From the NCBI GenBank assembly GCA_963621825.1, contig CAVFFP010000003.1:8801-72800 (forward strand): DNA of 64,000 nt, read 5' to 3'. The position numbers and the translations under genes are program-made. The first letter of the stretch is position 1, and every line of letters starts with the position of its first letter. The notes beneath the pieces were generated by a model, which had not been told where the DNA came from, ran no database searches, and was given only the letters and a program-made list of their open reading frames with translations. Positions 1 to 64,000 of this stretch are shown here, one piece after another. This stretch comes from a bacterium. GTDB taxonomy: Bacteria; Bacillota_I; Bacilli_A; RFN20; CAG-288.

Positions 1-242
1 TCTGTCAGAGCATCAATGTCCATCCGATGGTCTATTCTCTTGTTTTGCCAGTGGACTTCTTCATTCCCGGAGCTGTCGGCTATTTCAATGTTGTCTATTA
101 CAAAAATCCTCATCTTTCATCCGTTTTTGTCTCGACGTCCTGTTTTACTGACCTAGAAAAAGCCAAGAATCTTGCCTATTGTCTTTTTGATAATTCTGGC
201 AAGTTCATGTTGGATAAAAGATTTGTCATTGAACGTAGTTAA
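1..242 (+). CDS. 3' end of an unidentified CDS that runs off the left edge of the window (frame from nt 3, stop at 240-242)
   Basis: ORF is open to the window start with no stop codon; product not recognisable from the C-terminal 80 aa. Confidence 0.3.
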   Translation, partial: CQSINVHPMVYSLVLPVDFFIPGAVGYFNVVYYKNPHLSSVFVSTSCFTDLEKAKNLAYCLFDNSGKFMLDKRFVIERS

Positions 243-298
243 TGCTTTCATAAATCCGAGATTTAATATAAAATATTAAACAGTCGGAGGACTGTTTT

Positions 299-1252
299 TT
301 GAACGAAGATACTTATCAATCTGACAAAACCGAAACCTTGTCCAGTCAAGATACAATCGAATATTCCATAGCTCTGAAAAACAGGAATAATCAGATCAGA
401 AAAATGATATCTGTTATCTCTCTGTCTGTATGTTCTTTGTTGCTTCTGTTTTATTTTACATTGCCTAGTTTTCAGTGCAAGAATATTCCTATCTCCGGAA
501 ACGTCAATCTGACGAAGGAAGACATCGTCGTTCTTTCCGATAACAGAAAGTATTCTCCTCTTCTTTTCCTAGATAAGGAAAAGGCTGCTGATCAGATTGT
601 CTCTTCCTCTCTGGGACTTGTCCGTTATGCCAGTTATGAGTCGAACGGAATCTCGGCTAGTCTTACTCTCATCGAAGACTTTCCCCATGCTAAAATCAAG
701 ACCGATACGGAGAATTCCTATTTTTTGTCCGGTGTTGAGACTTCCGAAATGCTCGAAAAACTCAATTCTCTTCCTCTTGAGACTTCCAGAATCGATGAAA
801 TCAAAGCGAATCTTACTAAGGATTGTGAAAAACTTCCGACACTTCATTTCCCTACCGCTTCCTTTACCATCGATGACACGTCTATAAAAAGTGCAATGTC
901 TTCCCTCTCTTTCTTCTCTTATTCTGCAATCAGTGCTTTTTCTGACATTCAGTTCATTAACGATAGTGGAGATGCGACATGGAATAACGTCTGTGACTTT
1001 GCTATCAATTACAATGAAAAATGGTTTGTTCTGAAAGATTGTCTCGTCGACAGCTTTTCGAAATATTTCACGGCTAAGGCCTTCCCGGACGTCATCCTGA
1101 CCTCTTTATATGAGAAGACGAAGGATAGCGCGAATATCAAAACCGTTTCCTACCAGTTCAGGGATGAAAGCAAGACGATAGATGCTTACTTGTTCAAACC
1201 TTATTTCGGTAGCGAAGGGAAGATCGGATGGAGTTACGTCAACTCGGATTAG
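299..1252 (+). CDS. divIB: Cell-division protein DivIB/FtsQ-like (bitopic, POTRA-like segment after the TM helix)
   Basis: TTG start 6 nt after GGAGGA; single N-terminal TM helix (LSVCSLLLLFYFTLPSF), then a segment (KNIPISGNVNLTKEDIVVLSD) resembling the DivIB POTRA start; lies immediately upstream of the ftsA-like and ftsZ genes. Confidence 0.45.
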   Translation: MNEDTYQSDKTETLSSQDTIEYSIALKNRNNQIRKMISVISLSVCSLLLLFYFTLPSFQCKNIPISGNVNLTKEDIVVLSDNRKYSPLLFLDKEKAADQIVSSSLGLVRYASYESNGISASLTLIEDFPHAKIKTDTENSYFLSGVETSEMLEKLNSLPLETSRIDEIKANLTKDCEKLPTLHFPTASFTIDDTSIKSAMSSLSFFSYSAISAFSDIQFINDSGDATWNNVCDFAINYNEKWFVLKDCLVDSFSKYFTAKAFPDVILTSLYEKTKDSANIKTVSYQFRDESKTIDAYLFKPYFGSEGKIGWSYVNSD

Positions 1253-1264
1253 AAAGGATTCATT

Positions 1265-2425
1265 ATGGATAAACAGCTCACAATTGTTGAATTCACACCA
1301 AATAGCATCAAACTATTAAGCGGATATTATATGAAGGATAAGGTCAAAGTCCTTCAGTGCCTAGAAGGAGAAAAGCTTCCGCTTTCTGAAAACGGATTAC
1401 CTAAGGCGAATGATCTCAGAGAATCTCTCCTTACATTGATGGCGAAAGCAAGAGAACAGTCTAAGGTCGAATTAGGACCTTTGGTCGTTCTTTATCCTCC
1501 TTACAAATTTGCTAACATGGAAGTGAGGGAATCGAATGTCACTGGAAACGCAGAAAACTGCATTACTTATGCTGACTTTAGATCCTGCAGCATCCGTGCG
1601 ACAAAGGTAACTCCTCCCGTCGAAACAGAAGCTGTCAATTTTGTCCCATTCCGCTATTCTATTGATGGTATACCGGATATGACGGAATTTCCGCTTAACA
1701 AGACTTCTACCTCATTAGAGATCGATGGTGATGTTCATTTTATGAATCGAAATGTTCTTTCGTTCTATAAAGATGTCATTCAGTCCACGGGATTGAAATC
1801 TAGTATCTATCTTCAGATGGTTTCCACCTATGCCAGTTCCTATTTCGTCAGTGCAAACGATAAGGATTATAACTTTCTTCTTCTGGAGATGCAGTCTGAC
1901 TATACTTACATCACTTATGTGAGAAATAACCACGTCATGGCTTCCTATGTCGTCAAGGAAGGTATTTCTCAGGTGACTGCACGCTATGCGAAGTTGTTGA
2001 ATATGACTGATGAGCGTGCTAAGGAACTGATCTCTACGTTCGGATTTTTGAAAAATCTCCAATTCGAATACCAGACAGATGAGGGATATGATCTTCTCCA
2101 TTTGTCTAATACCCTTCTGAAGGCGTTTCTCCCGACGTTTGATAAGATTCAGGCCGCTATCAATGAGTATGATATCGATATACAGATTCCGATTGTGCTT
2201 ACTGGAATTGCGAACGGAATCTTCGGTATGGAATCTGGTCTTGCCTTCTACTTTAAACGCAGTGTACGTGTGTTTAAGGGAAGAGCGATGGGCGCGGAAT
2301 GCGGTGTATACGATGCCGCATTAGGAGCGATTGGCATCGCTAACAAAAACTATCAGGCTCCTAGAGACCAATTCCAGAGATCGGAATCTGATTCGCAGCT
2401 GAAGTCGACTATGTTTGACAGATAA
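1265..2425 (+). CDS. ftsA: FtsA-like actin-family division protein (divergent)
   Basis: 386 aa, directly upstream of ftsZ, RBS AAAGGA; weak similarity to the FtsA N-terminus (LTIVEFTPNSIKLL vs IVGLDIGTSKI) and phosphate-2 region, but the Gly-rich nucleotide-binding loops are not conserved. Confidence 0.5.
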   Translation: MDKQLTIVEFTPNSIKLLSGYYMKDKVKVLQCLEGEKLPLSENGLPKANDLRESLLTLMAKAREQSKVELGPLVVLYPPYKFANMEVRESNVTGNAENCITYADFRSCSIRATKVTPPVETEAVNFVPFRYSIDGIPDMTEFPLNKTSTSLEIDGDVHFMNRNVLSFYKDVIQSTGLKSSIYLQMVSTYASSYFVSANDKDYNFLLLEMQSDYTYITYVRNNHVMASYVVKEGISQVTARYAKLLNMTDERAKELISTFGFLKNLQFEYQTDEGYDLLHLSNTLLKAFLPTFDKIQAAINEYDIDIQIPIVLTGIANGIFGMESGLAFYFKRSVRVFKGRAMGAECGVYDAALGAIGIANKNYQAPRDQFQRSESDSQLKSTMFDR

Positions 2426-2445
2426 ACAGAAAGAGGACTGAAATT

Positions 2446-3714
2446 ATGGCAGAAAACAATGAATTGCATGAACTTCTCGATGATGAGGAATTGAAGAAAA
2501 ACGCAAAAATCAAAGTCATCGGCGTCGGTGGCGGTGGTGGAAATGCCGTCAATGGCATGATTCATGACAAGGAAGACTTGGTCGAGTATTGGGTATTCAA
2601 TACGGATTGCCAGGCCTTGAGCCATTCTCCTTGCGAGAATAAGCTTGTTTTAGGAAGAACTGTGACAGGTGGCCTAGGTGCAGGTGGTATTCCGGCAACC
2701 GGAAAAATGGCGGCGGAAGAAAGCTATGAGGACATCAAACGCATTGTTGATGGTTCTGACCTTATCTTCATTGCGGCCGGTGAAGGCGGCGGAACCGGTA
2801 CTGGTGCCGCTCCGATTGTTGCAAAAGCTGCAAAAGAAGTCGGATGCCTTGTCATCGGTATTGTAACGCGCCCGTTCAACTTTGAAGGCAAGACAAGAAG
2901 AACACATGCTCTGGAAGGCATCAATGCCTTGAAGGAAAATGTGGATGCTTTGATTGTCATCTCCAATGACAAACTGATGTTCAATGGAGGCAACAAACCA
3001 GTCTGTGACACTTTCCTTGATGCGGATCAGATTCTTGGCTCCTCTGTCAGAACTGTCACGGACTTGATTCTGAAGCATGGTGTCATCAATCTTGACTTTG
3101 CTGATGTCAAAGCTACCTTGCTTGGAAAAGGTCTTGCTCTTATCGGTATCGGACATGGAAAAGGCCCTAACAAAGCGATTGAAGCAGCCGATAACGCCAT
3201 CAACTCTCCTCTTCTTGAGGCAAGTATCCGCGGAGCTCATAGCATGATTGTCAATTTCACTGTCGGACCGGATACTACTTTGAACGATACATCCGATGCT
3301 GTTGCATACATCAATCAGGCCGCTGTCGGAAAGGACAGCGACGAAGAACCGAATATCATTTTCGGTGTCTTGCAGGATCCTAACTTACATGATGAGATGA
3401 CTATCGCCATCATCGCTACTGACTTTAACAAGGATGTGGATTTCAACACGGTTCCGCTTCGTAACGCAAAGCCGAGTGCAGATGCTCCTGCTCCAATTGT
3501 AGAACAGAACGTGGACAATGGTTTTGTCGATGAGGCAATCAAGAAGAGCAATGAGGTCAAAAACGCCTCTGTTCTTCCTTCCTTCCTTCGCAACAAGATG
3601 AAGGAACCTATTGTCACAGAACCGATAAAGGAAGAACCTGTTATGAAACAGAATGCTGTTTCTCTTGATGACGATGAGGACGAACCGATTGTCCTTTCTC
3701 GTGATGATGATTAA
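2446..3714 (+). CDS. ftsZ: Cell division GTPase FtsZ
   Basis: GGGTGTG tubulin signature ([17 protein letters not shown]), [13 protein letters not shown]-terminus, long acidic C-terminal tail. Confidence 0.95.
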
Positions 3715-3731
3715 ATACAAGGAGATGAAAA

Positions 3732-4778
3732 ATGGAACTCAACGAATTTGAAAAACTCTCCAAAAAAGAGATAGAAGATGCGAAAAACGAAAGTCTTAAG
3801 ATCACTGACCGTGCTTCCTTAGAAGCCTTCAAAGGTAAATTCTTAGGCAAAAAGAGTAATCTGACAGCTTTTTATTCTCAGATGAGAACAATTTCTCAGG
3901 ATCAGAAAAAAGCCTTCGGTGAAAAACTTACTGCCTTAAAGGAACAGCTTAATCTTTACTTTGAAGAAAAGGAAAAGGAACTGAAGGAAAAGGAACTGAA
4001 CAAGAGGCTTGCCAAGGAGAAGGTTGACATCACTCTTCCTGGCTATGAGGAAACCTTGGGAAGCAAACATCCTTTCTATGCTGTCGTCGATGATATCACC
4101 GACTTCTTTGTCGGCTTAGGATTTACGGTTGCCGATGGTCCGGAAGTCGAAAGCGACAGAAACAATTTCGAATTGATGAACATTCCCGCCGATCATCCGG
4201 CAAGAGATATGCAGGATTCCTTCTCTATCGACCCTACTACTGTCTTAAGAAGCCACACTTCCTGTGTTCAGGCCCGCGTCATGCAGCAGATGCAGGGAAA
4301 AGGCCCGGTCAAGGTCATCTGCCCAGGCAAAGTGTACCGCCGCGACAACGATGCTACCCATAGTCATCAGTTCGGTCAGATTGAAGGTCTTGTCATCTCC
4401 GAAGACTGTACTTTCAGCAATCTCCTTGAGACATTGACTCTTCTCCTTCGCCATCTCTTCGGTGACAAACGTGAAATCCGTTTCCGTCCTTCCTTCTTCC
4501 CGTTCACGGAACCGAGCGTAGAAGCTGACATCTCCTGTTTTGAATGCGGCGGAAAAGGCTGCAACTTCTGCAAGCATACCGGTTGGATTGAGGTTTTAGG
4601 CTCGGGCATGGTTCATCCTAACGTCCTTCGTCTGAACGGATATGATGATACCAAATACAAAGGATTTGCCTTTGGTATCGGCATTGACCGTATCGCGATG
4701 CTGAAATACAACATCGATGACATCAAGAGATTCTATACCAATGATGTCAACTTTGTCTCTCAGTTCAGAAAGGAGTAA
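3732..4778 (+). CDS. pheS: Phenylalanine--tRNA ligase alpha subunit
   Basis: Class II aaRS motifs (FPFTEPS, GSGMVHPNVL, GFAFGIGIDRIAM); pheT follows; only 17 nt after the ftsZ stop. Confidence 0.95.
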   Translation: MELNEFEKLSKKEIEDAKNESLKITDRASLEAFKGKFLGKKSNLTAFYSQMRTISQDQKKAFGEKLTALKEQLNLYFEEKEKELKEKELNKRLAKEKVDITLPGYEETLGSKHPFYAVVDDITDFFVGLGFTVADGPEVESDRNNFELMNIPADHPARDMQDSFSIDPTTVLRSHTSCVQARVMQQMQGKGPVKVICPGKVYRRDNDATHSHQFGQIEGLVISEDCTFSNLLETLTLLLRHLFGDKREIRFRPSFFPFTEPSVEADISCFECGGKGCNFCKHTGWIEVLGSGMVHPNVLRLNGYDDTKYKGFAFGIGIDRIAMLKYNIDDIKRFYTNDVNFVSQFRKE

Positions 4779-4783
4779 AAATC

Positions 4784-7156
4784 ATGCTATTTTCTTATAA
4801 AACATTATCTACATTGGTCGATTTGACCTCCATTTCACCGGAAGAACTGAGAAAGAGACTTACCTTCTCTGGATTTGAAGTAGAAGGCATGGAGAAACTT
4901 GCTCAGGCTAGTGAACTTGTCATCGGTGAGGTTCTCACCTGTGTGAATCATCCGGATAGTGACCATCTTCATGTTCTGACGGTAGACTGTGGCGGAGAAG
5001 GCATCAAACATATCGTCTGCGGTGCCAAGAATGTCCGTAAAGGTCTTCGTGTCATCGTCGCTTTGGAAGGCTGTGTCTTACCTGCTCTTGGAGAGACAAT
5101 CAAGAAGGGCAAAATCCGTGGTGAAGTCAGTGAGGGTATGTGCTGCTCTTTGTTGGAACTTGGTGTTTCCAAAGACTCCTTGGACGAGAATTCTCCATCT
5201 TTGGATGGTATCGAAGAGCTTCCTTCCGATGCACCCATCGGTGAAAGACACGTACTCGATTATCTTGGTTTAGAAGATGTCATTCTCGATATCAATGTTC
5301 TTCCGAACCGTCCGGATTGCCTAAGTTACATCGGTATGGCAAGAGAGATCGCCGCTCTCTTCTCCAGAGAGTTATTCCCTCTTCCTACATATAAACTTTC
5401 CTCTTTGAAGGACAATATCCATGTCCGTTCCAAGACCATCAACTGTGCGAGAATCGATATGCTCCGCATCAATGATGTCAAACCGAAGAAAGAGACTCCT
5501 CTTTACATCAAGAGAACCTTGATGGCAAACGGAATCCGTTCTCTTTCTCCTCTTGTCGATTTAGGGAACTATTCCATGCTCCTTACCGGTCAGCCGCTGA
5601 ACCTTTATGATGCGGATGACAATACCGGTGACGATTATATTGTCAGCGATGATTTTGATGGTGATTTCACCTGCTTTGACGGAAAGACCATCAAACTGAT
5701 TCCTGGAGACCTTGTCATCTCCGACAAGGAAGCTCCTCTTTGTCTTGCCGGCATCATGGCAGGAGAGAAAGCATCCATCCGTCCTTCTACGAAGAACATC
5801 GTGATTGAAGCAGCCTCTTTCTATCATGCCAGCATCCGTTACACCTCCGCTAGAATCGGTGTCTCCTCTTTCTCTTCTCAGCTTTTTGCCAAGGAGAGAA
5901 ATCCGAAACTCATTCCGGAGGCCTTATCTGTCACCATCGCCTTATTGCCAGAATTCCTTGAAAAATATGAACTCGGAAGTTATTCTTCCTTCAATCGTGC
6001 AGAGACAGAGAACAAGCCGTTTGCTTTCTCTTTAGACGCTTTGAATGCGAGACTTGGCTCTTCCTATACGGAAGAAGAAGTGGATCAGGTGCTTAAGGCA
6101 TATCGCATCCAGAAGTGCAAAGACGGAAAACTTCTTGCTCCGATTGACCGTGTGGATCTGAATGAACAGTGCGATATCGACGAGGAAGTCTTCCGTTATT
6201 TCCCAGCGGAAAGAATCACTCCTTCCTTGAAAAATTTCCCGATTACACACGGCAAATTGAGCGATGTTCAGAAAAAGAAGAAGGAAATCCGTGAATTATT
6301 GGTCTCTCGTGGACTTAACGAAATTCTTTCTTTTACCCTTATCAGTGAAAAAGAGGATGAGTCTATCCGTGTCTTCCAGAATGAGAAAGGATTCAAGATC
6401 ATCAACCCGATGACAAAGGATCATGAGATTGTACGCAGCGACCTTCTTCCTTCTCTTATCAGCACTGTCGACTACAACAAAGCGCATCAGAACAAGAATC
6501 TTGCCCTTTTTGAAATCTCTCCGATCGACACTCCGAAGGGAAATCATCTTTATCTCTCTATCGCCTTGTTTGGCAATAAGATGGGAAGAGATGAATATCT
6601 CAGCAGACCCTATGATTTCTTTGATCTGAAAGGCTATGTCTTTGCTGTCCTTAAGAAGATCGGACTTTCCGATACCCGTTTCCGTATCGCCTATTCCAAG
6701 AATCCGAAATTCCATCCGAACTGCTCTGCCGATATCTTTGTCGGCAAGGATTTAGTCGGAACATTCGGTCAGCTTCACCCTTCCTTCTATGAGGATAAAC
6801 TCTATGTCGCGGAACTCGATTTAGGAAAGCTTCTCGCTCTGAAGGGAATGAACACGAAGTTTGTCCCCTTCTCTACCTTCCCGGAAGTCAGAAGAGACCT
6901 TTCTTTCCGCATGAACGACAGAGTCGATTATGCATTGCTTAGAAAGACGATCCTCCATGTTCCGGATACGAATGTTCAGGATGTCTGCCTGTTTGATGAG
7001 TTTGTGGACAAAGTCACATCCATCACCTATCTTGGCGTCTCTGTCTTCTTAGGAAAGGAAGACGGCACTTTGAAAGAGAGTGAAATCTCTTCATCCATCA
7101 AAAAGATTACCGACTGCTGCAAAGCAGAGCTCGGCCTTACTCTAAGAGGAGAATGA
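4784..7156 (+). CDS. pheT: Phenylalanine--tRNA ligase beta subunit
   Basis: 790 aa, N-terminal tRNA-binding domain plus B3/4 and B5 domains, downstream of pheS. Confidence 0.95.
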   Translation: MLFSYKTLSTLVDLTSISPEELRKRLTFSGFEVEGMEKLAQASELVIGEVLTCVNHPDSDHLHVLTVDCGGEGIKHIVCGAKNVRKGLRVIVALEGCVLPALGETIKKGKIRGEVSEGMCCSLLELGVSKDSLDENSPSLDGIEELPSDAPIGERHVLDYLGLEDVILDINVLPNRPDCLSYIGMAREIAALFSRELFPLPTYKLSSLKDNIHVRSKTINCARIDMLRINDVKPKKETPLYIKRTLMANGIRSLSPLVDLGNYSMLLTGQPLNLYDADDNTGDDYIVSDDFDGDFTCFDGKTIKLIPGDLVISDKEAPLCLAGIMAGEKASIRPSTKNIVIEAASFYHASIRYTSARIGVSSFSSQLFAKERNPKLIPEALSVTIALLPEFLEKYELGSYSSFNRAETENKPFAFSLDALNARLGSSYTEEEVDQVLKAYRIQKCKDGKLLAPIDRVDLNEQCDIDEEVFRYFPAERITPSLKNFPITHGKLSDVQKKKKEIRELLVSRGLNEILSFTLISEKEDESIRVFQNEKGFKIINPMTKDHEIVRSDLLPSLISTVDYNKAHQNKNLALFEISPIDTPKGNHLYLSIALFGNKMGRDEYLSRPYDFFDLKGYVFAVLKKIGLSDTRFRIAYSKNPKFHPNCSADIFVGKDLVGTFGQLHPSFYEDKLYVAELDLGKLLALKGMNTKFVPFSTFPEVRRDLSFRMNDRVDYALLRKTILHVPDTNVQDVCLFDEFVDKVTSITYLGVSVFLGKEDGTLKESEISSSIKKITDCCKAELGLTLRGE

Positions 7157-7157
7157 C

Positions 7158-8093
7158 ATGGCTACTTTCCGTTTGATTGAAAATTCCTTTTCCGAAGTGA
7201 ACCACACTGACTTCTTTGACAAGATTGCGCTTGTCGCACATAACTGTTACCAGGTCAAGGAAAAGGATCACGCTAGCAACATCGGCTTCATCCAGAGGCT
7301 TGTTCAGAGCGGACATCTTGCGATGATGGAACATTACCGTTTTGCTTTTGTCCTGAATGAGAGCCAGTATCACCGCTTTTTGGAATTGCACAATTCCTTC
7401 TATGAATTAGGTGAGTACATGAGAGAGAAGGGAAGCTATCACGAGATGGTTTATCTTCTTTCCTGTTCTATCCGTCCTATCCTTGAAAATCTTGATAGCG
7501 CAGATGTTCTTGAAAAAGAGATGGCCACCCTTTTAGCAAACTCTCTTCCGGAAGAAGTCAAGTCTGTATTGCTTCCTAACCTCAAAGGTGAGGAGAAAGT
7601 CCCCTTATTCGATGTCGAGAAGAACAAAGACAAAATTCCTTCTGAGATTTATGACCGTTTCACCTATGTCACCTATCATTTGATCACAGACCGTGGTGTG
7701 ACACATGAATTGGTCCGTCACAGAATCTGTTCTTTCGCTCAGGAATCCACTCGTTACTGCAACTACACCAAGGATAAGTTTGATGCTTGTCTTACCTTCA
7801 TGAAGCCGAGCAAATACGAGGAAAGAAAAGAAATCTATGACGCCTTCTATCAAAAATGCGCAGACGCTTACTTTGAACTGATTCAGTCTGGAGCCACTCC
7901 GGATGAAGCGCGTGCCGTACTTCCGAACTCCTTGAAAGCTAGCATCATGGTGACTTGCAATCTGAAAGAATGGAAGAAGATCTTCTTCCTTCGTACCGAT
8001 CCGCACGCTCACTTTGACATCCGCAGACTCATGCTTCTTGTTCAGGAAGATATGATAAAGAAAGGATACATCCATGATGAAGAAGGAAGATAG
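7158..8093 (+). CDS. thyX: Flavin-dependent thymidylate synthase ThyX
   Basis: ThyX signature RHRxxSxxxxSxRY present (VRHRICSFAQESTRY); start translationally coupled to the pheT stop (AGGAGA-N7-ATG overlapping TGA). Confidence 0.9.
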   Translation: MATFRLIENSFSEVNHTDFFDKIALVAHNCYQVKEKDHASNIGFIQRLVQSGHLAMMEHYRFAFVLNESQYHRFLELHNSFYELGEYMREKGSYHEMVYLLSCSIRPILENLDSADVLEKEMATLLANSLPEEVKSVLLPNLKGEEKVPLFDVEKNKDKIPSEIYDRFTYVTYHLITDRGVTHELVRHRICSFAQESTRYCNYTKDKFDACLTFMKPSKYEERKEIYDAFYQKCADAYFELIQSGATPDEARAVLPNSLKASIMVTCNLKEWKKIFFLRTDPHAHFDIRRLMLLVQEDMIKKGYIHDEEGR

Positions 8094-8565
8094 AATTGCT
8101 ATCGATCTCCTTTCCTTAGAGGAAGGTAATGAATACGATCTCGACTTCGAACTGACCGAAAAGGAGAAGAAATATTTTCCGAATCTCCTTTCTATCAACG
8201 ATACTACCTTTGTCTTACGTGTCCTTTCCCTTGGGAAGCTCAGTTCACTTGTCCTTCTTGTTGAGGGTGACATCACTCTTACCGATGCCCATGACTTGAG
8301 CGAGAGATCGTATCATCTTGATGACAGCGTCGAGATCACTATCGCCACGGATAACGAGGACAACAGCGATATCCTTCCGGATGAGGATGGCCTTTATGAC
8401 TTAAGAGGCTCATTGTTAGCGTTATTGTTCAATGACATCCCGCAGAATTATTCCGAAGTGCCTCTTACCAAGATTGAACATGAGAATTACGTCCTGATGT
8501 CTGAGGAAGAATACGAAGAAGAAAAGAAAAAGAGAAAGAACACAAACGCTTTCTCTGATCTCTGA
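8074..8565 (+). CDS. Acidic DUF177/YceD-like protein (zinc-ribbon cysteines not conserved)
   Basis: 163 aa, very acidic, overall YceD/YlbN-like pattern but without the CxxC motifs; followed by a strong terminator. Confidence 0.35.
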   Translation: MMKKEDRIAIDLLSLEEGNEYDLDFELTEKEKKYFPNLLSINDTTFVLRVLSLGKLSSLVLLVEGDITLTDAHDLSERSYHLDDSVEITIATDNEDNSDILPDEDGLYDLRGSLLALLFNDIPQNYSEVPLTKIEHENYVLMSEEEYEEEKKKRKNTNAFSDL

Positions 8566-8583
8566 TTCTGAACTTATGCACTG

Positions 8584-8623
8584 AAGCCCATGGGATCCCA
8601 TGGGCTTTTATTGAAGTTTTTTA
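8584..8623 (+). terminator. Rho-independent terminator (perfect 24-nt palindrome AAGCCCATGGGATCCCATGGGCTT then T-rich tract)
   Basis: seen directly; ends the thyX / DUF177 transcription unit. Confidence 0.65.
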
Positions 8624-8694
8624 TATTTCGCTGATTTTCATCCCACTTTTGCTCTTTTTATACCACATTGCCCCACCACGGACTCGTAATTATC

Positions 8695-8723
8695 AAAAAA
8701 GCCCTTGATTAAGGGCTTTTTTG
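8695..8723. terminator. Bidirectional hairpin terminator (A6-GCCCTT-GATT-AAGGGC-T6)
   Basis: seen directly; A-tract and T-tract flank a 6-bp GC stem. Confidence 0.5.
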
Positions 8724-8787
8724 TATATTCAAGAAAAACTTAAAAAAGCTGGCGTATCACTTTTTGCAAGAAAAAACTTAAAAAGTA

Positions 8788-8816
8788 TTGCACGAAGTGG
8801 GATGAATAATTATAAT
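8788..8816 (+). promoter_or_regulatory. Sigma-A-type promoter of the mraZ operon (TTGCAC-17-TATAAT)
   Basis: -35 at 8788-8793, -10 at 8811-8816, 17-bp spacer, 25 nt upstream of the GTG start of mraZ. Confidence 0.6.
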
Positions 8817-8832
8817 TGTGGGTGAAAGTGGG
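8797..8832 (+). promoter_or_regulatory. MraZ operator: three direct GTGGG boxes (AAGTGGGA 8797, TTGTGGGT 8818, AAGTGGGA 8828) overlapping the promoter and 5' UTR
   Basis: Direct repeats of the AAGTGGG type match the published MraZ-box architecture; they lie over the -35/-10 of the mraZ promoter. Confidence 0.55.
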
Positions 8833-8841
8833 AAATAAATC

Positions 8842-9282
8842 GTGTTTTATGGTCAAAAAGAACTGACACTCGATGACAAGTATCGTCTGGTTCTACCCTC
8901 AATCTATCGCGACGGTTTCACAGAAAGCACATGCTTTGCCACTTTAGGCATGGACAAATGTGTCCAGCTGTTTCCAAAGGAAACGTTTGAGAAAAACGCT
9001 GAGGAGATCATGAAGCTTTCTGAGTTCTCCAAAGAGGCCAGAGATGTCCGTCGTATCTTCATGGGAAACACCTTCAACATTCAGATTGACTCCCATAATC
9101 GTATTCTCTTGCCGAAGCTTCTTATGAACAAAGTATCCTTAGGAAAGAAAGTTGTTGTTGTCGGTGTCTACGATCATCTTGAAGTTTGGGATCAGGACGC
9201 CTATTACGCAAGCGAAAAAGAAGGCGAAGAGAATTATTCGTCCAACGCGAAGAAACTCTTGGAAGGGACGGATAAGGCATGA
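8842..9282 (+). CDS. mraZ: Transcriptional regulator MraZ
   Basis: GTG start; N-terminus MFYGQKELTLDDKYRLVLP matches the MraZ start; ~145 aa with duplicated domain. Confidence 0.9.
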   Translation: MFYGQKELTLDDKYRLVLPSIYRDGFTESTCFATLGMDKCVQLFPKETFEKNAEEIMKLSEFSKEARDVRRIFMGNTFNIQIDSHNRILLPKLLMNKVSLGKKVVVVGVYDHLEVWDQDAYYASEKEGEENYSSNAKKLLEGTDKA

Positions 9283-10217
9283 GCGAGTATAACGAACATA
9301 TACCCGTCATGTTAGAGGAAGTTCTCTCCTTTGTTCCTTCTGGAAAGAAAATGACTTACCTTGATATGACGCTTGGACGTGCCGGACACGCTTCCAACAT
9401 CATGAAAAGGATGGGGAAAGGCAGCACCTTCATTGGTGTTGACCGCGACACTGACGCTCTTCAGTACTGCGAAGAATTCCTGACACCCTACGCTAAGACC
9501 GTAAAGCAGTATTTCCTCCATTCCACCTTTGCGGAATGCGTTGAGACATTGAAGAAAAGCGGTTTCGAAGGCGCTGACTTCATTCTCATGGATATCGGAG
9601 TCTCTTCCCCACAGTTCGATGATCCTAGCCGTGGCTTCTCCTATCGCTATGATGCTCCTCTTGATATGAGGATGGATCAGAAAGATGGATTGACTGCTGC
9701 TGATATCATCAACCGATATGATGAAGAAAAACTCTGCCACGTTTTCAGAGATTTAGGCCAATGCAAGATCTATTATCCAGTCGTCAAAAAGATTCTGAAG
9801 GTCAGAGAAGAGAAGAGGATTGAGACAACTTTCGAACTTGTCGAGATCATCAAATCTTCCTTGCCCGCCAAGGAACTTCGAAAGGAAGGACATCCTGCAA
9901 AGCAGTTCTTCCTCGGACTTCGTTACGAAGTGAACGGAGAGATGGATCAGCTTCAGAAAGGCTTGAAACAGGCGATTGAGTTCCTCAATCATAAAGGAAG
10001 ACTAGTCATAATCTCCTTCAACAGTGAAGAGGATAAAATCGTCAAGGATACATTCAAAGAATACGTTGTCGAGAAGCATGTCGATAAGTATAAGGCAGAT
10101 GCTGAAACGGGTGGTTACATCGCTCTGACCAAGAAACCGCTTCTGCCTACATCAGAGGAGATAGAAGGCAATAACCGTTGCAAGCCTTCCATCCTCAGGG
10201 CGATAGAAAGGATATAA
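9279..10217 (+). CDS. rsmH: 16S rRNA (cytosine1402-N4)-methyltransferase RsmH (MraW)
   Basis: HIPVMLEEVL...DMTLGRAGHAS N-terminus, SAM-MTase fold, follows mraZ with a 4-nt overlap. Confidence 0.9.
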   Translation: MSEYNEHIPVMLEEVLSFVPSGKKMTYLDMTLGRAGHASNIMKRMGKGSTFIGVDRDTDALQYCEEFLTPYAKTVKQYFLHSTFAECVETLKKSGFEGADFILMDIGVSSPQFDDPSRGFSYRYDAPLDMRMDQKDGLTAADIINRYDEEKLCHVFRDLGQCKIYYPVVKKILKVREEKRIETTFELVEIIKSSLPAKELRKEGHPAKQFFLGLRYEVNGEMDQLQKGLKQAIEFLNHKGRLVIISFNSEEDKIVKDTFKEYVVEKHVDKYKADAETGGYIALTKKPLLPTSEEIEGNNRCKPSILRAIERI

Positions 10218-10221
10218 GCAT

Positions 10222-10455
10222 ATGAAAGACCGTATCGAAAGAACATATAAGAAAAAGCCTAGACATTCTTTGAAGACTGCCATGCTCTTGATGGTTGCTT
10301 TTACTGCGGTCGTCTCTGCTTCGTCCATCGCCATACTTTCTATTTACGGTAGAGAGAACAGTGAAATGTCAAAGAAAATCGACAATTATTCTGTTCAGAT
10401 CGATTATCTTGAAAAAGAAAACGGTGACTCCAATCAGCTTTACAATAGAAAGTAA
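10222..10455 (+). CDS. ftsL: FtsL-like small bitopic division protein
   Basis: 77 aa, basic N-terminus, one TM helix, short C-terminal coiled-coil-like tail; in the ftsL position after rsmH. Confidence 0.5.
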   Translation: MKDRIERTYKKKPRHSLKTAMLLMVAFTAVVSASSIAILSIYGRENSEMSKKIDNYSVQIDYLEKENGDSNQLYNRK

Positions 10456-10499
10456 TCACAAAGACAATAATTTCAATACCCTATAATACGCAATGAAAC

Positions 10500-10546
10500 A
10501 GAGGTTGCTGAGACAAGTAAGACAGTCGGCAACCTCTTTTTCTTTG
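10500..10546 (+). terminator. Hairpin plus T-tract after ftsL-like gene (AGAGGTTGC...GCAACCTCT TTTTCTTT)
   Basis: seen directly; 9-bp stem with a long (20 nt) loop, so only moderate confidence. Confidence 0.45.
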
Positions 10547-10631
10547 TCGTAAGAACGGAAACAGCGGAAACAGAATGCTTTTAGGCCGTTTAAACGCCAT
10601 AAAGAGATGAGATGATATAATATTCAGAAAC

Positions 10632-10687
10632 AAAAAAGGATGCCTTATAGCCGCTATATACGGCGTCAGGCATCCTTTCTTTTATTT
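10632..10687 (-). terminator. Rho-independent terminator of thrS (bidirectional: A6 / AGGATGCC...GGCATCCT / TTTCTTTTATTT)
   Basis: seen directly; the hairpin begins right after the thrS stop codon on the minus strand. Confidence 0.65.
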
Positions 10688-12623
10688 AGTAGTGACGATA
10701 AGGAGCTCTTGTAGAGATATCGGTTTCGATGATCTTGATGAACTCTTTCTCAGTTACAGTCTTGGAGGCTGTTTCATGATAGAGACGATAGGTGATATTA
10801 CCTTGTTCGGCTTCCTTGGGTCCTAATACGATAGTATAAGGGACCTTCATGACCTGAGAGTCATGAATCTTATAGGAAAGCTTTTCGTTTCTGTCATCAA
10901 TCTTAGAACGGACATTCTTCTTAAGGAGCTTCTTGTTGAGGTCGTTAGCAAGCTTAACGACATTCTCATCATTGTTGACAGCGATGATTCTGACCTGTTC
11001 TGGATGGAGCCAAGTCGGGAATGCGCCCTTGAAGTTTTCGGTGATGATACCGAGGAAACGTTCAAAGGAACCAAAGATTGCTCTATGAAGCATGACAGGT
11101 TCTTTCAACTTGCCATCTTTATCGACATAAGTGAGTCCGAAACGGTGAGGAAGCTGCATATCGAGCTGAATGGTTCCGCACTGCCAGACACGGTTCAGGG
11201 AGTCTCTGATCTTGAAGTCGAGCTTCGGACCATAGAAAGCACCATCTCCTTCATTGACTTCGTAAGGAAGGTTGTTTTCTTCTAAGCAGGCCTTCAGTTC
11301 AGCTTCTGCTTTATCCCAAGTGGAAATCTTTCCGACAAATCTTTCAGGACGTGTGGAAAGTTCAACGGAATAGGAAAGACCAAAGGTCTTATAGACATAT
11401 CCGAACATCTTGATCATCTTACGGATTTCATCACCAATCTGATCGAAAGCCAAGAGGATATGGGCATCATCCTGGGTGAATGCACGGACACGGAAGAGAC
11501 CGTTTAAAGCACCGCTTGCTTCGTGACGGTGGTCAAGACCGAACTCTGCATAACGCAAAGGAAGGTCACGATAAGAGTGGATGCTGTTCTGATAGACGAG
11601 AATTGCGCCAGGGCAGTTCATCGGCTTGATAGCATAAGGTTTGCCGTCAACCTTGGTGATGTACATGTTTTCCTTGTACTTTTTCCAGTGGCCAGAAGTT
11701 TCCCAAAGTTCACGGGAAAGCATCTGAGGAGTCTTCAGGAAGGAGTAACCATATTCTTTCGTGAGGAGATCCCAGAGGAAGTTTTCCAGCTCGTGACGGA
11801 TGATCATGCCGTTAGGGAGCCAGAAAGGAAGACCAGGTCCATAATCGGAGAACATGAAGAGACCTAACTGGGTTCCAAGTCTCTTATGATCTGCTTCTTT
11901 TCTCTCTTCGAGAAGTTTGAGATAGTTATCCAACTCTTCCTGGGAGAAGAAAGCAGTTCCATAGATACGTGTCAAAGAATCATTGTCCTTGTTTCCCTGG
12001 AAATAGCAGGAAGAAGTGGACATGATCTTGATGGCCTTGATATCTTTAGTGGTTCTGACATGGGGACCAAGGCAGAGATCCTTGAAGTCGCCCTGAGAAT
12101 AGACAGAAAGGGATTCGCCTTTGTCGGCGAGTTCGTGGATGTGAATCAGTTTGTATTTCTGATCCTTGAAAAGTTCCTCCGCTTCTTTGATGGAGACATT
12201 GGTTCTTACGATAGGCTGCTTTTCAGAGACAATCTTCTTCATCTCCTGCTCGATCTTTGGGAAGTCGTTCTCGGAAATCGGACGAGGAAGCTTCATATCA
12301 TAATAGAAGCCATCATCAGTAGCAGGTCCATAGGCGAACTGAACGCCAGGGAAAAGATGCTGAATTGCTTCTGCCATCAAATGGGCAGCAGAGTGACGGA
12401 GAACATGGAGTGCATCCGGGGAGGACTTTGTGATTGCCTCGAAGGTGCAATTGTCCGGCAATACTTCATTCAGATCGAAAAGATTGCCATTGACTTTGCA
12501 GCATATTGCCTTTTCTGCAAGGGAGAGGGAGATGCTTTTGCATGCTTCCAAGGCGGTGCTACCGTCTTTGATTTCTTTTTCGGAATGATCCGGTAAAATG
12601 ATTTTCATATTTGTGCCTTTCAA
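10686..12623 (-). CDS. thrS: Threonine--tRNA ligase
   Basis: 645 aa, TGS and second additional domain, class II core; no T-box leader (16 nt to the upstream gene). Confidence 0.95.
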   Translation of the reverse strand: MKGTNMKIILPDHSEKEIKDGSTALEACKSISLSLAEKAICCKVNGNLFDLNEVLPDNCTFEAITKSSPDALHVLRHSAAHLMAEAIQHLFPGVQFAYGPATDDGFYYDMKLPRPISENDFPKIEQEMKKIVSEKQPIVRTNVSIKEAEELFKDQKYKLIHIHELADKGESLSVYSQGDFKDLCLGPHVRTTKDIKAIKIMSTSSCYFQGNKDNDSLTRIYGTAFFSQEELDNYLKLLEERKEADHKRLGTQLGLFMFSDYGPGLPFWLPNGMIIRHELENFLWDLLTKEYGYSFLKTPQMLSRELWETSGHWKKYKENMYITKVDGKPYAIKPMNCPGAILVYQNSIHSYRDLPLRYAEFGLDHRHEASGALNGLFRVRAFTQDDAHILLAFDQIGDEIRKMIKMFGYVYKTFGLSYSVELSTRPERFVGKISTWDKAEAELKACLEENNLPYEVNEGDGAFYGPKLDFKIRDSLNRVWQCGTIQLDMQLPHRFGLTYVDKDGKLKEPVMLHRAIFGSFERFLGIITENFKGAFPTWLHPEQVRIIAVNNDENVVKLANDLNKKLLKKNVRSKIDDRNEKLSYKIHDSQVMKVPYTIVLGPKEAEQGNITYRLYHETASKTVTEKEFIKIIETDISTRAPYRHY

Positions 12624-12639
12624 TAAAACGTTAAGTATT

Positions 12640-13518
12640 TTACTTCTTTAAAACGTGCCACGCAAGTGCACCACCGCCAGCCAAGCCGACATCCTGGGTG
12701 AAAGAAGCGTATTTCAGAACAATAGGATTGAGGTTAAATGATGCGATTTTTTCGTTGGCTAATCTCTCTAAATCGTCAAAGAAGACGTCTTTGCTCTTCA
12801 TGACACCGCCGGAGATGGCATAGGAGTCGACATTGAAGAGTAACTGGAGGTTTCCAAACCAGGTGGCGAGCATGTCGATCCAGGTGTGATAAAGTGCTAC
12901 CATTTTCTCATCGTTGTCACGGATGCCTTGGAAGAAATCGGCAGCGCTATGAATGGAGATGCCGTTCAGCTTTGCTAAATTGACAATGCCGTTTCCCGAG
13001 AGAAGATATTCGGTCTGATAATCTTTTCCTTTGTAATTGATTGTCATTCTTCCGCCTTCAAGAGGAAGGTCAATCATTTCTCCACGATGTACGATTCCGA
13101 GGCCAATGCCTGTAGAAATCGTGACAAAGGCAGAGTTTGCATAGCCTTTGTTTGCGCCGTATTCTGCTTCGACAAGCGCAGAACAGTTGGCGTCATTGGC
13201 AAAATATAATTTTGCACCAGGGAAATCTCTTTTGAAAAGAGATTCGAAATCATAAGATGTAATACCAAGATTGCCGGTGAATCCGACCTGGTTGTTCTGC
13301 ACGATTCCACACATCGACATACCGATGGAATCGATAGTCTCCATATGAGCTTCCTCTTTTACGATGAGGATTAGTTCTTTCATCTTTGCATATAAGGCGT
13401 CCGGATTGTTTTTGATGGATGGAATGATACGGACGGAAAGGATATTCAGTTCAGCATCCATTGCAGCGACGCGGAGATTGGTGCCGCCGCAGTCTACGGA
13501 AATAATTTTGTCTGTCAT
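12640..13518 (-). CDS. glcK: ROK-family glucokinase
   Basis: ROK N-terminus ISVDCGGTNLRVAAMD and ROK sugar-kinase glycine motifs; 4-nt overlap with pyk. Confidence 0.8.
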   Translation of the reverse strand: MTDKIISVDCGGTNLRVAAMDAELNILSVRIIPSIKNNPDALYAKMKELILIVKEEAHMETIDSIGMSMCGIVQNNQVGFTGNLGITSYDFESLFKRDFPGAKLYFANDANCSALVEAEYGANKGYANSAFVTISTGIGLGIVHRGEMIDLPLEGGRMTINYKGKDYQTEYLLSGNGIVNLAKLNGISIHSAADFFQGIRDNDEKMVALYHTWIDMLATWFGNLQLLFNVDSYAISGGVMKSKDVFFDDLERLANEKIASFNLNPIVLKYASFTQDVGLAGGGALAWHVLKK

Positions 13519-14993
13519 TCGTTTTCATCCTCCAAGATTGAATTGTTGTCTGTGTCACGGACTGTAAGAACCTTCATGAAGTTCGTCTTTCCGGCACCGA
13601 CAGGTGTACCGCCTGTCATGATGATGTGACTGCCAGGGGCGATACCGTAATCTTTGGCTATTTTGAGCGAGAGAACTTCCATTTCCTCCGAGAACTGAGG
13701 GACTTTTTTTGTATGATAAGGATAGCAGGCATAGTAGAGCATGGAGTGAGTCAAAGCGTCCAAATCAGAGGAGACGACAAAGACAGGGCAGATCGGACGT
13801 GTCTTACTGATTCGGATGCCAGTCTGTCCGGAGACAGAGAAGCAGATAATCAGCTTTGCATTGATTAAGATTGCTGTGTCAGAGACAGCGGCAGCAATGG
13901 CGTCGTTGACTTTCTTGTTAGAAGTCTCGAATGCCTGATGGGAGGAAACCTCATAGTTGAAATGCTTTTCGACTTCCTTTGCGATACGGGCCTGCATATC
14001 GACAGATTCTACAGGATAAGAACCATTGGCGCTTTCACCTGAGAGCATGACAGCATCGCTTCCCTGATCGATAGCCAAAGAGACGTCGCTGACTTCGGCA
14101 CGAGTCGGGAACGGATTGTGAATCATGGAGTCAAGCATCTGGGTGGCTGTGATGACCGGTTTTCCTAACTTACGGCAGGTATTGATCATATAGCGCTGAT
14201 AGGTAGGAACCTCTTCTGGAGGGATTTCGACAGCTAAGTCGCCTCTGGCGACCATGATGCCATCGCTTTCGCGGATGATGCTATCGAGATTTTCGATGGA
14301 TTCCGTATTTTCAATCTTAGAAATGATGAGGATGTTTTTTCCGCCGTGGGAATCAAGAAGTGCTCTCATATCTCGGATATCCTGTACACTTCTGACAAAG
14401 GAAGCGGAAACCAAATCGACATGCTCTTCGCATCCGAAGATAAGATCGCTCTTATCCTGTTCGGAAAGGTAAGGCATGGTAAGATGGACACCAGGGCAAT
14501 TGACACCACGTCTGTTCTTACAGGTGTGATCATTGCCGATAAGGCAGACGAGTTCTCGATTCGCACTGTCCTTTTCCTGGACGATGAGTTCGAGGTTTCC
14601 GTCATCGAGGCGGATAACGCTTCCTACTTTGCAGTCATTATATAAATTCTTATAGGTTACACCAAAAGCCTTGCTGTTACCGATTTTCTCGGTGCCCATA
14701 TAGATTCTGGTTGTCTCACCTTTTTTGAACTCAGCAAAACCACCTTCAAATTCTCCGGTTCTGATTTCAGGGCCCTTTGTATCGAGACAGATAGGGATGA
14801 TGAGGTTCTCTTCTCTTTCAATCTCACGAAGAGTACGGATTTTCTGAAGATGCTCCTCATGTGAGCCATGTGAGAAATTGAGTCTCATGCAGGTCATGCC
14901 AGAAGCAAGAAGCTTCTTCATCATCGGCTTATCTTGGCTGGCGGGACCGATAGTACAGACAATTTTTGTTTTTTTGTCGATTCTATAATTCAT
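13515..14993 (-). CDS. pyk: Pyruvate kinase
   Basis: KIVCTIGPAS N-terminus and PK barrel/C-terminal domains. I place the start at ATG 14993 (AAGGAG-N7-ATG) rather than the GTG-extended ORF at 15014. Confidence 0.9.
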   Translation of the reverse strand: MNYRIDKKTKIVCTIGPASQDKPMMKKLLASGMTCMRLNFSHGSHEEHLQKIRTLREIEREENLIIPICLDTKGPEIRTGEFEGGFAEFKKGETTRIYMGTEKIGNSKAFGVTYKNLYNDCKVGSVIRLDDGNLELIVQEKDSANRELVCLIGNDHTCKNRRGVNCPGVHLTMPYLSEQDKSDLIFGCEEHVDLVSASFVRSVQDIRDMRALLDSHGGKNILIISKIENTESIENLDSIIRESDGIMVARGDLAVEIPPEEVPTYQRYMINTCRKLGKPVITATQMLDSMIHNPFPTRAEVSDVSLAIDQGSDAVMLSGESANGSYPVESVDMQARIAKEVEKHFNYEVSSHQAFETSNKKVNDAIAAAVSDTAILINAKLIICFSVSGQTGIRISKTRPICPVFVVSSDLDALTHSMLYYACYPYHTKKVPQFSEEMEVLSLKIAKDYGIAPGSHIIMTGGTPVGAGKTNFMKVLTVRDTDNNSILEDENE

Positions 14994-15123
14994 GTGGGTT
15001 CTCCTTCGAAACACGAAATGATTAGAAATTACCCTATTATTCTACCAATAGCAAAAGGATTTTTAAAGATGATATAACTTATAACATAGTGATATTTCTT
15101 CTTATTTGGTATAATTTTAGTGT

Positions 15124-16368
15124 ATGAACATTATTGAACCGAATTCCTGTTTTTCCATCCAGATGGATTTTACCTTATCCGAGACGGATTTTTCTGTTCT
15201 CGCGTTACTTTATCTTCCAATCATAAAATCTGATGCTTACCTGCTCTATGATGTCTTCTACAAGATGAATGACATGATTCAGCTGGAAGGGAAGATGACG
15301 CACGAAGATTTCTTTGAGATGACCGGATTTGATTCCGTCCGTTTTCTGAAGGCAAGAGAAAAATTAGAGGCTATCGGTCTTCTTGAGACGTATCGTAAGG
15401 AGAATGACACAGCTCAGGGAAGAAATGTGTTATATGTCTATCGTGTCATACCGATTGCAAGTCCGAAAAAATTTTTCAGAGATCCGATTCTGAAAAATCT
15501 GCTTCAGCAGAATGTCTCTTCGAGAAAGTATAATCGACTTTTAAACTATTTCAAAAAGGATGAGGATAAAGCTCTCGATGACTACGATTCTGTCGGTGCA
15601 AGATTCCATGATGTTTTCTCCGTTGCACTTTCCGAAGAGGATCTTAACAAGGTAAATGATGTCGAAGAAAAGAAATACAAAGAGATTTCTAAGTTTTCCT
15701 CTGCTCTTTTAGAAGAGTATCTGATTGCATCGAACTTACCGGTAGAGAAACTGAAACCATACCTGAATCATATCGAGGACGATGCGAAACTCTATGGACT
15801 CGATGAAAAGACAGTCCTTCGACTGATTGAGGAATCCTTAGATACCGAATTCAATTTCTATCTGGATCAGTTTGAGGCAAAGGCTCGAAAACAGAATTCT
15901 TATATCCGTCAAGAAAGAGAGAACAAAGACAAGGTAGCTTTAGGAAAAGGGGAATCTTCCAAGAGCGTTAAAATCTATACCTCAACAACGCCGAAACAAT
16001 ATCTTCAGGCTTTTTTCCATGCGGAACCTAGCACCTATATGCTAAAGACAGTCGAAGATTTAAGACAAAGATACGGCTTTGATAACGGTGTCATCAATGT
16101 CATACTGGATTATTGCCTTAAGAAGACGGGGAAAGAGTTCAATTCACTATTGATTGATAAAGTTGCTAGCACTTTGTCTGCAAAGGAAGTTAATGACTGT
16201 TATTCTGCAATTGTATTCCTTAAGGAAAGAGATTTTAAATTCTCTGAAACGAAGAGAAAAGCTTCCTCTCCAAAAGTGAAAGAGATGAAAAAAGAAGAGC
16301 CTGAAGAAGAAAAAGATGAAGTGACAAAAGAAGATCTTTTGAAACTTTCTGAGGGATTAGGATTATGA
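15124..16368 (+). CDS. Replication initiation and membrane attachment protein, B. subtilis DnaB type (DnaD-like superfamily, not the helicase)
   Basis: N-terminal similarity to Bsu DnaB (LSETDFSVLALLYLPIIKSDAYLLYDVF); followed by a dnaI-like gene with a 4-nt overlap, as in the Bsu dnaB-dnaI operon; extended-10 promoter TGgTATAAT upstream. Confidence 0.6.
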   Translation: MNIIEPNSCFSIQMDFTLSETDFSVLALLYLPIIKSDAYLLYDVFYKMNDMIQLEGKMTHEDFFEMTGFDSVRFLKAREKLEAIGLLETYRKENDTAQGRNVLYVYRVIPIASPKKFFRDPILKNLLQQNVSSRKYNRLLNYFKKDEDKALDDYDSVGARFHDVFSVALSEEDLNKVNDVEEKKYKEISKFSSALLEEYLIASNLPVEKLKPYLNHIEDDAKLYGLDEKTVLRLIEESLDTEFNFYLDQFEAKARKQNSYIRQERENKDKVALGKGESSKSVKIYTSTTPKQYLQAFFHAEPSTYMLKTVEDLRQRYGFDNGVINVILDYCLKKTGKEFNSLLIDKVASTLSAKEVNDCYSAIVFLKERDFKFSETKRKASSPKVKEMKKEEPEEEKDEVTKEDLLKLSEGLGL

Positions 16369-17342
16369 AAGAAAACGATACCGTCTTACCGATTTCACAA
16401 AAACAAGGACATGTTACTGTTGAAACTGACTCAGAAAGCTTTACTGAACTAGAGGAAGAGGTCATGGAGTTCATTCATAGTGACACTTTAGCATGTTCAC
16501 GTATTCGTCCTTATATGAAATCGCACAAGACCGTGGAGAACTCGCTTGGCGATCTTTACTCCTATAAGTCAGATCGTGACTTATGTCTTTCCTGTGGCAA
16601 AAAACTGTTGTCTTGTCCAAAGAAGGACAAAAAGGGTTATCAGTTAGAACCATATTATGTCAAAGAAGATGATAGAATCCGTTTCCAGTATGTTCCGTGT
16701 CCCTATCTGATTGATATGAACAGAGTCTTAGACCATATTTCTCCTTGTGACTGTGGAACGACAACGTTAGTCGAAGATGCTAACTCTCTTTTAGAATCCT
16801 TGTTCAAGGGTGACAACATCAAAAAACAGCAAGGCATTGCATCTATCTTCCTTGCTTCCATGAACGATATCAACAACAAAGAAAAAATGGAAACAGGTAT
16901 CGCCTTTGCCTGTGCCAATGCTACAGAAAAACTTTCTTCCTCTCTTCTTCGCTTAGTCGCCTATCTATATGCAAAGCACGGACATTCCGTCGCTTATATT
17001 GATACAAACAAATACTTCAAACAGCTTTTCTCCGGATATTATGAATTATCCTCTGTAGCTGAAAAAGAACTGAAATCATTGATGAAAGCCGATGCTGTCT
17101 TCTTTGAAAATTTGGATGAAATGCCATATCTTGATGATGACAGAGTGAAGAAATATCTGCTTCCCCTTTTCAAAGAGAGGGGAAGTGAAGGCAAAGTCAA
17201 TTTCGCTTCCTTATTAAAACCGAACCGTCTATCTTCTATCGTATACAGAAACAAGAATCTCACCTATACGAAGGATGAACTTTTATCTTCCTTCTCTTCT
17301 TTGTTCCATTATGTTGTCATTCACGATTTAGATCTTCGCTGA
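16365..17342 (+). CDS. dnaI: DnaI-like helicase-loader paralog with degenerate Walker A
   Basis: N-terminal zinc-binding region matches DnaI (CLSCGKK..SCPKK..GYQLEPYYV..YVPCPY vs Bsu CSYCSEDENC..GYHPKLV..YYECP). At the AAA+ P-loop position GxxGxGKT is replaced by GIAFACANATEKLS. Confidence 0.6.
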   Translation: MKENDTVLPISQKQGHVTVETDSESFTELEEEVMEFIHSDTLACSRIRPYMKSHKTVENSLGDLYSYKSDRDLCLSCGKKLLSCPKKDKKGYQLEPYYVKEDDRIRFQYVPCPYLIDMNRVLDHISPCDCGTTTLVEDANSLLESLFKGDNIKKQQGIASIFLASMNDINNKEKMETGIAFACANATEKLSSSLLRLVAYLYAKHGHSVAYIDTNKYFKQLFSGYYELSSVAEKELKSLMKADAVFFENLDEMPYLDDDRVKKYLLPLFKERGSEGKVNFASLLKPNRLSSIVYRNKNLTYTKDELLSSFSSLFHYVVIHDLDLR

Positions 17343-17393
17343 ATTTGTACGATTCCTTCTATCTGACGATATATTCAGTAGGAGGAAGTTTGT

Positions 17394-18557
17394 ATGTTAC
17401 TTCAAAGCCAAGAGTCAGACTGTGGGAAAACAGTAGTGAGGAATCTTCTTTCCCTACTTTTTCATGACAAAGGATTTTATACGGAGAAGCTTTTTACGCC
17501 GTGCAAAACCTTCTATGATATAAGGTCGGAATTAAGACGTTACGACATCATGTATCAGTCCTGTCATGTTGATGACATCAGAGATATCAAAAAAGAGATG
17601 TTTCCATTGATATGCCAGATGATTCAGGGAGATTATTACCATTTTGTAATCGTAACATCCTTGACGATGCATAAGGTTGAACTTCTGGATCCTTGCTTTG
17701 GAAGCATGACGATTCCGATAGAAGAGTTTCTCTTTTCCTTCACTGGGAAACTGATGATTTTCACCTCTTCAGGTAAGAAGAGAAAGGCCAAAAAGAGCAA
17801 ATGTCTATTAAAGGCTTATGAAGTGGTTTTATATGTCATCTGCTTTCTTTTTCAGGCTACATCCATTTGCACCGCTCTTCTATTTACCGGAAAAGAAAAT
17901 CCTTTTCTACCTTGTCTTTTATCCGCGTTGATTTTCTTTGTCTTTGTACTGCTTCAGAATTCATTGAATCAAATCGTCAGACATCGGTTAGAGAAGGAAC
18001 TGATCATTTCTGATCTATCAAACGTGAAGAATAAAGATCGTTTCAGCCATGTTTATCGGTTGATCACGGATACCGTGAAATGTTATTCCAATGCATGTTC
18101 GTATGCAGTTTTGATTGTCGGACTTGCTGTTTTGATTCTGATCAGCTCTTACTTCATGGCTTTTCTCATTTTGATTTCTGTTCTTTTTTATCTTATCCGA
18201 ACGCCGTTACAAGAAGAAAGGAATGCGTGCAACAGATATTGTTCTCTTGCGGAGCAATACTTTTTCCATCAGATTCAGAATGGAAGGGAAGAAGAGGCCA
18301 AAAGAACCTATAGCATGATGCGTAAAAGAGGTGAACTTCTCTTGTTTACCATTGTGTTCAGTTGGGTGCTTGAAGCGTTCTCGTTCATGATTTTCTCTTT
18401 TGCCATCTTCACGATATCGAAGACCTATTCCATCAACGCAGTCCTTTTTATGACGAGTCTAAGCATTTCCTTTTCTTATGCGATCCAATCTATGATGAAG
18501 ATATTAGAGTATCCCGCAAAAAAGGCGAAGGAAATCAACGCGTTAGCAGACGAATGA
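17394..18557 (+). CDS. Peptidase C39 (bacteriocin-processing) domain fused to a ~6-TM membrane domain; no ABC ATPase domain
   Basis: QSQESDCG (catalytic Cys), HFVIV (His), LDP (Asp) in the first 130 aa; hydrophobic TM segments afterwards; ORF ends at 387 aa with no NBD motifs, and the next gene is ybeY. Confidence 0.55.
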   Translation: MLLQSQESDCGKTVVRNLLSLLFHDKGFYTEKLFTPCKTFYDIRSELRRYDIMYQSCHVDDIRDIKKEMFPLICQMIQGDYYHFVIVTSLTMHKVELLDPCFGSMTIPIEEFLFSFTGKLMIFTSSGKKRKAKKSKCLLKAYEVVLYVICFLFQATSICTALLFTGKENPFLPCLLSALIFFVFVLLQNSLNQIVRHRLEKELIISDLSNVKNKDRFSHVYRLITDTVKCYSNACSYAVLIVGLAVLILISSYFMAFLILISVLFYLIRTPLQEERNACNRYCSLAEQYFFHQIQNGREEEAKRTYSMMRKRGELLLFTIVFSWVLEAFSFMIFSFAIFTISKTYSINAVLFMTSLSISFSYAIQSMMKILEYPAKKAKEINALADE

Positions 18558-18631
18558 AGGAAAAGTAGAAGAAACACTTAAATTAAGGTTAATTTTGCTA
18601 TATACTTTAGTATATATGGGGGTAACCTTTC

Positions 18632-19501
18632 ATGGTAAGTGATCATATTTTAGACTATGTGTCCTGTGTCAAATCAAAACGTTCCTGGAAAAAACTTTTC
18701 CAGATTGTTTTTGATCATACATTGGCCTATCTGAAGAAGGAAGGATCTTATGAAGTCTCCTTGTCTCTTCAGTCTTTGGACAAGATGCAGGAGTACAATA
18801 AACAGTATCGTAATATTGATAGACCGACGGATGTCTTGACCTTCGCCTATCAGGAAGCGGATTTTGTATCGGATGAGCCTATCTTTGATTTAGGAGACAT
18901 CATGCTTTCTGTCGATATCGCTAAGAAACAGGCCAAAGAATTTTCTCATCCTTTGGAAAGAGAGCTGGCTTTCTTATTCATCCACGGTCTTCTTCATGCT
19001 TTTGGTTATGATCACCATCGTAGTGAACAGGAAGCCGAAGAGATGTTTGCACTTCAGAATGCGATCCTTAATTCTCTTCCCTACGATTTCTATACGGATC
19101 AGAAGAAAGTCAAAAAACTTCTTTTGGAAGCACAGAGACATTCCATCTCTCCTTATTCCAACTTCAAAGTCGGCGCTGTAGTCTTGACAAAGGACGGAAA
19201 GTACCATTCTGGCTTCAACATTGAAAATTCCGCCTTTGGTGTTTCTATGTGCGCGGAAAGATGCGCTCTGTTCCATACCTATGCTTCGGGATATACAAAG
19301 GATGATATCGTATCCTTGTCCCTTATCACTTCTTCCACGAATGTCGGAACACCTTGTGGAAGCTGCAGACAGGTCATGAGCGAATTGATGAATATCAATT
19401 GCCCTGTCTATATCTACAACAAAGATGAATCAGAACATCTCTTCACTACGGTGAAAGATCTCTTGCCCTATATGTTCACTTCGGAGGATTATCACGCATG
19501 A
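18632..19501 (+). CDS. ybeY: Fusion protein: endoribonuclease YbeY (N-terminal) plus cytidine deaminase Cdd (C-terminal)
   Basis: YbeY zinc motif FIHGLLHAFGYDHH in residues 1-155; Cdd motifs APYSNFKVGAVV, CAERCALF, PCGSCRQV in residues 160-289; continuous ORF. Confidence 0.85.
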   Translation: MVSDHILDYVSCVKSKRSWKKLFQIVFDHTLAYLKKEGSYEVSLSLQSLDKMQEYNKQYRNIDRPTDVLTFAYQEADFVSDEPIFDLGDIMLSVDIAKKQAKEFSHPLERELAFLFIHGLLHAFGYDHHRSEQEAEEMFALQNAILNSLPYDFYTDQKKVKKLLLEAQRHSISPYSNFKVGAVVLTKDGKYHSGFNIENSAFGVSMCAERCALFHTYASGYTKDDIVSLSLITSSTNVGTPCGSCRQVMSELMNINCPVYIYNKDESEHLFTTVKDLLPYMFTSEDYHA

Positions 19502-20370
19502 AAAAAGTAGGATTCGCCTGTGTCTATGGCCGTGCCAATGCAGGAAAGAGCACCATTATCAATAAATGCCTTGGCTTTAAATTATTACCCGTCTCTTCTA
19601 AGCCACAGACAACGAGAGACAATGTCAATGCCATTTATAACGATGAAGACTCCCAGATTGTCTTTGTTGACACTCCTGGTGTCTTCCGCCCACATGGAAA
19701 ATTAGGAAGCATCCTTCTTCGCGATGCGGAAAGCGCGAAAGATGGTGTCGATGTTATCGTCTATGTCATCGATGCTAGCGAAGTTCCGAACTTTGAATTG
19801 GCGATGAAGCTTTCCAAGCAGGATATTCCTGTCATTCTTGCTTTCAATAAGGTTGACCTCGTTTCCGCCGATATCGGAGAAAGCCGCCTTGCCCGCTATT
19901 TGGAATATCTCCCAAATGCAAAAGTTCTCCGTATGTCTGCTAAGGAAGGCTATGGAATCAAGGAACTGTTAGATGAGATTAAATCTCATTTTTCTGAAGG
20001 CGAAGTAATCTTCCCGGAAGATATCGTTTCTGATCGTCCGAAAGAATATATCATCTCCGAAATCGTCCGTGAGAAATGCATGAGGCTTCTTGAAAAGGAA
20101 GTTCCGCACTCCATCTATGTCGATATGAGACATGTCGAGGAAAGTGATGAAGGCATGGAAATCTATGCTGATATCATTGTCGAGAAAGAATCCGAAAAGG
20201 CGATTGTCATAGGAAAGGGCGGAAAGATGATATCGGAAATCTGTCGCTATTCTGAACAATCCATCTCTTCTTATTTCGGTGTTCCTGTCCGCTGTGAACT
20301 TTTGGTCAAGGCGATTCCGGACTGGAGAAATCAGGATAAATATCTCCGCAAATTCGGATACGAGCAATGA
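19498..20370 (+). CDS. era: GTPase Era
   Basis: GRANAGKST P-loop, DTPG, NKVD, C-terminal KH domain; 4-nt overlap with ybeY-cdd. Confidence 0.9.
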   Translation: MKKVGFACVYGRANAGKSTIINKCLGFKLLPVSSKPQTTRDNVNAIYNDEDSQIVFVDTPGVFRPHGKLGSILLRDAESAKDGVDVIVYVIDASEVPNFELAMKLSKQDIPVILAFNKVDLVSADIGESRLARYLEYLPNAKVLRMSAKEGYGIKELLDEIKSHFSEGEVIFPEDIVSDRPKEYIISEIVREKCMRLLEKEVPHSIYVDMRHVEESDEGMEIYADIIVEKESEKAIVIGKGGKMISEICRYSEQSISSYFGVPVRCELLVKAIPDWRNQDKYLRKFGYEQ

Positions 20371-21104
20371 TCTCTCTTCCGTTAAAGGAAAGCCTTTGTT
20401 TTGTCCTTTCTGTAACTCCCTACCAAGAGGATTCCGCTGTCATTACTTTTGTAGGTGAAGAAGGATTGTTCTCAGGCCTTGCCCGAGGCGTTTATAAACC
20501 CAAAAGCAGTCTGAAATCTCTTCTCATCGTTCCTAACCTTGTGAAACTGGACTATAAGGAAACGTCTTCTGGTATTCGATTGATCTCATCCTGCCAAGTC
20601 GTAGAAGACAACTCGCTTCTTGCCTTCGATTATCAGAAATCCTGTCTTCTAATGTTTTTACAGGAATTATCATTATCCCTGTTCCGTTTCGGAGACAGTT
20701 ATCCGAGCCATGATATTTATCATCTGCTCTCGTCGTTGAAGGACCATGATGAAATCTTATCGTACTCTATTCTTCTTCTTGGCATCTTTTATCGCTCGCT
20801 TGGAATTGATGAGGTCACGGATAAGTGCATATCGTGTGGAAAAACGAAAAATATCATTTCGTATAATCTAGTCAAAGGTGGATTCCTTTGCTCGGATTGC
20901 AAAGGAGAAGAGACTATTTCATCTGATACGAAACTTTATATTCTGAAGTTCGCATTCATGCCCATCACTTCGGACCTGTTGAAGAAAAAAGTCCCGAAAG
21001 AAGAAGGTAAAGAAATTCTTTCTGAGCTGCTCAATCATCTCATCAACTATTTTGATCTGAAGCCTATCCGATCTTTTTCTCTTCTATTAGAAGCGATAGG
21101 ATAG
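20367..21104 (+). CDS. recO: DNA repair protein RecO
   Basis: 245 aa, CISCGK...CSDC zinc motif, position after era as in Bacillus. Confidence 0.8.
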   Translation: MISLPLKESLCFVLSVTPYQEDSAVITFVGEEGLFSGLARGVYKPKSSLKSLLIVPNLVKLDYKETSSGIRLISSCQVVEDNSLLAFDYQKSCLLMFLQELSLSLFRFGDSYPSHDIYHLLSSLKDHDEILSYSILLLGIFYRSLGIDEVTDKCISCGKTKNIISYNLVKGGFLCSDCKGEETISSDTKLYILKFAFMPITSDLLKKKVPKEEGKEILSELLNHLINYFDLKPIRSFSLLLEAIG

Positions 21105-21168
21105 ATTCAGCAACCTTATTATGTGGTAGAATATTGTCGTTTTATATAACTACTTAAGGAGACATATC

Positions 21169-22566
21169 ATGTCAGACAAAGAAATCAAATTTGAAGAAGT
21201 GACAAGCCATCTCATCACTAGTGGCTTTGTTTATCCTGGTTCCGATATTTATGGCGGTTTATCCAACTCATGGGATTATGGTCCGTTAGGCACCTTGCTT
21301 AAGAATCACGTCAAGGATTTATGGCTCCGTCATTTTGTCCGTGGAATCGAATACAATGTACAGATTGACCCAGCAATCATCATGAACCCCAAAGTCTGGG
21401 AAGCAACAGGACATGTCGCTAATTTCCATGATCCTCTTGTCGACTGCAAATATTGCCATTCCCGTTTCCGCGCCGATCAGATTATCCATGATCAGAAACC
21501 GGAACTTGATGTTGATGGCATGACTCAGCAGGAACTGAATGATGTGATGCAGTCTGGTGAAATCACCTGCCCGAGCTGTGGAAAGAATCAGTTCACTCCT
21601 ATCCGTCAGTTCCAGATGATGTTCAAGACCTTTATCGGTGTCACTGAGGACAAGCAGTCTGTTGTCTATTTAAGACCGGAAACCGCCCAGGGTATTTTCG
21701 TCAACTTCAAGAATGTCATGCGTACCACCAGAAGAAAACTCCCTATCGGTATTGTCGATATCGGCAAATCTTTCCGTAATGAAATCACTCCTGGCAACTT
21801 CACCTTCCGTACCAGAGAGTTTGAACAGATGGAAATCGAATTCTTCTTCAAGCCTGGCGAAGATGATAAGTGGTTTGAGTTCTATAAAGAAAACTGCAAA
21901 ACCTTCGTTGAGAAACTCGGCTTAAAGGAAGAAAAAGTCCGTTTCCGTGATCATGAACCTGCCGAACTTGCTTTCTATTCGAAGGCTACTACCGATATTG
22001 AATATTATTTCCCGACCATCGGATGGGGAGAACTGATGGGTATTGCCTGCCGTGGTGATTATGATCTTTCCAAGCACATGCAGTATTCCACACAGGATCT
22101 GACTTATCTCGATCCTGAGACCAATACCAGATACGTTCCTCATGTCGTCGAGCCTTCCTTTGGCTTAGATAGACTTATGTTGGCTTTGTGTTGTGACGCC
22201 TATGATGTTGAATCCCTCCAGGATGGCAAGGATTCCCGTATCGTTATGCACTTCGCACCGGAACTTGCTCCTTATTCTGTCGCCGTCATGCCTTTAAGCA
22301 ACAAGCTTACGGAACAGGCAAAGAAAGTATTCGATGAACTTAGATATCATTATGATGCCATCTTCGATACGACTGGCAGCATTGGAAAACGTTACAGAAG
22401 AGAAGACGCAATCGGTACTCCCTTATGCGTCACTTATGATTTCCAGAGTGAAGAGGACCAGACTGTCACGGTCCGTGAAAGAGATACGATGAGTCAGGAA
22501 AGAATCAAGATTTCTGATTTGGATTCTTATATCCACGCTTTCCTGCATAAGAACGAAGTCAAATAA
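21169..22566 (+). CDS. glyQS: Glycine--tRNA ligase, single-chain (GlyQS) type
   Basis: 465 aa class II aaRS with the eukaryote/archaeal-like GlyRS core (GFVYPGSDIYGG..., FRNEITPG); no T-box leader (64-nt intergenic). Confidence 0.9.
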   Translation: MSDKEIKFEEVTSHLITSGFVYPGSDIYGGLSNSWDYGPLGTLLKNHVKDLWLRHFVRGIEYNVQIDPAIIMNPKVWEATGHVANFHDPLVDCKYCHSRFRADQIIHDQKPELDVDGMTQQELNDVMQSGEITCPSCGKNQFTPIRQFQMMFKTFIGVTEDKQSVVYLRPETAQGIFVNFKNVMRTTRRKLPIGIVDIGKSFRNEITPGNFTFRTREFEQMEIEFFFKPGEDDKWFEFYKENCKTFVEKLGLKEEKVRFRDHEPAELAFYSKATTDIEYYFPTIGWGELMGIACRGDYDLSKHMQYSTQDLTYLDPETNTRYVPHVVEPSFGLDRLMLALCCDAYDVESLQDGKDSRIVMHFAPELAPYSVAVMPLSNKLTEQAKKVFDELRYHYDAIFDTTGSIGKRYRREDAIGTPLCVTYDFQSEEDQTVTVRERDTMSQERIKISDLDSYIHAFLHKNEVK

Positions 22567-22577
22567 GGAGTTTAATC

Positions 22578-24659
22578 TTGGCTAACAATCCTAAGACAGG
22601 CGAAAGCATTTTCAAGGAAGTTGACAAAAAAGCGGACATCGTGAAAGTGGTGTCCACTTTTTTGGGCTACAATAACCTTCAGAAGAAGGGAAAGATTTAC
22701 TATGCTCTCTGCCCGTTCCATAACGATACCAATCCCTCCATGCAGGTGAATCCGGAACGTAACACCTTCCATTGCTGGGCTTGCAACTCTTATGGAAGTT
22801 CTATTGAGTTTGTCAAAAAATACAAGAATGTCAAACCGATTGAAGCTTTGAAAATCGTTTCTGATATCTGCTCTATTCCCTTACCGAATGAGTTTACAAA
22901 AAATAGCTTTGTTCCTCGTATTGAAAAAGACTATCCGAAGGAACTGAAAGCTTTAGAGGATGCCGATAAATTCTATCAGCTGGTTTTGGATAGCAAGTCT
23001 GGAACTGACGGAAAACTCTACCTAGAAAAGAGAGGTCTGACGAAAGAGGTCATCTCCCATTTTGGAATCGGTTATGCTCCAGATGATCCGAAGATGATTG
23101 TCGATAGCCTTAGAAAGCAGGGGTATGATATCGATACTTTGACTCGTGCAGGAATACTTTCAAATTCTGCTAAGCTGGAGGACAGATACTACCATCGTAT
23201 CATGTTCCCTATCTATGATAACAACGATCATCTTGTTGCATTCTCTGGCCGAGTTCTTACAAAGGATCAAAGTCCTTCTAAATACGTGAACTATCCTGAG
23301 ACTGTCTTGTTCAAGAAGAATGAAATCCTTTATCATTTTTCAAAGGCGAAAGAGGATGCGAAGAGGAAAGGCTATATCTATCTTGTCGAAGGATTCATGG
23401 ATGTCATCGCCGTTGTTCGTTCCGGTCTTTATGCTGTCTGTGGAACCATGGGTACTGCCTTAACTCAAGAACATATCAACGCTCTGAAAGATTTATCCGT
23501 TGAGGTAAGACTTTGCCTTGATAGCGATGAACCGGGTCAGATTGGCGAGGAAAGAGCAGCAGAGGCATTATTGAAGAACCATGTGCCTTTTAGAATCGTC
23601 CGTAAGTTCCAGACCGGAAAAGATGCGGATGAAGTTTTGACTAACGGAAAAGAAAAAGGCGCTGAGTTGCTTCTTAGCCAACTCAACCGACTTTGTGATC
23701 CTTTCCTGTTTTTCTTAAGAAGGACTCTTGGTGACAGAAAAATGCTGACGGACACGGTTGAGATTCAGAAGTTCTTACGTGACCGTTATCCCTACTATGA
23801 GGCATTGGATGATATTTCAAAGGCAAAAGATCTCGAATACTTATCCCGTGTCTGTTCTTTGGACAAGGCGACCTTAGAAAAGGTCCTTAAGAATATGGCA
23901 CCGGTTTCCAATAAGACCGGCACGCCGATTGTAAACCAGAATCCGAAAGAGAATGATGGCTATATCCCACGTACAAACACTGGTACTGTTTACCGTAAAA
24001 GAAGAACCACACCTGTAGAACCGAACATCCGTTGCTCTTGGAGTGGGAAATATAAGCTGAGTGAGATCCTTTTCTCTCTGACTGAGATGGCAAAGAAATC
24101 TCCAGAAGCCGAAGGATTTCTCCCACAGTTGATCGAAAATGAATGCTCGATTGCTATCGTACTCACTCACTCTTATGATGCTTTAGTGGAGTTACAGAGT
24201 TCACGTACGGATCTTGTATTCCCTCCACTTTCGAAACTTGTCAACTTTATCGGTGATGAATATCTAAGACATCCTGGAAACAAGGAACCGTTCAAAGAAC
24301 TTGATTATCAGGCTATCCGTGATGAAATCTCTTCTCATAGTGCCGTTTCTGATGAGGCTGTTGATGACGCTGATCCCTTGGGGCTGTTCAAAGATGAAGA
24401 GACGAACTCGAATTACTATCGTAATCTCAATGAAGCGGAATCCGATTTCTTATTGGAATTCATAGAGAAGATCAAATTGCTGAGCGATGACTGCTTCGAT
24501 ATGGAAACACTAAAGGGGAATCTTATACTTCATCCTCTTTATGTAAGCTGGGACAAACTCGAAAAGAAAAAGAATCTTTCCGGCTTCCTCTCAAAAGAAG
24601 AGGAAATTGAAGTGTTCCAGTTGAAAGCGAAAATTAGAAAATGCAGTGGAAAAATCTAA
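22578..24659 (+). CDS. dnaG: DNA primase DnaG
   Basis: Zinc ribbon CPFHNDTNPSMQV...FHCWAC, TOPRIM (EGFMDV, DSDEPG), TTG start. Confidence 0.9.
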   Translation: MANNPKTGESIFKEVDKKADIVKVVSTFLGYNNLQKKGKIYYALCPFHNDTNPSMQVNPERNTFHCWACNSYGSSIEFVKKYKNVKPIEALKIVSDICSIPLPNEFTKNSFVPRIEKDYPKELKALEDADKFYQLVLDSKSGTDGKLYLEKRGLTKEVISHFGIGYAPDDPKMIVDSLRKQGYDIDTLTRAGILSNSAKLEDRYYHRIMFPIYDNNDHLVAFSGRVLTKDQSPSKYVNYPETVLFKKNEILYHFSKAKEDAKRKGYIYLVEGFMDVIAVVRSGLYAVCGTMGTALTQEHINALKDLSVEVRLCLDSDEPGQIGEERAAEALLKNHVPFRIVRKFQTGKDADEVLTNGKEKGAELLLSQLNRLCDPFLFFLRRTLGDRKMLTDTVEIQKFLRDRYPYYEALDDISKAKDLEYLSRVCSLDKATLEKVLKNMAPVSNKTGTPIVNQNPKENDGYIPRTNTGTVYRKRRTTPVEPNIRCSWSGKYKLSEILFSLTEMAKKSPEAEGFLPQLIENECSIAIVLTHSYDALVELQSSRTDLVFPPLSKLVNFIGDEYLRHPGNKEPFKELDYQAIRDEISSHSAVSDEAVDDADPLGLFKDEETNSNYYRNLNEAESDFLLEFIEKIKLLSDDCFDMETLKGNLILHPLYVSWDKLEKKKNLSGFLSKEEEIEVFQLKAKIRKCSGKI

Positions 24660-24725
24660 AAAAATATCTTAGTTTACTTGATATTAGCAAAGAATCCATA
24701 ATAATGTTTATAGTGAGGTCCAAAA

Positions 24726-26210
24726 ATGAAAAAAACCAAAGAAAAGACTTTAGAAGCAACAGAAGAGGTTTCTGTTGATGTTGACATCAAAGAACCTGTC
24801 AAGCAAGTAAAGAAGACAAAGAAGAAAACGGAAACCGTTTCTGATACCGATACTGCTGAACCCAAAGCGAAAAAGACCGCAAAGAAGGCAAAGAAGCAGG
24901 AGTTCACGGAATTAGAAGATATCTCTGAGAAGGTCATCGAAGTGTCTGCTGATAAGGATGCTGATATCGTCAGTGACGAGGAAATCGATAGCTTTGTTCA
25001 GAAGAATCTCGAACAGGCCAAAGGCAAAAAAGGCAAAAAGACCATTTCTGAGCTTGTCAATGACAACAAAGAATTGATGGGCCTCGATGACATCAAACAG
25101 CACTTTTTGGACCTTGGCAAAAAGAATAACGGCATTTATAAACAGACAGAATTCGATAAATATATCTCAAAGTTTGAATTGAACGATGATGACCTTGCTG
25201 ACTTACAGGAATTCCTCATCGACAACAATCTCCATTCCGACGATGAGAATTTAGATGATGAAGTCCTTGACCCGGTTGATGATGGCGATGATTTCAACGA
25301 TGACGACTCCTATGACCGCGATGATACCGATTATGATGACGATGACGATTATTATGTCGCTACCGATGTCAAAAACGCAGATCCTGTCAGACAGTATCTC
25401 CATTCCATTGGCACGTATCAGGTCTTAGAGAGCAAAGAACAGGAAGTCGAACTTGCCAAGCGTGTCTTAGAACACGATCAGGATGCAAAAGATCAGCTCA
25501 TCACCTGCAACCTGAAGCTTGTCGTTTCTATTGCCAAACATTATGTCAACCGCGGTATGGATTTCCTCGATTTGATTCAGGAAGGCAACCTCGGCTTGAT
25601 GAAGGCGGTTGATAAATTCGATTACACAAGAGGATTCAAGTTCTCTACCTATGCGACATGGTGGATCCGACAGGCTATCACCCGTGCCTTGGCTGACCAG
25701 GCAAGAACCATCCGTATTCCTGTCCATATGGTTGAAACCATCAACAAAATCACCCGTGCTCAGAGAAAGCTCGTCCAGAAACTCAACCGCGATCCTACTG
25801 CCGAAGAAATCTCTGAGGAACTTGGCGGAACCCTTTCTGCCAATAAGATCCGCGAGATTCAGCAGATTGCCCTTGATCCGCTTTCCTTAGAGAAACCGGT
25901 CGGTGAAGAAGAAGACAGTCACGTCGGTGATTTCATCGAAGACAAAGATAACATCTCTCCATATGAATACGCAAATCGTTCCATGGAGACTGAGAGAATT
26001 AATGAGGTTTTAAGTCAGCTTACCGAAAAGGAAGCACGTATCATTCGTCTCCGCTATGGTTTGGAAGATGGCAGAACACACACCTTGGAAGAAGTCGGAA
26101 AAGAGTTCAACGTCACGAGAGAACGTATCCGTCAGATTGAGGCTAAGGCCTTAAAGAAGCTTCGCCATCCTGCAAGAAGCAAGCTCTTGAAAGATTTCTG
26201 TGATCAGTGA
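24726..26210 (+). CDS. sigA: Primary sigma factor SigA/RpoD
   Basis: Acidic N-terminal region; region 2 [40 protein letters not shown]; region 4.2 helix-turn-helix; follows dnaG. Confidence 0.9.
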
Positions 26211-26856
26211 TTTGTCTACGCGTCTACTAGACGCCTATCAGATGATTCCAAAGGACCAGATCATCATGGATATTGGGGCAGACAGCGGGCTTCTTGCAAA
26301 AGAGCTCGCCAGAAGCCATATGAAGGTCTATGCCAGTGAAAACAAAAAAGGTCCTTTTCTATCCTTGTCATCGAATACGATATCAGAACAGAAAGAGTTT
26401 GGTCTTACCTGTCTTTTCACAGACGGCATCGATATTCTTCCTAGTGATGTCACGATGCTTTCAATAATGGGTATGGGAGGCGGTACCATCTATGATATTC
26501 TTTCTAGACATGAGAAAAAACTGAACCAGATTTCCTACTTGTTGATCGAACCGCAGAGCGAATATACTCTCCCTTTGAAATTCCTTCTAGATAGAAAATA
26601 CCATGTCATCGACGGGCACTATGTCTATGAAAAGAGATATTATCCGATGCTTCTCTTGAAAAAAGAAGAGAGTAAGATGACTTATGACGGAGTGGAATTA
26701 TCCTATGGGATTCTTCCACTAAGAAATCATGACGAGGTATTAAAAGAATATCTGTTGCGACAGAAGAAACATATTCTTTCGTTTCCTGAAAATGTCAGAG
26801 AAACGAAAACCGATGAGTTGACTATGATTGAGAAAGGATTAGCACGATATGAATGA
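26200..26856 (+). CDS. trmK: tRNA (adenine22-N1)-methyltransferase TrmK (YqfN)
   Basis: N-terminus aligns with Bsu TrmK ([26 protein letters not shown]); GMGGG motif; position after sigA. Confidence 0.75.
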
Positions 26857-27619
26857 ACGCAGTCTGATTAGCCGCATCAATTCTTGCTTTCCTCCTTCCT
26901 CTTCTGAAGTATGGGATTTCCCTGGTTTTCAATGCGGTAAAAGAAACCCCAAAAGAGAGATCAAAAAGGTTCTTCTTTGCCTTGATTTCACTGAGGACGT
27001 CCTTGTGGAAGCGAAAAAGTATCAGCCTGATTTGATTCTTACTCATCATCCATTCTTTTTCGGGAAGAAGAAAGATGTGCTTTCTTCCGATGCGAAAAAG
27101 ATATACTTGACTCAGGAAGTCGAAAAACTGAATTGTTCCCTTTATTCTTATCATACTGACTTTGATAAAGATGCAATGGGTATGAATGACACTCTTCTTT
27201 CTTTCTTGGGTGTGAAAGATATTCAAGTTGCTCCGGATGGACTCATGAGATTAGGTCATTTGTCACATCCTTTTTCCATGGTGGAGCTTCTTGATTTAGT
27301 AAAAGACAAATACTCTCTTCCCTTTCTCCTTTACTTAAAAGGCACAAAAGAAGAGATTCAGAATATCGCCTTTGTTGCTGGAGGTGATTCCGGCGCTTAC
27401 TTTGATGCTCTTTCCTTAGGAGCGGATTGCTATATTTCCGGAGACTGTCCTCACCACACTAGACTTGAGATGAGACGATACGGACTCAATTACATCGAAC
27501 TTCCGCATGAAGTGGAAGAGTTAGGGTTCTTAATTGGAATGTCTGAAGTTCTTTCTAAAATCAATCCAGAGATTGATGTAAACAAATTTGCGTTTGAAAA
27601 GTATTTTGATATCCGATAA
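26849..27619 (+). CDS. Nif3-family dinuclear metal centre protein (YqfO)
   Basis: HHPFFF and GDCPHHT metal-binding motifs; conserved position after trmK. Confidence 0.75.
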   Translation: MNERSLISRINSCFPPSSSEVWDFPGFQCGKRNPKREIKKVLLCLDFTEDVLVEAKKYQPDLILTHHPFFFGKKKDVLSSDAKKIYLTQEVEKLNCSLYSYHTDFDKDAMGMNDTLLSFLGVKDIQVAPDGLMRLGHLSHPFSMVELLDLVKDKYSLPFLLYLKGTKEEIQNIAFVAGGDSGAYFDALSLGADCYISGDCPHHTRLEMRRYGLNYIELPHEVEELGFLIGMSEVLSKINPEIDVNKFAFEKYFDIR

Positions 27620-27632
27620 AGGAGCAGAAAGC

Positions 27633-28562
27633 ATGAACAAAGAGAAAAAGGTTACTGACGGATTAGACGAAGACTTCGACATTGATGAGGTCGATTGCGG
27701 TTCTTCCATCAATGGCAAAGATGCCTACCAGATGTTTATCGATTCAATCTCTACGTTCCCCAAATTCACCTCTCAGGAGAATCTTGAAAAGATAAAGGAG
27801 TATCACTCTGCGGAAGGTGATGAAAAGATTGCACTACTAGATAGCATTGTCGAAGGGAATATCCGTCTTGTCATAAAATATGCAGCCGAAATCGCCTCAC
27901 ATGCTGCTCCGAACTCTTCAGAAAAGAGTGTCCGAGGACTTAGGATGGATTTGATACAGGAAGGCTCTCAGGCGCTTGCGAAAGCCATTAAGGACTTTGA
28001 TCCGGCAAGAGGCTACGCTTTCTCCACATTAGCTGTCACCTATATCAAACGAGCTATGTACGCTTTTCTCAATGCCAATTCCAGAATGATCTATCTCCCC
28101 CAACAAATATTGGACCGCCATAGACTGATTGTCAGAGCATCTGATGAACTGGTGAAGAAAAATGGCACGAAACCTACCTTTGAGGAAGTGGCCAGTTATC
28201 TGAATAACGGACTTACGGCAAAGGACATAGAAGAAAACTGCTTGATCTTCAACGGTGTGGAAGTCAAGTCGATGGAAGGTGATTCAGACGAAGATAACGA
28301 AAAGAACGCACTGAATAATCTTCCTAGTCCGGATATGAACCCTCAGGAAGTCTGTGAGAAAAAGGAACAGATGGAAAAACTCGAGAAGGGAAGAAAAAGT
28401 CTGACTCCTATGATGAACTTCATCATTTCCCACCGTTATCCTAACGATGATTCAGAACCTTGGACGTTACGTGAGCTTTCTGAAGAGTTAGGCATTTCCA
28501 AAGAAAGGGTCAGACAACTCGAAAGCGAAGCAAAGGAAAAATTAAGAGAGATGCTTTCTTAA
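27633..28562 (+). CDS. Divergent sigma-70 family sigma factor (second paralog)
   Basis: Regions 2-4 recognisable (GNIRLVIKYA; DLIQEGSQALAKAIKDFDPARGYAFSTLAVTYIKRA; C-terminal HTH LRELSEELGISKERVRQLE). ATG 27633 preceded by AAAGGAG. The two Trp of region 2.3/2.4 are replaced. Confidence 0.65.
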   Translation: MNKEKKVTDGLDEDFDIDEVDCGSSINGKDAYQMFIDSISTFPKFTSQENLEKIKEYHSAEGDEKIALLDSIVEGNIRLVIKYAAEIASHAAPNSSEKSVRGLRMDLIQEGSQALAKAIKDFDPARGYAFSTLAVTYIKRAMYAFLNANSRMIYLPQQILDRHRLIVRASDELVKKNGTKPTFEEVASYLNNGLTAKDIEENCLIFNGVEVKSMEGDSDEDNEKNALNNLPSPDMNPQEVCEKKEQMEKLEKGRKSLTPMMNFIISHRYPNDDSEPWTLRELSEELGISKERVRQLESEAKEKLREMLS

Positions 28563-28571
28563 AAATGATAA

Positions 28572-28608
28572 GACCGGTCAATTTGTCTTTTGACCGGTTT
28601 TTGTTTGA
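28572..28608. terminator. Bidirectional terminator between sigma-2 and ispH (GACCGGTCAA-N8-TTGACCGGT-TTTTG)
   Basis: seen directly; 9-bp stem. Confidence 0.55.
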
Positions 28609-29450
28609 TCAAGATAATCACGGATTGCAAGAACGGATTCTTTGCTGATAGAAGTAGAAGAAACAAGAAGAATGTTTTCTTTTTTCAGTTCTTTTAAGGT
28701 GATGTCATCGATGCAATTTGCACGTGTTACATAACATTCCGGAAAAGAAAACTGAATCGATTTTGCTAACTGTTCACAGTTGGATGAAGTTTTAGAACCA
28801 AGAACAATGACATCGAATGTAGTAGCATCATGCTTTGCTAAGAAATCGAGAGCGTCTTTTTTTCTTTTCAGATAGGAAGGGCATGGTAAAAGAGAGATGC
28901 GAAGATCAGAGTTCTTGGATAAATAATCTTGGAACGACAATGCTTTTTCTTCCGACATCGTCGATTGAACGAGAAGCCCTGTCTTATTTTTTGCATTAAT
29001 GCATGGATATTCCTTATCGGGATCAACATAAATCATGAAAGGAAAATGGGATAGAAAAGAAATGCTTTCCTGATGTTCTTTTTTTCCAAGGTAATACCAA
29101 GTCAGATTTTCGCTTTTTCCCACTATCCCATAACGCTTTTTCAAGACGGGACAGATTGCATCATAACAAGGATGAGAAGAGAAGCATTTCTCATCCTCTA
29201 ATGTATGTCCGTGAGCCGGGAAAAGGATAGCATCACTTTCCTGAATGTCTTCTTTTCTGTCCTTGAAATGATAACTTGTTTTCAACTTACGGTTTTCAAT
29301 TTCGTTATGCATCAACGGCAAAAGAAGAACGACGGAATCCTGTTCCTGTTTAGCCCTTTTCAGGGTCTCGATGCTGTTTTTTACGCCGGCACAGAAGCCG
29401 AAATCAGATAGAAGATAAATCATGGCTTTATGATAGCACTGATGAAACAA
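28578..29450 (-). CDS. ispH: 4-hydroxy-3-methylbut-2-enyl diphosphate reductase IspH (LytB)
   Basis: GFCAGV, FPAHGH and YDAICPVL motifs align with the IspH Cys-ligand regions; true start may be Met-10 at 29423. Confidence 0.85.
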   Translation of the reverse strand: MFHQCYHKAMIYLLSDFGFCAGVKNSIETLKRAKQEQDSVVLLLPLMHNEIENRKLKTSYHFKDRKEDIQESDAILFPAHGHTLEDEKCFSSHPCYDAICPVLKKRYGIVGKSENLTWYYLGKKEHQESISFLSHFPFMIYVDPDKEYPCINAKNKTGLLVQSTMSEEKALSFQDYLSKNSDLRISLLPCPSYLKRKKDALDFLAKHDATTFDVIVLGSKTSSNCEQLAKSIQFSFPECYVTRANCIDDITLKELKKENILLVSSTSISKESVLAIRDYLDQTKTGQKTN

Positions 29451-29512
29451 ATCTGTGCTAAAAAATGAATAATAAGGTGTTATACTATACCCGTATCGGA
29501 GGACTACTCTTT

Positions 29513-30034
29513 ATGGATTATGAAAAATATATCGGAGTCACACCTGACTTCCCCAAGAAAGGCATTTCGTTCAAGGACATTTCACCCTTGCTTGCTAACC
29601 CGGACGCATTCGCTTCCTGCATCAAGGATTTGTCTAAAATGGCAGAAGAATTCAAACCGGATTATATCTGCGGACCGGAAAGCCGCGCCTTCATCTTCGG
29701 CGCAGCCATGGGCTATGAAATGCACAAAGGATTTGTCATGGCCAGAAAGGCCGGAAAACTTCCTGGTGTGACATATAAAGTCACCTATCAGCTTGAATAC
29801 GGCACCGCAACAATCGAGATTCCGGCCAATGCTTTCCCGAAGGGCGCAAGAGTTCTTTTGGTCGATGACCTTATGGCAACGGGAGGAACTTTCTTGGCAT
29901 TGAAACAGCTGATTGAACAGGCTGGCGGAATCCCGGTCGGCTGCATTACGTTGATCAATCTTGAGGAACTTCACGGAGAAAAGACGGTCGGTCTTCCCTG
30001 CAAGAGCCTTTTGAATCTGTCAGATAGTCACTAA
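29513..30034 (+). CDS. apt: Adenine phosphoribosyltransferase
   Basis: MDYEKYIGVTPDFPKKGISFKDISPLL matches the Apt N-terminus; PRPP-binding VLLVDDLMATGGT; GGAGGA RBS; extended -10 TGtTATACT upstream. Confidence 0.9.
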   Translation: MDYEKYIGVTPDFPKKGISFKDISPLLANPDAFASCIKDLSKMAEEFKPDYICGPESRAFIFGAAMGYEMHKGFVMARKAGKLPGVTYKVTYQLEYGTATIEIPANAFPKGARVLLVDDLMATGGTFLALKQLIEQAGGIPVGCITLINLEELHGEKTVGLPCKSLLNLSDSH

Positions 30035-30043
30035 GGTATTGAT

Positions 30044-32251
30044 ATGAAAATCCAAAACCACATCTACACATTCGAAGATGTCAAAGCCATCTATTCTAAA
30101 TACATTCACGACGCTGATTCCCTGGCTTTGATTGAGAAAGCGTATCGTTTTGCTGATGAGAAACACGAGGGACAGGTCCGCAAAAGTGGTGATCCCTATG
30201 TTTCACATTGCATCGGTGTTGCTGAAATATTAGCTGAGCTTCAGGCAGGACCTATCACCATCTGTGCTGGACTTCTTCACGATACGATTGAGGATACTCC
30301 CACTACCAAAGAGGAGATCGAAAAACTGTTCGGCAAAGAAGTTGCCGTCCTAGTAGAGGCTTTGACAAAGGTTACTAGACTTTCTGATTACAAGAATGTC
30401 GAATTTACCGCTGAAAATCATCGCAAAATCTTTGTTGCTATGGCGAAGGATGTCCGTGTCATCATCGTCAAGCTTTCTGATCGACTCCACAATATGAGGA
30501 CACTTCAGTTCCAGCCAAGAGAAAAGCAGATTCGCATCTCAAAAGAGACTTTGGATGTCTATGCTCCAATCGCTCATCGACTCGGTTTATACAACGTTCA
30601 GACCGAATTGGAAGATCTTTCCTTATGGTATCTGGAACCGGAAAAGTACAAAGATATCGAAGAGAAGATGAACTCGTCGATTCAGAATGCACATGCGGCT
30701 TTGGAACAATTGAAGAACGAATTGACACAGATACTGAAAGACAGCAAGATTCCTTTTTCTGTCACTGACCGTGTCAAATCGGTGTATTCCATCTATAAGA
30801 AGATGTACAACAAACACTACTCCTTTGATCAGATCTTCGACATTATGGCACTCCGTGTCATCACAGAGACGGAACAGAACTGTTATGAGATCTTAGGCTA
30901 CGTCCATGCCAATTTCAAACCGGTCCCTGGCCGTTTCAAAGACTATATCGCTATGCCGAAACCGAATATGTACCAGTCCTTACATACGACGGTCATTACA
31001 GGCACTGGCCATGTCTTTGAAATCCAGATCAGAACTAAGCAGATGGATGAGACGGCAGAAGGTGGCGTTGCTGCTCATTGGCGTTATAAAGAGGGCTCTC
31101 ATTACGATGCCAAGAGAGAACAGGAAGAGATTGAAAATCAGCTTCATTGGTTCAAGGACTTCGTTTCTATGACCGATGAAGGGAAGGATTCTTCGGCTAA
31201 GGAATACGTCGATACGCTTTCCCATGATATTTTTGATGCCAACGTATATGTCTTCACTCCGAAGGGCAATGTCGTATGTCTTCCTAACGGTTCCACTCCA
31301 ATCGACTTTGCCTATCGTATCCATTCCGACTTAGGCGATCACCTTCAGGGCACTAAGGTAAACGGTACTTTGGTACCGCTTTCTACTACTTTGAAGACAG
31401 GCGATATTGTAGAAGTCATCAACAACAAAAACGCCTCTCCGAACTCGGAGTGGCTCAATATTGCACATACGAATTTCGCAAGAAACAAGATCAGAAAATA
31501 CTTAGCGAAACAAAATGCCGATTATGTAAGAGAAGATGCCCTCAAGCGCGGAAGACAAACGTTACAGGATGCTCTCCGTGAGAGAAAGATTACCATCGAA
31601 CCATCTAAGCTTTACACGAAGAAAGTTTTGGATAACTTCCACGCGGAAAATAGCGACGATCTTCTTCTGATGGTTGCCAATAAGTCAGTCTTCCCATATC
31701 AGATTATCGACGTATGCGAGAATATCGAATACGATGGAAAGATGACCGCAGAACAGATTACGGAGAGAATCAATCAGAGAACGGTCAAGAAGAACACGAA
31801 TGACTCTGTCCTTCTGAAAAACGGTGACACCGTTATGATTGCTCTTGCCAACTGCTGCACTCCGATTCCGGGTGACGATATCATCGGCTTTGTCTCAACG
31901 GGTCAAGGTGTCAAAGTTCACCGCTGTGACTGTCCGAATGTTCTAAGGGATGACTGCAAATCCAGACTGATCGAAGTCAAATGGAATCCGGATAAGAAGA
32001 GTGAAGGCTCCTATCCTGTCGACTTGGCGGTCCTGTGCCACGACAGAAATAACCTTCTCATCGACATTCTTAACACAATGACTGCTTGTGACGCTAAGGT
32101 CATCAAGATCAATGCAAAAGTTCACAATTCCAACAACACGACAACAGTTGCTATGACAGTCTTATGCCGTGATAAGGAACAGTTAGGACATTACATGCAT
32201 ACGCTCATGGGTGTAAAATCCGTCTTCCAGATTCAGAGAGTCACGCATTAG
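30044..32251 (+). CDS. rel: Bifunctional (p)ppGpp synthetase/hydrolase Rel
   Basis: 735 aa; HD hydrolase (LLHDTIEDT), synthetase domain, TGS and ACT C-terminal domains. Confidence 0.9.
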   Translation: MKIQNHIYTFEDVKAIYSKYIHDADSLALIEKAYRFADEKHEGQVRKSGDPYVSHCIGVAEILAELQAGPITICAGLLHDTIEDTPTTKEEIEKLFGKEVAVLVEALTKVTRLSDYKNVEFTAENHRKIFVAMAKDVRVIIVKLSDRLHNMRTLQFQPREKQIRISKETLDVYAPIAHRLGLYNVQTELEDLSLWYLEPEKYKDIEEKMNSSIQNAHAALEQLKNELTQILKDSKIPFSVTDRVKSVYSIYKKMYNKHYSFDQIFDIMALRVITETEQNCYEILGYVHANFKPVPGRFKDYIAMPKPNMYQSLHTTVITGTGHVFEIQIRTKQMDETAEGGVAAHWRYKEGSHYDAKREQEEIENQLHWFKDFVSMTDEGKDSSAKEYVDTLSHDIFDANVYVFTPKGNVVCLPNGSTPIDFAYRIHSDLGDHLQGTKVNGTLVPLSTTLKTGDIVEVINNKNASPNSEWLNIAHTNFARNKIRKYLAKQNADYVREDALKRGRQTLQDALRERKITIEPSKLYTKKVLDNFHAENSDDLLLMVANKSVFPYQIIDVCENIEYDGKMTAEQITERINQRTVKKNTNDSVLLKNGDTVMIALANCCTPIPGDDIIGFVSTGQGVKVHRCDCPNVLRDDCKSRLIEVKWNPDKKSEGSYPVDLAVLCHDRNNLLIDILNTMTACDAKVIKINAKVHNSNNTTTVAMTVLCRDKEQLGHYMHTLMGVKSVFQIQRVTH

Positions 32252-32336
32252 TGCTCTCTGATTCCTTTCTTTCGCTTAATTTATTACTTATTTTGTTATA
32301 TAATATTGTGTTTTAATTTTGGAGGCTATTTTTCAT

Positions 32337-33578
32337 ATGGCAGAACAAATCATCAAAAGGCCGCGTGGCACAATCGATTATTTCGGTGAAGAGGAGAAAG
32401 TCCTTCTTGGATTGAAGGACATCCTTTTGTCACAGGCTCATAACTATGGTTGTGAGGAAGTGGAGCTTCCTCTCTTTGAGGAGAACCGCCTGTTCCATAG
32501 AACGGTCGGCGAGAGTTCTGATATCGTTCAGAAGGAAACGTTTGATTTGGAACAGAGAGGTGATAAGAACTACACGCTCCGTCCAGAGTTCACTGCTTCT
32601 GTCTCCCGTGCTGTCATTGAAAACAAGTTATACAATTCTCCGGATATGCCGCTTCGCTTCTGCTATCTCGGAGAGGTCTTCCGTTATGAGAGACCACAGA
32701 CAGGAAGACTTCGTCAGTTCAATCAGTTCGGTGTCGAATTCATCGATACCAAGATTGACCTTTCTTCCACTTTGGACGCTTTCCTGCTTTCTGTCCGTTC
32801 GAGCGAAGCTCTTTTAGGACATAAGGTCAAGGCAAAAATCAATTTCTTAGGCTCCTTTGAATCAAGAGAAATCTACAAGAAGGAACTTTACGAATACTTC
32901 AAACCTAAAATCGATAATATGTGCGATGACTGCAAAAGAAGATTGGAGACAAATCCTTTACGTATCTTAGACTGCAAAGTTGAAGCTGATCAGGCCATTG
33001 CCAAGGAATCTCCGAGAATCACAAATTATCTCAACGAAGAAGACAAGAAAGAATACGAGAACATCAAAGAAGCTCTCAATCGTATCGGAATCGAATATGT
33101 CGTGGATGATGAGCTAGTCAGAGGCCTTGATTATTACACCGGCCTTGTCTGGGAACTCTACGATACCGAGAACAAGACATTGGGTGCTATCGGCGGAGGA
33201 GGAAAGTACTCTTCCTTGATGAAACAGATCGGCGGTCCGGATATGGAAGGCATCGGATTCTCCCTTGGTGTAGAGCGTCTTATCATCGCTTTAAGCGACG
33301 AGAGAAAGGCTGAAATCAAGAAAGAAAAGCCTTTGGATTACTTCATCATCGATTTTGCAAGAGATGGCTATGCCTCTTATCTTGCAGACCGACTTCGCTC
33401 TAAAGGTAAGAACGTCATGTTCGCTTCTTATTCAAGAGCCTTGGGCGGTGCCTTCAAGATGGCAGACAGAAAACATGCAAAATCTGTCCTTATCGTGGAA
33501 AGCGACCATCGCATCCAGGAGAAAGTCATGGAGACGAGAAGTCAGAATGATATCACGGAAGAGGAACTTTTCCGCTGA
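32337..33578 (+). CDS. hisS: Histidine--tRNA ligase
   Basis: MAEQIIKRPRGTIDYFGEE N-terminus, class II motifs; start moved to ATG 32337 (track ORF begins at TTG 32319); no T-box (85-nt leader with TGn-TATAAT promoter). Confidence 0.9.
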   Translation: MAEQIIKRPRGTIDYFGEEEKVLLGLKDILLSQAHNYGCEEVELPLFEENRLFHRTVGESSDIVQKETFDLEQRGDKNYTLRPEFTASVSRAVIENKLYNSPDMPLRFCYLGEVFRYERPQTGRLRQFNQFGVEFIDTKIDLSSTLDAFLLSVRSSEALLGHKVKAKINFLGSFESREIYKKELYEYFKPKIDNMCDDCKRRLETNPLRILDCKVEADQAIAKESPRITNYLNEEDKKEYENIKEALNRIGIEYVVDDELVRGLDYYTGLVWELYDTENKTLGAIGGGGKYSSLMKQIGGPDMEGIGFSLGVERLIIALSDERKAEIKKEKPLDYFIIDFARDGYASYLADRLRSKGKNVMFASYSRALGGAFKMADRKHAKSVLIVESDHRIQEKVMETRSQNDITEEELFR

Positions 33579-33590
33579 TAGGAGGAACAT

Positions 33591-35324
33591 ATGCTTAGAA
33601 CTAATACTTGCGGCGAACTTCGCCTGTCGGATGTCGGTAAGGAAGTCACTCTTTGCGGTTGGGTATCCACCGTCAGAAATCTTGGCTCTCTTTGCTTTGT
33701 CGATTTAAGAGACAAATACGGAATCACACAGCTGAATATCGATACGGAACTCTTCCACAAGTGTCCGTTGAAGACCGAATACTGTGTCAGTGTCACAGGA
33801 ACTGTGGCAAAAAGAGAAGTCGCCAATGACAACATTCCTACTGGTCAGATTGAAATCTCCGTCAAAGAGATCAAAGTCTTCTCCAAGAGCGAAACGACTC
33901 CTTTCGAAATCAAAGATGATACCAATGCCAGTGAAGATACGAGACTTTTATACCGTTATCTCGATTTAAGAAGACCTGTCATGCAGAAGTATCTTGCAAT
34001 CCGTCATGATATCAACCGTTATGCAAGAGAATACCTCTATGAGAACAATTTTCAGGAGATTGATACACCGACTTTGATTAAGTCCACTCCGGAAGGGGCA
34101 AGAGACTATCTTGTTCCTAGCCGTATCTATCCGGGAAGCTTCTATGCTCTTCCTCAATCTCCTCAGCTATACAAACAGCTCCTTATGATCAGCGGTTCTG
34201 ACCGCTATTTCCAACTCGCTCATTGCTATCGTGATGAAGATCAGAGAGCGGACAGACAGCCGGAATTCATGCAGATCGACTGTGAAATGTCTTTCTGCAC
34301 TAGAGAAGATGTCCTTTCTGTCATCGAAGGACTTCTCGATTATCTGTTCTTGAAGATCAAGGGCGTGAAATTGCCGCCTTTTGTCCGTCTTGACTACGAT
34401 GTCGCCATCCACTCTTACGGAAGCGACAAGCCGGATCTTCGTTTCGATATGCTTCTTAACGATGTCACTCCTTCCTTGGAGGGATGCGGCTTCAAGGCCT
34501 ATGAAGGTAAGAATGTCATCGCTCTTGTCGTACCTAATAGAGCACACGAGACGACTAGAAAGCAGATGGATAGCGACAACATGCTTGCTAAGAAGTTCCA
34601 TGTCTTCGGTGTCACCCATCTCAAGTATGAAAACGGTGCTCTTACCGGTAACATCTTAAAGAATGTCAATCCGGAGAACGTTGAAAAACTTCAAAAACAG
34701 CTTTCTCTCAACGAGGATGATCTTGTCATCCTTTGCGCCGATGAGAAGAAGGACAAGGCCTGCTGGGCACTCGGTGCCTTAAGAAGCTACTATGGTCAGC
34801 TTCTCGGCCTTTGCAAGAAGGATGACTACAAGCCTTTGTTTGTCATCAACTGGCCGTTATTTGAAAGAGATGACGAAGGCAATATTGTCTCTTTGTCCAA
34901 TCCTTTCACTAGACCGATCGACGAAGATCTTCATTATCTTGATGAGGATCCTACCAAGATCCGTTCTACATCCTATGATACTGTCCTCAATGGTGTTGAA
35001 CTCTCTTCCGGTGCTTTAAGAATCTATGATTCTGAGACACAGGAGAAAGTCTTCAGCCTTTTAGGACTCAGTGAAGAGGATATCAATGTCCGCTTTGGCT
35101 TCTTTGTCAAAGCTCTGAAATACGGTGTTCCTCCGGAAGGCGGCTTCGGTATCGGTATCGAGCGTCTTGCCATGGAACTTGCCGGAACAGACAATGTCCG
35201 CGATGTTGTCGCTTTCCCCAAGAACCTCAAAGCCTTTGAGCCGATGTCTAGCTGCCCGAGCCGTGTTCCGACATGTGACACGGATATTCTCGGTATCCGT
35301 TTTGTCGATAAAGAATCTGAATAA
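33591..35324 (+). CDS. aspS: Aspartate--tRNA ligase
   Basis: MLRTNTCGELR...VTLCGWV OB-fold N-terminus, class IIb core, GAD insertion; 12 nt after hisS. Confidence 0.95.
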   Translation: MLRTNTCGELRLSDVGKEVTLCGWVSTVRNLGSLCFVDLRDKYGITQLNIDTELFHKCPLKTEYCVSVTGTVAKREVANDNIPTGQIEISVKEIKVFSKSETTPFEIKDDTNASEDTRLLYRYLDLRRPVMQKYLAIRHDINRYAREYLYENNFQEIDTPTLIKSTPEGARDYLVPSRIYPGSFYALPQSPQLYKQLLMISGSDRYFQLAHCYRDEDQRADRQPEFMQIDCEMSFCTREDVLSVIEGLLDYLFLKIKGVKLPPFVRLDYDVAIHSYGSDKPDLRFDMLLNDVTPSLEGCGFKAYEGKNVIALVVPNRAHETTRKQMDSDNMLAKKFHVFGVTHLKYENGALTGNILKNVNPENVEKLQKQLSLNEDDLVILCADEKKDKACWALGALRSYYGQLLGLCKKDDYKPLFVINWPLFERDDEGNIVSLSNPFTRPIDEDLHYLDEDPTKIRSTSYDTVLNGVELSSGALRIYDSETQEKVFSLLGLSEEDINVRFGFFVKALKYGVPPEGGFGIGIERLAMELAGTDNVRDVVAFPKNLKAFEPMSSCPSRVPTCDTDILGIRFVDKESE

Positions 35325-35347
35325 TTATTTTGAAAGAGAGGTGGATT

Positions 35348-36724
35348 ATGAATACTGAATTGCCTTTTGGCTCAACCTCATTGAAAAAAGACCTTCTTGA
35401 TATTCTGAAAGAAGATGGTTTTGTTTCGATGTCCCCCGTCCAAGCTAAGACGATTCCTTTGATGCTGAAAGGGAATAACGTTCTTTCCTTAGCACCGACA
35501 GGCACTGGCAAGACTCTTGCCTATGCTTTGCCGATTTTGAATGATTTAGAGGATAACGGATATGTGCAGGCTGTCATCATCTCTCCGACGGTTGCTCTTC
35601 TTGATCAGATCAAGTCGGTCTTTGAAGAATTCACGCTTAGAATGAGCTTTAAGCCCGATGCGGTAAAAGCCATCTATTCTCAGAATGACTTCAAGAGAAG
35701 CAGACCGGATGTTGTTCTTATCACTCCGGAACTCTATCCTTCCTTATGTTCTCATTATCCTGTCAATAAGCTGAAACGCGTTGTCATCGATGAAGGTGAC
35801 ATGGTCGCTTTTGATGGATTCAAGGACGCTTTGGAAGCTCTGAAGAAACAGAAGGAAGCCCATATGATTTCCTTCTTCTCCGCCTCTTTGAATGAACAGG
35901 ATATCAAAAGAGTCAAGAAGACCTTTGCTATTGAATCGGTTGTGGATGTCAGAGATGCCATCACTTCAAAAAGCGTCAAGCATCATTTAGTTGATATCAG
36001 AACAAACAGCAAGGCCCAGGCTTTGGATCTCTTTATGTCCGAGGCTGCTCCTTTTAAGACAATCGCCTTTGTCTCTACCAAAGAGGAACTCTATAAGGTC
36101 AGCGAGGAACTGAAAAAGCTTCACCGTCATCACCTGATTGTTCATGGAGGTTTAGACAAGAGAGAAATCAAGAAGACCCTCGATAGTTTCCGTAAGGATG
36201 AGGAAAATCTTCTTTTGGCTTCAGACTATGTTTCCCGCGGATTGGATATTCCGGATGTCGAAGTCATCCTTTCGTTGGATTTACCGAAAGACTCTGACTA
36301 CTATTTCCACCGTGCAGGAAGAGCAGGTAGATTCTCTGCACCTGGTGATTCCTATGTCTTCTATACGATGGATGACGAGGATTCTGTCAAAAAGGTTAAA
36401 GATCTTGTCAGAAGAAACGTAAACTTCGACTCCTTCACGCTGACAAAAGAAAATCTGAAGAAGAACAAGGGAGCCTATGAGTTCCGCAATCTTGGAAAGA
36501 AGGACAGAGCTGATTCCGATGTCCTTCAGAAGAAGATCCGTCATGCCGTGAACGAAAACAAGTCGAGAAAGGTTAAGCCCGGCTATAAGAAAAAGGTCAA
36601 GAAAGCTGTTGATCTTGTCAAATTCAAACATAGACGTAAAATCGTTTTGACCAACATCGTCAAAAACGGCGGAAACGCCAAGGACTTCCATATGGATCGT
36701 CCTACCAATTCAAAAAAGAAGTGA
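35348..36724 (+). CDS. DEAD-box ATP-dependent RNA helicase (DEGD variant) with basic C-terminal tail
   Basis: Q-motif, APTGTGKT, DEGD (in place of DEAD), SAS, HRAGRAGR; C-terminal Lys/Arg-rich extension. Confidence 0.8.
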   Translation: MNTELPFGSTSLKKDLLDILKEDGFVSMSPVQAKTIPLMLKGNNVLSLAPTGTGKTLAYALPILNDLEDNGYVQAVIISPTVALLDQIKSVFEEFTLRMSFKPDAVKAIYSQNDFKRSRPDVVLITPELYPSLCSHYPVNKLKRVVIDEGDMVAFDGFKDALEALKKQKEAHMISFFSASLNEQDIKRVKKTFAIESVVDVRDAITSKSVKHHLVDIRTNSKAQALDLFMSEAAPFKTIAFVSTKEELYKVSEELKKLHRHHLIVHGGLDKREIKKTLDSFRKDEENLLLASDYVSRGLDIPDVEVILSLDLPKDSDYYFHRAGRAGRFSAPGDSYVFYTMDDEDSVKKVKDLVRRNVNFDSFTLTKENLKKNKGAYEFRNLGKKDRADSDVLQKKIRHAVNENKSRKVKPGYKKKVKKAVDLVKFKHRRKIVLTNIVKNGGNAKDFHMDRPTNSKKK

Positions 36725-36730
36725 AAAATA

Positions 36731-36763
36731 GGCTCTGAGAACTCTCAGGGCCTTTCTTTTTTG
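36731..36763 (+). terminator. Rho-independent terminator after the helicase (GGCTCTGAGA-AC-TCTCAGGGCC-TTTCTTTTTTG)
   Basis: seen directly; overlaps the 3' end of convergent ispG. Confidence 0.65.
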
Positions 36764-37794
36764 TCGATGGATTCAAAGAGAAGTCTTATAGCTTCTTCTT
36801 TTTCGTATAGTCCTATCTCTTTTCCGTTTTCAAAATAAAGATAGACATCCTTCTTTCCGCTTCCTGCGATTCCGAAATCGGCATCTTTGGCTTCTCCGAT
36901 TCCGTTGACGGGGCATCCCATGACCGCAACTTTTACATCCTTATTTACGTAATCGAGTTTATCCTGAACACGGTTTGCGACTTCTTTTAAATCAATCAGA
37001 GTTCTTCCACAGGATGGACATACGATAAGAGTAGGTACGTCTTTTCTTCTTCCCGTCAGCTTCAGAAGCTCTTTGCAGGCTCTGATTTCCTGTTTTCTGC
37101 TATCCGCTAAGGAAATACGTATCGTATCTCCGATACCTTTTTTCAGAAGGTCGGTAAGTGCATATGTGGTACGTATTGCACCGTTAAGGGAGAGTCCGCT
37201 TTCCGTCAAGCCGATATGAAGTGGGTATGGATATAAGTCATAGGCTTTTGTATATAGTTCCTTGATCTCGTCTGGATCACTTGTCTTCAAGGAAAGGACA
37301 AGATGAGTGAAGTTTTCCTCTTTGAAGACTTTTAAACTGTCCGATAAAGAAAGAAGCATATCATCGACAGGACTGTTCGTTTTTCCGCGGTACGCATTCA
37401 AAGAACCAGCATTGACTCCGATACGGATAGCCACGTTCCTTTTCTTACATTGATGTATCAGTTCTCTTAATAAGGAAAGAGAAGGAAAATTGCCAGGATT
37501 GATACGGATTTTGTCTACTCCGCTCTCCAATGAGAGAAAGGCAAGCTTTGGCAGGAAATGGATGTCGCTGACAATAGGCACATCAACCTGTCTTTTGATT
37601 TCCTTCAAAGCAAGAGCATCTTTTTCATCCAGCACAGAAAATCTCATCATCTGAAGTCCGCATAAAGAGAGTTCATTGGTCAAAGCAATATTTTCTTCAA
37701 TATGTTCAGTCTTGATATCTGACATCGATTGGATAGAGATCGGAACATCTTTTCCAATAGGAAGATTTCCGATTGTAAACTGATATTTGTCCAT
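36745..37794 (-). CDS. ispG: 4-hydroxy-3-methylbut-2-en-1-yl diphosphate synthase IspG (GcpE)
   Basis: 349 aa, TIM-barrel N-terminal half and C-terminal 4Fe-4S domain with CPSCGR...GCPVNG cysteines. Confidence 0.9.
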   Translation of the reverse strand: MDKYQFTIGNLPIGKDVPISIQSMSDIKTEHIEENIALTNELSLCGLQMMRFSVLDEKDALALKEIKRQVDVPIVSDIHFLPKLAFLSLESGVDKIRINPGNFPSLSLLRELIHQCKKRNVAIRIGVNAGSLNAYRGKTNSPVDDMLLSLSDSLKVFKEENFTHLVLSLKTSDPDEIKELYTKAYDLYPYPLHIGLTESGLSLNGAIRTTYALTDLLKKGIGDTIRISLADSRKQEIRACKELLKLTGRRKDVPTLIVCPSCGRTLIDLKEVANRVQDKLDYVNKDVKVAVMGCPVNGIGEAKDADFGIAGSGKKDVYLYFENGKEIGLYEKEEAIRLLFESIDKKERP

Positions 37795-37989
37795 GACAAT
37801 ATTGTAAACGAAGCGGCGAAAAAGAAAAGGAAATTTATAATAAAAGAACGGATAAATATTGAAGAATGTGTATGAAAAAGAAGAAACACAAAAGAAATAG
37901 AAACGGTTATCTTTCTTCTGGTTTGAACATAGAAGACAGTGCTTTTAATAAAACAAGCGCAAAAGTGTCTCAAAATTGCTTTCTTTTCC

Positions 37990-38018
37990 TTGAAAACTTC
38001 TCTCTTGCTCTATATAAT
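37990..38018 (+). promoter_or_regulatory. Consensus sigma-A promoter for rpmG (TTGAAA-17-TATAAT)
   Basis: seen directly, 33 nt upstream of the rpmG start. Confidence 0.6.
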
Positions 38019-38050
38019 AGTAAGGCTTACTTTTTAGGAGGACTAACAAA

Positions 38051-38209
38051 ATGGCTGAAAAACGTGCAAATATCATTCTCCGTTGCAAAGAATGCAAACA
38101 TGAGAACTACATCACCACGAAGAACAAGAAGGCTCATCCCGATCGTTTCAACACTCAGAAATATTGCCCTTGGTGCAATAAGAAGACCCTTCACGAAGAA
38201 AAGAAATAA
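38051..38209 (+). CDS. rpmG: 50S ribosomal protein L33
   Basis: 52 aa, MAEKRANIILRCKECKHENY...CPWCNKK zinc ribbon; AGGAGG RBS; below the ORF-track size cutoff. Confidence 0.9.
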   Translation: MAEKRANIILRCKECKHENYITTKNKKAHPDRFNTQKYCPWCNKKTLHEEKK

Positions 38210-38240
38210 ATTCGTAGTTGCAATCTAGGAGGACAAAAAG

Positions 38241-38810
38241 ATGGCAGACATGATTATGATCGGCGATTGTGGACCGGGCAAATCCTTTAAGGATGGAAAT
38301 GATATTTTCACTTCTTTGTCCATTGATCACAATAAGACCGCTATGAGAGGCATGATCGTTAAGATCAAGGCCAAGAACCTCAGAACAGGTTCCATTATGG
38401 AAAAATCCTACAATGGTGACATCAAGGTTGAACAGATTTATCTCGATAAGAGAATCATGAACCTTATGTATGATGACGGAAGTTTGGTTCACTTCCAGGA
38501 TTCCGAGACTTTTGATGAAGTCTCCATCCCGAAGGACAGACTTACTTGGGAAATGAACTTCATCTCCTTTGAAAACCCCATCACTGTCACATTCTATGGC
38601 CAGGAACTCCTCGGCGTTGAATTGCCTGCAAAGGTCACCCTTCTCATCACTGATACGGATGACAATGCTGTCGCAGGTGACACTGTCAATAAGGCAACAA
38701 AGGAAGCTATCTTGGAGACTGGATACAAGATCCGCGTTCCTATGTTCGTCAAGAACAACACCAAGATTGTCGTTACCACTGCTGACGGCGCCTACGATTC
38801 CAGAGCTTAA
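38241..38810 (+). CDS. efp: Elongation factor P
   Basis: 189 aa, three OB/KOW-like domains, KNLRTG motif; the canonical KPGKG loop is altered (KTAMRG). Confidence 0.85.
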   Translation: MADMIMIGDCGPGKSFKDGNDIFTSLSIDHNKTAMRGMIVKIKAKNLRTGSIMEKSYNGDIKVEQIYLDKRIMNLMYDDGSLVHFQDSETFDEVSIPKDRLTWEMNFISFENPITVTFYGQELLGVELPAKVTLLITDTDDNAVAGDTVNKATKEAILETGYKIRVPMFVKNNTKIVVTTADGAYDSRA

Positions 38811-38822
38811 TTTTGAAATCTG

Positions 38823-38853
38823 AATGCCGGAGCAGAACTCCGGCATTTTTATT
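38823..38853 (+). terminator. Rho-independent terminator after efp (AATGCCGGAG-CAGAA-CTCCGGCATT-TTTTATT)
   Basis: perfect 10-bp stem seen directly. Confidence 0.7.
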
Positions 38854-38874
38854 AACGAAAGGAGAAATGATATT

Positions 38875-39111
38875 ATGCCACTTTGGGCACAGATTGTCGT
38901 TCCGATTCTTGCGTTTATCCTTGGAGCTGTCTTAGGCCTCTTCATCTGCAGAAAGCTTGTGAAGAAGGAATTGGACAAGAACCCTCCCATCAACAAGGAA
39001 ATGATCAGAGCCTTGTACTCTTCTATGGGCCGTACTCCTTCTGAAGCACAGGTCAATGCCGCTATGAGAAACGTCATGCAGGCACAGAAGAACGGAAACA
39101 AGAAACGCTAA
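38875..39111 (+). CDS. yneF: UPF0154 (YneF-family) small membrane protein
   Basis: MPLWAQIVVPILAFILGAVLGLFICRKL...NPPINKEM matches Bsu YneF; AAAGGAGA RBS; start moved to ATG 38875. Confidence 0.7.
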   Translation: MPLWAQIVVPILAFILGAVLGLFICRKLVKKELDKNPPINKEMIRALYSSMGRTPSEAQVNAAMRNVMQAQKNGNKKR

Positions 39112-39116
39112 TAGTA

Positions 39117-39152
39117 AAACCTCTTTGGTTTATCAGCCGAAGAGGTTTTTTA
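39117..39152 (+). terminator. Terminator after yneF (AAACCTCTT-loop-AAGAGGTTTTTTATT)
   Basis: seen directly. Confidence 0.6.
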
Positions 39153-39171
39153 TTGTTCTGTTTCCGCAAAG

Positions 39172-39200
39172 AAAAAGCGAGACAGAAGATTCTGTCTCGC
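39172..39200 (-). terminator. Terminator of plsY (GCGAGACAG-AAGATT-CTGTCTCGC preceded by A5 on +, i.e. followed by U5 on -)
   Basis: seen directly. Confidence 0.55.
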
Positions 39201-39214
39201 ATGATGAATTTGTT

Positions 39215-39940
39215 TTAGTCTTTCTTGAAATGAGTTTCAGGCTCAATACCTTTTTCCAATCTTTGGATGTTTGATCTATGACGGATGACAATCATGGAAA
39301 CAAATAAGAGCATCGAGACAGTCGTTACAAAGCTAAGATGAAGCATGAGGGTGCTAGTGAAGTAAAGTCCGCCATTGAATGTCGTTTTATCCTGAAGCAC
39401 CGTAAGATCCAAGATAGCAGGAACACAGGAGAGGAGCAATGTCATCGGAGCACCGATAAGACTAGCGAGGGAAACTCTCTTTCTAAGGAAGAAAACGGAG
39501 AAGAAGATACTAGCTCCAACAACAGCAAGGATAGGGGAAACGAAGAGAACATATCCTGCAAAGCAGGCAACACATTTGCCACCTTTGAAGTGTCCGAATA
39601 TTGGATAGGAATGGCCTAAGGCGACAGCAAGGGCTGTGATGGATACGAAAATCTCATTGCGGTAGGAGAAATCAGAGATGGATAAGGGAGCGTATGTAAG
39701 AAGCAATAGGACAGCAAGGCAAGGGAGATAGCACTTGATCATGTCAAGGACCATCGTCAGGATTCCTGCCTTCTTGCCGATCACTCGTCCGACGTTGGTG
39801 CCGCCAGCGTTTTTGCTTCCTTCCTTGGTGATATCGACACCATGGCTTCTGGCGATGATTTTTGCCGTTGGAATGCTACCGATCAGATAGGCAAGAATGG
39901 CGGAGATGACTGCGAATAAAATAGTGTAAAAAGTTTCCAT
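39215..39940 (-). CDS. plsY: Glycerol-3-phosphate acyltransferase PlsY
   Basis: 241 aa polytopic membrane protein with PlsY motifs (GSGNAGGTNV-like: SKNAGGTNVGR); upstream of parE as in Bacillus. Confidence 0.85.
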   Translation of the reverse strand: METFYTILFAVISAILAYLIGSIPTAKIIARSHGVDITKEGSKNAGGTNVGRVIGKKAGILTMVLDMIKCYLPCLAVLLLLTYAPLSISDFSYRNEIFVSITALAVALGHSYPIFGHFKGGKCVACFAGYVLFVSPILAVVGASIFFSVFFLRKRVSLASLIGAPMTLLLSCVPAILDLTVLQDKTTFNGGLYFTSTLMLHLSFVTTVSMLLFVSMIVIRHRSNIQRLEKGIEPETHFKKD

Positions 39941-40033
39941 AAATAAATATTTATATATAACACAAGTATTATATCGATAAATGCTTTATTTTCAACTTTT
40001 TTACAAGTAAAATAATGTTTGAGGTTTTTTATT

Positions 40034-41968
40034 ATGGGCACAACTTATGACGCAAAAAGCTTAACCATTCTTCATGGACTAGAACCAGTCCGTGAAAGAC
40101 CAGGTATGTATATCGGCTCGACATCCACATTGGGTCTTCACCATCTCGTTTGGGAGATCGTTGACAATGCAGTGGATGAAGCGAACGAAGGACACGGAAA
40201 AAACATTACAGTAACCATCCATAGCGATGGTTCTTTGGAAGTGGAAGATCAGGGTCGTGGCGTCCCTTACGATTATAACGCCAAAGAGAAGATGAACGGC
40301 TTCCAGATCGTTTATCAGACGCTCCATGGCGGCGGAAAGTTCGATGAATCCAATTATAAGAGCGCCGGCGGTTTACACGGCGTCGGTGCATCTGTCACGA
40401 ATGCGCTTTCCACTTGGATGGAAGTCCATTCTTACCGCGATGGCGTAGATCACTTCGCCCGCTTTGAAAAGGGTGGAAGCAAATTTTCCGGCATCAAGGA
40501 ATTAGGTAAGACTACCAAGCGTGGAACCAATGTCCGCTTCCTTCCGGATGACACGATCTTCGAGGACATCACGTTCAATTATGAGCGTATCGCCAATCAT
40601 CTTGATGATCAGGCTTGCCTTACAAAAGGTGTTGTCTTCCATCTCAAGGATGAAAGAACAGATCGTGAAAACACCTTCTATTACGAGAATGGTCTTGTCG
40701 AATACTATAACCGTCATATCTTCCAAAAGGCTACCCTGACTCAGCCTATGCACTTTGAAGGCACGGAAAGCGGCATCAAAGTGGAAGTTGTCTTTGGCTT
40801 TCTCAAAGACTCCTATGATGAGAAGATCATTGCTTTTGCCAATGGTGTCAGAACAGGTGACGGCGGATATCATGTCACTGGTCTTAAAAAGGCAATCACG
40901 AGCTGCTACAATCAGTTCGGAATCAACAATCAGATGTTCAAATCCAACTCTCCGTTAGATGGAGACTGCTTAAGAGAGGGCTTAGTTGCCATTCTTTCTG
41001 TCTGGGTACCAGAGCATCTTCTTCAGTTCGAAGGTCAGACCAAAGGAAAACTCGGCACAAAAGAGGCCTTAAATGCCACGGATTCTGTCATTGAGAACAA
41101 ATTAGCCTATTACCTTGTCGAGAACAAGCAAGAAGCGGAAGCAGTCGTCAAAAAGACGATGAACGAAATGAGAGCAAGAGATAAGGCAGAAGCCGAGAGA
41201 AAGAAGGAAAGAGATCTTCTCAAAGGAAAGAGCCTTGACTATGAAATCTCCACGAAGCTTACACCTTGCTCTAGCAAGGAGTATATGCAGAATGAGCTCT
41301 TCATCGTTGAGGGTGATTCCGCAGGCGGATCTGCCAAGAAAGGAAGAGACCCGAAACATCAGGCGATTCTTCCGTTAAGAGGAAAACCGAAGAATACAAC
41401 CGAAGTTGAAGATGCGAAGGCGTTACTTGGAAACCGTGAGATTTCCACTCTTATCTACACAATCGGTGCCGGATACGGAAAAGAATTCAAAATCCGCGAT
41501 ATCCATTACGGAAAGGTCATTATCATGACCGATGCCGATGATGACGGAAGTCACATTCAGTCTCTCCTTCTCACCTTCTTCTATAACCATATGAAGCCCC
41601 TTATTGAGAATGGAAACCTCTATATCGCCTGTCCTCCTCTTTACCGTGTCTACAACAGCAAGAATGAAATCTACTGTTATGATGATACAGAGCTAGAAGA
41701 GGCGAAAAAGAATATCGGAAGCAACTATAGAATCAACCGTTATAAAGGTCTTGGCGAAATGGATTACACGCAGCTTTCCTCTACCACCATGAATCCGGAA
41801 CACAGAAAACTGCTCAAGGTCTCCTTAAAAGATGATGACGATACCGGTGATAAAGTATCCCTCTTCTTAGGCAAGGATGCTGACCGTAGAAAAGACTGGA
41901 TCAACAATAACATCGACTTCTCTGTCGTCGATACATTTACGAATGAGGTGATGAAGAATGAAAAGTAA
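40034..41968 (+). CDS. parE: DNA topoisomerase IV subunit B (ParE)
   Basis: GHKL ATPase, TOPRIM (EGDSAGGSAK), GyrB/ParE C-terminal motifs. Called ParE rather than GyrB from the conserved plsY/yneF-parE-parC context and distance from any dnaA-dnaN locus. Confidence 0.75.
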   Translation: MGTTYDAKSLTILHGLEPVRERPGMYIGSTSTLGLHHLVWEIVDNAVDEANEGHGKNITVTIHSDGSLEVEDQGRGVPYDYNAKEKMNGFQIVYQTLHGGGKFDESNYKSAGGLHGVGASVTNALSTWMEVHSYRDGVDHFARFEKGGSKFSGIKELGKTTKRGTNVRFLPDDTIFEDITFNYERIANHLDDQACLTKGVVFHLKDERTDRENTFYYENGLVEYYNRHIFQKATLTQPMHFEGTESGIKVEVVFGFLKDSYDEKIIAFANGVRTGDGGYHVTGLKKAITSCYNQFGINNQMFKSNSPLDGDCLREGLVAILSVWVPEHLLQFEGQTKGKLGTKEALNATDSVIENKLAYYLVENKQEAEAVVKKTMNEMRARDKAEAERKKERDLLKGKSLDYEISTKLTPCSSKEYMQNELFIVEGDSAGGSAKKGRDPKHQAILPLRGKPKNTTEVEDAKALLGNREISTLIYTIGAGYGKEFKIRDIHYGKVIIMTDADDDGSHIQSLLLTFFYNHMKPLIENGNLYIACPPLYRVYNSKNEIYCYDDTELEEAKKNIGSNYRINRYKGLGEMDYTQLSSTTMNPEHRKLLKVSLKDDDDTGDKVSLFLGKDADRRKDWINNNIDFSVVDTFTNEVMKNEK

Positions 41969-44564
41969 AAAAACGATTAAGCCCACCTATCAGGAAAACA
42001 TCGTCGACAGCGATATGAGCGATGTCCTTATCGGAGCATTCAACCGCTACGCGAAGGAAGTCATCACAGACCGTGCCATCCCGGACGCCAGAGACGGCTT
42101 GAAACCGGTTCAGCGCCGTATCATTTTCGATATGTTTGATAAGGGATATCTTTATAGCAAGCCTACTATCAAATGTGCTACGATCGTCGGTAATGTCATG
42201 GGACATTTCCATCCTCATGGAGATGCCTCTATCTATGATGCCTTAGTCCACCTTTCCCAGAGTTGGAAGATGGAAGCGCCTCTTGTCACTTTCCAGGGAA
42301 ACAACGGCTCTCAGGATGACGATCCTGCCGCCGCATCCCGTTATACGGAAGCTAAGCTTTCCCAGCTGAGCGAATATCTCTGCATGGATCTCGACAAGGA
42401 TACGGTCAAGATGGTCTTGACCTTTGATGATAAGGCCTTAGAACCGACTGTTCTTCCTGCCAGATTCCCGAACCTTTTGGTCAATGGCACTAGCGGTATC
42501 GCTGTCGGAAGCACAACCTATATCCCTCCTCACAACCTTTCTGAAGTCATTGACGCCTGTATCTATCGTCTCAACCACAAGAAGACCTCTCTTGTTGATT
42601 TGATGCAGTTTATCCCCGGCCCTGATTTTCCGACCGGCGGTGTCATCGATGATAAAGAGACATTGAAGACAATTTATGAGACTGGAAGTGGCAATTTCTA
42701 TCTTTACTGCCGCACTCATATCGACGAAGGCGAAAATGCCATTGTCATTACAGAACTTCCTTATGGTACGGTCAAGAAAGACTTTGTCGCCGCACTCGTA
42801 AAGAGAAAGGACACCGATCATCTCGATAACATCTCCGAAATCATCGATGAATCCGCAAAAGATGATGTCAACATCGTTATTCAGATCAAAAACGGTGCCG
42901 ATCCGAATGATATCCTTACCTATCTTCAGTCTAAAGGAGCATTAAGAACGACGATCAGCTGCAACTTCCTTGCCATCGATCACGGCCATCCGAAGAAAAT
43001 GCCTTTGATCGACTTGATTGACTCCTTCCTTAACCATCAGAGAGAAGTCTCAACCAAAGCCTATCAGTATGACTTAAAGACCTGCAAAGACCGCCTTGAG
43101 ATCGTCTCTGGCTATATGAAGGCCTATTCGATTCTCAATGAGATCATCGATAAAATCCGAAAGTGCTCTGGAAAAGAAGGCGTCAAGACGATGCTTAAGA
43201 ACGATTACGGATTTACGGATAGACAGGCAGAAGCCATCGCTATGATGCCTTTATACCGTCTTAGCAATACCGATATCGTCGCTTTAAGAAACGAAGAGAA
43301 TCAGCTTACCAATGTCGAAATTCCAAAATACGAAGCGATTCTGAATAATCCGGACAAGCTCGATAAGACGATTGCTGACATCTTAAAGGAAGTCAGAATG
43401 AAGTTCTCTAAGCCGAGAAAAACACTCATTCTCGAGGAAAAACAATCCTTTGATGCTGTTGATCAGACAAAGCTCATCGCCAAAGAGGATGTCTATGTCT
43501 GTGTGACCAATGACGGATACGCAAAGCGTACCAGTGTGAAGTCCTATCAGGCCGCTTTGAAGAACATCTCCGAGAACGACCCATATAATCTTCCGAAGAT
43601 GAAGCCCGGTGATCGTCTTGTCTATGATGGTCTCTGCGATACTCATCAGGCTCTTCTTCTCTTTACCAATACCGGAAACTACGCCTACTTGCCGATCCAC
43701 CTTCTTTCCGACTTAAAGTGGAAAGAGGAAGGAAAGCATTTGAATAACCTCATCTCTTTAAAAGCTGAGGAAAGAATTGTCAAAGCATTCCGTATCGATG
43801 AATTCAAAGCGGGTCTATATGCTGTCATGCTCACTAAAGAGAACAAAATTAAGAGAACCGCACTGAGTGAATTTGAGCAGAGTGCTCTGACAAGAAGACC
43901 GCTTCGCGCCTGCAAGATCACTGGAAAAGATGATGCTCTTGTCGATGTCGCCATCACCAGCGGAAACAGCGATGTCATCGTCTGTGATTCCTTAGGCCGT
44001 GTCAGCCGTTTCAACGAAGGGGATATCCCTGTTGTCTCGACTTCCGCCATGGGTGTAAAAGCTATCTCTTCCGGCATTGAGAACGCTCCTCTTGTCTCCC
44101 TTGTCGCATTGAATAGCAAGGAGGCATGCCTCCTTCTTCTTATCGGTGATAGACGAGGTGCAAGACTGATTCGTTCTCAGGAAGTGGAGACTTCCGAGCG
44201 TCTTGCCTTCAAGACCAACCTCATCAAGATTCTGAAGAAGAATCCGTGGACGGTCATCACGCTACAGAAGGTAAGCAGAAACAAAGACGAGCGCAATCCG
44301 ATCTCTGTCACTACCTTGGATTCTTCCTTCGCTGTCAATATCGATGCCCTCACTCCGAACGCTCCGAATTCCGAGCTGAGAGAGAACCTCGATAAGCTTG
44401 GCAAATCCAATGTCTTAGGATTCAACGACTTCGGCTCTGTCATCGGAAAAGATACGCTCGTAGAAGAGCCTGTTGTTCAGAAGACAAAGAAAGTCAATGC
44501 CAAACCGGACATTGCCGATACCCAGTTATCCCTCTTTGATCTCTTTGAACGCAATAAAAAGTAA
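41958..44564 (+). CDS. parC: DNA topoisomerase IV subunit A (ParC)
   Basis: Active-site Tyr region AAASRYTEAKL, winged-helix/tower domains; 868 aa; 11-nt overlap with parE. Confidence 0.75.
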   Translation: MKSKKTIKPTYQENIVDSDMSDVLIGAFNRYAKEVITDRAIPDARDGLKPVQRRIIFDMFDKGYLYSKPTIKCATIVGNVMGHFHPHGDASIYDALVHLSQSWKMEAPLVTFQGNNGSQDDDPAAASRYTEAKLSQLSEYLCMDLDKDTVKMVLTFDDKALEPTVLPARFPNLLVNGTSGIAVGSTTYIPPHNLSEVIDACIYRLNHKKTSLVDLMQFIPGPDFPTGGVIDDKETLKTIYETGSGNFYLYCRTHIDEGENAIVITELPYGTVKKDFVAALVKRKDTDHLDNISEIIDESAKDDVNIVIQIKNGADPNDILTYLQSKGALRTTISCNFLAIDHGHPKKMPLIDLIDSFLNHQREVSTKAYQYDLKTCKDRLEIVSGYMKAYSILNEIIDKIRKCSGKEGVKTMLKNDYGFTDRQAEAIAMMPLYRLSNTDIVALRNEENQLTNVEIPKYEAILNNPDKLDKTIADILKEVRMKFSKPRKTLILEEKQSFDAVDQTKLIAKEDVYVCVTNDGYAKRTSVKSYQAALKNISENDPYNLPKMKPGDRLVYDGLCDTHQALLLFTNTGNYAYLPIHLLSDLKWKEEGKHLNNLISLKAEERIVKAFRIDEFKAGLYAVMLTKENKIKRTALSEFEQSALTRRPLRACKITGKDDALVDVAITSGNSDVIVCDSLGRVSRFNEGDIPVVSTSAMGVKAISSGIENAPLVSLVALNSKEACLLLLIGDRRGARLIRSQEVETSERLAFKTNLIKILKKNPWTVITLQKVSRNKDERNPISVTTLDSSFAVNIDALTPNAPNSELRENLDKLGKSNVLGFNDFGSVIGKDTLVEEPVVQKTKKVNAKPDIADTQLSLFDLFERNKK

Positions 44565-44623
44565 ATATTTTGCCTATAAATCTGTTTCATTATAGAATAG
44601 AAGAAAAGAAAGGAGAAAATTCT

Positions 44624-45781
44624 ATGTTTTTCCATAAAACGAAGAGCAGTGGTGTCACTGCTGAAATCAGAGTTAAGCGCTGCTATGGATGCGGTGCCAT
44701 CCTTCAGGATCAGGATCCAAATGAAGTCGGATATATCCCGAAAGAGAAGCTGGAATCCGATCAAGAGAATCTCTGCGAACGCTGCTATAAGCTTCGCCAT
44801 TATTCCAAATACAAGGCAAGCGGTGATTTCACCATCGATTACGTGACCATCCTTTCTCGTGCCAAAGAGGAGAATGCCCTTGTCTGCTATGTCCTTAACG
44901 CTTTTTCCTTAGAGGGAAGCTTCTTAAAGGGCATCAACAAGTTCCTTCCGGAACGTTTCCTTGTAATTGTGAACAAGAGAGATTTATTGCCGAAGGATTA
45001 TTCCGACGAATACATCATCGACCGCGTCAAAGAGAAGATGGAAAAAGACGGAAATCATCCGATCGATATCCTCATCACCTCTAGCGGAAACCACAGAAAC
45101 AACATCGACGCTCTCGTCTCTTCCATCGAGAAGAACAGAAACGGAAAGAGTGTCTACTTTGTCGGTGCCTATCAGGTCGGAAAGTCCTCGTTGATCAACT
45201 GTCTTTTGATGGGTTATACCAACTCCACAGAGAAGATGATTACCACCTCTCCCTATCCTGGAACCACTTTGGACGTTATCTCCATCCCGTTAGATGAGAA
45301 TTCCTTCCTTTACGACACTCCTGGCATCTACAACTCTTCTTCCATCGTCTCTTTTGTAGAGCCTGAAATCGTCAAATATGTCCTTCCCAGAAGCGAAGTA
45401 AGACCGGAGAACTATTCCTCCAAAGAAGGTCAGTCCTTCATCCTGTCTAACCTTTGCAGGATCGACTTTGTCTCCGGCGATAAGACGAACTTCACCTTCT
45501 ATAAATCCAATGACCTTACCATTCAGAGATGCAAGACCAATAAGGCGGATAGCCTCTTTGACAGCATCGCAGGCAATGTCAATTCCGATGTCAGAAGCAA
45601 TAAGATCTCTTCCATCAAATCCATGAAGAAAGTGACATTCAAAGCGGATGGCAAAGATAATGCTCGCCTTGTCGTAAACGGTCTTCTCTTCGTCGAATTC
45701 CTCCAGAAGGGTCAGACGATCGAATGCTATGTCCCTGAGCCTGTCGAAGTCTCTTTGGAAAGCACAAGCGTGAAAAAGTAA
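44624..45781 (+). CDS. yqeH: Ribosome-biogenesis GTPase YqeH (circularly permuted GTPase with N-terminal zinc ribbon)
   Basis: CYGCGAILQDQD...CERCYKLRHY zinc ribbon, permuted G4-G1-G3 order (NKRDLL ... GAYQVGKSS ... DTPG); start moved to ATG 44624 after AAAGGAGA. Confidence 0.8.
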   Translation: MFFHKTKSSGVTAEIRVKRCYGCGAILQDQDPNEVGYIPKEKLESDQENLCERCYKLRHYSKYKASGDFTIDYVTILSRAKEENALVCYVLNAFSLEGSFLKGINKFLPERFLVIVNKRDLLPKDYSDEYIIDRVKEKMEKDGNHPIDILITSSGNHRNNIDALVSSIEKNRNGKSVYFVGAYQVGKSSLINCLLMGYTNSTEKMITTSPYPGTTLDVISIPLDENSFLYDTPGIYNSSSIVSFVEPEIVKYVLPRSEVRPENYSSKEGQSFILSNLCRIDFVSGDKTNFTFYKSNDLTIQRCKTNKADSLFDSIAGNVNSDVRSNKISSIKSMKKVTFKADGKDNARLVVNGLLFVEFLQKGQTIECYVPEPVEVSLESTSVKK

Positions 45782-46806
45782 TGTCTCTCTTCTATTATCT
45801 TTCTTCGTTCGATCCTATCGTCAATAGCGACACTGCCTTTCTACAAGACCCTGCTTTATACTTTCCTGTTCTAGGTAAGGATGTGAATGTAATCTTTCTT
45901 CCTGTTGGCAAGAACGATAACAGTCAAAAAAAAGAAATGATACAATCCCTTTATCCGGATGCTAAAATTGATGAGCGCAGTATTTCAACTTATAACGACA
46001 TAGTCATGTTCTTGAATAGCATAAGCGATACCTCTTATGTTGTATTGGAGGAATCCTTGCTTGATGAACTGATGAGCGGAAATATCGACTCCTTCTTATC
46101 CTCTTGGCCGAATGTTTTAGTGCTGAGTTCGGATGAGAAAAAAGGACACCCTTATTCTCAGATCCGATATTTCGGAAAAAGAGAAAGAGAAGAAACCGTT
46201 CACGGAAACTATCTATGGTGTCAGAAACCGGTCTTAGACCTCATCGGAGATAAAGCCTTATATTTTATGATGGATATCAAAGCGATGATCTCTACGCACC
46301 GTTATCTGCATTCTGTCTCTGTTGCAAAGACTGCCTATGAAATGGCACAAAGAAACGGACTGGATCCGATTCTCTGTTATCATGCCGGACTTCTTCATGA
46401 TATGGCTAAAGACTACAATAAAGAGAAGGCGTTAGAGATCATGAAAGAACATTACCCTTCTTTCCTACCCTGCCCGGATTTCGCTCTTCATGAATTTATC
46501 GGCGCATACCTTGCTAAGACACTCTATCATGTTCCGAAAGATGTCGTTGATATGATTCAGTATCACTGCACCGGAAAAGCGGAGATGACAAAGTATATGA
46601 AATGCCTATATTCTGCTGATGAAGTAGAGCCGCTTAGAGAATTCGAAACGGAAGAGAAGAGAAGAAGATGCATGGAGAACCTAGATGATGGGTTTCTCTA
46701 TCTTGTCGAAAAGCAGTTAGAATTTTTCAAGAAAAAACAAATCGATTACAACGAATACTTCCTCTGTAAAGAGAAGTATCGCTATTATCTGAATAACAAG
46801 GAGTAA
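45781..46806 (+). CDS. yqeK: Fusion: degenerate NadD-like (nicotinate-nucleotide adenylyltransferase fold, HxGH lost) N-terminal domain plus YqeK HD-domain phosphohydrolase
   Basis: N-terminus LSSFDPIVNSD vs NadD GGTFDPPHNGH, FLPVGKNDNSQKK vs FMPNQIPPHK; C-terminal half has HD motifs (HSVSVAKTA...AGLLHDMAK) typical of YqeK. Confidence 0.6.
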   Translation: MSLFYYLSSFDPIVNSDTAFLQDPALYFPVLGKDVNVIFLPVGKNDNSQKKEMIQSLYPDAKIDERSISTYNDIVMFLNSISDTSYVVLEESLLDELMSGNIDSFLSSWPNVLVLSSDEKKGHPYSQIRYFGKREREETVHGNYLWCQKPVLDLIGDKALYFMMDIKAMISTHRYLHSVSVAKTAYEMAQRNGLDPILCYHAGLLHDMAKDYNKEKALEIMKEHYPSFLPCPDFALHEFIGAYLAKTLYHVPKDVVDMIQYHCTGKAEMTKYMKCLYSADEVEPLREFETEEKRRRCMENLDDGFLYLVEKQLEFFKKKQIDYNEYFLCKEKYRYYLNNKE

Positions 46807-46811
46807 CAGAA

Positions 46812-47252
46812 ATGTTAAAGAAAAGCACAACACAGAAGTTTGTCCTTGCTGACAAGGGCTCAATTACAAACAAAAGGCCGCTTCACATCGCGGAAGACCT
46901 CTCCTATAACTTCGGAGAGGATGTCGTCGTCTATGATGTGAGAAACAATTCTCCGTTCGTCTCTTTCTATGTCGTCGCAAGCGCAAAGAACGAGACAAGA
47001 CTCAGAGCCTTAGTCCAGAGCGCTAAGGATGCTATCTATGACAACTATCATGAAGTCGACCATGTCGAAGGCAGAAACGATTCCAACTGGATTCTCATCG
47101 ACTGCAAAGATATCGTCGTTCAGCTCTTTGCCAAAGAGGAAAGAGAAAGAGTCGGTTTCGATCAGCTTTACAAGGATGTTCCGCATAAGATTGTCAAAGT
47201 GAGTGAAGAACCTGTCTATAGACGCAGAAAGAAGCAGGTCAAAGAATTCTAA
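46812..47252 (+). CDS. rsfS: Ribosomal silencing factor RsfS (Iojap)
   Basis: VVYDVRN...FYVVASA...HVEG..NWILIDCKDIVVQLF matches the RsfS core. Confidence 0.8.
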   Translation: MLKKSTTQKFVLADKGSITNKRPLHIAEDLSYNFGEDVVVYDVRNNSPFVSFYVVASAKNETRLRALVQSAKDAIYDNYHEVDHVEGRNDSNWILIDCKDIVVQLFAKEERERVGFDQLYKDVPHKIVKVSEEPVYRRRKKQVKEF

Positions 47253-47938
47253 TGGGCCAGCATTATTTAGTAGTCGCCGCTCAGAAAGAAGAACTCGACG
47301 GACTTTTCCAAAACAAAAAGAATGTAAGAAAAGTCTCTGACTTTCTTGTCTTAGAGGAGAATGACTATATCATCTACGGTATGATCGGCGGAATCGGTAA
47401 GGTCAGCATGGCTTATCGACTTGGCGCCTTTTTACAGGATTTCCATATCGACGAAATCATCAATATCGGTGTTGCGGGAAGCATCTCAAAAGAGGTCTTG
47501 CCGTTACAGACATTGATTGCGACAAAATGCTGCTATCACGATGTTGACGTTGTTGCATTCGGATATAAGAAGGGACAGATGTGTCAGATGCCTCTTTACT
47601 TCGATTGTGATGAGAGAGCTCTCGCATATGCTTCCTCTTTGAAGAATGACAACATCAAGACTGGTCTTATTGTCTCTGGCGATGTCTTTGTCACAAAAGA
47701 AAACCTCAGTTCTGATATCTATGAGAATTTCGATAACCCTGTTGCCTGCGATATGGAATCTGCTGCAGTTGGTCAGGTCGCACACATGGCAAAGAAACCG
47801 TACATCATCATCCGTACCATCTCCGATGATCCCAACAGCGAATCCAACAAAGACACCTACAATGCAAGACTTGTCGCTGCCAGCAATGAGGCAGGAAGAC
47901 TTGCCTATTCTTTGATTCAGTATTTAGCAGAAAATTAG
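47252..47938 (+). CDS. mtnN: 5'-methylthioadenosine/S-adenosylhomocysteine nucleosidase
   Basis: IIYGMIGGIGKVSMAY, VGVAGS, SGDVFV, DMESAAV motifs of MTA/SAH nucleosidase. Confidence 0.85.
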   Translation: MGQHYLVVAAQKEELDGLFQNKKNVRKVSDFLVLEENDYIIYGMIGGIGKVSMAYRLGAFLQDFHIDEIINIGVAGSISKEVLPLQTLIATKCCYHDVDVVAFGYKKGQMCQMPLYFDCDERALAYASSLKNDNIKTGLIVSGDVFVTKENLSSDIYENFDNPVACDMESAAVGQVAHMAKKPYIIIRTISDDPNSESNKDTYNARLVAASNEAGRLAYSLIQYLAEN

Positions 47939-48130
47939 TACTAAATAAAGACTAATAAATAGTTTTAGTAATAGTTATAATTTAGTACTAGATAATTACT
48001 AAATTAATGATACACTAGTTTTCACTAAACAAGCTCACATGTTCGTCTTAGCTGATGAATATATTTAGTATTAGATTAGTACTAGATAAATACTACAAAT
48101 TAAATTCTAATTGAGTGATACTATTTCAAT

Positions 48131-48156
48131 AAAGGTCTGGAAACAGGCCTTTTTTC
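48131..48156 (+). terminator. Hairpin with GAAA tetraloop and T6 tract (AAAGGTCTG-GAAA-CAGGCCTTT-TTTC)
   Basis: seen directly; 9-bp stem with one G-U pair, in the middle of the AT-rich region, ~190 nt beyond the mtnN stop. Confidence 0.5.
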
Positions 48157-48168
48157 AATATATAACTA

Positions 48169-48196
48169 AGTACGTATAATGGATATTATGTTAATA
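48169..48196. other. dif: Candidate dif site (XerC/XerD recombination site): AGTACGTATAA-TGGATA-TTATGTTAATA
   Basis: 22/28 identity to E. coli dif GGTGCGCATAA-TGTATA-TTATGTTAAAT and 19/28 to B. subtilis dif as recalled. XerD arm TTATGTTAA fully conserved. Located at a + to - gene-orientation switch and 1.4 kb from a xerD-like gene. Confidence 0.5.
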
Positions 48197-48389
48197 AATA
48201 AAAAAGAAACGAAATAAGTAGTATTTATCTAGTACTATATTATTACTAACGAAGAAAAAAGTTTAATCTTGAGAAATTAGTACTTAATTTCATACATTTC
48301 AAAATTAGTAATAAAAAAGTACTAAATAATAACTAACATCATTTTTATTTGCTAGTTATTATTTAGTACTAATATTTTACTAATTATCT

Positions 48390-49652
48390 TTAGTCATCTA
48401 ACAATTCAGAGATGATGTCTCCGATTTCATTCTCGCTCGGAGTTACATCAAAATTCTTAAGAACTGTTTTTCCAATGCAGGCGAAGGTATCCCTTTCCTC
48501 AATGAGTCTTCCGTAAGCATAAGAAGGAGAATAAGAGATGAGTGGGACTCTTTCTCTGGTATGATCGGTTCCCCACCAGGTAGGATCGTTTCCGTGGTCG
48601 GCAGTGATCATGAGGCAGTCGTCTTCTTTCAATACATCAAGAATCTCTTTGAGGTCCTGATCAAACTCTTCGATGCACTTACCATAACCGATAGGATCTC
48701 TTCTATGTCCATAGAGAACATCGAAGTCAGCAAGATTCACAAAGCAGAGTCCTTCAAAGTCTCTGTTCTTAGCAATGTCGAGTGTCTTCATCATTCCGTC
48801 ATGATTGCTATCGATATGATAGGATTCGTTCATTCCGCGTCCGGCGAAGATATCGTGGATTTTTCCGACTGCGATGACTTCTTTTCCGTTCTTGATTAAG
48901 TCATCTAAGGATGTATTGCCGTCCGGTTCCAAAGAATAGTCTCTTCTGTCAGTGGTTCTCTTGAAGTGACCTTTTTCGGTTCCGACGAAAGGACGGGCGA
49001 TGACTCTTCCTACTCTCCACTCCTTTTTCATTGTGATTTCACGGGCAATCTCACAGTCACGATACAATTCCTCGAGAGGAATGACATCGATGTTGGCAGC
49101 AATCTGAAGGACGGAGTCAGCGGAGGTATAGACAATCAGGGCTTTCTCACGGATGGATTCTTCTCCAAGTTCATCTAAGATGACCGTTCCGGACTGGGAA
49201 TAGTTTCCGATCAGCTTTCTTCCGGTTCTCTTAGAAAGCTCATCCATGAGTTCTTTCGGGAATCCCGTATCGGTAAAGGTGACTAACGGGTTTTCGGTCA
49301 AGATTCCCATCATTTCCCAGTGACCGGTCAAGGTGTCTTTTCCGTTGCTTCTTTCTCTCAATGTCTGAACATAGGAGTTCGGATGAGAGACTTTCTCGGT
49401 TCCTTTTACATCTGCGAGATCATGAATGCCTAAGGCGTTCATGGTGGGAACATGTAAGCCGTTCATCTTATCTGCGATGTGCACCCATGTGTTGGAGCCG
49501 ACATCGTTATGGTCACCGTTATAGAATCTGTCCGCATCGGGTTCTGCACCGATTCCGACGGAATCCATGACGATGACGAACATTCTTTTGAATTTTTTCA
49601 TTGTAGTTTCCTCTCTTGTCTTCATTTTAACTTTTTCTTTCTTTTCTTTCAA
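48390..49652 (-). CDS. deoB: Phosphopentomutase
   Basis: N-terminus KRMFVIVMDSVGIGAEPDADRF...VGSNTWVHIA matches DeoB; alkaline-phosphatase-superfamily metal ligands. Confidence 0.9.
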   Translation of the reverse strand: MKEKKEKVKMKTREETTMKKFKRMFVIVMDSVGIGAEPDADRFYNGDHNDVGSNTWVHIADKMNGLHVPTMNALGIHDLADVKGTEKVSHPNSYVQTLRERSNGKDTLTGHWEMMGILTENPLVTFTDTGFPKELMDELSKRTGRKLIGNYSQSGTVILDELGEESIREKALIVYTSADSVLQIAANIDVIPLEELYRDCEIAREITMKKEWRVGRVIARPFVGTEKGHFKRTTDRRDYSLEPDGNTSLDDLIKNGKEVIAVGKIHDIFAGRGMNESYHIDSNHDGMMKTLDIAKNRDFEGLCFVNLADFDVLYGHRRDPIGYGKCIEEFDQDLKEILDVLKEDDCLMITADHGNDPTWWGTDHTRERVPLISYSPSYAYGRLIEERDTFACIGKTVLKNFDVTPSENEIGDIISELLDD

Positions 49653-50545
49653 TGAATTGGATTTTTCGTTCTGCTTTTCTTCATGCCTTTTTCGTATTCT
49701 TGCTTCTCTTTTGTCTGTGTGATGTGAGTATAGATCTCCGTCGTTCTGATGTCTTCATGCCCTAATAAGGCTTTGACCTGAACAAGTCCAGCCCCGTTTG
49801 TCAATAATGCGGTAGCAAAGGAATGGCGCAGAGTATGAGGAGATATCTTCTTATCGATATGAGCAAGGCTAGCGTATTTCTTCAGCTGAAGGAAAAAGTA
49901 CTGTCTGCTAACCTGTTTTCCGTCAGGATGGACAAAGAACAATAGCGGATTGTCTTTGATCTTCTTCCGGTATTGTTCTTCATAATAGGTCATCGCTAGC
50001 GAACATTCCTCACTGAGAGGAAGAATTCGTTCTTTGCTTCTTTTTCCTAGTATTTTGATATATCCGCCTTTTAAATAGATATAATCCTCTCTCAAGCCGA
50101 CTAATTCAGAGACTCTTAATCCTAACGAATAAGAGATGAGAATCATCGTATAATCCAATAATCCTTTTTCCTCCTGAACAGGACATTGTTCTAAAATGCG
50201 TTTTACTTCCTCCGTAGTCAGGTAAACAGGCAGTTTTTTCTCACTTCTAGGAAGATAGATCTTCTCTAACTGTAAGTCGATGCCCTTCTCTTTTCTCAAG
50301 TAGGAGAGAAAACATCGTAGAGATGTCAGTTTCCTGATGATGGTCGAATTACAATACCCCTGTTTTACAAGTTCAGTATGATAACAGGAGAAATCTCTTT
50401 CGGTAAGAGATCCGATTTCTTCCTTTCCAAAAAGACGTTCAAAAAGGGCTAAGTCCCTAGAATAGGCGTCATAAGTCTTCTGAGAGAGACCTTTTTCACT
50501 AAGAAGATAGATAAGATACTCGTTCATTGCGTCAGAAACGGTCAT
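49649..50545 (-). CDS. xerD: Tyrosine recombinase XerD (RipX-like)
   Basis: 298 aa; C-terminal HTLRHSFATALLTNGAGLVQVKALLGHEDIRTTEIYTH with catalytic R-H-R-Y context; deoB neighbourhood as for Bsu ripX. Confidence 0.8.
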   Translation of the reverse strand: MTVSDAMNEYLIYLLSEKGLSQKTYDAYSRDLALFERLFGKEEIGSLTERDFSCYHTELVKQGYCNSTIIRKLTSLRCFLSYLRKEKGIDLQLEKIYLPRSEKKLPVYLTTEEVKRILEQCPVQEEKGLLDYTMILISYSLGLRVSELVGLREDYIYLKGGYIKILGKRSKERILPLSEECSLAMTYYEEQYRKKIKDNPLLFFVHPDGKQVSRQYFFLQLKKYASLAHIDKKISPHTLRHSFATALLTNGAGLVQVKALLGHEDIRTTEIYTHITQTKEKQEYEKGMKKSRTKNPIH

Positions 50546-51669
50546 TTCTTCGCCTTTCTTGCTGTGGTCAGCTGAATATCCATCGGAAGCTTTTCGTTGA
50601 GGAGAGAAAGGATTTCTGAGCTGTCTTCCTTTTTCTTCTCTTCTGTATCTTCTACTCTTTCCAGCATGACGCCGATAAGGCGGAAGCTCTGTCCATGGTA
50701 AATCGAATCAAATACCTTTATCGCATTGCTATATATCACTTCTAATTCATCCGTGCTTTTTGTAAGAGAGATGCGTTTGCTCTTCGTCACAAAATCCGGA
50801 GTACGGTATTTCAAGCCGATGCAGTCTGTCTTTTTATGGAACTTCACAAGTTCATTCTGACATTCCTTGGCACACTGATAAATCATCTCGGATATCTCAT
50901 CCTCATTGGATTCATCGTTGGCAAAGGTGCGTTCTGCGGAGATACTCTTCGGATTGAACTCGGAAGCATCGACAAAGTCATCTCCTATTCCATTGAGGTG
51001 GTCTTTGAGAACATCGTAATAGCTTCCTAGAATCTTTTTCTCCTCTGGAAACTGATACTGGTAGAAATCACCGATAGTGTTAATTCCGCAATCGATCAGT
51101 TTCGGTGCAGTCTTCTTTCCGACGCCAAAGAGCTTATCGATGGACAAAGGAAACAGCATCTTTTGGAAATTCTCTCTTGTGAATATAGTGATGCCTAATG
51201 GTTTTTTATAGTCGGACCCCATCTTTGCCAAAAACTTAGTCCAACCGCAGCCGATAGAACATTTCAGTTTTGTTGCACGGTATAGTTCCATGGAAAGATC
51301 AAAAAGATAATCGTGAAGATGTTCTTTATCCGCAGAGTCTGTCATATCGATATAGCATTCATCGATAGAAGCCTGTTCCAGTATCGGATACTTCTTCTTC
51401 AGATAAGAGAAGAAAGCGATGGAATTGCGTTTGTATAGGGAAAAATGAGGAGGCACAAGAATCAGGTCCCGGCATTTGTTTTTTGCGGTGCTGACTGGCA
51501 TTCCTGAATGCACACCTAAACGTCTAGCCTCATAGCTAGAGGTAGAGATAACGCCTCTTTTCCCGTCATAACCGATAGCGACAGGTTTATTGAGAAGTTC
51601 CGGGTTCTCCTTGACTTCGCACTGGACAAAGAAGCAGTTGAGATCGATATGTACGATGATCTTTTCCAT
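50542..51669 (-). CDS. dinB: DNA polymerase IV
   Basis: IIVHIDLNCFFVQCEV N-terminus (Y-family palm), little-finger domain, 375 aa. Confidence 0.85.
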   Translation of the reverse strand: MEKIIVHIDLNCFFVQCEVKENPELLNKPVAIGYDGKRGVISTSSYEARRLGVHSGMPVSTAKNKCRDLILVPPHFSLYKRNSIAFFSYLKKKYPILEQASIDECYIDMTDSADKEHLHDYLFDLSMELYRATKLKCSIGCGWTKFLAKMGSDYKKPLGITIFTRENFQKMLFPLSIDKLFGVGKKTAPKLIDCGINTIGDFYQYQFPEEKKILGSYYDVLKDHLNGIGDDFVDASEFNPKSISAERTFANDESNEDEISEMIYQCAKECQNELVKFHKKTDCIGLKYRTPDFVTKSKRISLTKSTDELEVIYSNAIKVFDSIYHGQSFRLIGVMLERVEDTEEKKKEDSSEILSLLNEKLPMDIQLTTARKAKK

Positions 51670-53318
51670 CAGCGATATTCGTTCCTCAGTTCAATAGCCT
51701 GATTTCTTGCGGCATCTGTGATATTATTTCCAGAAAGCATCTTAGCGATGAAGGAGATGATTTCCTCTTCGCTCATATTCTTAGCCGTTGTCTTTGTGAC
51801 CTTGTCGGTTGTCTTTTTCTCAATATAGATGGCACTCTTTGCACTGGATACGACTTGAGCAAGATGAGAGATGACAAGAACGGAACTGCAAGAAGAAAGA
51901 GAGGAAATCTTCTTAGCGATGAGAGCAGCTTGCTTTCCGCTGACTCCGGTATCAATCTCATCCAAGACGACTAAATCATAGGGATTAATATGGTTCAGGA
52001 CGATTTTCAAAGCCAACATAAGTCGGCTAGCTTCACCGCCGGAGGCTGCTTTTCTTAGGCTTGCCTTTTCGATGCCGTCATTGAGCTGAACTAAAAACTG
52101 ACAGTTATAAGCACCGGTATTGGTGAGTTCAGATTTTGCAAATTCGATAAAGAATCCGTTCTTTCTTAAGCCTAAGTCTGTCATCTCTTTGGAGATAGCT
52201 TTATTGAGTTTCTCAGCAGCTTTCTTTTCTGAAGCATAGAAAACTTCGGCACTTTCTTCCGCTTCTTTATAGAGTCTCTGTAACTCCTTTTCTTTCTTTT
52301 CTTTTTCCATTTCAAAAGTAGATGAGAATTCGAGTTTATCCTTGTATTCGTGATACTTTGCTAAGATTTCTTCTGTCGTTCTTCCATACTTCCTCTGTAA
52401 TGTCTTCAAAGAAAAGAGTCGTTCATTGATTTCATCGATTCGATGAGGATCAAAGTCGAGGGAATCAAAAGCATGGGAGAGACTAGAATACTGTTCTCTA
52501 ACGTTGTTTAATGCTTCTTCTAACGCTTCAGCCTTATCGGATAAGGAAGTCTCTTTCAAAGGTCTTAAAGCACGAAGAACAGAGGAGATTGAGGAGTTAA
52601 GGGAAAAATCTTCGTTTTCGACTGCGTTATCGAATGCGGCATAATCATTCTGAATCTTGCTGAACTCTTTTAAAGAGTCGAATTCTGCATTGAGGTTTTC
52701 GATCTCATGCTCTTTGAGATGGTATTTTTCGATTTCATTGATCTGATAGGTCAGATAATCGGTATCGATGTCCTTATAGGAAGAGAGGAAATCATTTCTT
52801 TCTTTCTTCTTTGCTAGGTATTCGTCGTATTTCTTCTGATAATTCTTCAGTGCTTTATTTCCTGCTTCGTCTAAGAAGCCTAACACATAAAACAGCTGTT
52901 TTTTCTCATCTAAGATATCGATATTGCTATTCTGTGAATGGATATCGATAAGATGCAAAGAGATTCTTTTCAGCTCATTCTGAGAGACGATTTCATCATT
53001 GATATAACAACGGCTGGAATGATCAGGAAGAAGCACTCTTTTTAAGATAAGCTGACCATTTTCAACGTACTCATTCACTTCTTCATGACGGGACAGAAAA
53101 TCAGAATTCAGAGTAAAAAGCGCCGATATCGTGGCTTTCTTCTCTTTGTCGCGAATCAAGGAGAAATCCGCTCTTTCTCCTAAAAGAAGATTCAAGGATG
53201 AGACAATCAATGATTTTCCGGCACCGGTCTCACCTAAAAGCGCGACATATTCGCTTTCAAAGCGTAGTGTCGTATCCTCAATGACGGCAAGATTTGATAT
53301 GTGTAGTTCCTCTAACAT
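51669..53318 (-). CDS. recN: DNA repair protein RecN
   Basis: LHISNLAVIED..GETGAGKSLI Walker A, long coiled coil, C-terminal signature and Walker B (LVVLDEIDTG). Confidence 0.9.
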   Translation of the reverse strand: MLEELHISNLAVIEDTTLRFESEYVALLGETGAGKSLIVSSLNLLLGERADFSLIRDKEKKATISALFTLNSDFLSRHEEVNEYVENGQLILKRVLLPDHSSRCYINDEIVSQNELKRISLHLIDIHSQNSNIDILDEKKQLFYVLGFLDEAGNKALKNYQKKYDEYLAKKKERNDFLSSYKDIDTDYLTYQINEIEKYHLKEHEIENLNAEFDSLKEFSKIQNDYAAFDNAVENEDFSLNSSISSVLRALRPLKETSLSDKAEALEEALNNVREQYSSLSHAFDSLDFDPHRIDEINERLFSLKTLQRKYGRTTEEILAKYHEYKDKLEFSSTFEMEKEKKEKELQRLYKEAEESAEVFYASEKKAAEKLNKAISKEMTDLGLRKNGFFIEFAKSELTNTGAYNCQFLVQLNDGIEKASLRKAASGGEASRLMLALKIVLNHINPYDLVVLDEIDTGVSGKQAALIAKKISSLSSCSSVLVISHLAQVVSSAKSAIYIEKKTTDKVTKTTAKNMSEEEIISFIAKMLSGNNITDAARNQAIELRNEYR

Positions 53319-53354
53319 GATAGCCTCCTACTAGAATATATATCCAAATAAGAC

Positions 53355-55109
53355 TTAACAGTATCTCTTTATGAAATCCTTTGCACTCTCTAAATCGATA
53401 TGACTTTCCTTCTCGATGTCAGAATTCTGGCCGTATGGATAAAACTTCTTTTCTAATGTCAAAGAATGGTAATTTCCTTTAAATCCCTTATCGAAAAGTT
53501 TTTCTTTCAAATAGGAAGAAGTTCCTTCTTCAATCGAATAAGGATCATAGAATAGAATCGTATCATAGGAAAGAAGCTCTTCTACATCAAAAGAAAGCAA
53601 GGAAATAATAAGAGCTTTATCACAGGCACAATCCACTGTTTCTTCTATCAGATAGAATCCCTTCGGTCCAACTGAGAGAAGTAGAGTGTTCTCAGCTTCT
53701 TTATGGAAGAAACAGATATCCTGATACTCAAAAGGAAGATTCGTTATAGGCATCGTTTCCTTCGGGAAGCGGATAAACACGCTTTTCATATTCTGGAATC
53801 CTTTTTCTCTCATAAGATAATCTAAACTCGTTCTATCATAGGGCATATAACAAAGAATATTAGGAATAGAACGAAGCAACGCTACATCAAAAATACCATG
53901 GTGAGAAGAACCATCCCCTCCAACCAAAGAGCATCTTTCCAGAAGGAAAAGAGCAGTGCAGCCCTGTCTAGAAAGATTCATGATGAGCTGATCGAGTCCT
54001 CTTTGCAAAAAGGTCGAATAAATATCAATGACAGGCTTTTTCCCTTTGAGAGACAGTCCGCTAGATATCGTAAGCGAACACTCTTCCGCAATACCGACGT
54101 CTAAGGTGCGGTCTGAGTATTTTGCAAACACACGAAGAAGAGAAGAGGAGGTTTCCATAGCCGGAGTAAGAACATAAATATCCGTATCCTTTTCCATCAT
54201 ATTCAAAAGGATATTCTCTTTTTCATAGGCAAAAGAAGTGTCATTATCCTCTTTTATAAATCCAGGATTGACTCCATGGTAGAATCCTTTTCCATCGTTT
54301 TCAAACTCATTGTTTCCGTATCCTTTTCTTGTCAGCACTTCTAATAAGACGGGACCTTTTTCACTTACCTGTTTTGCGGTTTCAAAGGCTTCCACAAGAG
54401 CATAAGGATCATGACCTTCGACCTTTCCAAGATAGTTAAGTCCACCGTATTTATTCGGCTCAATCGAATCTTCTCTGATCTGTTTTACATGTAAAAGATA
54501 GGATTCTTTATCGTATTCCCGAATATGATTCTCGCGGTACTGGATTCTATCTTCGCGGATTTTATCATCACTTAACGATTCCTCATCCCACTCTTTCTGT
54601 ATTGCCATACCATTCTTGTTGATGATGACAATCAGATTCTTTAGCTTAGTTCTGTTAGCAAGGACATCCATCGCTTCCTGGGCTAAGCCGTTTTTATATG
54701 AGGCATCCCCAATGAGGATGACAGTATAACTATCATTGCCGTCAAGCTGTTTCGAAAGAGCCATACCAATACCTGTAGGTAAAGCGTCTCCGGAATGACC
54801 GCTATCGTATTTATCAGAAGAGGATTCACTTCTCAGCGTAAACGGAGAGACCCCGTCAATCTGACGAAGGCGGGTAAGGTCTCTTCCAGTCAGTATTTTA
54901 TAGGCATAGCTTTGATGTCCGACATCAAAAAGAATATCATCCTTGATCGTGTCAAAGGATGATACAAGGGCTGAAGAGAGTTCAACGACACCGAGATTGG
55001 AAGTCAGATGTCCGCCGTTATGATAGACAGCAGATATGATTTTCTCTCTGATCTCTTCCGCTTCCTTGCACTTCTTCTGATAGTCGTTAAGAAAGCTATT
55101 ATCAGGCAT
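53355..55109 (-). CDS. dxs: 1-deoxy-D-xylulose-5-phosphate synthase
   Basis: GGHLTSNLGVVELS, VGHQSYAYKILTGR, GHSGDALPTGIGMA and GGDGSSHHG motifs align with Dxs TPP and histidine regions; start placed at Met-14 (55109). Confidence 0.85.
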   Translation of the reverse strand: MPDNSFLNDYQKKCKEAEEIREKIISAVYHNGGHLTSNLGVVELSSALVSSFDTIKDDILFDVGHQSYAYKILTGRDLTRLRQIDGVSPFTLRSESSSDKYDSGHSGDALPTGIGMALSKQLDGNDSYTVILIGDASYKNGLAQEAMDVLANRTKLKNLIVIINKNGMAIQKEWDEESLSDDKIREDRIQYRENHIREYDKESYLLHVKQIREDSIEPNKYGGLNYLGKVEGHDPYALVEAFETAKQVSEKGPVLLEVLTRKGYGNNEFENDGKGFYHGVNPGFIKEDNDTSFAYEKENILLNMMEKDTDIYVLTPAMETSSSLLRVFAKYSDRTLDVGIAEECSLTISSGLSLKGKKPVIDIYSTFLQRGLDQLIMNLSRQGCTALFLLERCSLVGGDGSSHHGIFDVALLRSIPNILCYMPYDRTSLDYLMREKGFQNMKSVFIRFPKETMPITNLPFEYQDICFFHKEAENTLLLSVGPKGFYLIEETVDCACDKALIISLLSFDVEELLSYDTILFYDPYSIEEGTSSYLKEKLFDKGFKGNYHSLTLEKKFYPYGQNSDIEKESHIDLESAKDFIKRYC

Positions 55110-55320
55110 TCTGAATTGTGTCTGTAACCTCTTTGGAGAGTTTCTCAAGTCTGTTCTCCATCTCTTTCAGAACAGCTTTCCCTTTGAGATAGAGTGTGCT
55201 TGCATCATCTAATCCGATATTGTCTTTGGATAATTCTGCCATGATGTCCTCAGAAAGTTTCTCGAGTTCCTCATAGCTTTTTGTCGATAAATCATCGCTC
55301 TGTTTTGTAGTTTTAGCCAT
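55102..55320 (-). CDS. xseB: Exodeoxyribonuclease VII small subunit
   Basis: 72 aa helical protein directly downstream of xseA. Confidence 0.8.
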   Translation of the reverse strand: MAKTTKQSDDLSTKSYEELEKLSEDIMAELSKDNIGLDDASTLYLKGKAVLKEMENRLEKLSKEVTDTIQNA

Positions 55321-55329
55321 ACTAGCCTC

Positions 55330-56604
55330 CTATTTGATCTTCGCGCCCTTTCTTCCGTCTAAGAAGGTGATCTCTACTTCATCCGCGGAATTGAGTTCGT
55401 TCGCTGACATGATTTTCTTACCACCTTTCATGACGATGGCATAGCCTTTATCTTTTAATAATGTTGGGTTATATTTTTCCAACTCATTCTCTTTTTTCAA
55501 GAGTTTCTCTTTCTTATCGCTCAGATAATTCCTGTATACAGAATCAAGAGACGACTCTTTTTTTAATAGTTCAAGTCGCTTCTTTCGGATTACATTATAA
55601 AGACAGTAGTTCAATGTCGAAGAAGAAGAGGATAATTTCTTCTGTTCCTTTTTCAGTAAAGAGAGAGGAGAGAGGGATTCAAGTCTTTTTCTTCTCTGCT
55701 CTAACGTGAAGACAGCGTTATTCATGATAGAGCTGAACCTGTCATTGAGTCCATCTCGGATAGATTCTAATTCATCGGAAATATCGCTTAAGCTAGGATT
55801 GATTAGGCTAGCGCCTTCCGTCGGCGTGATTGCCTGAGCATCCGAAACGCGGTCAGCGATTGCGGTATCGATCGTATGACCGATACAGGTGATAACTGGA
55901 ATCCTGCTTTCTGCAATCGCTAAAGCGACTTTCTCATCATCGAAGCAGGAAAGGTCCGTTTTGCTGCCTCCTCCTCTTCCTAAGATGATACAGTCAAAAT
56001 CCATCGAAGAGGCAAGATTCATATTCTTAACGATGCTTTTTGCAGCGCCTTCTCCTTGTACGACGGTCGGAAAAAGAACGGTATCGACTGGGAATCGATC
56101 ATGAAGCGTCTTCTTGATATCCTGATATGCGGCACCGGTCTCTGCGGTGAGAATTGCGATTCTCTTGCAGAAACGAGGTATCATTCTTTTCCTTTTCGGA
56201 TCCAAATAGCCGAGCTTATCGAGTTTTTCCAGTGTCTTTTTCTTCTCTAACAGAGCTTTTCCAGACTGAGTCTGAATCATCTCAACCTTCTTGCCCCAGA
56301 GAGTCAAAGACGAGCCGTGCGCGTAATAAGATAAACTTCCTGTAATCTGTATGACGTCACCGACTTTGATCTCCTCTAAGCCATAGTCATTCCCGTAGTA
56401 GCAGTTGAAGGCGCAGCGAAGAAGAGGAGAATTCGTCTCCTTATGGCCTTGGTCTCCTAAATCGATATAGGTGAACTTGCCTAATCGGATAGAATATACT
56501 TCACCATAAACAGCAAGCGAGGAGAACATGGGGTTCTCAAAGCAGGCTTTCAGAATATTGGATAATTGTGATACGGATAACGGCTTAGTTTCCTTTGCAC
56601 TCAT
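55330..56604 (-). CDS. xseA: Exodeoxyribonuclease VII large subunit
   Basis: N-terminal OB fold (LSVSQLSNILK...), catalytic domain, C-terminal coiled coil; start placed at Met-13. Confidence 0.85.
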   Translation of the reverse strand: MSAKETKPLSVSQLSNILKACFENPMFSSLAVYGEVYSIRLGKFTYIDLGDQGHKETNSPLLRCAFNCYYGNDYGLEEIKVGDVIQITGSLSYYAHGSSLTLWGKKVEMIQTQSGKALLEKKKTLEKLDKLGYLDPKRKRMIPRFCKRIAILTAETGAAYQDIKKTLHDRFPVDTVLFPTVVQGEGAAKSIVKNMNLASSMDFDCIILGRGGGSKTDLSCFDDEKVALAIAESRIPVITCIGHTIDTAIADRVSDAQAITPTEGASLINPSLSDISDELESIRDGLNDRFSSIMNNAVFTLEQRRKRLESLSPLSLLKKEQKKLSSSSSTLNYCLYNVIRKKRLELLKKESSLDSVYRNYLSDKKEKLLKKENELEKYNPTLLKDKGYAIVMKGGKKIMSANELNSADEVEITFLDGRKGAKIK

Positions 56605-57019
56605 AGGGTGGGATTGCCTTATCCAAGATGGCATTGACAAACTTATGATCGTTCTCTTTCAAGAAGTTCTTGCTGATCATGACAGCTTCATTGATAACGG
56701 CATTTCTAGGAGCCTGTTTCAGATAGAGACCTTCTGTCAGAGCAACAAAAAGAATACCCTTGCAGACATTATCGAGTCTTTCAAAGGTCCAACCGACGAG
56801 ATGGTCAGAGATAACCTTCTTGATCTCATCGAAATGTTCGATTCCTAAAGCGTAAATAGCCTGGGAAAAGGGAGGGCAATCCTCATAATTGTCCACTCCG
56901 TAGATATTGCAAAGCATGCTGGTGGCATCATATTCCGTCTTGTTCTCTAATGCTAAAAAGAGCTGATAGAATGCCTGCATGGTCTTGGTGCGTTCATCGC
57001 GTCTTGTATATGTGCTCAT
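56585..57019 (-). CDS. nusB: Transcription antitermination factor NusB
   Basis: 144 aa all-helical, RRDERTKTMQAFYQ N-terminus typical of NusB; upstream of xseA as in the Bacillus operon. Confidence 0.8.
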   Translation of the reverse strand: MSTYTRRDERTKTMQAFYQLFLALENKTEYDATSMLCNIYGVDNYEDCPPFSQAIYALGIEHFDEIKKVISDHLVGWTFERLDNVCKGILFVALTEGLYLKQAPRNAVINEAVMISKNFLKENDHKFVNAILDKAIPPYECKGN

Positions 57020-57022
57020 AGG

Positions 57023-57544
57023 TTATTCGTTCTCCTGTTCATAATGATCCAATTTTCTGGATAACAGATATAAATAAAGGCAAATCGCAAGGAAGATGAG
57101 ATGAAGGATAATAGAAAGTATGACATCGACTGTCGTCATCTTCAATAACGGTAAAGAGAGATAATTGACAAGCAGAAGAGGAAGAAGACAGACAGAATCG
57201 ACAGAGTAAGCGACAAGTATCGCTAAGACATATCCTTTCTTTCCTTTGACAGCAAAGGAAGAGAAGAGAATCATACTCAGAGTGAAGACAATCGTGATGA
57301 CTGAGGAGATGGAATTGACCAGATCCGCATTCTGTTTTCCGGAAAGAAGCAATGCAGAAAGAAGAGAGGAAGAGTACATGATTCCAAGTCCGGGACAGGA
57401 GGAGTAAGTCAATGTCTCCGTATTGAATTTCAAGAAGGTCTGAAGAAGGATCTGACCGATGGAATGAAGAATGCTTAAGAAGATCGGTAACGAGCATAAT
57501 AGCCCATATCTTTTCCTTTTTAGAGTGTAATCCTGTTCATCCAT
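57023..57544 (-). CDS. Small polytopic membrane protein between asp23 and nusB (possibly AmaP-like Asp23 anchor)
   Basis: 173 aa, 4-5 hydrophobic helices; function inferred only from adjacency to the Asp23-family gene. Confidence 0.4.
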   Translation of the reverse strand: MDEQDYTLKRKRYGLLCSLPIFLSILHSIGQILLQTFLKFNTETLTYSSCPGLGIMYSSSLLSALLLSGKQNADLVNSISSVITIVFTLSMILFSSFAVKGKKGYVLAILVAYSVDSVCLLPLLLVNYLSLPLLKMTTVDVILSIILHLIFLAICLYLYLLSRKLDHYEQENE

Positions 57545-57545
57545 A

Positions 57546-57884
57546 TTACTTCTTGGTGATAAAGCCGAGAATGATGACGTTCACTTTAACGGAAGAAATC
57601 TCCGTAGCGTCATAAATATCATCATAAATCGCTTTCTGAATGTCGGAAGAGATGACGCTAGCCTGGCAATCGGAAGAAAGATAAAGTTCGACATCAACTT
57701 TGATATGATTCTTCTTGTCGATCTCTGTGTGGATCTTAGCCGTCTTTTTTCCGTTCTTGAGGAAAACGACATCTTTCAGCTCATCATTCATCAAAGAGCT
57801 AAGAGAGTCGCCTGCAATCTGATTGAACACATTTTCGGAAATATTAAGATTTCCGTTGTTGTTTTTTTGGTTATAGTAATTCAT
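57546..57884 (-). CDS. Asp23/Gls24 (alkaline shock protein 23) family protein
   Basis: 112 aa; Asp23-family length and position (Bsu yqhY precedes nusB). Confidence 0.7.
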   Translation of the reverse strand: MNYYNQKNNNGNLNISENVFNQIAGDSLSSLMNDELKDVVFLKNGKKTAKIHTEIDKKNHIKVDVELYLSSDCQASVISSDIQKAIYDDIYDATEISSVKVNVIILGFITKK

Positions 57885-57892
57885 AATTTCAC

Positions 57893-60034
57893 CTATTTCT
57901 TTAAGCCTTTCATGGAAAGAGAGATACGTTTTCTCTTCAAGTCGACATCGATGACCTTCACCTTGACGATATCACCCGGTTTTCCTTCGGTATGAGGATC
58001 GGAGACAAAGTGGTCCGCGATTTCGGAGATATGGACAAGACCGTTGATCTCAACGCCTAAGTCGACGAAGAAACCGAATCCAGCGACGTTACGGATTGTG
58101 CCTTCCATAATCATTCCCGTCTTGATGTCCTTGATATCGGTGACATTGTCGAGTAGCTTTGCAGTGATGGCGTTCTCACGGGGGTCACGGCTAGGCTGAA
58201 TAAGTTCCTTTACGATGTCCTTCAATGTCGGGAAGCCGACAGAAAGCTTTTCGCTATAGGCCTTGATGGCATTGTCATCGAGAGATTTCAAGGATGCAAC
58301 CTTCTCATCGTGGGTCGAACCCGAAATCTCTTTTAACAGCGCTTTTGCAACCGCATAGGATTCCGGATGGACGGCACTGTTGTCTAATGGTTCTTTGCTT
58401 TCCGGAATGCGTAAGAAACCGGCAGCGTTAAGGAATGCCTTGGGGCCGAGATTTGGAACTTTCTTCAGCTGACTTCTCGAAGTGAAGGCGCCATTCTCAT
58501 CGCGGTAAGCAACGATGCTATCTGCAATCTTAGTGGAGATACCGGAGACATAGCTAAGCAAGGAACTCGATGCCGTGTTGAGATTGACACCAACATAGTT
58601 GACGCAGTCTTCGACAACACCCTTTAAAGCCATGGAAAGCTTCTTGTTGTCGATATCGTACTGATACTGACCGACACCGATGCTCTCCGGCGGAATCTTG
58701 ACGAGTTCCGCAAGAGGATCTTCCAGTCTTCTCGCGATAGAGACAGCAGAACGGAGGTTCGGTTCGAAGTCCGGGAATTCTTTCTGAGCAAGAGCAGTAG
58801 CGGAGTAGATGGAAGCGCCGCTTTCGCTGACAAAGATGATCTCTAAATCGTGGAAGTCTTCTACGTTCGCTTTGATCTGTTTGAGAAGTTCTTCGCTCTC
58901 TCTTCCGGCATGGCCGTTACCTAAAGCGATAGTATGTGTTTTGTTCTTTCTTAATAAAGTGACGATTTCCTGCTTGGCTCTTTCCTTTCTTCCGTCACTG
59001 GTGAAAGGATTATTGAGAACATAGGTATCTAAGACCTTTCCGTTCTCATCGATGAAGGCAAGCTTGCATCCATGGGCATAGCCAGGATCAAAGCCTAAGA
59101 TTCTTCTACCCTTGAGCGGAGGATAAAGAAGGGTGGCACGGAGAGAGGTCTTAAACTCTTCGATGGAGCTGTCACTGGCCTTATCCATCAAGTCAGAGAA
59201 GACATCATTGCTGATAGAAGGATAGATAAGTCTCTTATAGCTGTCGTTGATCATCTCCTCAAACTCATGCTGATAGGGAGTGTGAGAAGGAATTTCAAAA
59301 GTGTAGAGATGCTTCAGAATGGCTTCGTCATCTAGGATAAGTCTCTTTGTAAGACATTTCTGATTGACACCACGATTGATGGCTAAAGTGTTATAAGGCT
59401 TAATCTGGGAAACCTTTTTCTGGTATGCGGCATAGTTATCAAAGACATCGCTTGCTGCATCTTCGGTCTTTGTCGATTCAACAATACCGGAGTTCTGAGC
59501 AAGATTTTTGATGAAAAGACGATAGTTGGCATTGTCAGAGATGCGTTCAGCCAAAATATCAAAGGCACCCTGTATGACTTTGTCCGTGGTCTTATATTCC
59601 TCGCAAAGGTATTTTTCAGCCTCTGTTTTCAGTGTTCCCGTCTTATCATGAAGCAGGAATTCCGCTAACGGCTCAAGTCCAGCTTTGATAGCCTTAGAAG
59701 CGCGAGTAACGCGTTTTGGCTTATATGGGCGGTAAAGATCTTCGACTAAAGCCATTGTCATGGCTTCATCGATCTTCTTTCTCAGTTCCGGATCATCGAT
59801 TTTCTGATCATCAAGAGATTTGAAGACGGTCTTCTTTCTGTCTTCCAGGTTACGATAGGCAATGAGTTTCTCCTCTAACTGGCGGAGATTTTCATCGGTA
59901 AGACCGCCGGTGACTTCCTTTCTGTAACGGGCGATGAAAGGGACGGTATTTCCTTCATCAAGAAGTGTGATGGCAGAGTTGACGTTATCGAGATTGAGTT
60001 TCAGTTCCTGAGCAATTGTTTTATTGATATCCAT
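57893..60034 (-). CDS. tex: Transcription accessory protein Tex (S1 RNA-binding domain protein)
   Basis: 713 aa; HhH, YqgF-like and C-terminal S1 domain (GMIMEGTIRNVAGFGFFVDLG...GLVHISEIAD). Confidence 0.9.
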   Translation of the reverse strand: MDINKTIAQELKLNLDNVNSAITLLDEGNTVPFIARYRKEVTGGLTDENLRQLEEKLIAYRNLEDRKKTVFKSLDDQKIDDPELRKKIDEAMTMALVEDLYRPYKPKRVTRASKAIKAGLEPLAEFLLHDKTGTLKTEAEKYLCEEYKTTDKVIQGAFDILAERISDNANYRLFIKNLAQNSGIVESTKTEDAASDVFDNYAAYQKKVSQIKPYNTLAINRGVNQKCLTKRLILDDEAILKHLYTFEIPSHTPYQHEFEEMINDSYKRLIYPSISNDVFSDLMDKASDSSIEEFKTSLRATLLYPPLKGRRILGFDPGYAHGCKLAFIDENGKVLDTYVLNNPFTSDGRKERAKQEIVTLLRKNKTHTIALGNGHAGRESEELLKQIKANVEDFHDLEIIFVSESGASIYSATALAQKEFPDFEPNLRSAVSIARRLEDPLAELVKIPPESIGVGQYQYDIDNKKLSMALKGVVEDCVNYVGVNLNTASSSLLSYVSGISTKIADSIVAYRDENGAFTSRSQLKKVPNLGPKAFLNAAGFLRIPESKEPLDNSAVHPESYAVAKALLKEISGSTHDEKVASLKSLDDNAIKAYSEKLSVGFPTLKDIVKELIQPSRDPRENAITAKLLDNVTDIKDIKTGMIMEGTIRNVAGFGFFVDLGVEINGLVHISEIADHFVSDPHTEGKPGDIVKVKVIDVDLKRKRISLSMKGLKK

Positions 60035-60049
60035 GTTTTGTTTTCCTTC

Positions 60050-60487
60050 CTAGCAGTTGACCATGTAATAAAAAGATAATTCGTCTGAAGAGAAGTAAGC
60101 GTAGAGCGTATTCAATTCCACCGTAGAGGAGAAATTGATATTGAGTCCATAGATGCTATCTTTGCCTTTGTCAGCTTTGTCCTTATCCTTGACTAAGGTA
60201 TAAGAGGCATCATATCCGAAAAAGAAAAAAGAATCCTTCTTCGGAGAAAGAAGAACGTGGACGTTATGATAATCCACTTTTGCAGAATCGAGGACATAGG
60301 ATAGACGATAGACGCTGTCTGTCTTCTTACAGATGAGGCTATCGTTGAAATTCCCTTGATTGTCGGCACTGAAAATCTCCTGAGCCAAGAATTTATCTTT
60401 GTCCTCATTAAGAGAGGAGGAGATAGTATTTCCGCAGCTTACAAGGAGAACAAGCGATAGAAGACAACCAAAGAGCGTTTTTTTCAT
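60050..60487 (-). CDS. Lipoprotein of unknown function
   Basis: Signal peptide with lipobox LLVSC-G (MKKTLFGCLLSLVLLVSCGN). Confidence 0.5.
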   Translation of the reverse strand: MKKTLFGCLLSLVLLVSCGNTISSSLNEDKDKFLAQEIFSADNQGNFNDSLICKKTDSVYRLSYVLDSAKVDYHNVHVLLSPKKDSFFFFGYDASYTLVKDKDKADKGKDSIYGLNINFSSTVELNTLYAYFSSDELSFYYMVNC

Positions 60488-60522
60488 AGAAATATTATAC
60501 CATAGGAAAAGAAGGGTTTCGA

Positions 60523-61527
60523 CTAGTGATTCTCTTCTTTTTCCTCGCCCTTTTTCAAAAGATAATTGAAGCTTTCATCATAGATGAACTTGGAGTGCTC
60601 CTCCACGGCCTTTTTCAAAGCTTTTTCTTCACGATGTTCTTCCTGGATCATCTTGTCGATCTCTTTTCCTTTCTCTTCAAAATCATCGAGGAAAGAGTGT
60701 TCGATACCATCGGCCTTATAACCTAAAATCATATCGAGATTGACATTGGAAGCCGCTTTGAAGATATTCTTTTCGACAACAGGAGAATACTCCTTCATCA
60801 GTCTTTGAATAAGGAGCTTTGTCTCATATCTCTGACTTCCGCCTCCGCCATTATCGCAGATGGCACAGTTTTCCGTGAATCTACAGGCACACTGGATGAA
60901 GGTGAGATGATTCTTCACCTTCCAGTCGATGATATCGTTCTCACGGATGAGATACATCGGACGGATGACTTCCATTCCCTCATAATGATCCGAGTGAAGT
61001 TTCGGAAGCATCGTCTGGAAGGATCCGGCATTGAGCATATTCATCAAGGTCGTCTCGATGACGTCATCGTAGTGATGACCTAAGGCGATCTTGTTGCATC
61101 CCCATTCCTTGGCGATACGATATAAGGCACCTCTTCTCATTTTTGCGCAAAGATAGCAAGGCTTTCGGTCTGTGCTATTTGCGATGTCAAAGATATCGGT
61201 CTCTACAATCGTTGCCGGAATCTTCAAAGTAGCAAGATTATTCTTGATGATCTGAAGGTTGATCTCGTTATATCCAGGATTCATGACCAGATATTTGACT
61301 TCAAAAGGAAAATCGGAATATTCCTGGAGATGCTTAAAAAGAAGACCCATCAGCATCGAGTCTTTTCCGCCGGAAATACAGACACAGACCTTATCTCCCT
61401 CTTTGACGAGGTCATAGATCTTTAAGGCCTTGGTGAACATTCTCCAGATGCGGAACTTATAGGTCGTGATCAGGGAATGTTCCGCCATTTCCCCTTTGGA
61501 CAGCTGGTTCAGTTTTTTCTCGTTCAT
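60523..61527 (-). CDS. ttcA: tRNA 2-thiocytidine(32) synthetase TtcA-like PP-loop ATPase
   Basis: PP-loop CISGGKDS, CxxC pairs for Fe-S/zinc, ~310-aa TtcA architecture; 4-nt overlap with the upstream cysteine desulfurase gene. Confidence 0.75.
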   Translation of the reverse strand: MNEKKLNQLSKGEMAEHSLITTYKFRIWRMFTKALKIYDLVKEGDKVCVCISGGKDSMLMGLLFKHLQEYSDFPFEVKYLVMNPGYNEINLQIIKNNLATLKIPATIVETDIFDIANSTDRKPCYLCAKMRRGALYRIAKEWGCNKIALGHHYDDVIETTLMNMLNAGSFQTMLPKLHSDHYEGMEVIRPMYLIRENDIIDWKVKNHLTFIQCACRFTENCAICDNGGGGSQRYETKLLIQRLMKEYSPVVEKNIFKAASNVNLDMILGYKADGIEHSFLDDFEEKGKEIDKMIQEEHREEKALKKAVEEHSKFIYDESFNYLLKKGEEKEENH

Positions 61528-62636
61528 GCGACAAACTCCTTCAATCTTTCAATAAGCGTATCAACTTCCTCTTTTGTAGTAAGGTAGGACAAAGAGACTC
61601 GGGCACTTGATAACGCTCTTCTTTTATCGTGATAAATTGCCATTACCGCCTTTGACGGTGTATTGTTGAGAGAACAGGCACTTTTCTGTGAAATGCAGAT
61701 GTCATTATCAGAAAGGTAAGAGACAATATCGGATCCCTTTCTATTCAGGATAGAGAAGTTGAGAATATAGGGATTTCCAACAGGAGAATTGATAACGACA
61801 TCCTTCAGTTTTGAAATTTCCTCACGCAAGTGAGAGGAGAGTTCTTGTACCTTCTTGTATCTCTCATCTAGGTTTCCCATAGCCAGAGAAAGAGATTTCT
61901 CAACACTTGCCATCAGTCCTAACGGGAAAGTAGACGAACGGTAGATTGATACACTCTTTCCGCCATGAAGCAAGGGAGTCAGGACGATGTTCTTTTTCTT
62001 GACAAGGACACCAGTTCCGATAATGCCCCCGAATTTATGCGGAGAGAACGTGATGAAATCGATTCCGTTCAAATCCAGTTTTATCTTTCCGATAGCCTGT
62101 GTTGCATCGCAGAGATAAAAAGTATTCGGATAGTCTTTTAATGCGTCCTGTATTCCATGGTAATCCTGTATGGTACCTACTTCCGATTCTACTAATGCAG
62201 TAGAGACAAGAAGAGTATCCATGGTCAGTTTGCTCTTTAAATCATCTAAGGAGAGTTTTCCGTCCTTCTCAGTTCTCACTAACTGAATGTCGGCTCCCTT
62301 GTTCTTCAGATAAGATAAAGTAGCATTGACTGAATTATGTTCGAACTCGCTAGAGAGCATCTTTCTTCCAAATCCGTTATAAGACTCATAGACGCCTTTG
62401 ATAACAGTGTTGTTGCTCTCTGTGGCGGAGGAAGTGTAAATAACCTCATACTCCTCTTCCTTCAGTCCTAAAAGGTGTAAAACCGAGGAATTCAGTTCAT
62501 GATAAAACTGAAGCGATTCCTCACCGGCTTTATGAAGGGAATTGCAGTTACCGTAATATGTCTTCTCTACGGCTAAGAAAGTCTTGAGGACTTCATCCTC
62601 CACAGGATGATTGCTGGAATAATCTAAATAAATCAT
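61524..62636 (-). CDS. Cysteine desulfurase (class V aminotransferase, NifS/IscS-like)
   Basis: PLP-lysine motif SPHKFGG, active-site Cys loop (SACS), 370 aa. Confidence 0.85.
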   Translation of the reverse strand: MIYLDYSSNHPVEDEVLKTFLAVEKTYYGNCNSLHKAGEESLQFYHELNSSVLHLLGLKEEEYEVIYTSSATESNNTVIKGVYESYNGFGRKMLSSEFEHNSVNATLSYLKNKGADIQLVRTEKDGKLSLDDLKSKLTMDTLLVSTALVESEVGTIQDYHGIQDALKDYPNTFYLCDATQAIGKIKLDLNGIDFITFSPHKFGGIIGTGVLVKKKNIVLTPLLHGGKSVSIYRSSTFPLGLMASVEKSLSLAMGNLDERYKKVQELSSHLREEISKLKDVVINSPVGNPYILNFSILNRKGSDIVSYLSDNDICISQKSACSLNNTPSKAVMAIYHDKRRALSSARVSLSYLTTKEEVDTLIERLKEFVA

Positions 62637-62856
62637 AACGGAAAGATTTTATCACAATCACACACTTCTTTTGTAAGTGTCGTAAAACGTATTAAATGTA
62701 ATCGCTTTTATCCATTTCTTCTTTTTCCTATGTTTTTCCGCTCTTCCCTTCCTTTCCCATGTTTTTCATAAAAACCACATCCATTTATAAATATAGTTTC
62801 AATGGGAAAAGTATCTTGTATTTGATAAGATAGTCTTCCCTATCAGGAGGGCCAAT

Positions 62857-64000
62857 ATGAAAAAAGATATATCACTAGAAGATATTCAGTTATTCGAAAA
62901 AGATGTAGAGGATAGAGATAGTTCCTCTCTTATCCGTCATACCATCACCAAAAACGGCATTGCAAACAGCATCGTCGATGAAGAAGTCAGCAAAAGCATG
63001 AAGAACTTCTTCTCTGTCGATTTGAAGACAGGAGATGTCTGCAATCAGAAGAGAAGCGGACGCTGCTGGATGTTTGCCGGTCTTAATGTGCTTAGAACAA
63101 TACTGATCAAAAAGCTCAATGTTACAAACTTCGAGCTTTCCCAGGCTTACTTGCAGTTCTATGACAAACTCGAGAAGTGCAATTTCGCCTTAGAAAGAGC
63201 AATCGAATTGGCGTCAGAGCCAATCGACTCTAGACTCAATGTTTTCAACATCGATTCCACATTAGGAGATGGCGGACACTTTGTCATGTTCACCAACCTC
63301 GTCAAGAAGTATGGTGTCGTTCCGATTTCCGAAATGCCTGATCTTGCTGTCAGTCAGGACACTACCTATCTCAATTCCATTCTCAGCCACTATGTCAATC
63401 ATGCCATCATGGAATTAAGAGAAGCAAAGAAAAACGATGCGTCCGATGAAGTCCTCTTCCGCATGAAGGAAGGCTATCTTAATGACATCTACCGTATCCT
63501 TTCTCTCTCCTTAGGCAAGCCAGTCAAAGAGTTTGATCTCGATTACACGGATAAGGACAACAAGTATCAGCATGTCAGTCATCTCACACCGAAATCCTTC
63601 TACGAAGAATACATCAAAGAAGACTTGGATGACTATGTCTGTCTCTGCGATGCACCGATAGAAGGTATGGATATGTATCAGAAGTACACGTCCCGTTATG
63701 TCAATAACGTCGAAGGCGGTGATCCCATCATCTTCTTCAATGTTCCGACAGACACTTTGAAGAAGTCGGTCCTTGCTTCCTTAGAGGGCGGAGAACCGGT
63801 CTGGTTTGCTGGAGATGTCTCCTCTCAGTCCCTGAGACAGGAAGGAATCTTAGCTAGCGGAATCAACCGTGAAAACGAAATCTTCTCCTTGAACTATCAT
63901 ATGAATAAAGGTCAGAGACTTACCTATCGTTCCTCCTTCTCTAATCACGCCATGACTTTCACAGGCGCCAACGTCTTAGAGGACAAGAGTGTCAACAGAT
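62857..64000 (+). CDS. pepC: Aminopeptidase C (peptidase C1B, bleomycin-hydrolase family), 5' partial
   Basis: Catalytic-Cys motif CNQKRSGRCWMFAGLNVLR; GGAGGG RBS; ORF runs off the right window edge. Confidence 0.85.
   Translation, partial: MKKDISLEDIQLFEKDVEDRDSSSLIRHTITKNGIANSIVDEEVSKSMKNFFSVDLKTGDVCNQKRSGRCWMFAGLNVLRTILIKKLNVTNFELSQAYLQFYDKLEKCNFALERAIELASEPIDSRLNVFNIDSTLGDGGHFVMFTNLVKKYGVVPISEMPDLAVSQDTTYLNSILSHYVNHAIMELREAKKNDASDEVLFRMKEGYLNDIYRILSLSLGKPVKEFDLDYTDKDNKYQHVSHLTPKSFYEEYIKEDLDDYVCLCDAPIEGMDMYQKYTSRYVNNVEGGDPIIFFNVPTDTLKKSVLASLEGGEPVWFAGDVSSQSLRQEGILASGINRENEIFSLNYHMNKGQRLTYRSSFSNHAMTFTGANVLEDKSVNR

What the first reader, a model, noticed from the sequence alone, without database searches (positions are those of the whole stretch)
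47936..48392. Candidate replication terminus: gene-orientation switch, AT-rich convergent spacer and a dif-like XerCD site near xerD
Left of ~48.0 kb almost every gene is on the + strand (ftsZ ... mtnN). From 48.39 kb to 62.6 kb every gene is on the - strand. In Firmicutes, which show strong co-orientation of genes with replication, a convergent switch of this kind marks the terminus; an origin would be divergent. The 450-bp spacer is ~20% GC and contains AGTACGTATAA-TGGATA-TTATGTTAATA at 48169-48196. It matches the XerD arm TTATGTTAA exactly and is 22/28 identical to E. coli dif. A RipX/XerD-like recombinase gene lies 1.4 kb to the right.
Basis: partly seen in the sequence, partly recalled or inferred. 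Interest (0 to 1): 0.7.

Follow-up and report, generated by a model that had tools for sequence, protein, structure and literature searches.

The report
Terminus dif site flanked by palindromes
The spacer holds the chromosome's dimer-resolution (dif) site at the point where the two replication arms meet, an ordinary feature in itself, but here it sits inside a conserved array of six 30-bp palindromic protein-binding sites that has no described counterpart at chromosomal dif sites.

Summary
The spacer 47939-48389 is 20.8% GC and lies between convergent mtnN (+) and deoB (-). The 28-mer at 48169-48196 is 22/28 identical to E. coli dif, which is the best match in 64 kb (next 18/28; P about 5e-5 in shuffled spacers).

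Comparative data make it a real Xer site. In 58 related uncultured gut Bacilli ("Mollicutes"/RF39-like MAGs), one dif (ACTTCGYATAA-TNNNNA-TTATGTWAAnn) sits at the same convergent junction. That junction joins the blocks dxs-recN-dinB-xerD-deoB and parEC-yqeGH-yqeK-rsfS.

Codon-third-position GC skew shows that right-arm minus-strand genes behave like leading-strand genes.

Six copies of a 30-bp palindrome, TAGTW-N6-TAGTACTA-N6-WACTA, lie three on each side of dif and nowhere else in the window. The same arrays flank dif in about 10 sister species.

More distant relatives instead carry a DnaA-box-like TTWTCCACA and a TACTA-N6-TACTA direct repeat at a fixed distance from the XerD arm, offset in roughly 11-bp steps. 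The binding protein and its function are unknown. The likeliest roles are Xer accessory control, transcription shielding or fork pausing.

The parts
15124..47938 (+). End of the left replication arm. It is a run of mostly + strand housekeeping genes: dnaB-like, ybeY, era, recO, glyS, dnaG, sigA, relA, hisS, aspS, parE, parC, yqeH, yqeK, rsfS and mtnN.
   Evidence: ORF list and Pfam/NCBIfam scans. Coding-strand GC3 skew averages -0.168 for + genes and -0.333 for the 7 minus-strand genes left of the spacer.
47252..47938 (+). mtnN (5'-methylthioadenosine/S-adenosylhomocysteine nucleosidase), the last gene of the + arm.
   Evidence: Pfam PNP_UDP_1 at 3e-29. NCBIfam TIGR01704 scores 107 bits against a cut-off of 73.8.
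47925..47954 (.). Palindromic unit U1 (TAGCAGAAAATTAGTACTAAATAAAGACTA, 2 mismatches to the motif). It overlaps the last codons of mtnN.
   Evidence: Motif search TAGTW-N7-AGTACT-N7-WACTA gave 6 hits in the window, all in this spacer, against 0 expected.
47972..48001 (.). Palindromic unit U2 (TAGTTATAATTTAGTACTAGATAATTACTA).
48066..48095 (.). Palindromic unit U3 (TAGTATTAGATTAGTACTAGATAAATACTA). It ends 73 bp before the XerC arm and is the mirror partner of U4.
   Evidence: (inverted repeat I5, 84% complementary).
48131..48155 (+). Intrinsic terminator of the mtnN operon: a GC-rich hairpin followed by a T6 run.
   Evidence: RNA fold -12.3 kcal/mol, z = -4.9 against shuffles. The minus-strand version is weak at -7.2 kcal/mol, z = -1.4. 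In distant relatives a T-run likewise precedes dif.
48169..48196 (+). dif site: XerC-type arm AGTACGTATAA (48169-48179), central region TGGATA (48180-48185), XerD-type arm TTATGTTAATA (48186-48196).
   Evidence: 22/28 to E. coli dif, the best match in the window. P about 5e-5 in shuffled spacers. It scores 20/22 against the clade consensus and is positionally orthologous to the dif of 57 related loci.
48219..48248 (.). Palindromic unit U4 (TAGTATTTATCTAGTACTATATTATTACTA). It starts 22 bp after the XerD arm.
   Evidence: The XerD-side proximal unit lies 10-68 bp from dif in sister species.
48306..48335 (.). Palindromic unit U5 (TAGTAATAAAAAAGTACTAAATAATAACTA).
48353..48382 (.). Palindromic unit U6 (TAGTTATTATTTAGTACTAATATTTTACTA). 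It ends 7 bp before the deoB stop codon.
   Evidence: U1+U2 and U5+U6 form an 85-nt imperfect inverted repeat (I1).
48390..49652 (-). deoB (phosphopentomutase), the last gene of the minus-strand arm. The true start is probably the ATG at 49601.
   Evidence: NCBIfam phosphopentomutase NF003766 scores 518 bits. Pfam Metalloenzyme.
49649..50545 (-). XerD-like tyrosine recombinase, 298 aa.
   Evidence: Pfam Phage_integrase plus Phage_int_SAM_1. NCBIfam XerD 249 bits (cut-off 329.6), XerC 226 bits, XerS 83 bits. The xerD-deoB linkage is conserved in all relatives sampled.
48390..62636 (-). End of the right replication arm: 12 consecutive minus-strand genes. Those identified are deoB, xerD, dinB-like, recN, dxs, xseA, asp23-like, tex, a PP-loop ATPase and a class-V aminotransferase; the other two gave no family match.
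   Evidence: Coding-strand GC3 skew of -0.171 is the same as for left-arm + genes.

Best explanation
The 28-mer at 48169-48196 is the chromosomal dif site. XerC/XerD-type tyrosine recombinases, including the XerD-like enzyme encoded 1.45 kb away, would use it to resolve chromosome dimers.

It lies where the two replichores meet. Genes and replication-associated base skew converge on this spacer, so this is the terminus region of a small-genome, uncultured gut member of the Bacilli (RF39-like, 'Mollicutes' MAGs).

In this lineage dif is not a bare site. It is bracketed, three copies on each side, by a 30-bp palindrome built from four TAGTA/TACTA half-sites phased 11 bp apart (TAGTA-N6-TAGTACTA-N6-TACTA).

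What I infer, but have not shown:
- Each unit binds a dimer-of-dimers of a sequence-specific DNA-binding protein. Winged-helix proteins typically use 11-bp-phased half-sites.
- The resulting roughly 450-bp nucleoprotein array acts on events at dif.
- The most likely role is an accessory or shielding complex. It would either control Xer synapsis or XerD activation, or keep convergent transcription and replication forks from disrupting the XerCD-dif complex.

What is shown: the site, its conservation, its synteny, the skew behaviour, and the motif architecture with its conservation.

What is inferred: recombination activity, exact coincidence with fork fusion, protein binding, and the role of the array.
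For: dif as a real site:
- 22/28 to E. coli dif, and unique in the window.
- Chance probability about 5e-5.
- One orthologous site per locus in 58 related loci, with conserved arms and a variable central region.
- Always between the same two convergent gene blocks.
- A XerD-like gene is syntenic with it.

Terminus:
- Gene convergence in all relatives.
- Skew flip from +0.08 to -0.07 at dif across 55 loci.
- In-window GC3 skew: right-arm minus genes equal left-arm plus genes (-0.171 against -0.168) and differ from left-arm minus genes (-0.333, P = 0.017).
- No DnaA-box cluster in the window.

Palindrome array:
- All 5 TAGTACTA and all 6 full units in 64 kb are in the spacer, against 0.26 and 0 expected.
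- 44 units flank dif in 11 loci from sister species.
- Anchoring only on AGTACT, there are 50 copies within 900 bp of dif and 12 in the other 192 kb. The outer TAGT/ACTA are 82-86% conserved while the N6 spacers are merely AT-rich.
- The units do not fold stably as single strands.
- No Rfam match and no plasmid or phage match.

A related ancestral module:
- TACTA-N6-TACTA lies at +120..+195 from dif in 46 of 50 distant loci (expected 0.21).
- A DnaA-box-like TTWTCCACA lies at +85..+135 in 35 of 50 (expected 0.10).
- The box positions cluster at about 90, 102, 113, 124 and 133, that is in steps of about 11 bp.
Against: - Only 64 kb of the genome is visible. Uniqueness of dif and the position of the global skew extremum are untested.
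- Raw GC skew inside the window is weak (+0.015 against -0.008) and its cumulative maximum is near 41 kb rather than 48 kb.
- The recombinase scores below the XerD equivalog cut-off, and no XerC gene is in the window.
- No candidate binding protein was found. No DNA-binding gene is linked to the array in the window or within 7 kb of dif in 16 loci, and no second location of the motif was seen that could mark an autoregulated gene.
- Distances between the units and dif vary (10-68 bp on the XerD side), and helical phasing in the palindrome clade is statistically inconclusive.
- The units show no clear polarity.
Confidence: 0.8

Rival explanations
1. The palindromic units are replication-fork arrest sites. 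They would be a compact fork trap, working like B. subtilis RTP/Ter or E. coli Tus/Ter, that forces forks to fuse at dif. Each 30-bp unit would bind two dimers of a terminator protein.
For: - The architecture parallels B. subtilis Ter sites, which are 30-32 bp long, made of two imperfect inverted repeats, bound by two RTP dimers, and arranged as opposed groups bracketing the terminus with terI/terII only about 0.1 kb apart (review PMC13220808).
- The units occur only at the terminus junction.
- In distant relatives the motif is a polar direct repeat. In L016 and L028 it is mirrored, with TAGTA repeats left of dif and TACTA repeats right of it.
Against: - The B. subtilis Ter consensus (recalled from memory) does not match: the best score is 18/25 and lies outside the spacer.
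- No RTP-domain gene appeared among the window ORFs scanned with Pfam or next to dif in relatives.
- The units are near-perfect palindromes without demonstrable polarity. Non-polar blocks on both sides of dif would leave the 120-bp core unreplicated.
- The fixed, helically phased distance to dif in distant relatives is not needed for a fork barrier.
Confidence: 0.2
2. dif is genuine, but the spacer is not where replication ends. dif would be kept next to xerD as a recombinase-site module, as in XerS/difSL and XerH/difH, and the convergent junction would be a conserved operon boundary.
For: - Site-recombinase linkage is described as a hallmark of single-recombinase Xer modules (PMC5357621).
- xerD-deoB-dif linkage holds in every relative sampled.
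- Raw GC skew in the window is weak, with its cumulative maximum near 41 kb.
- Only 16 kb of the right arm is visible.
Against: - The site has a classical 11-6-11 architecture and the recombinase is 298 aa. Its XerS model score is 83 bits against a cut-off of 267.
- The GC3-skew test indicates that replication direction reverses at the spacer.
- Strand bias of 32/39 genes on the left and 12/12 on the right.
- The published dif/skew correlation.
Confidence: 0.1
3. The palindromes are operators or roadblock sites of a local transcription factor regulating the flanking nucleoside-metabolism genes (mtnN, deoB), and are unrelated to dif.
For: - Both flanking genes act on nucleosides.
- The palindromes occur only in the subclade where mtnN is the gene next to dif. 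That is 7 of the 16 loci compared; an eighth palindrome locus, L005, ends before that side.
Against: - Both genes point into the spacer, so the sites are downstream of both.
- In L005, L006, L008 and L009 two transporter genes separate deoB from dif, yet the units still bracket dif.
- No unit lies upstream of any gene in the 64-kb window.
- The half-motif is tied to dif at a fixed distance in 46 of 50 distant relatives that lack mtnN at this position.
Confidence: 0.07
4. The spacer is the remnant of a mobile element, either a MITE with 85-nt terminal inverted repeats or a Xer-exploiting integrative element or plasmid-type cer site with accessory sequences. On this view the dif-like sequence is its attachment or resolution site.
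For: - The spacer is a large imperfect inverted repeat (I1: 85-nt arms, 74% complementary).
- Iteron-like 11-bp repeats plus a DnaA box, as seen in distant relatives, resemble theta-plasmid origins (background knowledge).
- In distant relatives variable PemK-like toxin genes sit next to dif.
Against: - No similarity to any plasmid or phage record.
- There is only one dif per locus and no second flanking dif, which an integrated Xer-exploiting element would create.
- The flanks are conserved housekeeping operons in 58 species.
- The unit spacers are not conserved in sequence, as expected for selection on binding positions rather than for copies of an element.
- No other copies in 64 kb or in the 21-kb loci.
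Confidence: 0.04
5. The 28-mer is a chance resemblance in AT-rich DNA and the spacer is just a convergent terminator region.
For: The spacer is 21% GC, and the core of dif is AT-rich and contains a TATAAT-like hexamer.
Against: P about 5e-5 in shuffles. Orthologous, equally oriented sites in 57 related loci have invariant arm positions.
Confidence: 0.01

Closest known systems
Chromosomal XerCD/dif (E. coli dif; B. subtilis CodV-RipX/dif)
   Same: - 28 bp with an 11-6-11 layout and the inner ATAA/TTAT motifs.
- 22/28 identity to E. coli dif.
- The clade consensus ACTTCGYATAA-TNNNNA-TTATGTWAA is close to B. subtilis ACTTCCTAGAATATATATTATGTAAACT. Some relatives carry the B. subtilis XerD arm TTATGTAAACT exactly.
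- It is intergenic, lies at the convergence of the replichores, and a XerD-type gene is present.
   Different: - Chromosomal dif sites are described as acting without accessory sequences. Here dif is bracketed by six conserved 30-bp palindromes or, in relatives, by a phased DnaA-box-like site plus direct repeats.
- dif is tightly linked to xerD (1.45 kb away here).
- The outer XerC-arm positions are unusually variable in the palindrome-bearing subclade.
Plasmid Xer sites cer/psi with accessory sequences (ArgR/ArcA plus PepA)
   Same: A Xer core site sits next to about 200 bp of DNA carrying binding sites for other proteins. In distant relatives the accessory motifs keep a fixed, helically phased distance from the core.
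   Different: - The location is chromosomal, in conserved housekeeping synteny.
- The motifs are unrelated to cer/psi, and there is no match to plasmid records.
- The sites lie on both sides of the core (on the XerD-arm side in distant relatives), whereas cer/psi accessory DNA lies on the XerC side (background knowledge).
B. subtilis RTP/Ter replication fork trap
   Same: - Sites of about 30 bp composed of inverted half-sites for two protein dimers.
- They are clustered in opposed groups at the terminus near dif.
- There is partial sequence resemblance (GTACTAAAT).
   Different: - The Ter consensus does not match.
- No rtp gene is linked.
- The units are symmetric.
- All six units lie within 250 bp of dif, instead of being spread over about 10% of the chromosome.
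E. coli MatP/matS terminus organiser
   Same: Short palindromic sites found specifically in the terminus region, with copies flanking dif.
   Different: - matS is a 13-bp GTGACRNYGTCAC site spread over about 800 kb.
- There is no matS-like sequence in the spacer.
- MatP is confined to enterobacteria and their relatives (background knowledge).
B. subtilis Rok (winged-helix nucleoid protein preferring TACTA/AACTA)
   Same: The half-site here is TACTA, which is Rok's top-ranked pentamer (PMC6212790). In B. subtilis Rok also co-occupies some sites with DnaA (background knowledge), which echoes the DnaA-box plus TACTA module in relatives.
   Different: - Rok homologues are reported only in some Bacillus species, and no Rok-like gene was tested or found here.
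- Rok has loose AT-rich specificity, not a 30-bp phased tetramer site.
- The 'ROK family' kinase at 12640-13518 is an unrelated family.

Membership tests
XerCD/dif chromosome dimer resolution site | A 28-bp site made of two 11-bp imperfectly inverted arms around a 6-bp central region, similar to experimentally defined dif sites. | tested here: met
   AGTACGTATAA-TGGATA-TTATGTTAATA. It is 22/28 to E. coli dif and 19/28 to B. subtilis dif, with P about 5e-5 in shuffles. The reference dif sequences were taken from memory.
XerCD/dif chromosome dimer resolution site | Conservation of the arms, with a freer central region, at an orthologous intergenic position in related genomes. | tested here: met
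   58 loci each carry one site scoring 18-22/22 (all but one at least 19) against a background of at most 18. All have the same orientation and the same gene junction.
XerCD/dif chromosome dimer resolution site | A single copy per chromosome. | not testable with these tools
   It is unique in the 64-kb window and in each 21-kb related locus. The rest of the genome is not available.
XerCD/dif chromosome dimer resolution site | Location at the GC-skew shift point or replication terminus. | tested here: inconclusive
   Local evidence agrees: gene convergence, an aggregate skew flip and the GC3-skew test at P = 0.017. The whole-chromosome skew cannot be computed, and raw skew in the window is weak.
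XerCD/dif chromosome dimer resolution site | Cognate XerC and XerD recombinases are encoded in the genome. | tested here: inconclusive
   One XerC/D-family gene is at 49649-50545. It scores XerD 249 bits (below the 329.6 cut-off) and XerC 226 bits. No second Xer gene is in the window, and the rest of the genome is unseen.
XerCD/dif chromosome dimer resolution site | Recombination at the site, activated by an FtsK/SpoIIIE-type translocase. | not testable with these tools
   This needs experiment.
Single-recombinase Xer modules (XerS/difSL, XerH/difH) | An atypical site (31 bp, 11-bp central region) and a recombinase of about 355 aa encoded immediately beside it. | tested here: not met
   The central region is 6 bp and the recombinase is 298 aa. 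The XerS model scores 83 bits against a cut-off of 267. The gene is linked but separated from the site by deoB. The family features are taken from PMC5357621.
RTP/Ter fork trap (Bacillus) | Sites matching the Ter consensus KMACTAANWNNWCTATGTACYAAATNTTC. | tested here: not met
   No match with up to 3 mismatches. The best score of 18/25 lies outside the spacer. The consensus was recalled from memory.
RTP/Ter fork trap (Bacillus) | An rtp gene, normally adjacent to the inner Ter sites. | tested here: not met
   No RTP domain appeared in the roughly 50 window ORFs scanned with Pfam. The genes next to dif in 16 loci are enzymes, transporters or PemK-like proteins. The rest of the genome was not searched.
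RTP/Ter fork trap (Bacillus) | Polar (asymmetric) sites arranged in two opposed groups around the terminus. | tested here: inconclusive
   There are two groups of three units around dif, but the units are symmetric. The only hint of mirrored asymmetry is at position 21, and it is not significant after multiple testing.
Plasmid cer/psi-type Xer site with accessory sequences | A plasmid-borne core site with about 180 bp of accessory DNA bound by ArgR or ArcA plus PepA. | tested here: not met
   The context is chromosomal and syntenic. No plasmid similarity was found. ARG-box or ArcA-box content was not specifically scanned.
MatP/matS | 13-bp GTGACRNYGTCAC sites in the terminus region. | tested here: not met
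   With up to 1 mismatch there are only two hits, at 33.8 and 38.7 kb, and none in the spacer.

The most novel reading that the evidence does not exclude
In this lineage the chromosomal dif site works as part of a dedicated accessory nucleoprotein complex. An unidentified TACTA-binding protein, joined by DnaA in the more distant relatives, would be positioned in helical register with the XerD arm. It would control chromosome dimer resolution, for example by substituting for or gating FtsK-type activation of XerD, or it would couple termination to DnaA activity. This would be the first chromosomal dif with conserved accessory sites. In the window's subclade the system has been rebuilt as a 3+3 array of 30-bp palindromes, together with relaxed conservation of the XerC arm.
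Probability: 0.3. Interest if true: 0.75.

Novelty: new variant of a known kind. Interest (0 to 1): 0.5.

Why it matters
As a dif site at a terminus, this is a routine though useful annotation. It anchors the replication map of an uncultured, reduced-genome gut lineage for which no experimental data exist. It also gives a clade-specific dif consensus, with conserved synteny, that can be used to orient MAG assemblies and to interpret growth-rate estimates from coverage.

The part that could matter more is the conserved protein-binding architecture around dif. Chromosomal dif sites are thought to need only XerCD and a septal translocase, and accessory sequences are regarded as a plasmid device.

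A site-specific array exclusive to dif, together with a phased DnaA-box-like element in dozens of related species, points to one of two things. Either there is an unrecognised layer of control of dimer resolution, or there is a new terminus-organising or fork-pausing factor in Firmicutes outside Bacillus. The 30-bp unit is a ready-made bait for finding that protein.

Tried and rejected
- **Exact-protein look-ups.** These were meant to recover the source contig. deoB with its TTG start is not on record. XerD returned only a 5-kb contig that ends inside deoB, so no larger genomic context was obtained.
- **First dif consensus scan.** It had an off-by-one error in the pattern and was redone correctly.
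- **Viral and metagenome scans with the palindrome pattern.** Apart from five relatives' dif loci (L121, L149, L151, L171, L217), the hits were single chance matches. The rest were 11-bp tandem repeats or very AT-rich non-coding DNA such as L193, which is unrelated.
- **Literature search for TAGTACTA.** It returned only primers and unrelated papers. A search for dif plus DnaA box found no precedent.
- **Structured-RNA idea.** Some loci showed variable stems around the DnaA-box-like sequence, which suggested an RNA. RNAalifold found no consensus structure in 28 sequences and Rfam found nothing. The conserved elements are therefore primary-sequence DNA motifs, and the stems are probably ordinary terminators at varying positions.
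- **Hairpin or cruciform role for the units.** They do not fold better than shuffles.
- **Search for a linked binding-protein gene.** None was found within 7 kb of dif in 16 loci. The variable gene beside dif in distant relatives is PemK/MazF-like, not a DNA-binding regulator. The 700-bp gap between units in L003 holds no plausible small gene.
- **Genome-wide avoidance of TACTA, as in Rok-bearing genomes.** TAGTA/TACTA are not under-represented outside the spacer (observed/expected 1.12).
- **Helical phasing of the units relative to dif in the palindrome clade.** The result is inconclusive.

Full report
**What is in the sequence**

The spacer 47939-48389 separates the stop codon of a + strand MTA/SAH nucleosidase gene (mtnN, 47252-47938) from the stop codon of a minus-strand phosphopentomutase gene (deoB, 48390-49652). 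It is 20.8% GC.

- It matches E. coli dif at 22 of 28 positions. The next best 28-mer on either strand of the 64-kb window reaches 18.
- The XerD-arm core TTATGTWAA occurs once in the window.
- Shuffling the AT-rich spacer itself 20,000 times gave a match of at least 22/28 once.

A 298-aa tyrosine recombinase gene lies at 49649-50545 (-). Its best family match is XerD at 249 bits, below NCBI's equivalog cut-off of 329.6. XerC scores 226 bits and XerS only 83.

Gene orientation is as described.
- Left of the spacer, 32 of 39 genes are on the + strand. They include an FtsQ-like gene (weak POTRA match), an FtsA-like gene (weak match), ftsZ, pheST, mraZ/W, dnaG-sigA, relA, hisS-aspS, parE-parC, yqeH, yqeK, rsfS and mtnN.
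- Right of it, the 12 genes up to 62636 are all on the - strand. Those identified are deoB, xerD, a dinB-like polymerase, recN, dxs, xseA, asp23-like, tex, a PP-loop ATPase and a class-V aminotransferase; two gave no family match.
- A + strand gene begins near 62.86 kb.

**Is it a real dif site?**

I used the deoB protein to fetch syntenic loci from one genome per species. The relatives are uncultured gut 'Mollicutes/Bacilli/Bacillales' MAGs, among them Ca. Enterosoma, Scatoplasma and Onthovivens. This is my reading of an RF39-like group. The best hit is only 79% identical, so the source species itself is not in that collection.

In 57 of the 80 fetched loci, plus the window, a single 28-mer scores 19-22 of 22 specified positions against the consensus ACTTCGYATAA-TNNNNA-TTATGTWAAnn (one, L070, scores 18). 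Background sequences score at most 18. The loci without a site are short contigs or Clostridia-type genomes.

The site is always in the same orientation relative to deoB and always lies 0.2-4 kb downstream of it. A map of 16 loci shows the same two convergent blocks everywhere:
- on one side, dxs-recN-dinB-xerD-deoB, sometimes followed by a lipoprotein, an ABC permease and a small variable gene;
- on the other side, parE-parC-yqeG-yqeH-(yqeI)-yqeK-rsfS-(mtnN).

The arms are nearly invariant while the four inner central positions vary. This is the pattern expected of a recombinase target. Several relatives carry the B. subtilis XerD arm TTATGTAAACT exactly. I regard the dif assignment as secure. 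Recombination itself is of course inferred.

**Is it the terminus?**

Raw GC skew in the window is weak, and its cumulative curve peaks near 41 kb. On its own it decides nothing.

Averaged over 55 related loci, plus-strand GC skew is +0.05 to +0.11 in every 1-kb bin left of dif and -0.05 to -0.11 right of it. The sign changes in the bin containing dif. Gene strand flips at the same place, so this result is confounded.

To separate the two effects I compared coding-strand GC skew at third codon positions within the window.

| Gene group | n | Coding-strand GC3 skew |
|---|---|---|
| Left arm, + strand | 32 | -0.168 |
| Left arm, - strand | 7 | -0.333 |
| Right arm, - strand | 12 | -0.171 |

- Right-arm minus genes are indistinguishable from left-arm plus genes (Mann-Whitney P = 0.98).
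- They differ from left-arm minus genes (P = 0.017).

So the minus strand on the right behaves like the plus strand on the left, that is as a leading strand. This is what a replication-direction switch at the spacer predicts.

Two further points agree. There is no DnaA-box cluster in the window. A survey of 641 genomes found dif within about 1.4% of genome length of the skew shift point (PMC3025954).

I put the terminus reading at about 0.85. Whole-chromosome skew, read-coverage minima and genome-wide uniqueness of dif could not be tested.

The spacer is built around a repeated 30-bp palindrome, TAGTW-N6-TAGTACTA-N6-WACTA.
- There are six copies: 47925, 47972 and 48066 on the XerC-arm side, and 48219, 48306 and 48353 on the XerD-arm side.
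- All five TAGTACTA octamers in 64 kb are in these 451 bp (expected 0.26). No full unit occurs elsewhere (expected 0).
- The layout is mirror-symmetric. Spacings are 47 and 94 bp on one side and 87 and 47 bp on the other. U1+U2 pair with U5+U6 as an 85-nt imperfect inverted repeat, and U3 pairs with U4.
- A strong + strand intrinsic terminator lies between U3 and dif (48131-48155; -12.3 kcal/mol, z = -4.9).

**The array is conserved**

The same units bracket dif in the closest relatives (L002, L003, L005, L006, L008, L009, L010) and in further metagenomic relatives (L121, L149, L217). Altogether there are 44 units, two to three per side.

To avoid circularity I anchored only on the central AGTACT.
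- There are 50 copies within 900 bp of dif (18 kb in total) against 12 in the remaining 192 kb.
- The outer TAGT and ACTA are present in 82-86% of them.
- The flanking T and A of TAGTACTA are present in 88-92%.
- The six-base spacers are AT-rich but not conserved.

The units do not fold stably as single strands. Nothing in Rfam matches. The spacer has no relatives among plasmid or phage records.

Conserved contact positions, free spacers, 11-bp phasing of four half-sites and exclusive location all indicate a binding site for a sequence-specific protein, probably two dimers per unit. Eleven-base-pair phased half-sites are typical of winged-helix proteins; this is background knowledge.

**A related module in more distant relatives**

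The 50 more distant loci have no palindromes. On the XerD-arm side of dif they carry two elements.
- A direct repeat TACTA-N6-TACTA, half a palindromic unit, at +120 to +195 in 46 of 50 loci (0.21 expected).
- A DnaA-box-like TTWTCCACA at +85 to +135 in 35 of 50 loci (0.10 expected).

The box positions cluster at about 90, 101-103, 112-117, 121-125 and 133. These are steps of roughly one helical turn, with no half-turn offsets. The box-to-repeat distance clusters at about 17, 28, 40 and 50.

RNAalifold finds no shared structure there. These are therefore DNA motifs kept in helical register with dif. Two loci (L016, L028) also have TAGTA direct repeats on the other side, mirrored about dif.

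The window's subclade seems to have lost the DnaA-box-like element (none within 600 bp, except one in L003) and multiplied the TACTA motif into palindromic units on both sides. In the same subclade the outer XerC-arm positions 1, 2 and 4 are only 50-70% conserved, against at least 96% elsewhere.

**How it most likely works**

- Shown: a conserved Xer target at a conserved convergent junction with leading-strand-like skew on both sides, embedded in a conserved, dif-exclusive array of protein-binding-type motifs.
- Inferred: XerC/XerD resolve chromosome dimers here, and an unidentified TACTA-recognising protein coats about 250 bp on each side.

My preferred reading is an accessory or insulating complex. 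The fixed, phased spacing to the XerD arm in dozens of species is what one expects if the bound proteins touch the Xer synapse, as the accessory proteins do at plasmid cer/psi. It is not required for a fork barrier. The units also lie in the path of both convergent operons, so they could additionally shield dif from transcription.

A fork-trap function like RTP/Ter is the main rival.
- For: the 30-bp, two-dimer architecture and the terminus location are similar (PMC13220808).
- Against: the Ter consensus does not match, no rtp gene is linked, and the units lack demonstrable polarity.

The pentamer TACTA is the preferred target of the B. subtilis winged-helix protein Rok (PMC6212790). That is a lead, not a test. 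No Rok-like gene was examined, and TACTA is not depleted in this window.

**Comparison with known systems, and novelty**

As a dif site, this is a new member of a very well-known kind. It is not a XerS/XerH-type module: the central region is 6 bp and the recombinase is 298 aa. The persistent xerD-deoB-dif linkage does recall those modules (PMC5357621).

The flanking array and the phased DnaA-box/direct-repeat module have no counterpart that I could find in the literature searched. They differ from the matS, Ter and cer/psi accessory sequences. I therefore rate the whole as a new variant of a known kind, of moderate interest. The annotation itself is ordinary, but the architecture around it is a concrete, testable pointer to an unknown dif- or terminus-associated DNA-binding factor in an uncultured lineage.

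Noticed in passing
L011-L079 (e.g. L062:13712-13837, L016:11305-11430), 85-195 bp from dif on the XerD-arm side: About 45 distant relatives carry a DnaA-box-like TTWTCCACA and a TACTA-N6-TACTA direct repeat at a nearly fixed distance from dif. The offsets are quantised in steps of about 11 bp. A DnaA box beside a terminus dif site is unexplained.
   Followed up: partly
window 48169-48172, and dif of L002, L003, L009, L010, L149, L217: In the palindrome-bearing subclade the outer XerC-arm positions 1, 2 and 4 vary (50-70% consensus), whereas they are at least 96% conserved (ACTTCG) in 50 other relatives. This may mean an altered or relaxed XerC partner.
   Followed up: partly
L011:13740-14303, L062:13063-13728, L070:12982-13608, and the equivalent slot in L018, L032 and L046: The gene immediately beside dif in distant relatives is a fast-diverging protein of 170-220 aa. 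It is PemK/MazF-toxin-like in L011 and L062 (L070 clusters with them by BLAST), and Pfam finds no family in L018, L032 and L046. So there is a variable slot next to dif. It is absent at this position in the window.
   Followed up: partly
window 40019-44564: Topoisomerase IV genes parE-parC lie 3.6-8 kb from dif and are part of the conserved block that converges on dif in all relatives. xerD and recN lie on the other side. Several chromosome-segregation functions are therefore clustered at the terminus.
   Followed up: no
window 18632-19501: A single 289-aa ORF combines a YbeY endoribonuclease domain (residues 15-149) with a cytidine/deoxycytidylate deaminase domain (152-252). These are separate neighbouring genes in B. 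subtilis, so this may be a gene fusion.
   Followed up: no
window 1265-2425: The gene between the FtsQ-like gene and ftsZ matches FtsA only weakly (29.6 bits, cut-off 176). It also matches the mycoplasma 'MAG3720 family' model, so it is a very divergent FtsA-like protein.
   Followed up: no
window 8074-8565, 16365-17342, 38148-39101, 57023-57544, 60050-60487: Five ORFs of 145-325 aa have no Pfam or NCBIfam match. None is adjacent to the palindrome array, so none was pursued as the binding protein.
   Followed up: no
L003:12100-12450: In L003 the array is stretched: units lie 500 and 825 bp from dif. The gap holds what looks like decayed coding sequence and no intact ORF. A DnaA-box-like TTATCCACT abuts one unit at 12083.
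   Followed up: partly
L193:5860-6700 and similar very AT-rich metagenome contigs (L102, L122, L125, L186, L190, L196, L198, L204): Non-coding DNA of 15-22% GC, from an unrelated and probably eukaryotic or organellar source, carries tandem CCGTAGTACTA-type repeats that matched the palindrome pattern by chance. It has no connection with dif.
   Followed up: partly
window 12640-13518: This is a ROK-family sugar kinase (Pfam PF00480). It is unrelated to the nucleoid protein Rok discussed above, despite the name.
   Followed up: yes

What the first reader, a model, noticed from the sequence alone, without database searches (positions are those of the whole stretch)
47936..48371. Array of GTAC-centred palindromes (TTAGTACTAA / TAGTACTAAAT) flanking the dif-like site; possible Ter-like sites
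At least seven full and two partial copies of a 10-11 bp motif occur in both orientations within 440 bp. The hexamer AGTACT alone would be expected <0.1 times here. Two length variants exist (TAGTACTAAAT and TAGTACTAGATAAAT), each present in both orientations. The first copy overlaps the mtnN stop codon and the last ends 19 bp from the deoB stop. The core GTACTAAAT equals, as far as I recall, the conserved core of the B. subtilis RTP-binding Ter sites (consensus ...CTATGTACYAAAT...). The array could therefore be a replication fork-trap/terminator-protein site cluster. Alternatively it could be an operator array for a nucleoid or terminus-organising protein, or a degenerate miniature inverted-repeat element. 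No RTP-like gene is visible in this window, so the binding protein is unknown.
Basis: partly seen in the sequence, partly recalled or inferred. Interest (0 to 1): 0.75.

Follow-up and report, generated by a model that had tools for sequence, protein, structure and literature searches.

The report
Palindrome array bracketing the dif site
The gap between two converging genes at the replication terminus of an uncultured gut bacterium holds six or seven copies of a 30-bp palindrome on both sides of dif, the chromosome-unlinking site; this layout recurs in at least ten related lineages and looks like the landing pad of an unidentified DNA-binding protein.

Summary
It is a 30-bp palindrome, TAGTA-N6-TAGTACTA-N6-TACTA. 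Three dyad-related contact blocks lie 11 bp apart and the spacers are unconserved. Six good copies and one core-only copy fill the mtnN/deoB intergenic region (47925-48382; 0.00 expected by chance). They bracket a bona fide dif site (48169-48196) and an intrinsic terminator. No other copy occurs in the 64-kb window.

Eight species-level relatives (including the window) show 2-3 sites on each side of dif, and two more lineages have arrays at contig ends. Inter-site DNA has diverged completely. More distant relatives carry runs of direct TAGTA pentamers at exactly 11-bp phasing, at a fixed distance from dif and upstream of neighbouring operons.

The array is therefore a selected set of binding sites for a trans-acting protein. 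It is not a mobile repeat, an RNA structure or a CRISPR array.

The RTP/Ter analogy fails on membership. No site fits the B. subtilis Ter consensus, the sites are symmetric and so non-polar, and no RTP-like gene was found in the window.

Most likely the array nucleates a complex that organises or insulates dif. The binding protein and the function remain unproven.

The parts
47925..47954 (.). Palindromic site 1 (TAGCAGAAAATTAGTACTAAATAAAGACTA). It contains the mtnN stop codon TAG at 47936-47938.
   Evidence: 2 mismatches to the 18 specified positions
47972..48001 (.). Palindromic site 2 (TAGTTATAATTTAGTACTAGATAATTACTA)
   Evidence: 1 mismatch; self-complementary arms reported as I22
48066..48095 (.). 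Palindromic site 3 (TAGTATTAGATTAGTACTAGATAAATACTA)
   Evidence: 0 mismatches
48131..48155 (+). Intrinsic terminator of the mtnN operon: hairpin AAAGGUCUG-GAAA-CAGGCCUUU followed by a U-run. On the minus strand it is much weaker.
   Evidence: dG -12.3 kcal/mol, z -4.65 on the plus strand; -7.2 kcal/mol, z -2.5 on the minus strand
48169..48196 (+). dif site AGTACGTATAA-TGGATA-TTATGTTAATA. The XerD-type arm faces deoB.
   Evidence: Pattern match. Orthologous 28-mers occur in 50 of 80 related loci, always downstream of xerD-deoB and in the same orientation.
48219..48248 (.). Palindromic site 4 (TAGTATTTATCTAGTACTATATTATTACTA)
   Evidence: 0 mismatches
48267..48296 (.). Degenerate site 5. Only the core TAGTACTT (48277-48284) is kept; the outer blocks are lost.
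   Evidence: AGTACT at 48279; aligned; not recovered at 5 or fewer mismatches
48306..48335 (.). Palindromic site 6 (TAGTAATAAAAAAGTACTAAATAATAACTA)
   Evidence: 2 mismatches
48353..48382 (.). Palindromic site 7 (TAGTTATTATTTAGTACTAATATTTTACTA). It ends 8 bp before the deoB stop codon.
   Evidence: 1 mismatch
49649..50545 (-). Context: a XerD-type tyrosine recombinase gene, the enzyme expected to act at dif. It lies in the operon dxs-recN-dinB-xerD-deoB, which converges on the array.
   Evidence: TIGR02225 XerD, E = 5.6e-74, which is below NCBI's trusted cut-off. The same synteny is seen in relatives.

Best explanation
The array is a set of high-affinity binding sites for one sequence-specific DNA-binding protein that is not encoded next to it. 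Each 30-bp site presents three dyad-related contact blocks exactly one helical turn apart (TAGT|a at -11, TAGT|ACTA at 0, t|ACTA at +11). A multimer, either three dimers or a dimer of dimers, would therefore sit on one face of the DNA. Six or seven such sites coat the whole gap between the two converging operons, from stop codon to stop codon. Only the terminator and dif are left free in the middle. I infer that the resulting nucleoprotein complex marks and organises the dif locus. Most likely it holds or presents dif for XerCD/FtsK-dependent chromosome unlinking, or anchors the terminus. As a side effect it would shield dif from incoming RNA polymerases and replisomes. What is shown: the motif, its architecture, its confinement to dif in the sequence available, and its conservation. 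What is inferred: that a protein binds, its stoichiometry, and the function.
For: The motif is far beyond chance and confined to this region of the window. A PWM of 39 sites from 8 species carries 1-2.4 bits at the three blocks and about 0 bits in the spacers. This is the signature of base contacts in successive major grooves. Spacers are no more self-complementary than chance (0.44 against 0.417, P = 0.21), and single sites do not fold (z -0.7 and -1.0). Arrays of 4-6 sites flank dif on both sides in L001, L002, L004 and L006-L009, and in the metagenome contigs L098, L123, L139 and L186, which duplicate L006, L001, L002 and L006 respectively. L125 and L141 carry arrays at contig ends. Everything between the sites has diverged. 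No off-array site with 3 or fewer mismatches occurs in about 144 kb of clade sequence. All six clade contigs recovered by a metagenome-wide exact-pattern scan are this same locus. In sister lineages the same pentamer forms runs of 3 or more units at exactly 11-bp spacing: 52 runs in 816 kb, against 0-1 at other spacings or in simulations. One such run lies +115 to +142 bp from dif in nearly every locus. Others lie directly upstream of the dinB, dxs and yqeG operons, which is how the operator of a trans-acting factor behaves. The outermost sites abut the flanking stop codons in every lineage.
Against: No binding protein has been identified, and none of the window ORFs scanned is a plausible candidate. 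Distances from the sites to dif and between sites are not conserved or helically phased in the window clade. This argues against a rigid Xer accessory architecture. In sister lineages the motif also sits at promoters, so the factor may be an ordinary transcription factor whose presence at dif is secondary. Only about 5-10% of any one genome could be inspected, so confinement to dif is not proven genome-wide. No experimental data exist for these uncultured organisms.
Confidence: 0.45

Rival explanations
1. Replication-fork pause or termination sites, working like Ter. Protein bound to the array slows forks arriving from either side, so that fork fusion happens at dif.
For: The array sits exactly where gene orientation and AT skew switch, and it sits on both sides of dif. 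In L016 and L027 the dif-proximal runs are direct repeats that point towards dif from both sides, which is a polar, convergent arrangement. The core shares GTACTA with the RTP B site.
Against: Sites in the window clade are symmetric, so they cannot let forks enter but not leave. A non-polar block on both sides would stop each fork outside the roughly 450-bp region. No site fits the Ter consensus. No RTP-like gene was found in the window ORFs scanned. In sister lineages the orientation of runs towards dif cannot be separated from gene orientation, because the runs also sit at the starts of co-oriented operons.
Confidence: 0.15
2. Operators of an ordinary transcription factor. At dif they would act as roadblocks or insulators that stop read-through from the two converging operons. 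Alternatively they would be a decoy cluster that titrates the factor, with copy number changing last in the cell cycle.
For: In sister lineages the phased runs lie 2-40 bp upstream of the start codons of dinB, dxs and yqeG and point into the genes. In the window, deoB transcripts must cross four sites and dif before reaching only a weak terminator. The sites begin right at both stop codons.
Against: In the window clade no promoter within 64 kb carries a site. Here the motif has therefore been kept only at dif and multiplied there. Sites lie both before and after the strong terminator on the mtnN side, where no roadblock is needed. The conserved bracketing of dif on both sides is not explained by this reading.
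Confidence: 0.2
3. Non-protein explanations: a degenerate miniature inverted-repeat element, REP-like palindromes, cruciform or RNA hairpins, or a decayed CRISPR array.
For: The region folds far better than shuffles as a whole (z -8.8), and the repeat finder reports long imperfect inverted arms (I1, 85 nt, 74%).
Against: The strong fold is the trivial result of repeating one palindrome. Spacers within sites show no excess complementarity, single sites do not fold, and non-motif positions of the two arms are complementary only at background level (0.34 against 0.30 +/- 0.04). There are no dispersed copies in clade DNA. No similar DNA occurs in plasmid or phage collections and there is no Rfam hit. 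Spacing is irregular (47, 94, 153, 48, 39, 47 bp), unlike CRISPR. The locus is orthologous across species, while only the motif is conserved.
Confidence: 0.04

Closest known systems
B. subtilis RTP-Ter replication fork trap
   Same: Both are about 30-bp sites at the terminus that would be bound by several subunits; each Ter takes four RTP monomers (PMC10331603). Both contain GTACYA and WACTA elements (consensus in PMC3317982), and both lie close to dif.
   Different: Ter is asymmetric, with a weak A and a strong B half-site, and is polar. It is dispersed as 9 sites over a large region in two opposed groups, and one copy lies in the rtp promoter (Ter site number and dispersal are from my own knowledge). 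Here the sites are two-fold symmetric, clustered within 0.5 kb on both sides of dif, differ in register (CTA-GTAC against CTATGTAC) and do not fit the consensus. No rtp-like gene lies nearby.
MatP-matS (enterobacterial Ter macrodomain organiser)
   Same: Both are palindromic sites specific to the terminus region. Both are presumably bound by a dimeric or tetrameric protein that organises or anchors the dif region rather than regulating genes.
   Different: matS is a 13-bp site, GTGACRNYGTCAC, with about 23 copies spread over about 800 kb (own knowledge). Here a 30-bp tripartite site occurs 4-7 times within 0.5 kb. MatP is restricted to gamma-proteobacteria.
Xer accessory sequences of plasmid sites cer and psi (ArgR/ArcA + PepA)
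   Same: Both are protein-binding DNA directly adjoining a Xer core site. In sister lineages a run lies at a fixed distance (+115 to +142) from dif, as accessory sites do.
   Different: Accessory sequences lie on one side only, the XerC side, span about 180 bp and have strict geometry (own knowledge). Here the sites lie on both sides at variable distances. The fixed run in sister lineages is on the XerD side.
Plasmid centromere arrays bound by ribbon-helix-helix proteins (ParR-parC, ParG-parH, omega heptads)
   Same: Both use short 4-7-bp boxes in direct and inverted orientation, separated by AT-rich spacers at helical periodicity. Both assemble a multi-dimer complex on one DNA face (own knowledge).
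   Different: Those arrays are contiguous, lie next to their par genes and also serve as promoters. Here discrete 30-bp units are scattered around a chromosomal dif, with no par genes nearby.
Rok and FapR recognition elements (Bacilli winged-helix proteins)
   Same: Rok prefers the pentamers AACTA and TACTA (PMC6212790). The FapR operator is TTAGTACCAGATACTAA (PMC5028935). Both share the WACTA / TTAGTA half-site.
   Different: Rok reads the minor groove of generic AT-rich foreign DNA without phased palindromes. FapR half-sites are 10 bp apart in inverted orientation at lipid-synthesis promoters, and no pair of blocks here has that geometry. These are leads to a fold, not membership.

Membership tests
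RTP-Ter fork trap | Sequence fits the Ter consensus KMACTAANWNNWCTATGTACYAAATNTTC | tested here: not met
   The best matches in the window have at least 7 of 25 mismatches and none lies in the array. The 13-nt B core has no match with 2 or fewer mismatches in the array. The consensus was verified in PMC3317982.
RTP-Ter fork trap | Asymmetric A/B half-sites that give polarity, with opposed orientation on the two sides of the terminus | tested here: not met
   The PWM of 39 sites is two-fold symmetric, so the sites have no orientation. Only L016 and L027 show convergent direct runs.
RTP-Ter fork trap | An RTP (winged-helix) gene, typically next to a Ter site that autoregulates it | tested here: inconclusive
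   No RTP- or PadR-like hit was found among the roughly 40 window ORFs scanned with Pfam or NCBIfam; about 14 larger ORFs were not scanned. No gene is called between mtnN and deoB. The rest of the genome was not available.
RTP-Ter fork trap | Polar arrest of replication forks | not testable with these tools
   This needs 2D gels or replication profiling.
MatP-matS | 13-bp matS palindrome GTGACRNYGTCAC | tested here: not met
   The motif is TAGT-N7-TAGTACTA-N7-ACTA.
MatP-matS | Sites dispersed over a large Ter macrodomain | tested here: not met
   All sites lie within 0.5 kb, or 1 kb in L002. None occurs elsewhere in the 64-kb window or in about 80 kb of relatives.
Xer accessory sequences (cer/psi type) | Accessory DNA on one side (the XerC side) of the core, at fixed geometry | tested here: not met
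   Sites lie on both sides. The nearest site is +49 to +85 on one side and -49 to -161 on the other, depending on lineage.
Xer accessory sequences (cer/psi type) | Required for, and gives directionality to, Xer recombination | not testable with these tools
   This needs recombination assays.
MITE / REP-type repeats | Many dispersed copies; terminal inverted repeats with target-site duplications | tested here: not met
   The motif is confined to one orthologous locus. Inter-site DNA is not conserved.
CRISPR array | Near-identical repeats with regularly sized spacers | tested here: not met
   Repeats are degenerate in 12 of 30 positions. The gaps between sites are 17, 64, 123, 18, 9 and 17 bp.
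Structured RNA | Match to a known RNA family, or compensatory pairing | tested here: not met
   No Rfam hit was found at E <= 1 in the window or at gathering thresholds in 8 loci. Spacer complementarity is at chance.
MraZ operator (MraZ is encoded in the window) | Phased direct repeats matching the organism's own MraZ boxes | tested here: not met
   The mraZ promoter carries GTGGG repeats (8796-8833), not TAGTA.

The most novel reading that the evidence does not exclude
A previously undescribed, lineage-specific chromosome-terminus system. A dedicated protein binds a tripartite 30-bp palindrome and coats both flanks of dif in Enterosoma/RF39-like gut Bacilli. It would act as a new kind of dif accessory, terminus anchor or non-Tus, non-RTP termination device. 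It would have evolved from an 11-bp-phased TAGTA operator which, in sister lineages, sits at a fixed distance from dif next to a DnaA box.
Probability: 0.35. Interest if true: 0.85.

Novelty: new variant of a known kind. Interest (0 to 1): 0.62.

Why it matters
Outside the Tus, RTP and MatP systems, almost nothing is known about how bacteria mark and manage the point where replication ends and sister chromosomes are unlinked. This array is a compact, conserved and easily synthesised DNA element wrapped around dif in a large group of uncultured human and animal gut bacteria. It offers a direct bait for fishing out a new terminus-binding protein. It also gives a way to test whether dif needs local architectural or barrier proteins in Firmicutes that lack RTP.

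Tried and rejected
- **RTP/Ter identity.** The consensus scan failed.
- **RNA element.** There are no Rfam hits. Single sites do not fold and their spacers do not covary. The strong fold of the whole region is an artefact of repeating a palindrome.
- **Mobile or generic repeat.**
  - There are no other copies in the window or in relatives.
  - There is no similar DNA in plasmids or phages.
  - The 16 viral and most of the 120 metagenome exact-pattern hits are unrelated: 11-bp microsatellites, single chance hits, and ORF-free contigs of 16-20% GC such as L106.
- **MraZ as binder.** Its own promoter uses GTGGG boxes.
- **A binder encoded in the window.** Pfam or NCBIfam scans of about 40 ORFs found only housekeeping genes, MraZ and a sigma-like protein.
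- **A MazF/PemK-like gene ending exactly at the dif-proximal run.** It occurs in only about 15 of the 71 more distant loci (L010-L080) and is absent from the window clade.
- **A small ORF starting at the DnaA-box-like element.** The predicted peptides are not conserved.
- **A long sequence-level inverted repeat across dif.** Non-motif complementarity is at background.
- **Mirror symmetry of site spacing around dif.** It looks striking in the window and in L001, but is only marginal overall (P about 0.06).
- **Purifying-selection test on close pairs.** The pairs are nearly identical, so the test is uninformative.
- **Extending the genome sample.** The source contig (CAVEPB010000008.1, 78.7 kb) barely exceeds the window.

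Full report
**Observation**

The region 47939-48389 is the gap between two converging genes. mtnN (47252-47938, +) and deoB (48390-49652, -) were both identified with NCBIfam, and no gene is called between them in the source record.

AGTACT occurs 10 times in 64 kb, and 7 of these lie here. All five copies of TAGTACTA lie here, against 0.26 expected.

Aligning the GTAC centres and running repeat finder shows that the real unit is a 30-bp palindrome, TAGTA-N6-TAGTACTA-N6-TACTA.
- Six copies match with at most 2 of 18 mismatches, at 47925, 47972, 48066, 48219, 48306 and 48353. The expected number is 0.00.
- A seventh copy (48267-48296) keeps only the core.
- Even at 5 mismatches, every match in the window lies in this region.

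**Anatomy**

A PWM of 39 sites from eight species carries information only at positions 1-4 (TAGT), 12-19 (T[A/g]GTAC[T/c]A) and 27-30 (ACTA). The six-base spacers are AT-rich but otherwise free.

The three blocks have dyads 11 bp apart, so they lie on one face of the helix. Left and right spacers are no more complementary than chance (0.44 against 0.417, P = 0.21), and single sites do not fold (z -1.0 and -0.7). Conservation therefore reflects base-specific contacts on duplex DNA, not hairpins.

The strong fold of the whole 471 nt (z -8.8) simply reflects repetition of a palindrome. Non-motif positions of the two arms are complementary only at background level.

**Context**

- Genes run on the plus strand up to 47938 and on the minus strand from 48390, and AT skew flips here. 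This is the replication terminus.
- Between sites 3 and 4 lie an intrinsic terminator (48131-48155, dG -12.3 kcal/mol, z -4.65) and a 28-bp dif site (48169-48196).
- The right arm of dif, TTATGTTAA, is the XerD-type arm of E. coli dif (own knowledge).
- A XerD-type recombinase gene lies 1.3 kb away.
- The dif assignment is secured by comparison. ACTTCGYATAAT-N5-TTATGTWAA occurs in one orientation, 0.2-5 kb downstream of deoB, in 50 of 80 related loci.
- Record titles place these loci in uncultured Bacilli or 'Mollicutes' MAGs, including Candidatus Enterosoma. GTDB's RF39 label is from my own knowledge.
- The window comes from MAG GCA_963617615.1, contig CAVEPB010000008.1.

**Conservation**

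Arrays of 4-6 sites occur in the closest relatives (L001, L002, L004, L006-L009; deoB 67-78% identical). Every site with 3 or fewer mismatches in those loci lies inside the array.

Sites lie on both sides of dif in all eight lineages. For example:
- window: -243, -196, -102 | +51, +138, +185
- L001: -256, -187, -98 | +85, +173, +241

The outermost sites abut the stop codons of the flanking genes in every lineage. The whole gap is therefore covered except for the terminator and dif.

Six are from this clade, and all six are this same locus. L098, L123, L139 and L186 duplicate L006, L001, L002 and L006. L125 and L141 are further lineages with arrays at contig ends.

The remaining hits are unrelated. 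Nothing similar exists in plasmid or phage collections.

Within about 144 kb of clade DNA the motif is thus confined to dif. This is only 5-10% of a genome, so genome-wide exclusivity is not proven.

**Wider clade**

In more distant loci (deoB 54-63% identical) the palindrome is absent, but the same pentamer forms runs of 3 or more direct units at exactly 11-bp spacing. There are 52 such runs in 816 kb, against 0-1 at spacings 8-14 or in Markov simulations.

- One run of 2-4 units begins +115 to +142 bp from dif on the XerD side in nearly every locus. It is preceded by a DnaA-box-like TTWTCCACA, which lies near +100 (mostly +98 to +111) in roughly two-thirds of the 43 distant dif loci.
- Other runs lie directly upstream of the start codons of dinB, dxs and yqeG, the first genes of the operons that converge on dif. 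These runs point into the genes.
- In L016 and L027, runs flank dif on both sides and point towards it.

The basic element is therefore a phased TAGTA operator of a trans-acting factor. In the window clade two two-unit runs are fused head to head, multiplied and kept only around dif.

**Comparison with known systems**

- **RTP-Ter.** No array site fits it, the sites are symmetric whereas Ter is polar (PMC10331603), and no RTP-like gene was found in the window ORFs scanned.
- **MatP-matS.** Sequence, length and distribution all differ.
- **cer/psi accessory sequences.** These are one-sided with fixed geometry. Here the sites lie on both sides at variable distances.
- **MraZ.** It is encoded in the window but uses GTGGG boxes.
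- **Rok and FapR.** The half-site resembles the Rok-preferred WACTA (PMC6212790) and the FapR half-site TTAGTA (PMC5028935). The geometry differs, so these only hint at a winged-helix reader.
- **Plasmid centromeres.** Architecturally the closest analogue is a centromere bound by ribbon-helix-helix proteins, with short boxes in direct or inverted orientation at helical periodicity.

**Mechanism**

It is shown that this is a selected, locus-specific, symmetric, helically phased motif that brackets dif.

I infer that a multimeric protein coats both flanks of dif. I rank the possible functions as follows.
- **Organising or presenting dif, or anchoring the terminus, with incidental shielding (0.45).** This is the most likely reading.
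- **Roadblock or decoy operators of an ordinary regulator (0.20).** The promoter sites in sister lineages support this.
- **A non-polar fork-pausing device (0.15).** Symmetry makes a true fork trap implausible.
- **Non-protein explanations (0.04).**

The approximate mirror symmetry of site spacing about a point near dif would suit bridging of the two arms. It is statistically marginal, however (P about 0.06).

**Limits**

The binder is unknown, there are no experimental data, and the genome sample is small. Literature searches for the motif and for dif in RF39 found nothing relevant, but the library is incomplete.

Noticed in passing
L010-L077, about +100 bp from the dif centre on the XerD-arm side (e.g. 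L047:9731-9871): A DnaA-box-like TT(A/T)TCCACA in one orientation lies near +100 from dif (mostly +98 to +111) in roughly two-thirds of the 43 more distant loci. It sits between a short hairpin with a T-run (CGATTnAATCG) and the phased TACTA run. It is absent from the window clade. No conserved ORF starts there and there is no Rfam hit. A DnaA box locked to dif at the terminus is unexplained.
   Followed up: partly
L011-L068: locus coordinates ~3810-3880 (upstream of dinB), ~1900-1950 (upstream of dxs), ~13000 (between parC and yqeG): Runs of 3-4 TAGTA pentamers at exactly 11-bp phasing lie 2-40 bp upstream of the start codons of the operons that converge on dif, with no obvious Shine-Dalgarno sequence between. 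All point into the genes, and therefore towards dif. They could be operators, unusual promoters of leaderless mRNAs, or polarity signals.
   Followed up: partly
50 of the 80 loci L001-L080; window 48169-50545: The linkage xerD-deoB-(0-3 genes)-dif is conserved, with dif always in the same orientation, across a large group of uncultured Bacilli. dif lies at the convergence point with the yqeG-yqeH-nadD/yqeK-rsfS-mtnN operon.
   Followed up: yes
window 48166-48179: The outer XerC-arm positions of the window's dif read AGTACG instead of the clade consensus ACTTCG. Together with the preceding bases this gives ACTAAGTAC, which resembles half of the array core and includes an eighth GTAC. L002 and L007 also deviate at these positions.
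   Followed up: no
window 47925-48382; L001, L007, L098 arrays: Gaps between sites on the left of dif mirror those on the right: window 47/94 against 87/47, L001 69/89 against 88/68, L007 59 against 58, L098 47 against 49. The gap values themselves differ between lineages. This is suggestive of pairing of the two arms, but it is only marginal in a permutation test (P about 0.06).
   Followed up: yes
L023:9017-9604, L047:9182-9706, L049:9054-9533 and about 12 other distant loci: A 159-195-aa protein with a PemK/MazF-like domain (E = 2e-9 in L023) is encoded immediately before the dif-proximal TAGTA run. Its stop codon touches the run. It is absent from the window clade.
   Followed up: partly
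L084, L099, L104, L106, L152, L156, L159, L161, L163, L168, L181, L198 (metagenome contigs JAABU*): Contigs of 15-22% GC, with no ORF of 100 aa or more in the one checked (L106), carry a conserved cluster of the same 30-bp pattern. The spacings recur (39, 64-75, 11 and about 680 bp) and the repeats are of the ACCGTAGTACTA type. This is probably a eukaryotic (possibly anaerobic-fungal) repeat family unrelated to the bacterial array.
   Followed up: partly
window 8796-8833: Three GTGGG boxes upstream of mraZ (8842-9282) form a canonical MraZ operator. This shows that the organism's MraZ uses the usual motif.
   Followed up: yes
window 27588-28562: A 324-aa sigma-70-family protein (regions 2 and 4 only) is encoded downstream of trmK and a NIF3-family gene. 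Whether it is the primary sigma factor or an alternative one was not determined.
   Followed up: no
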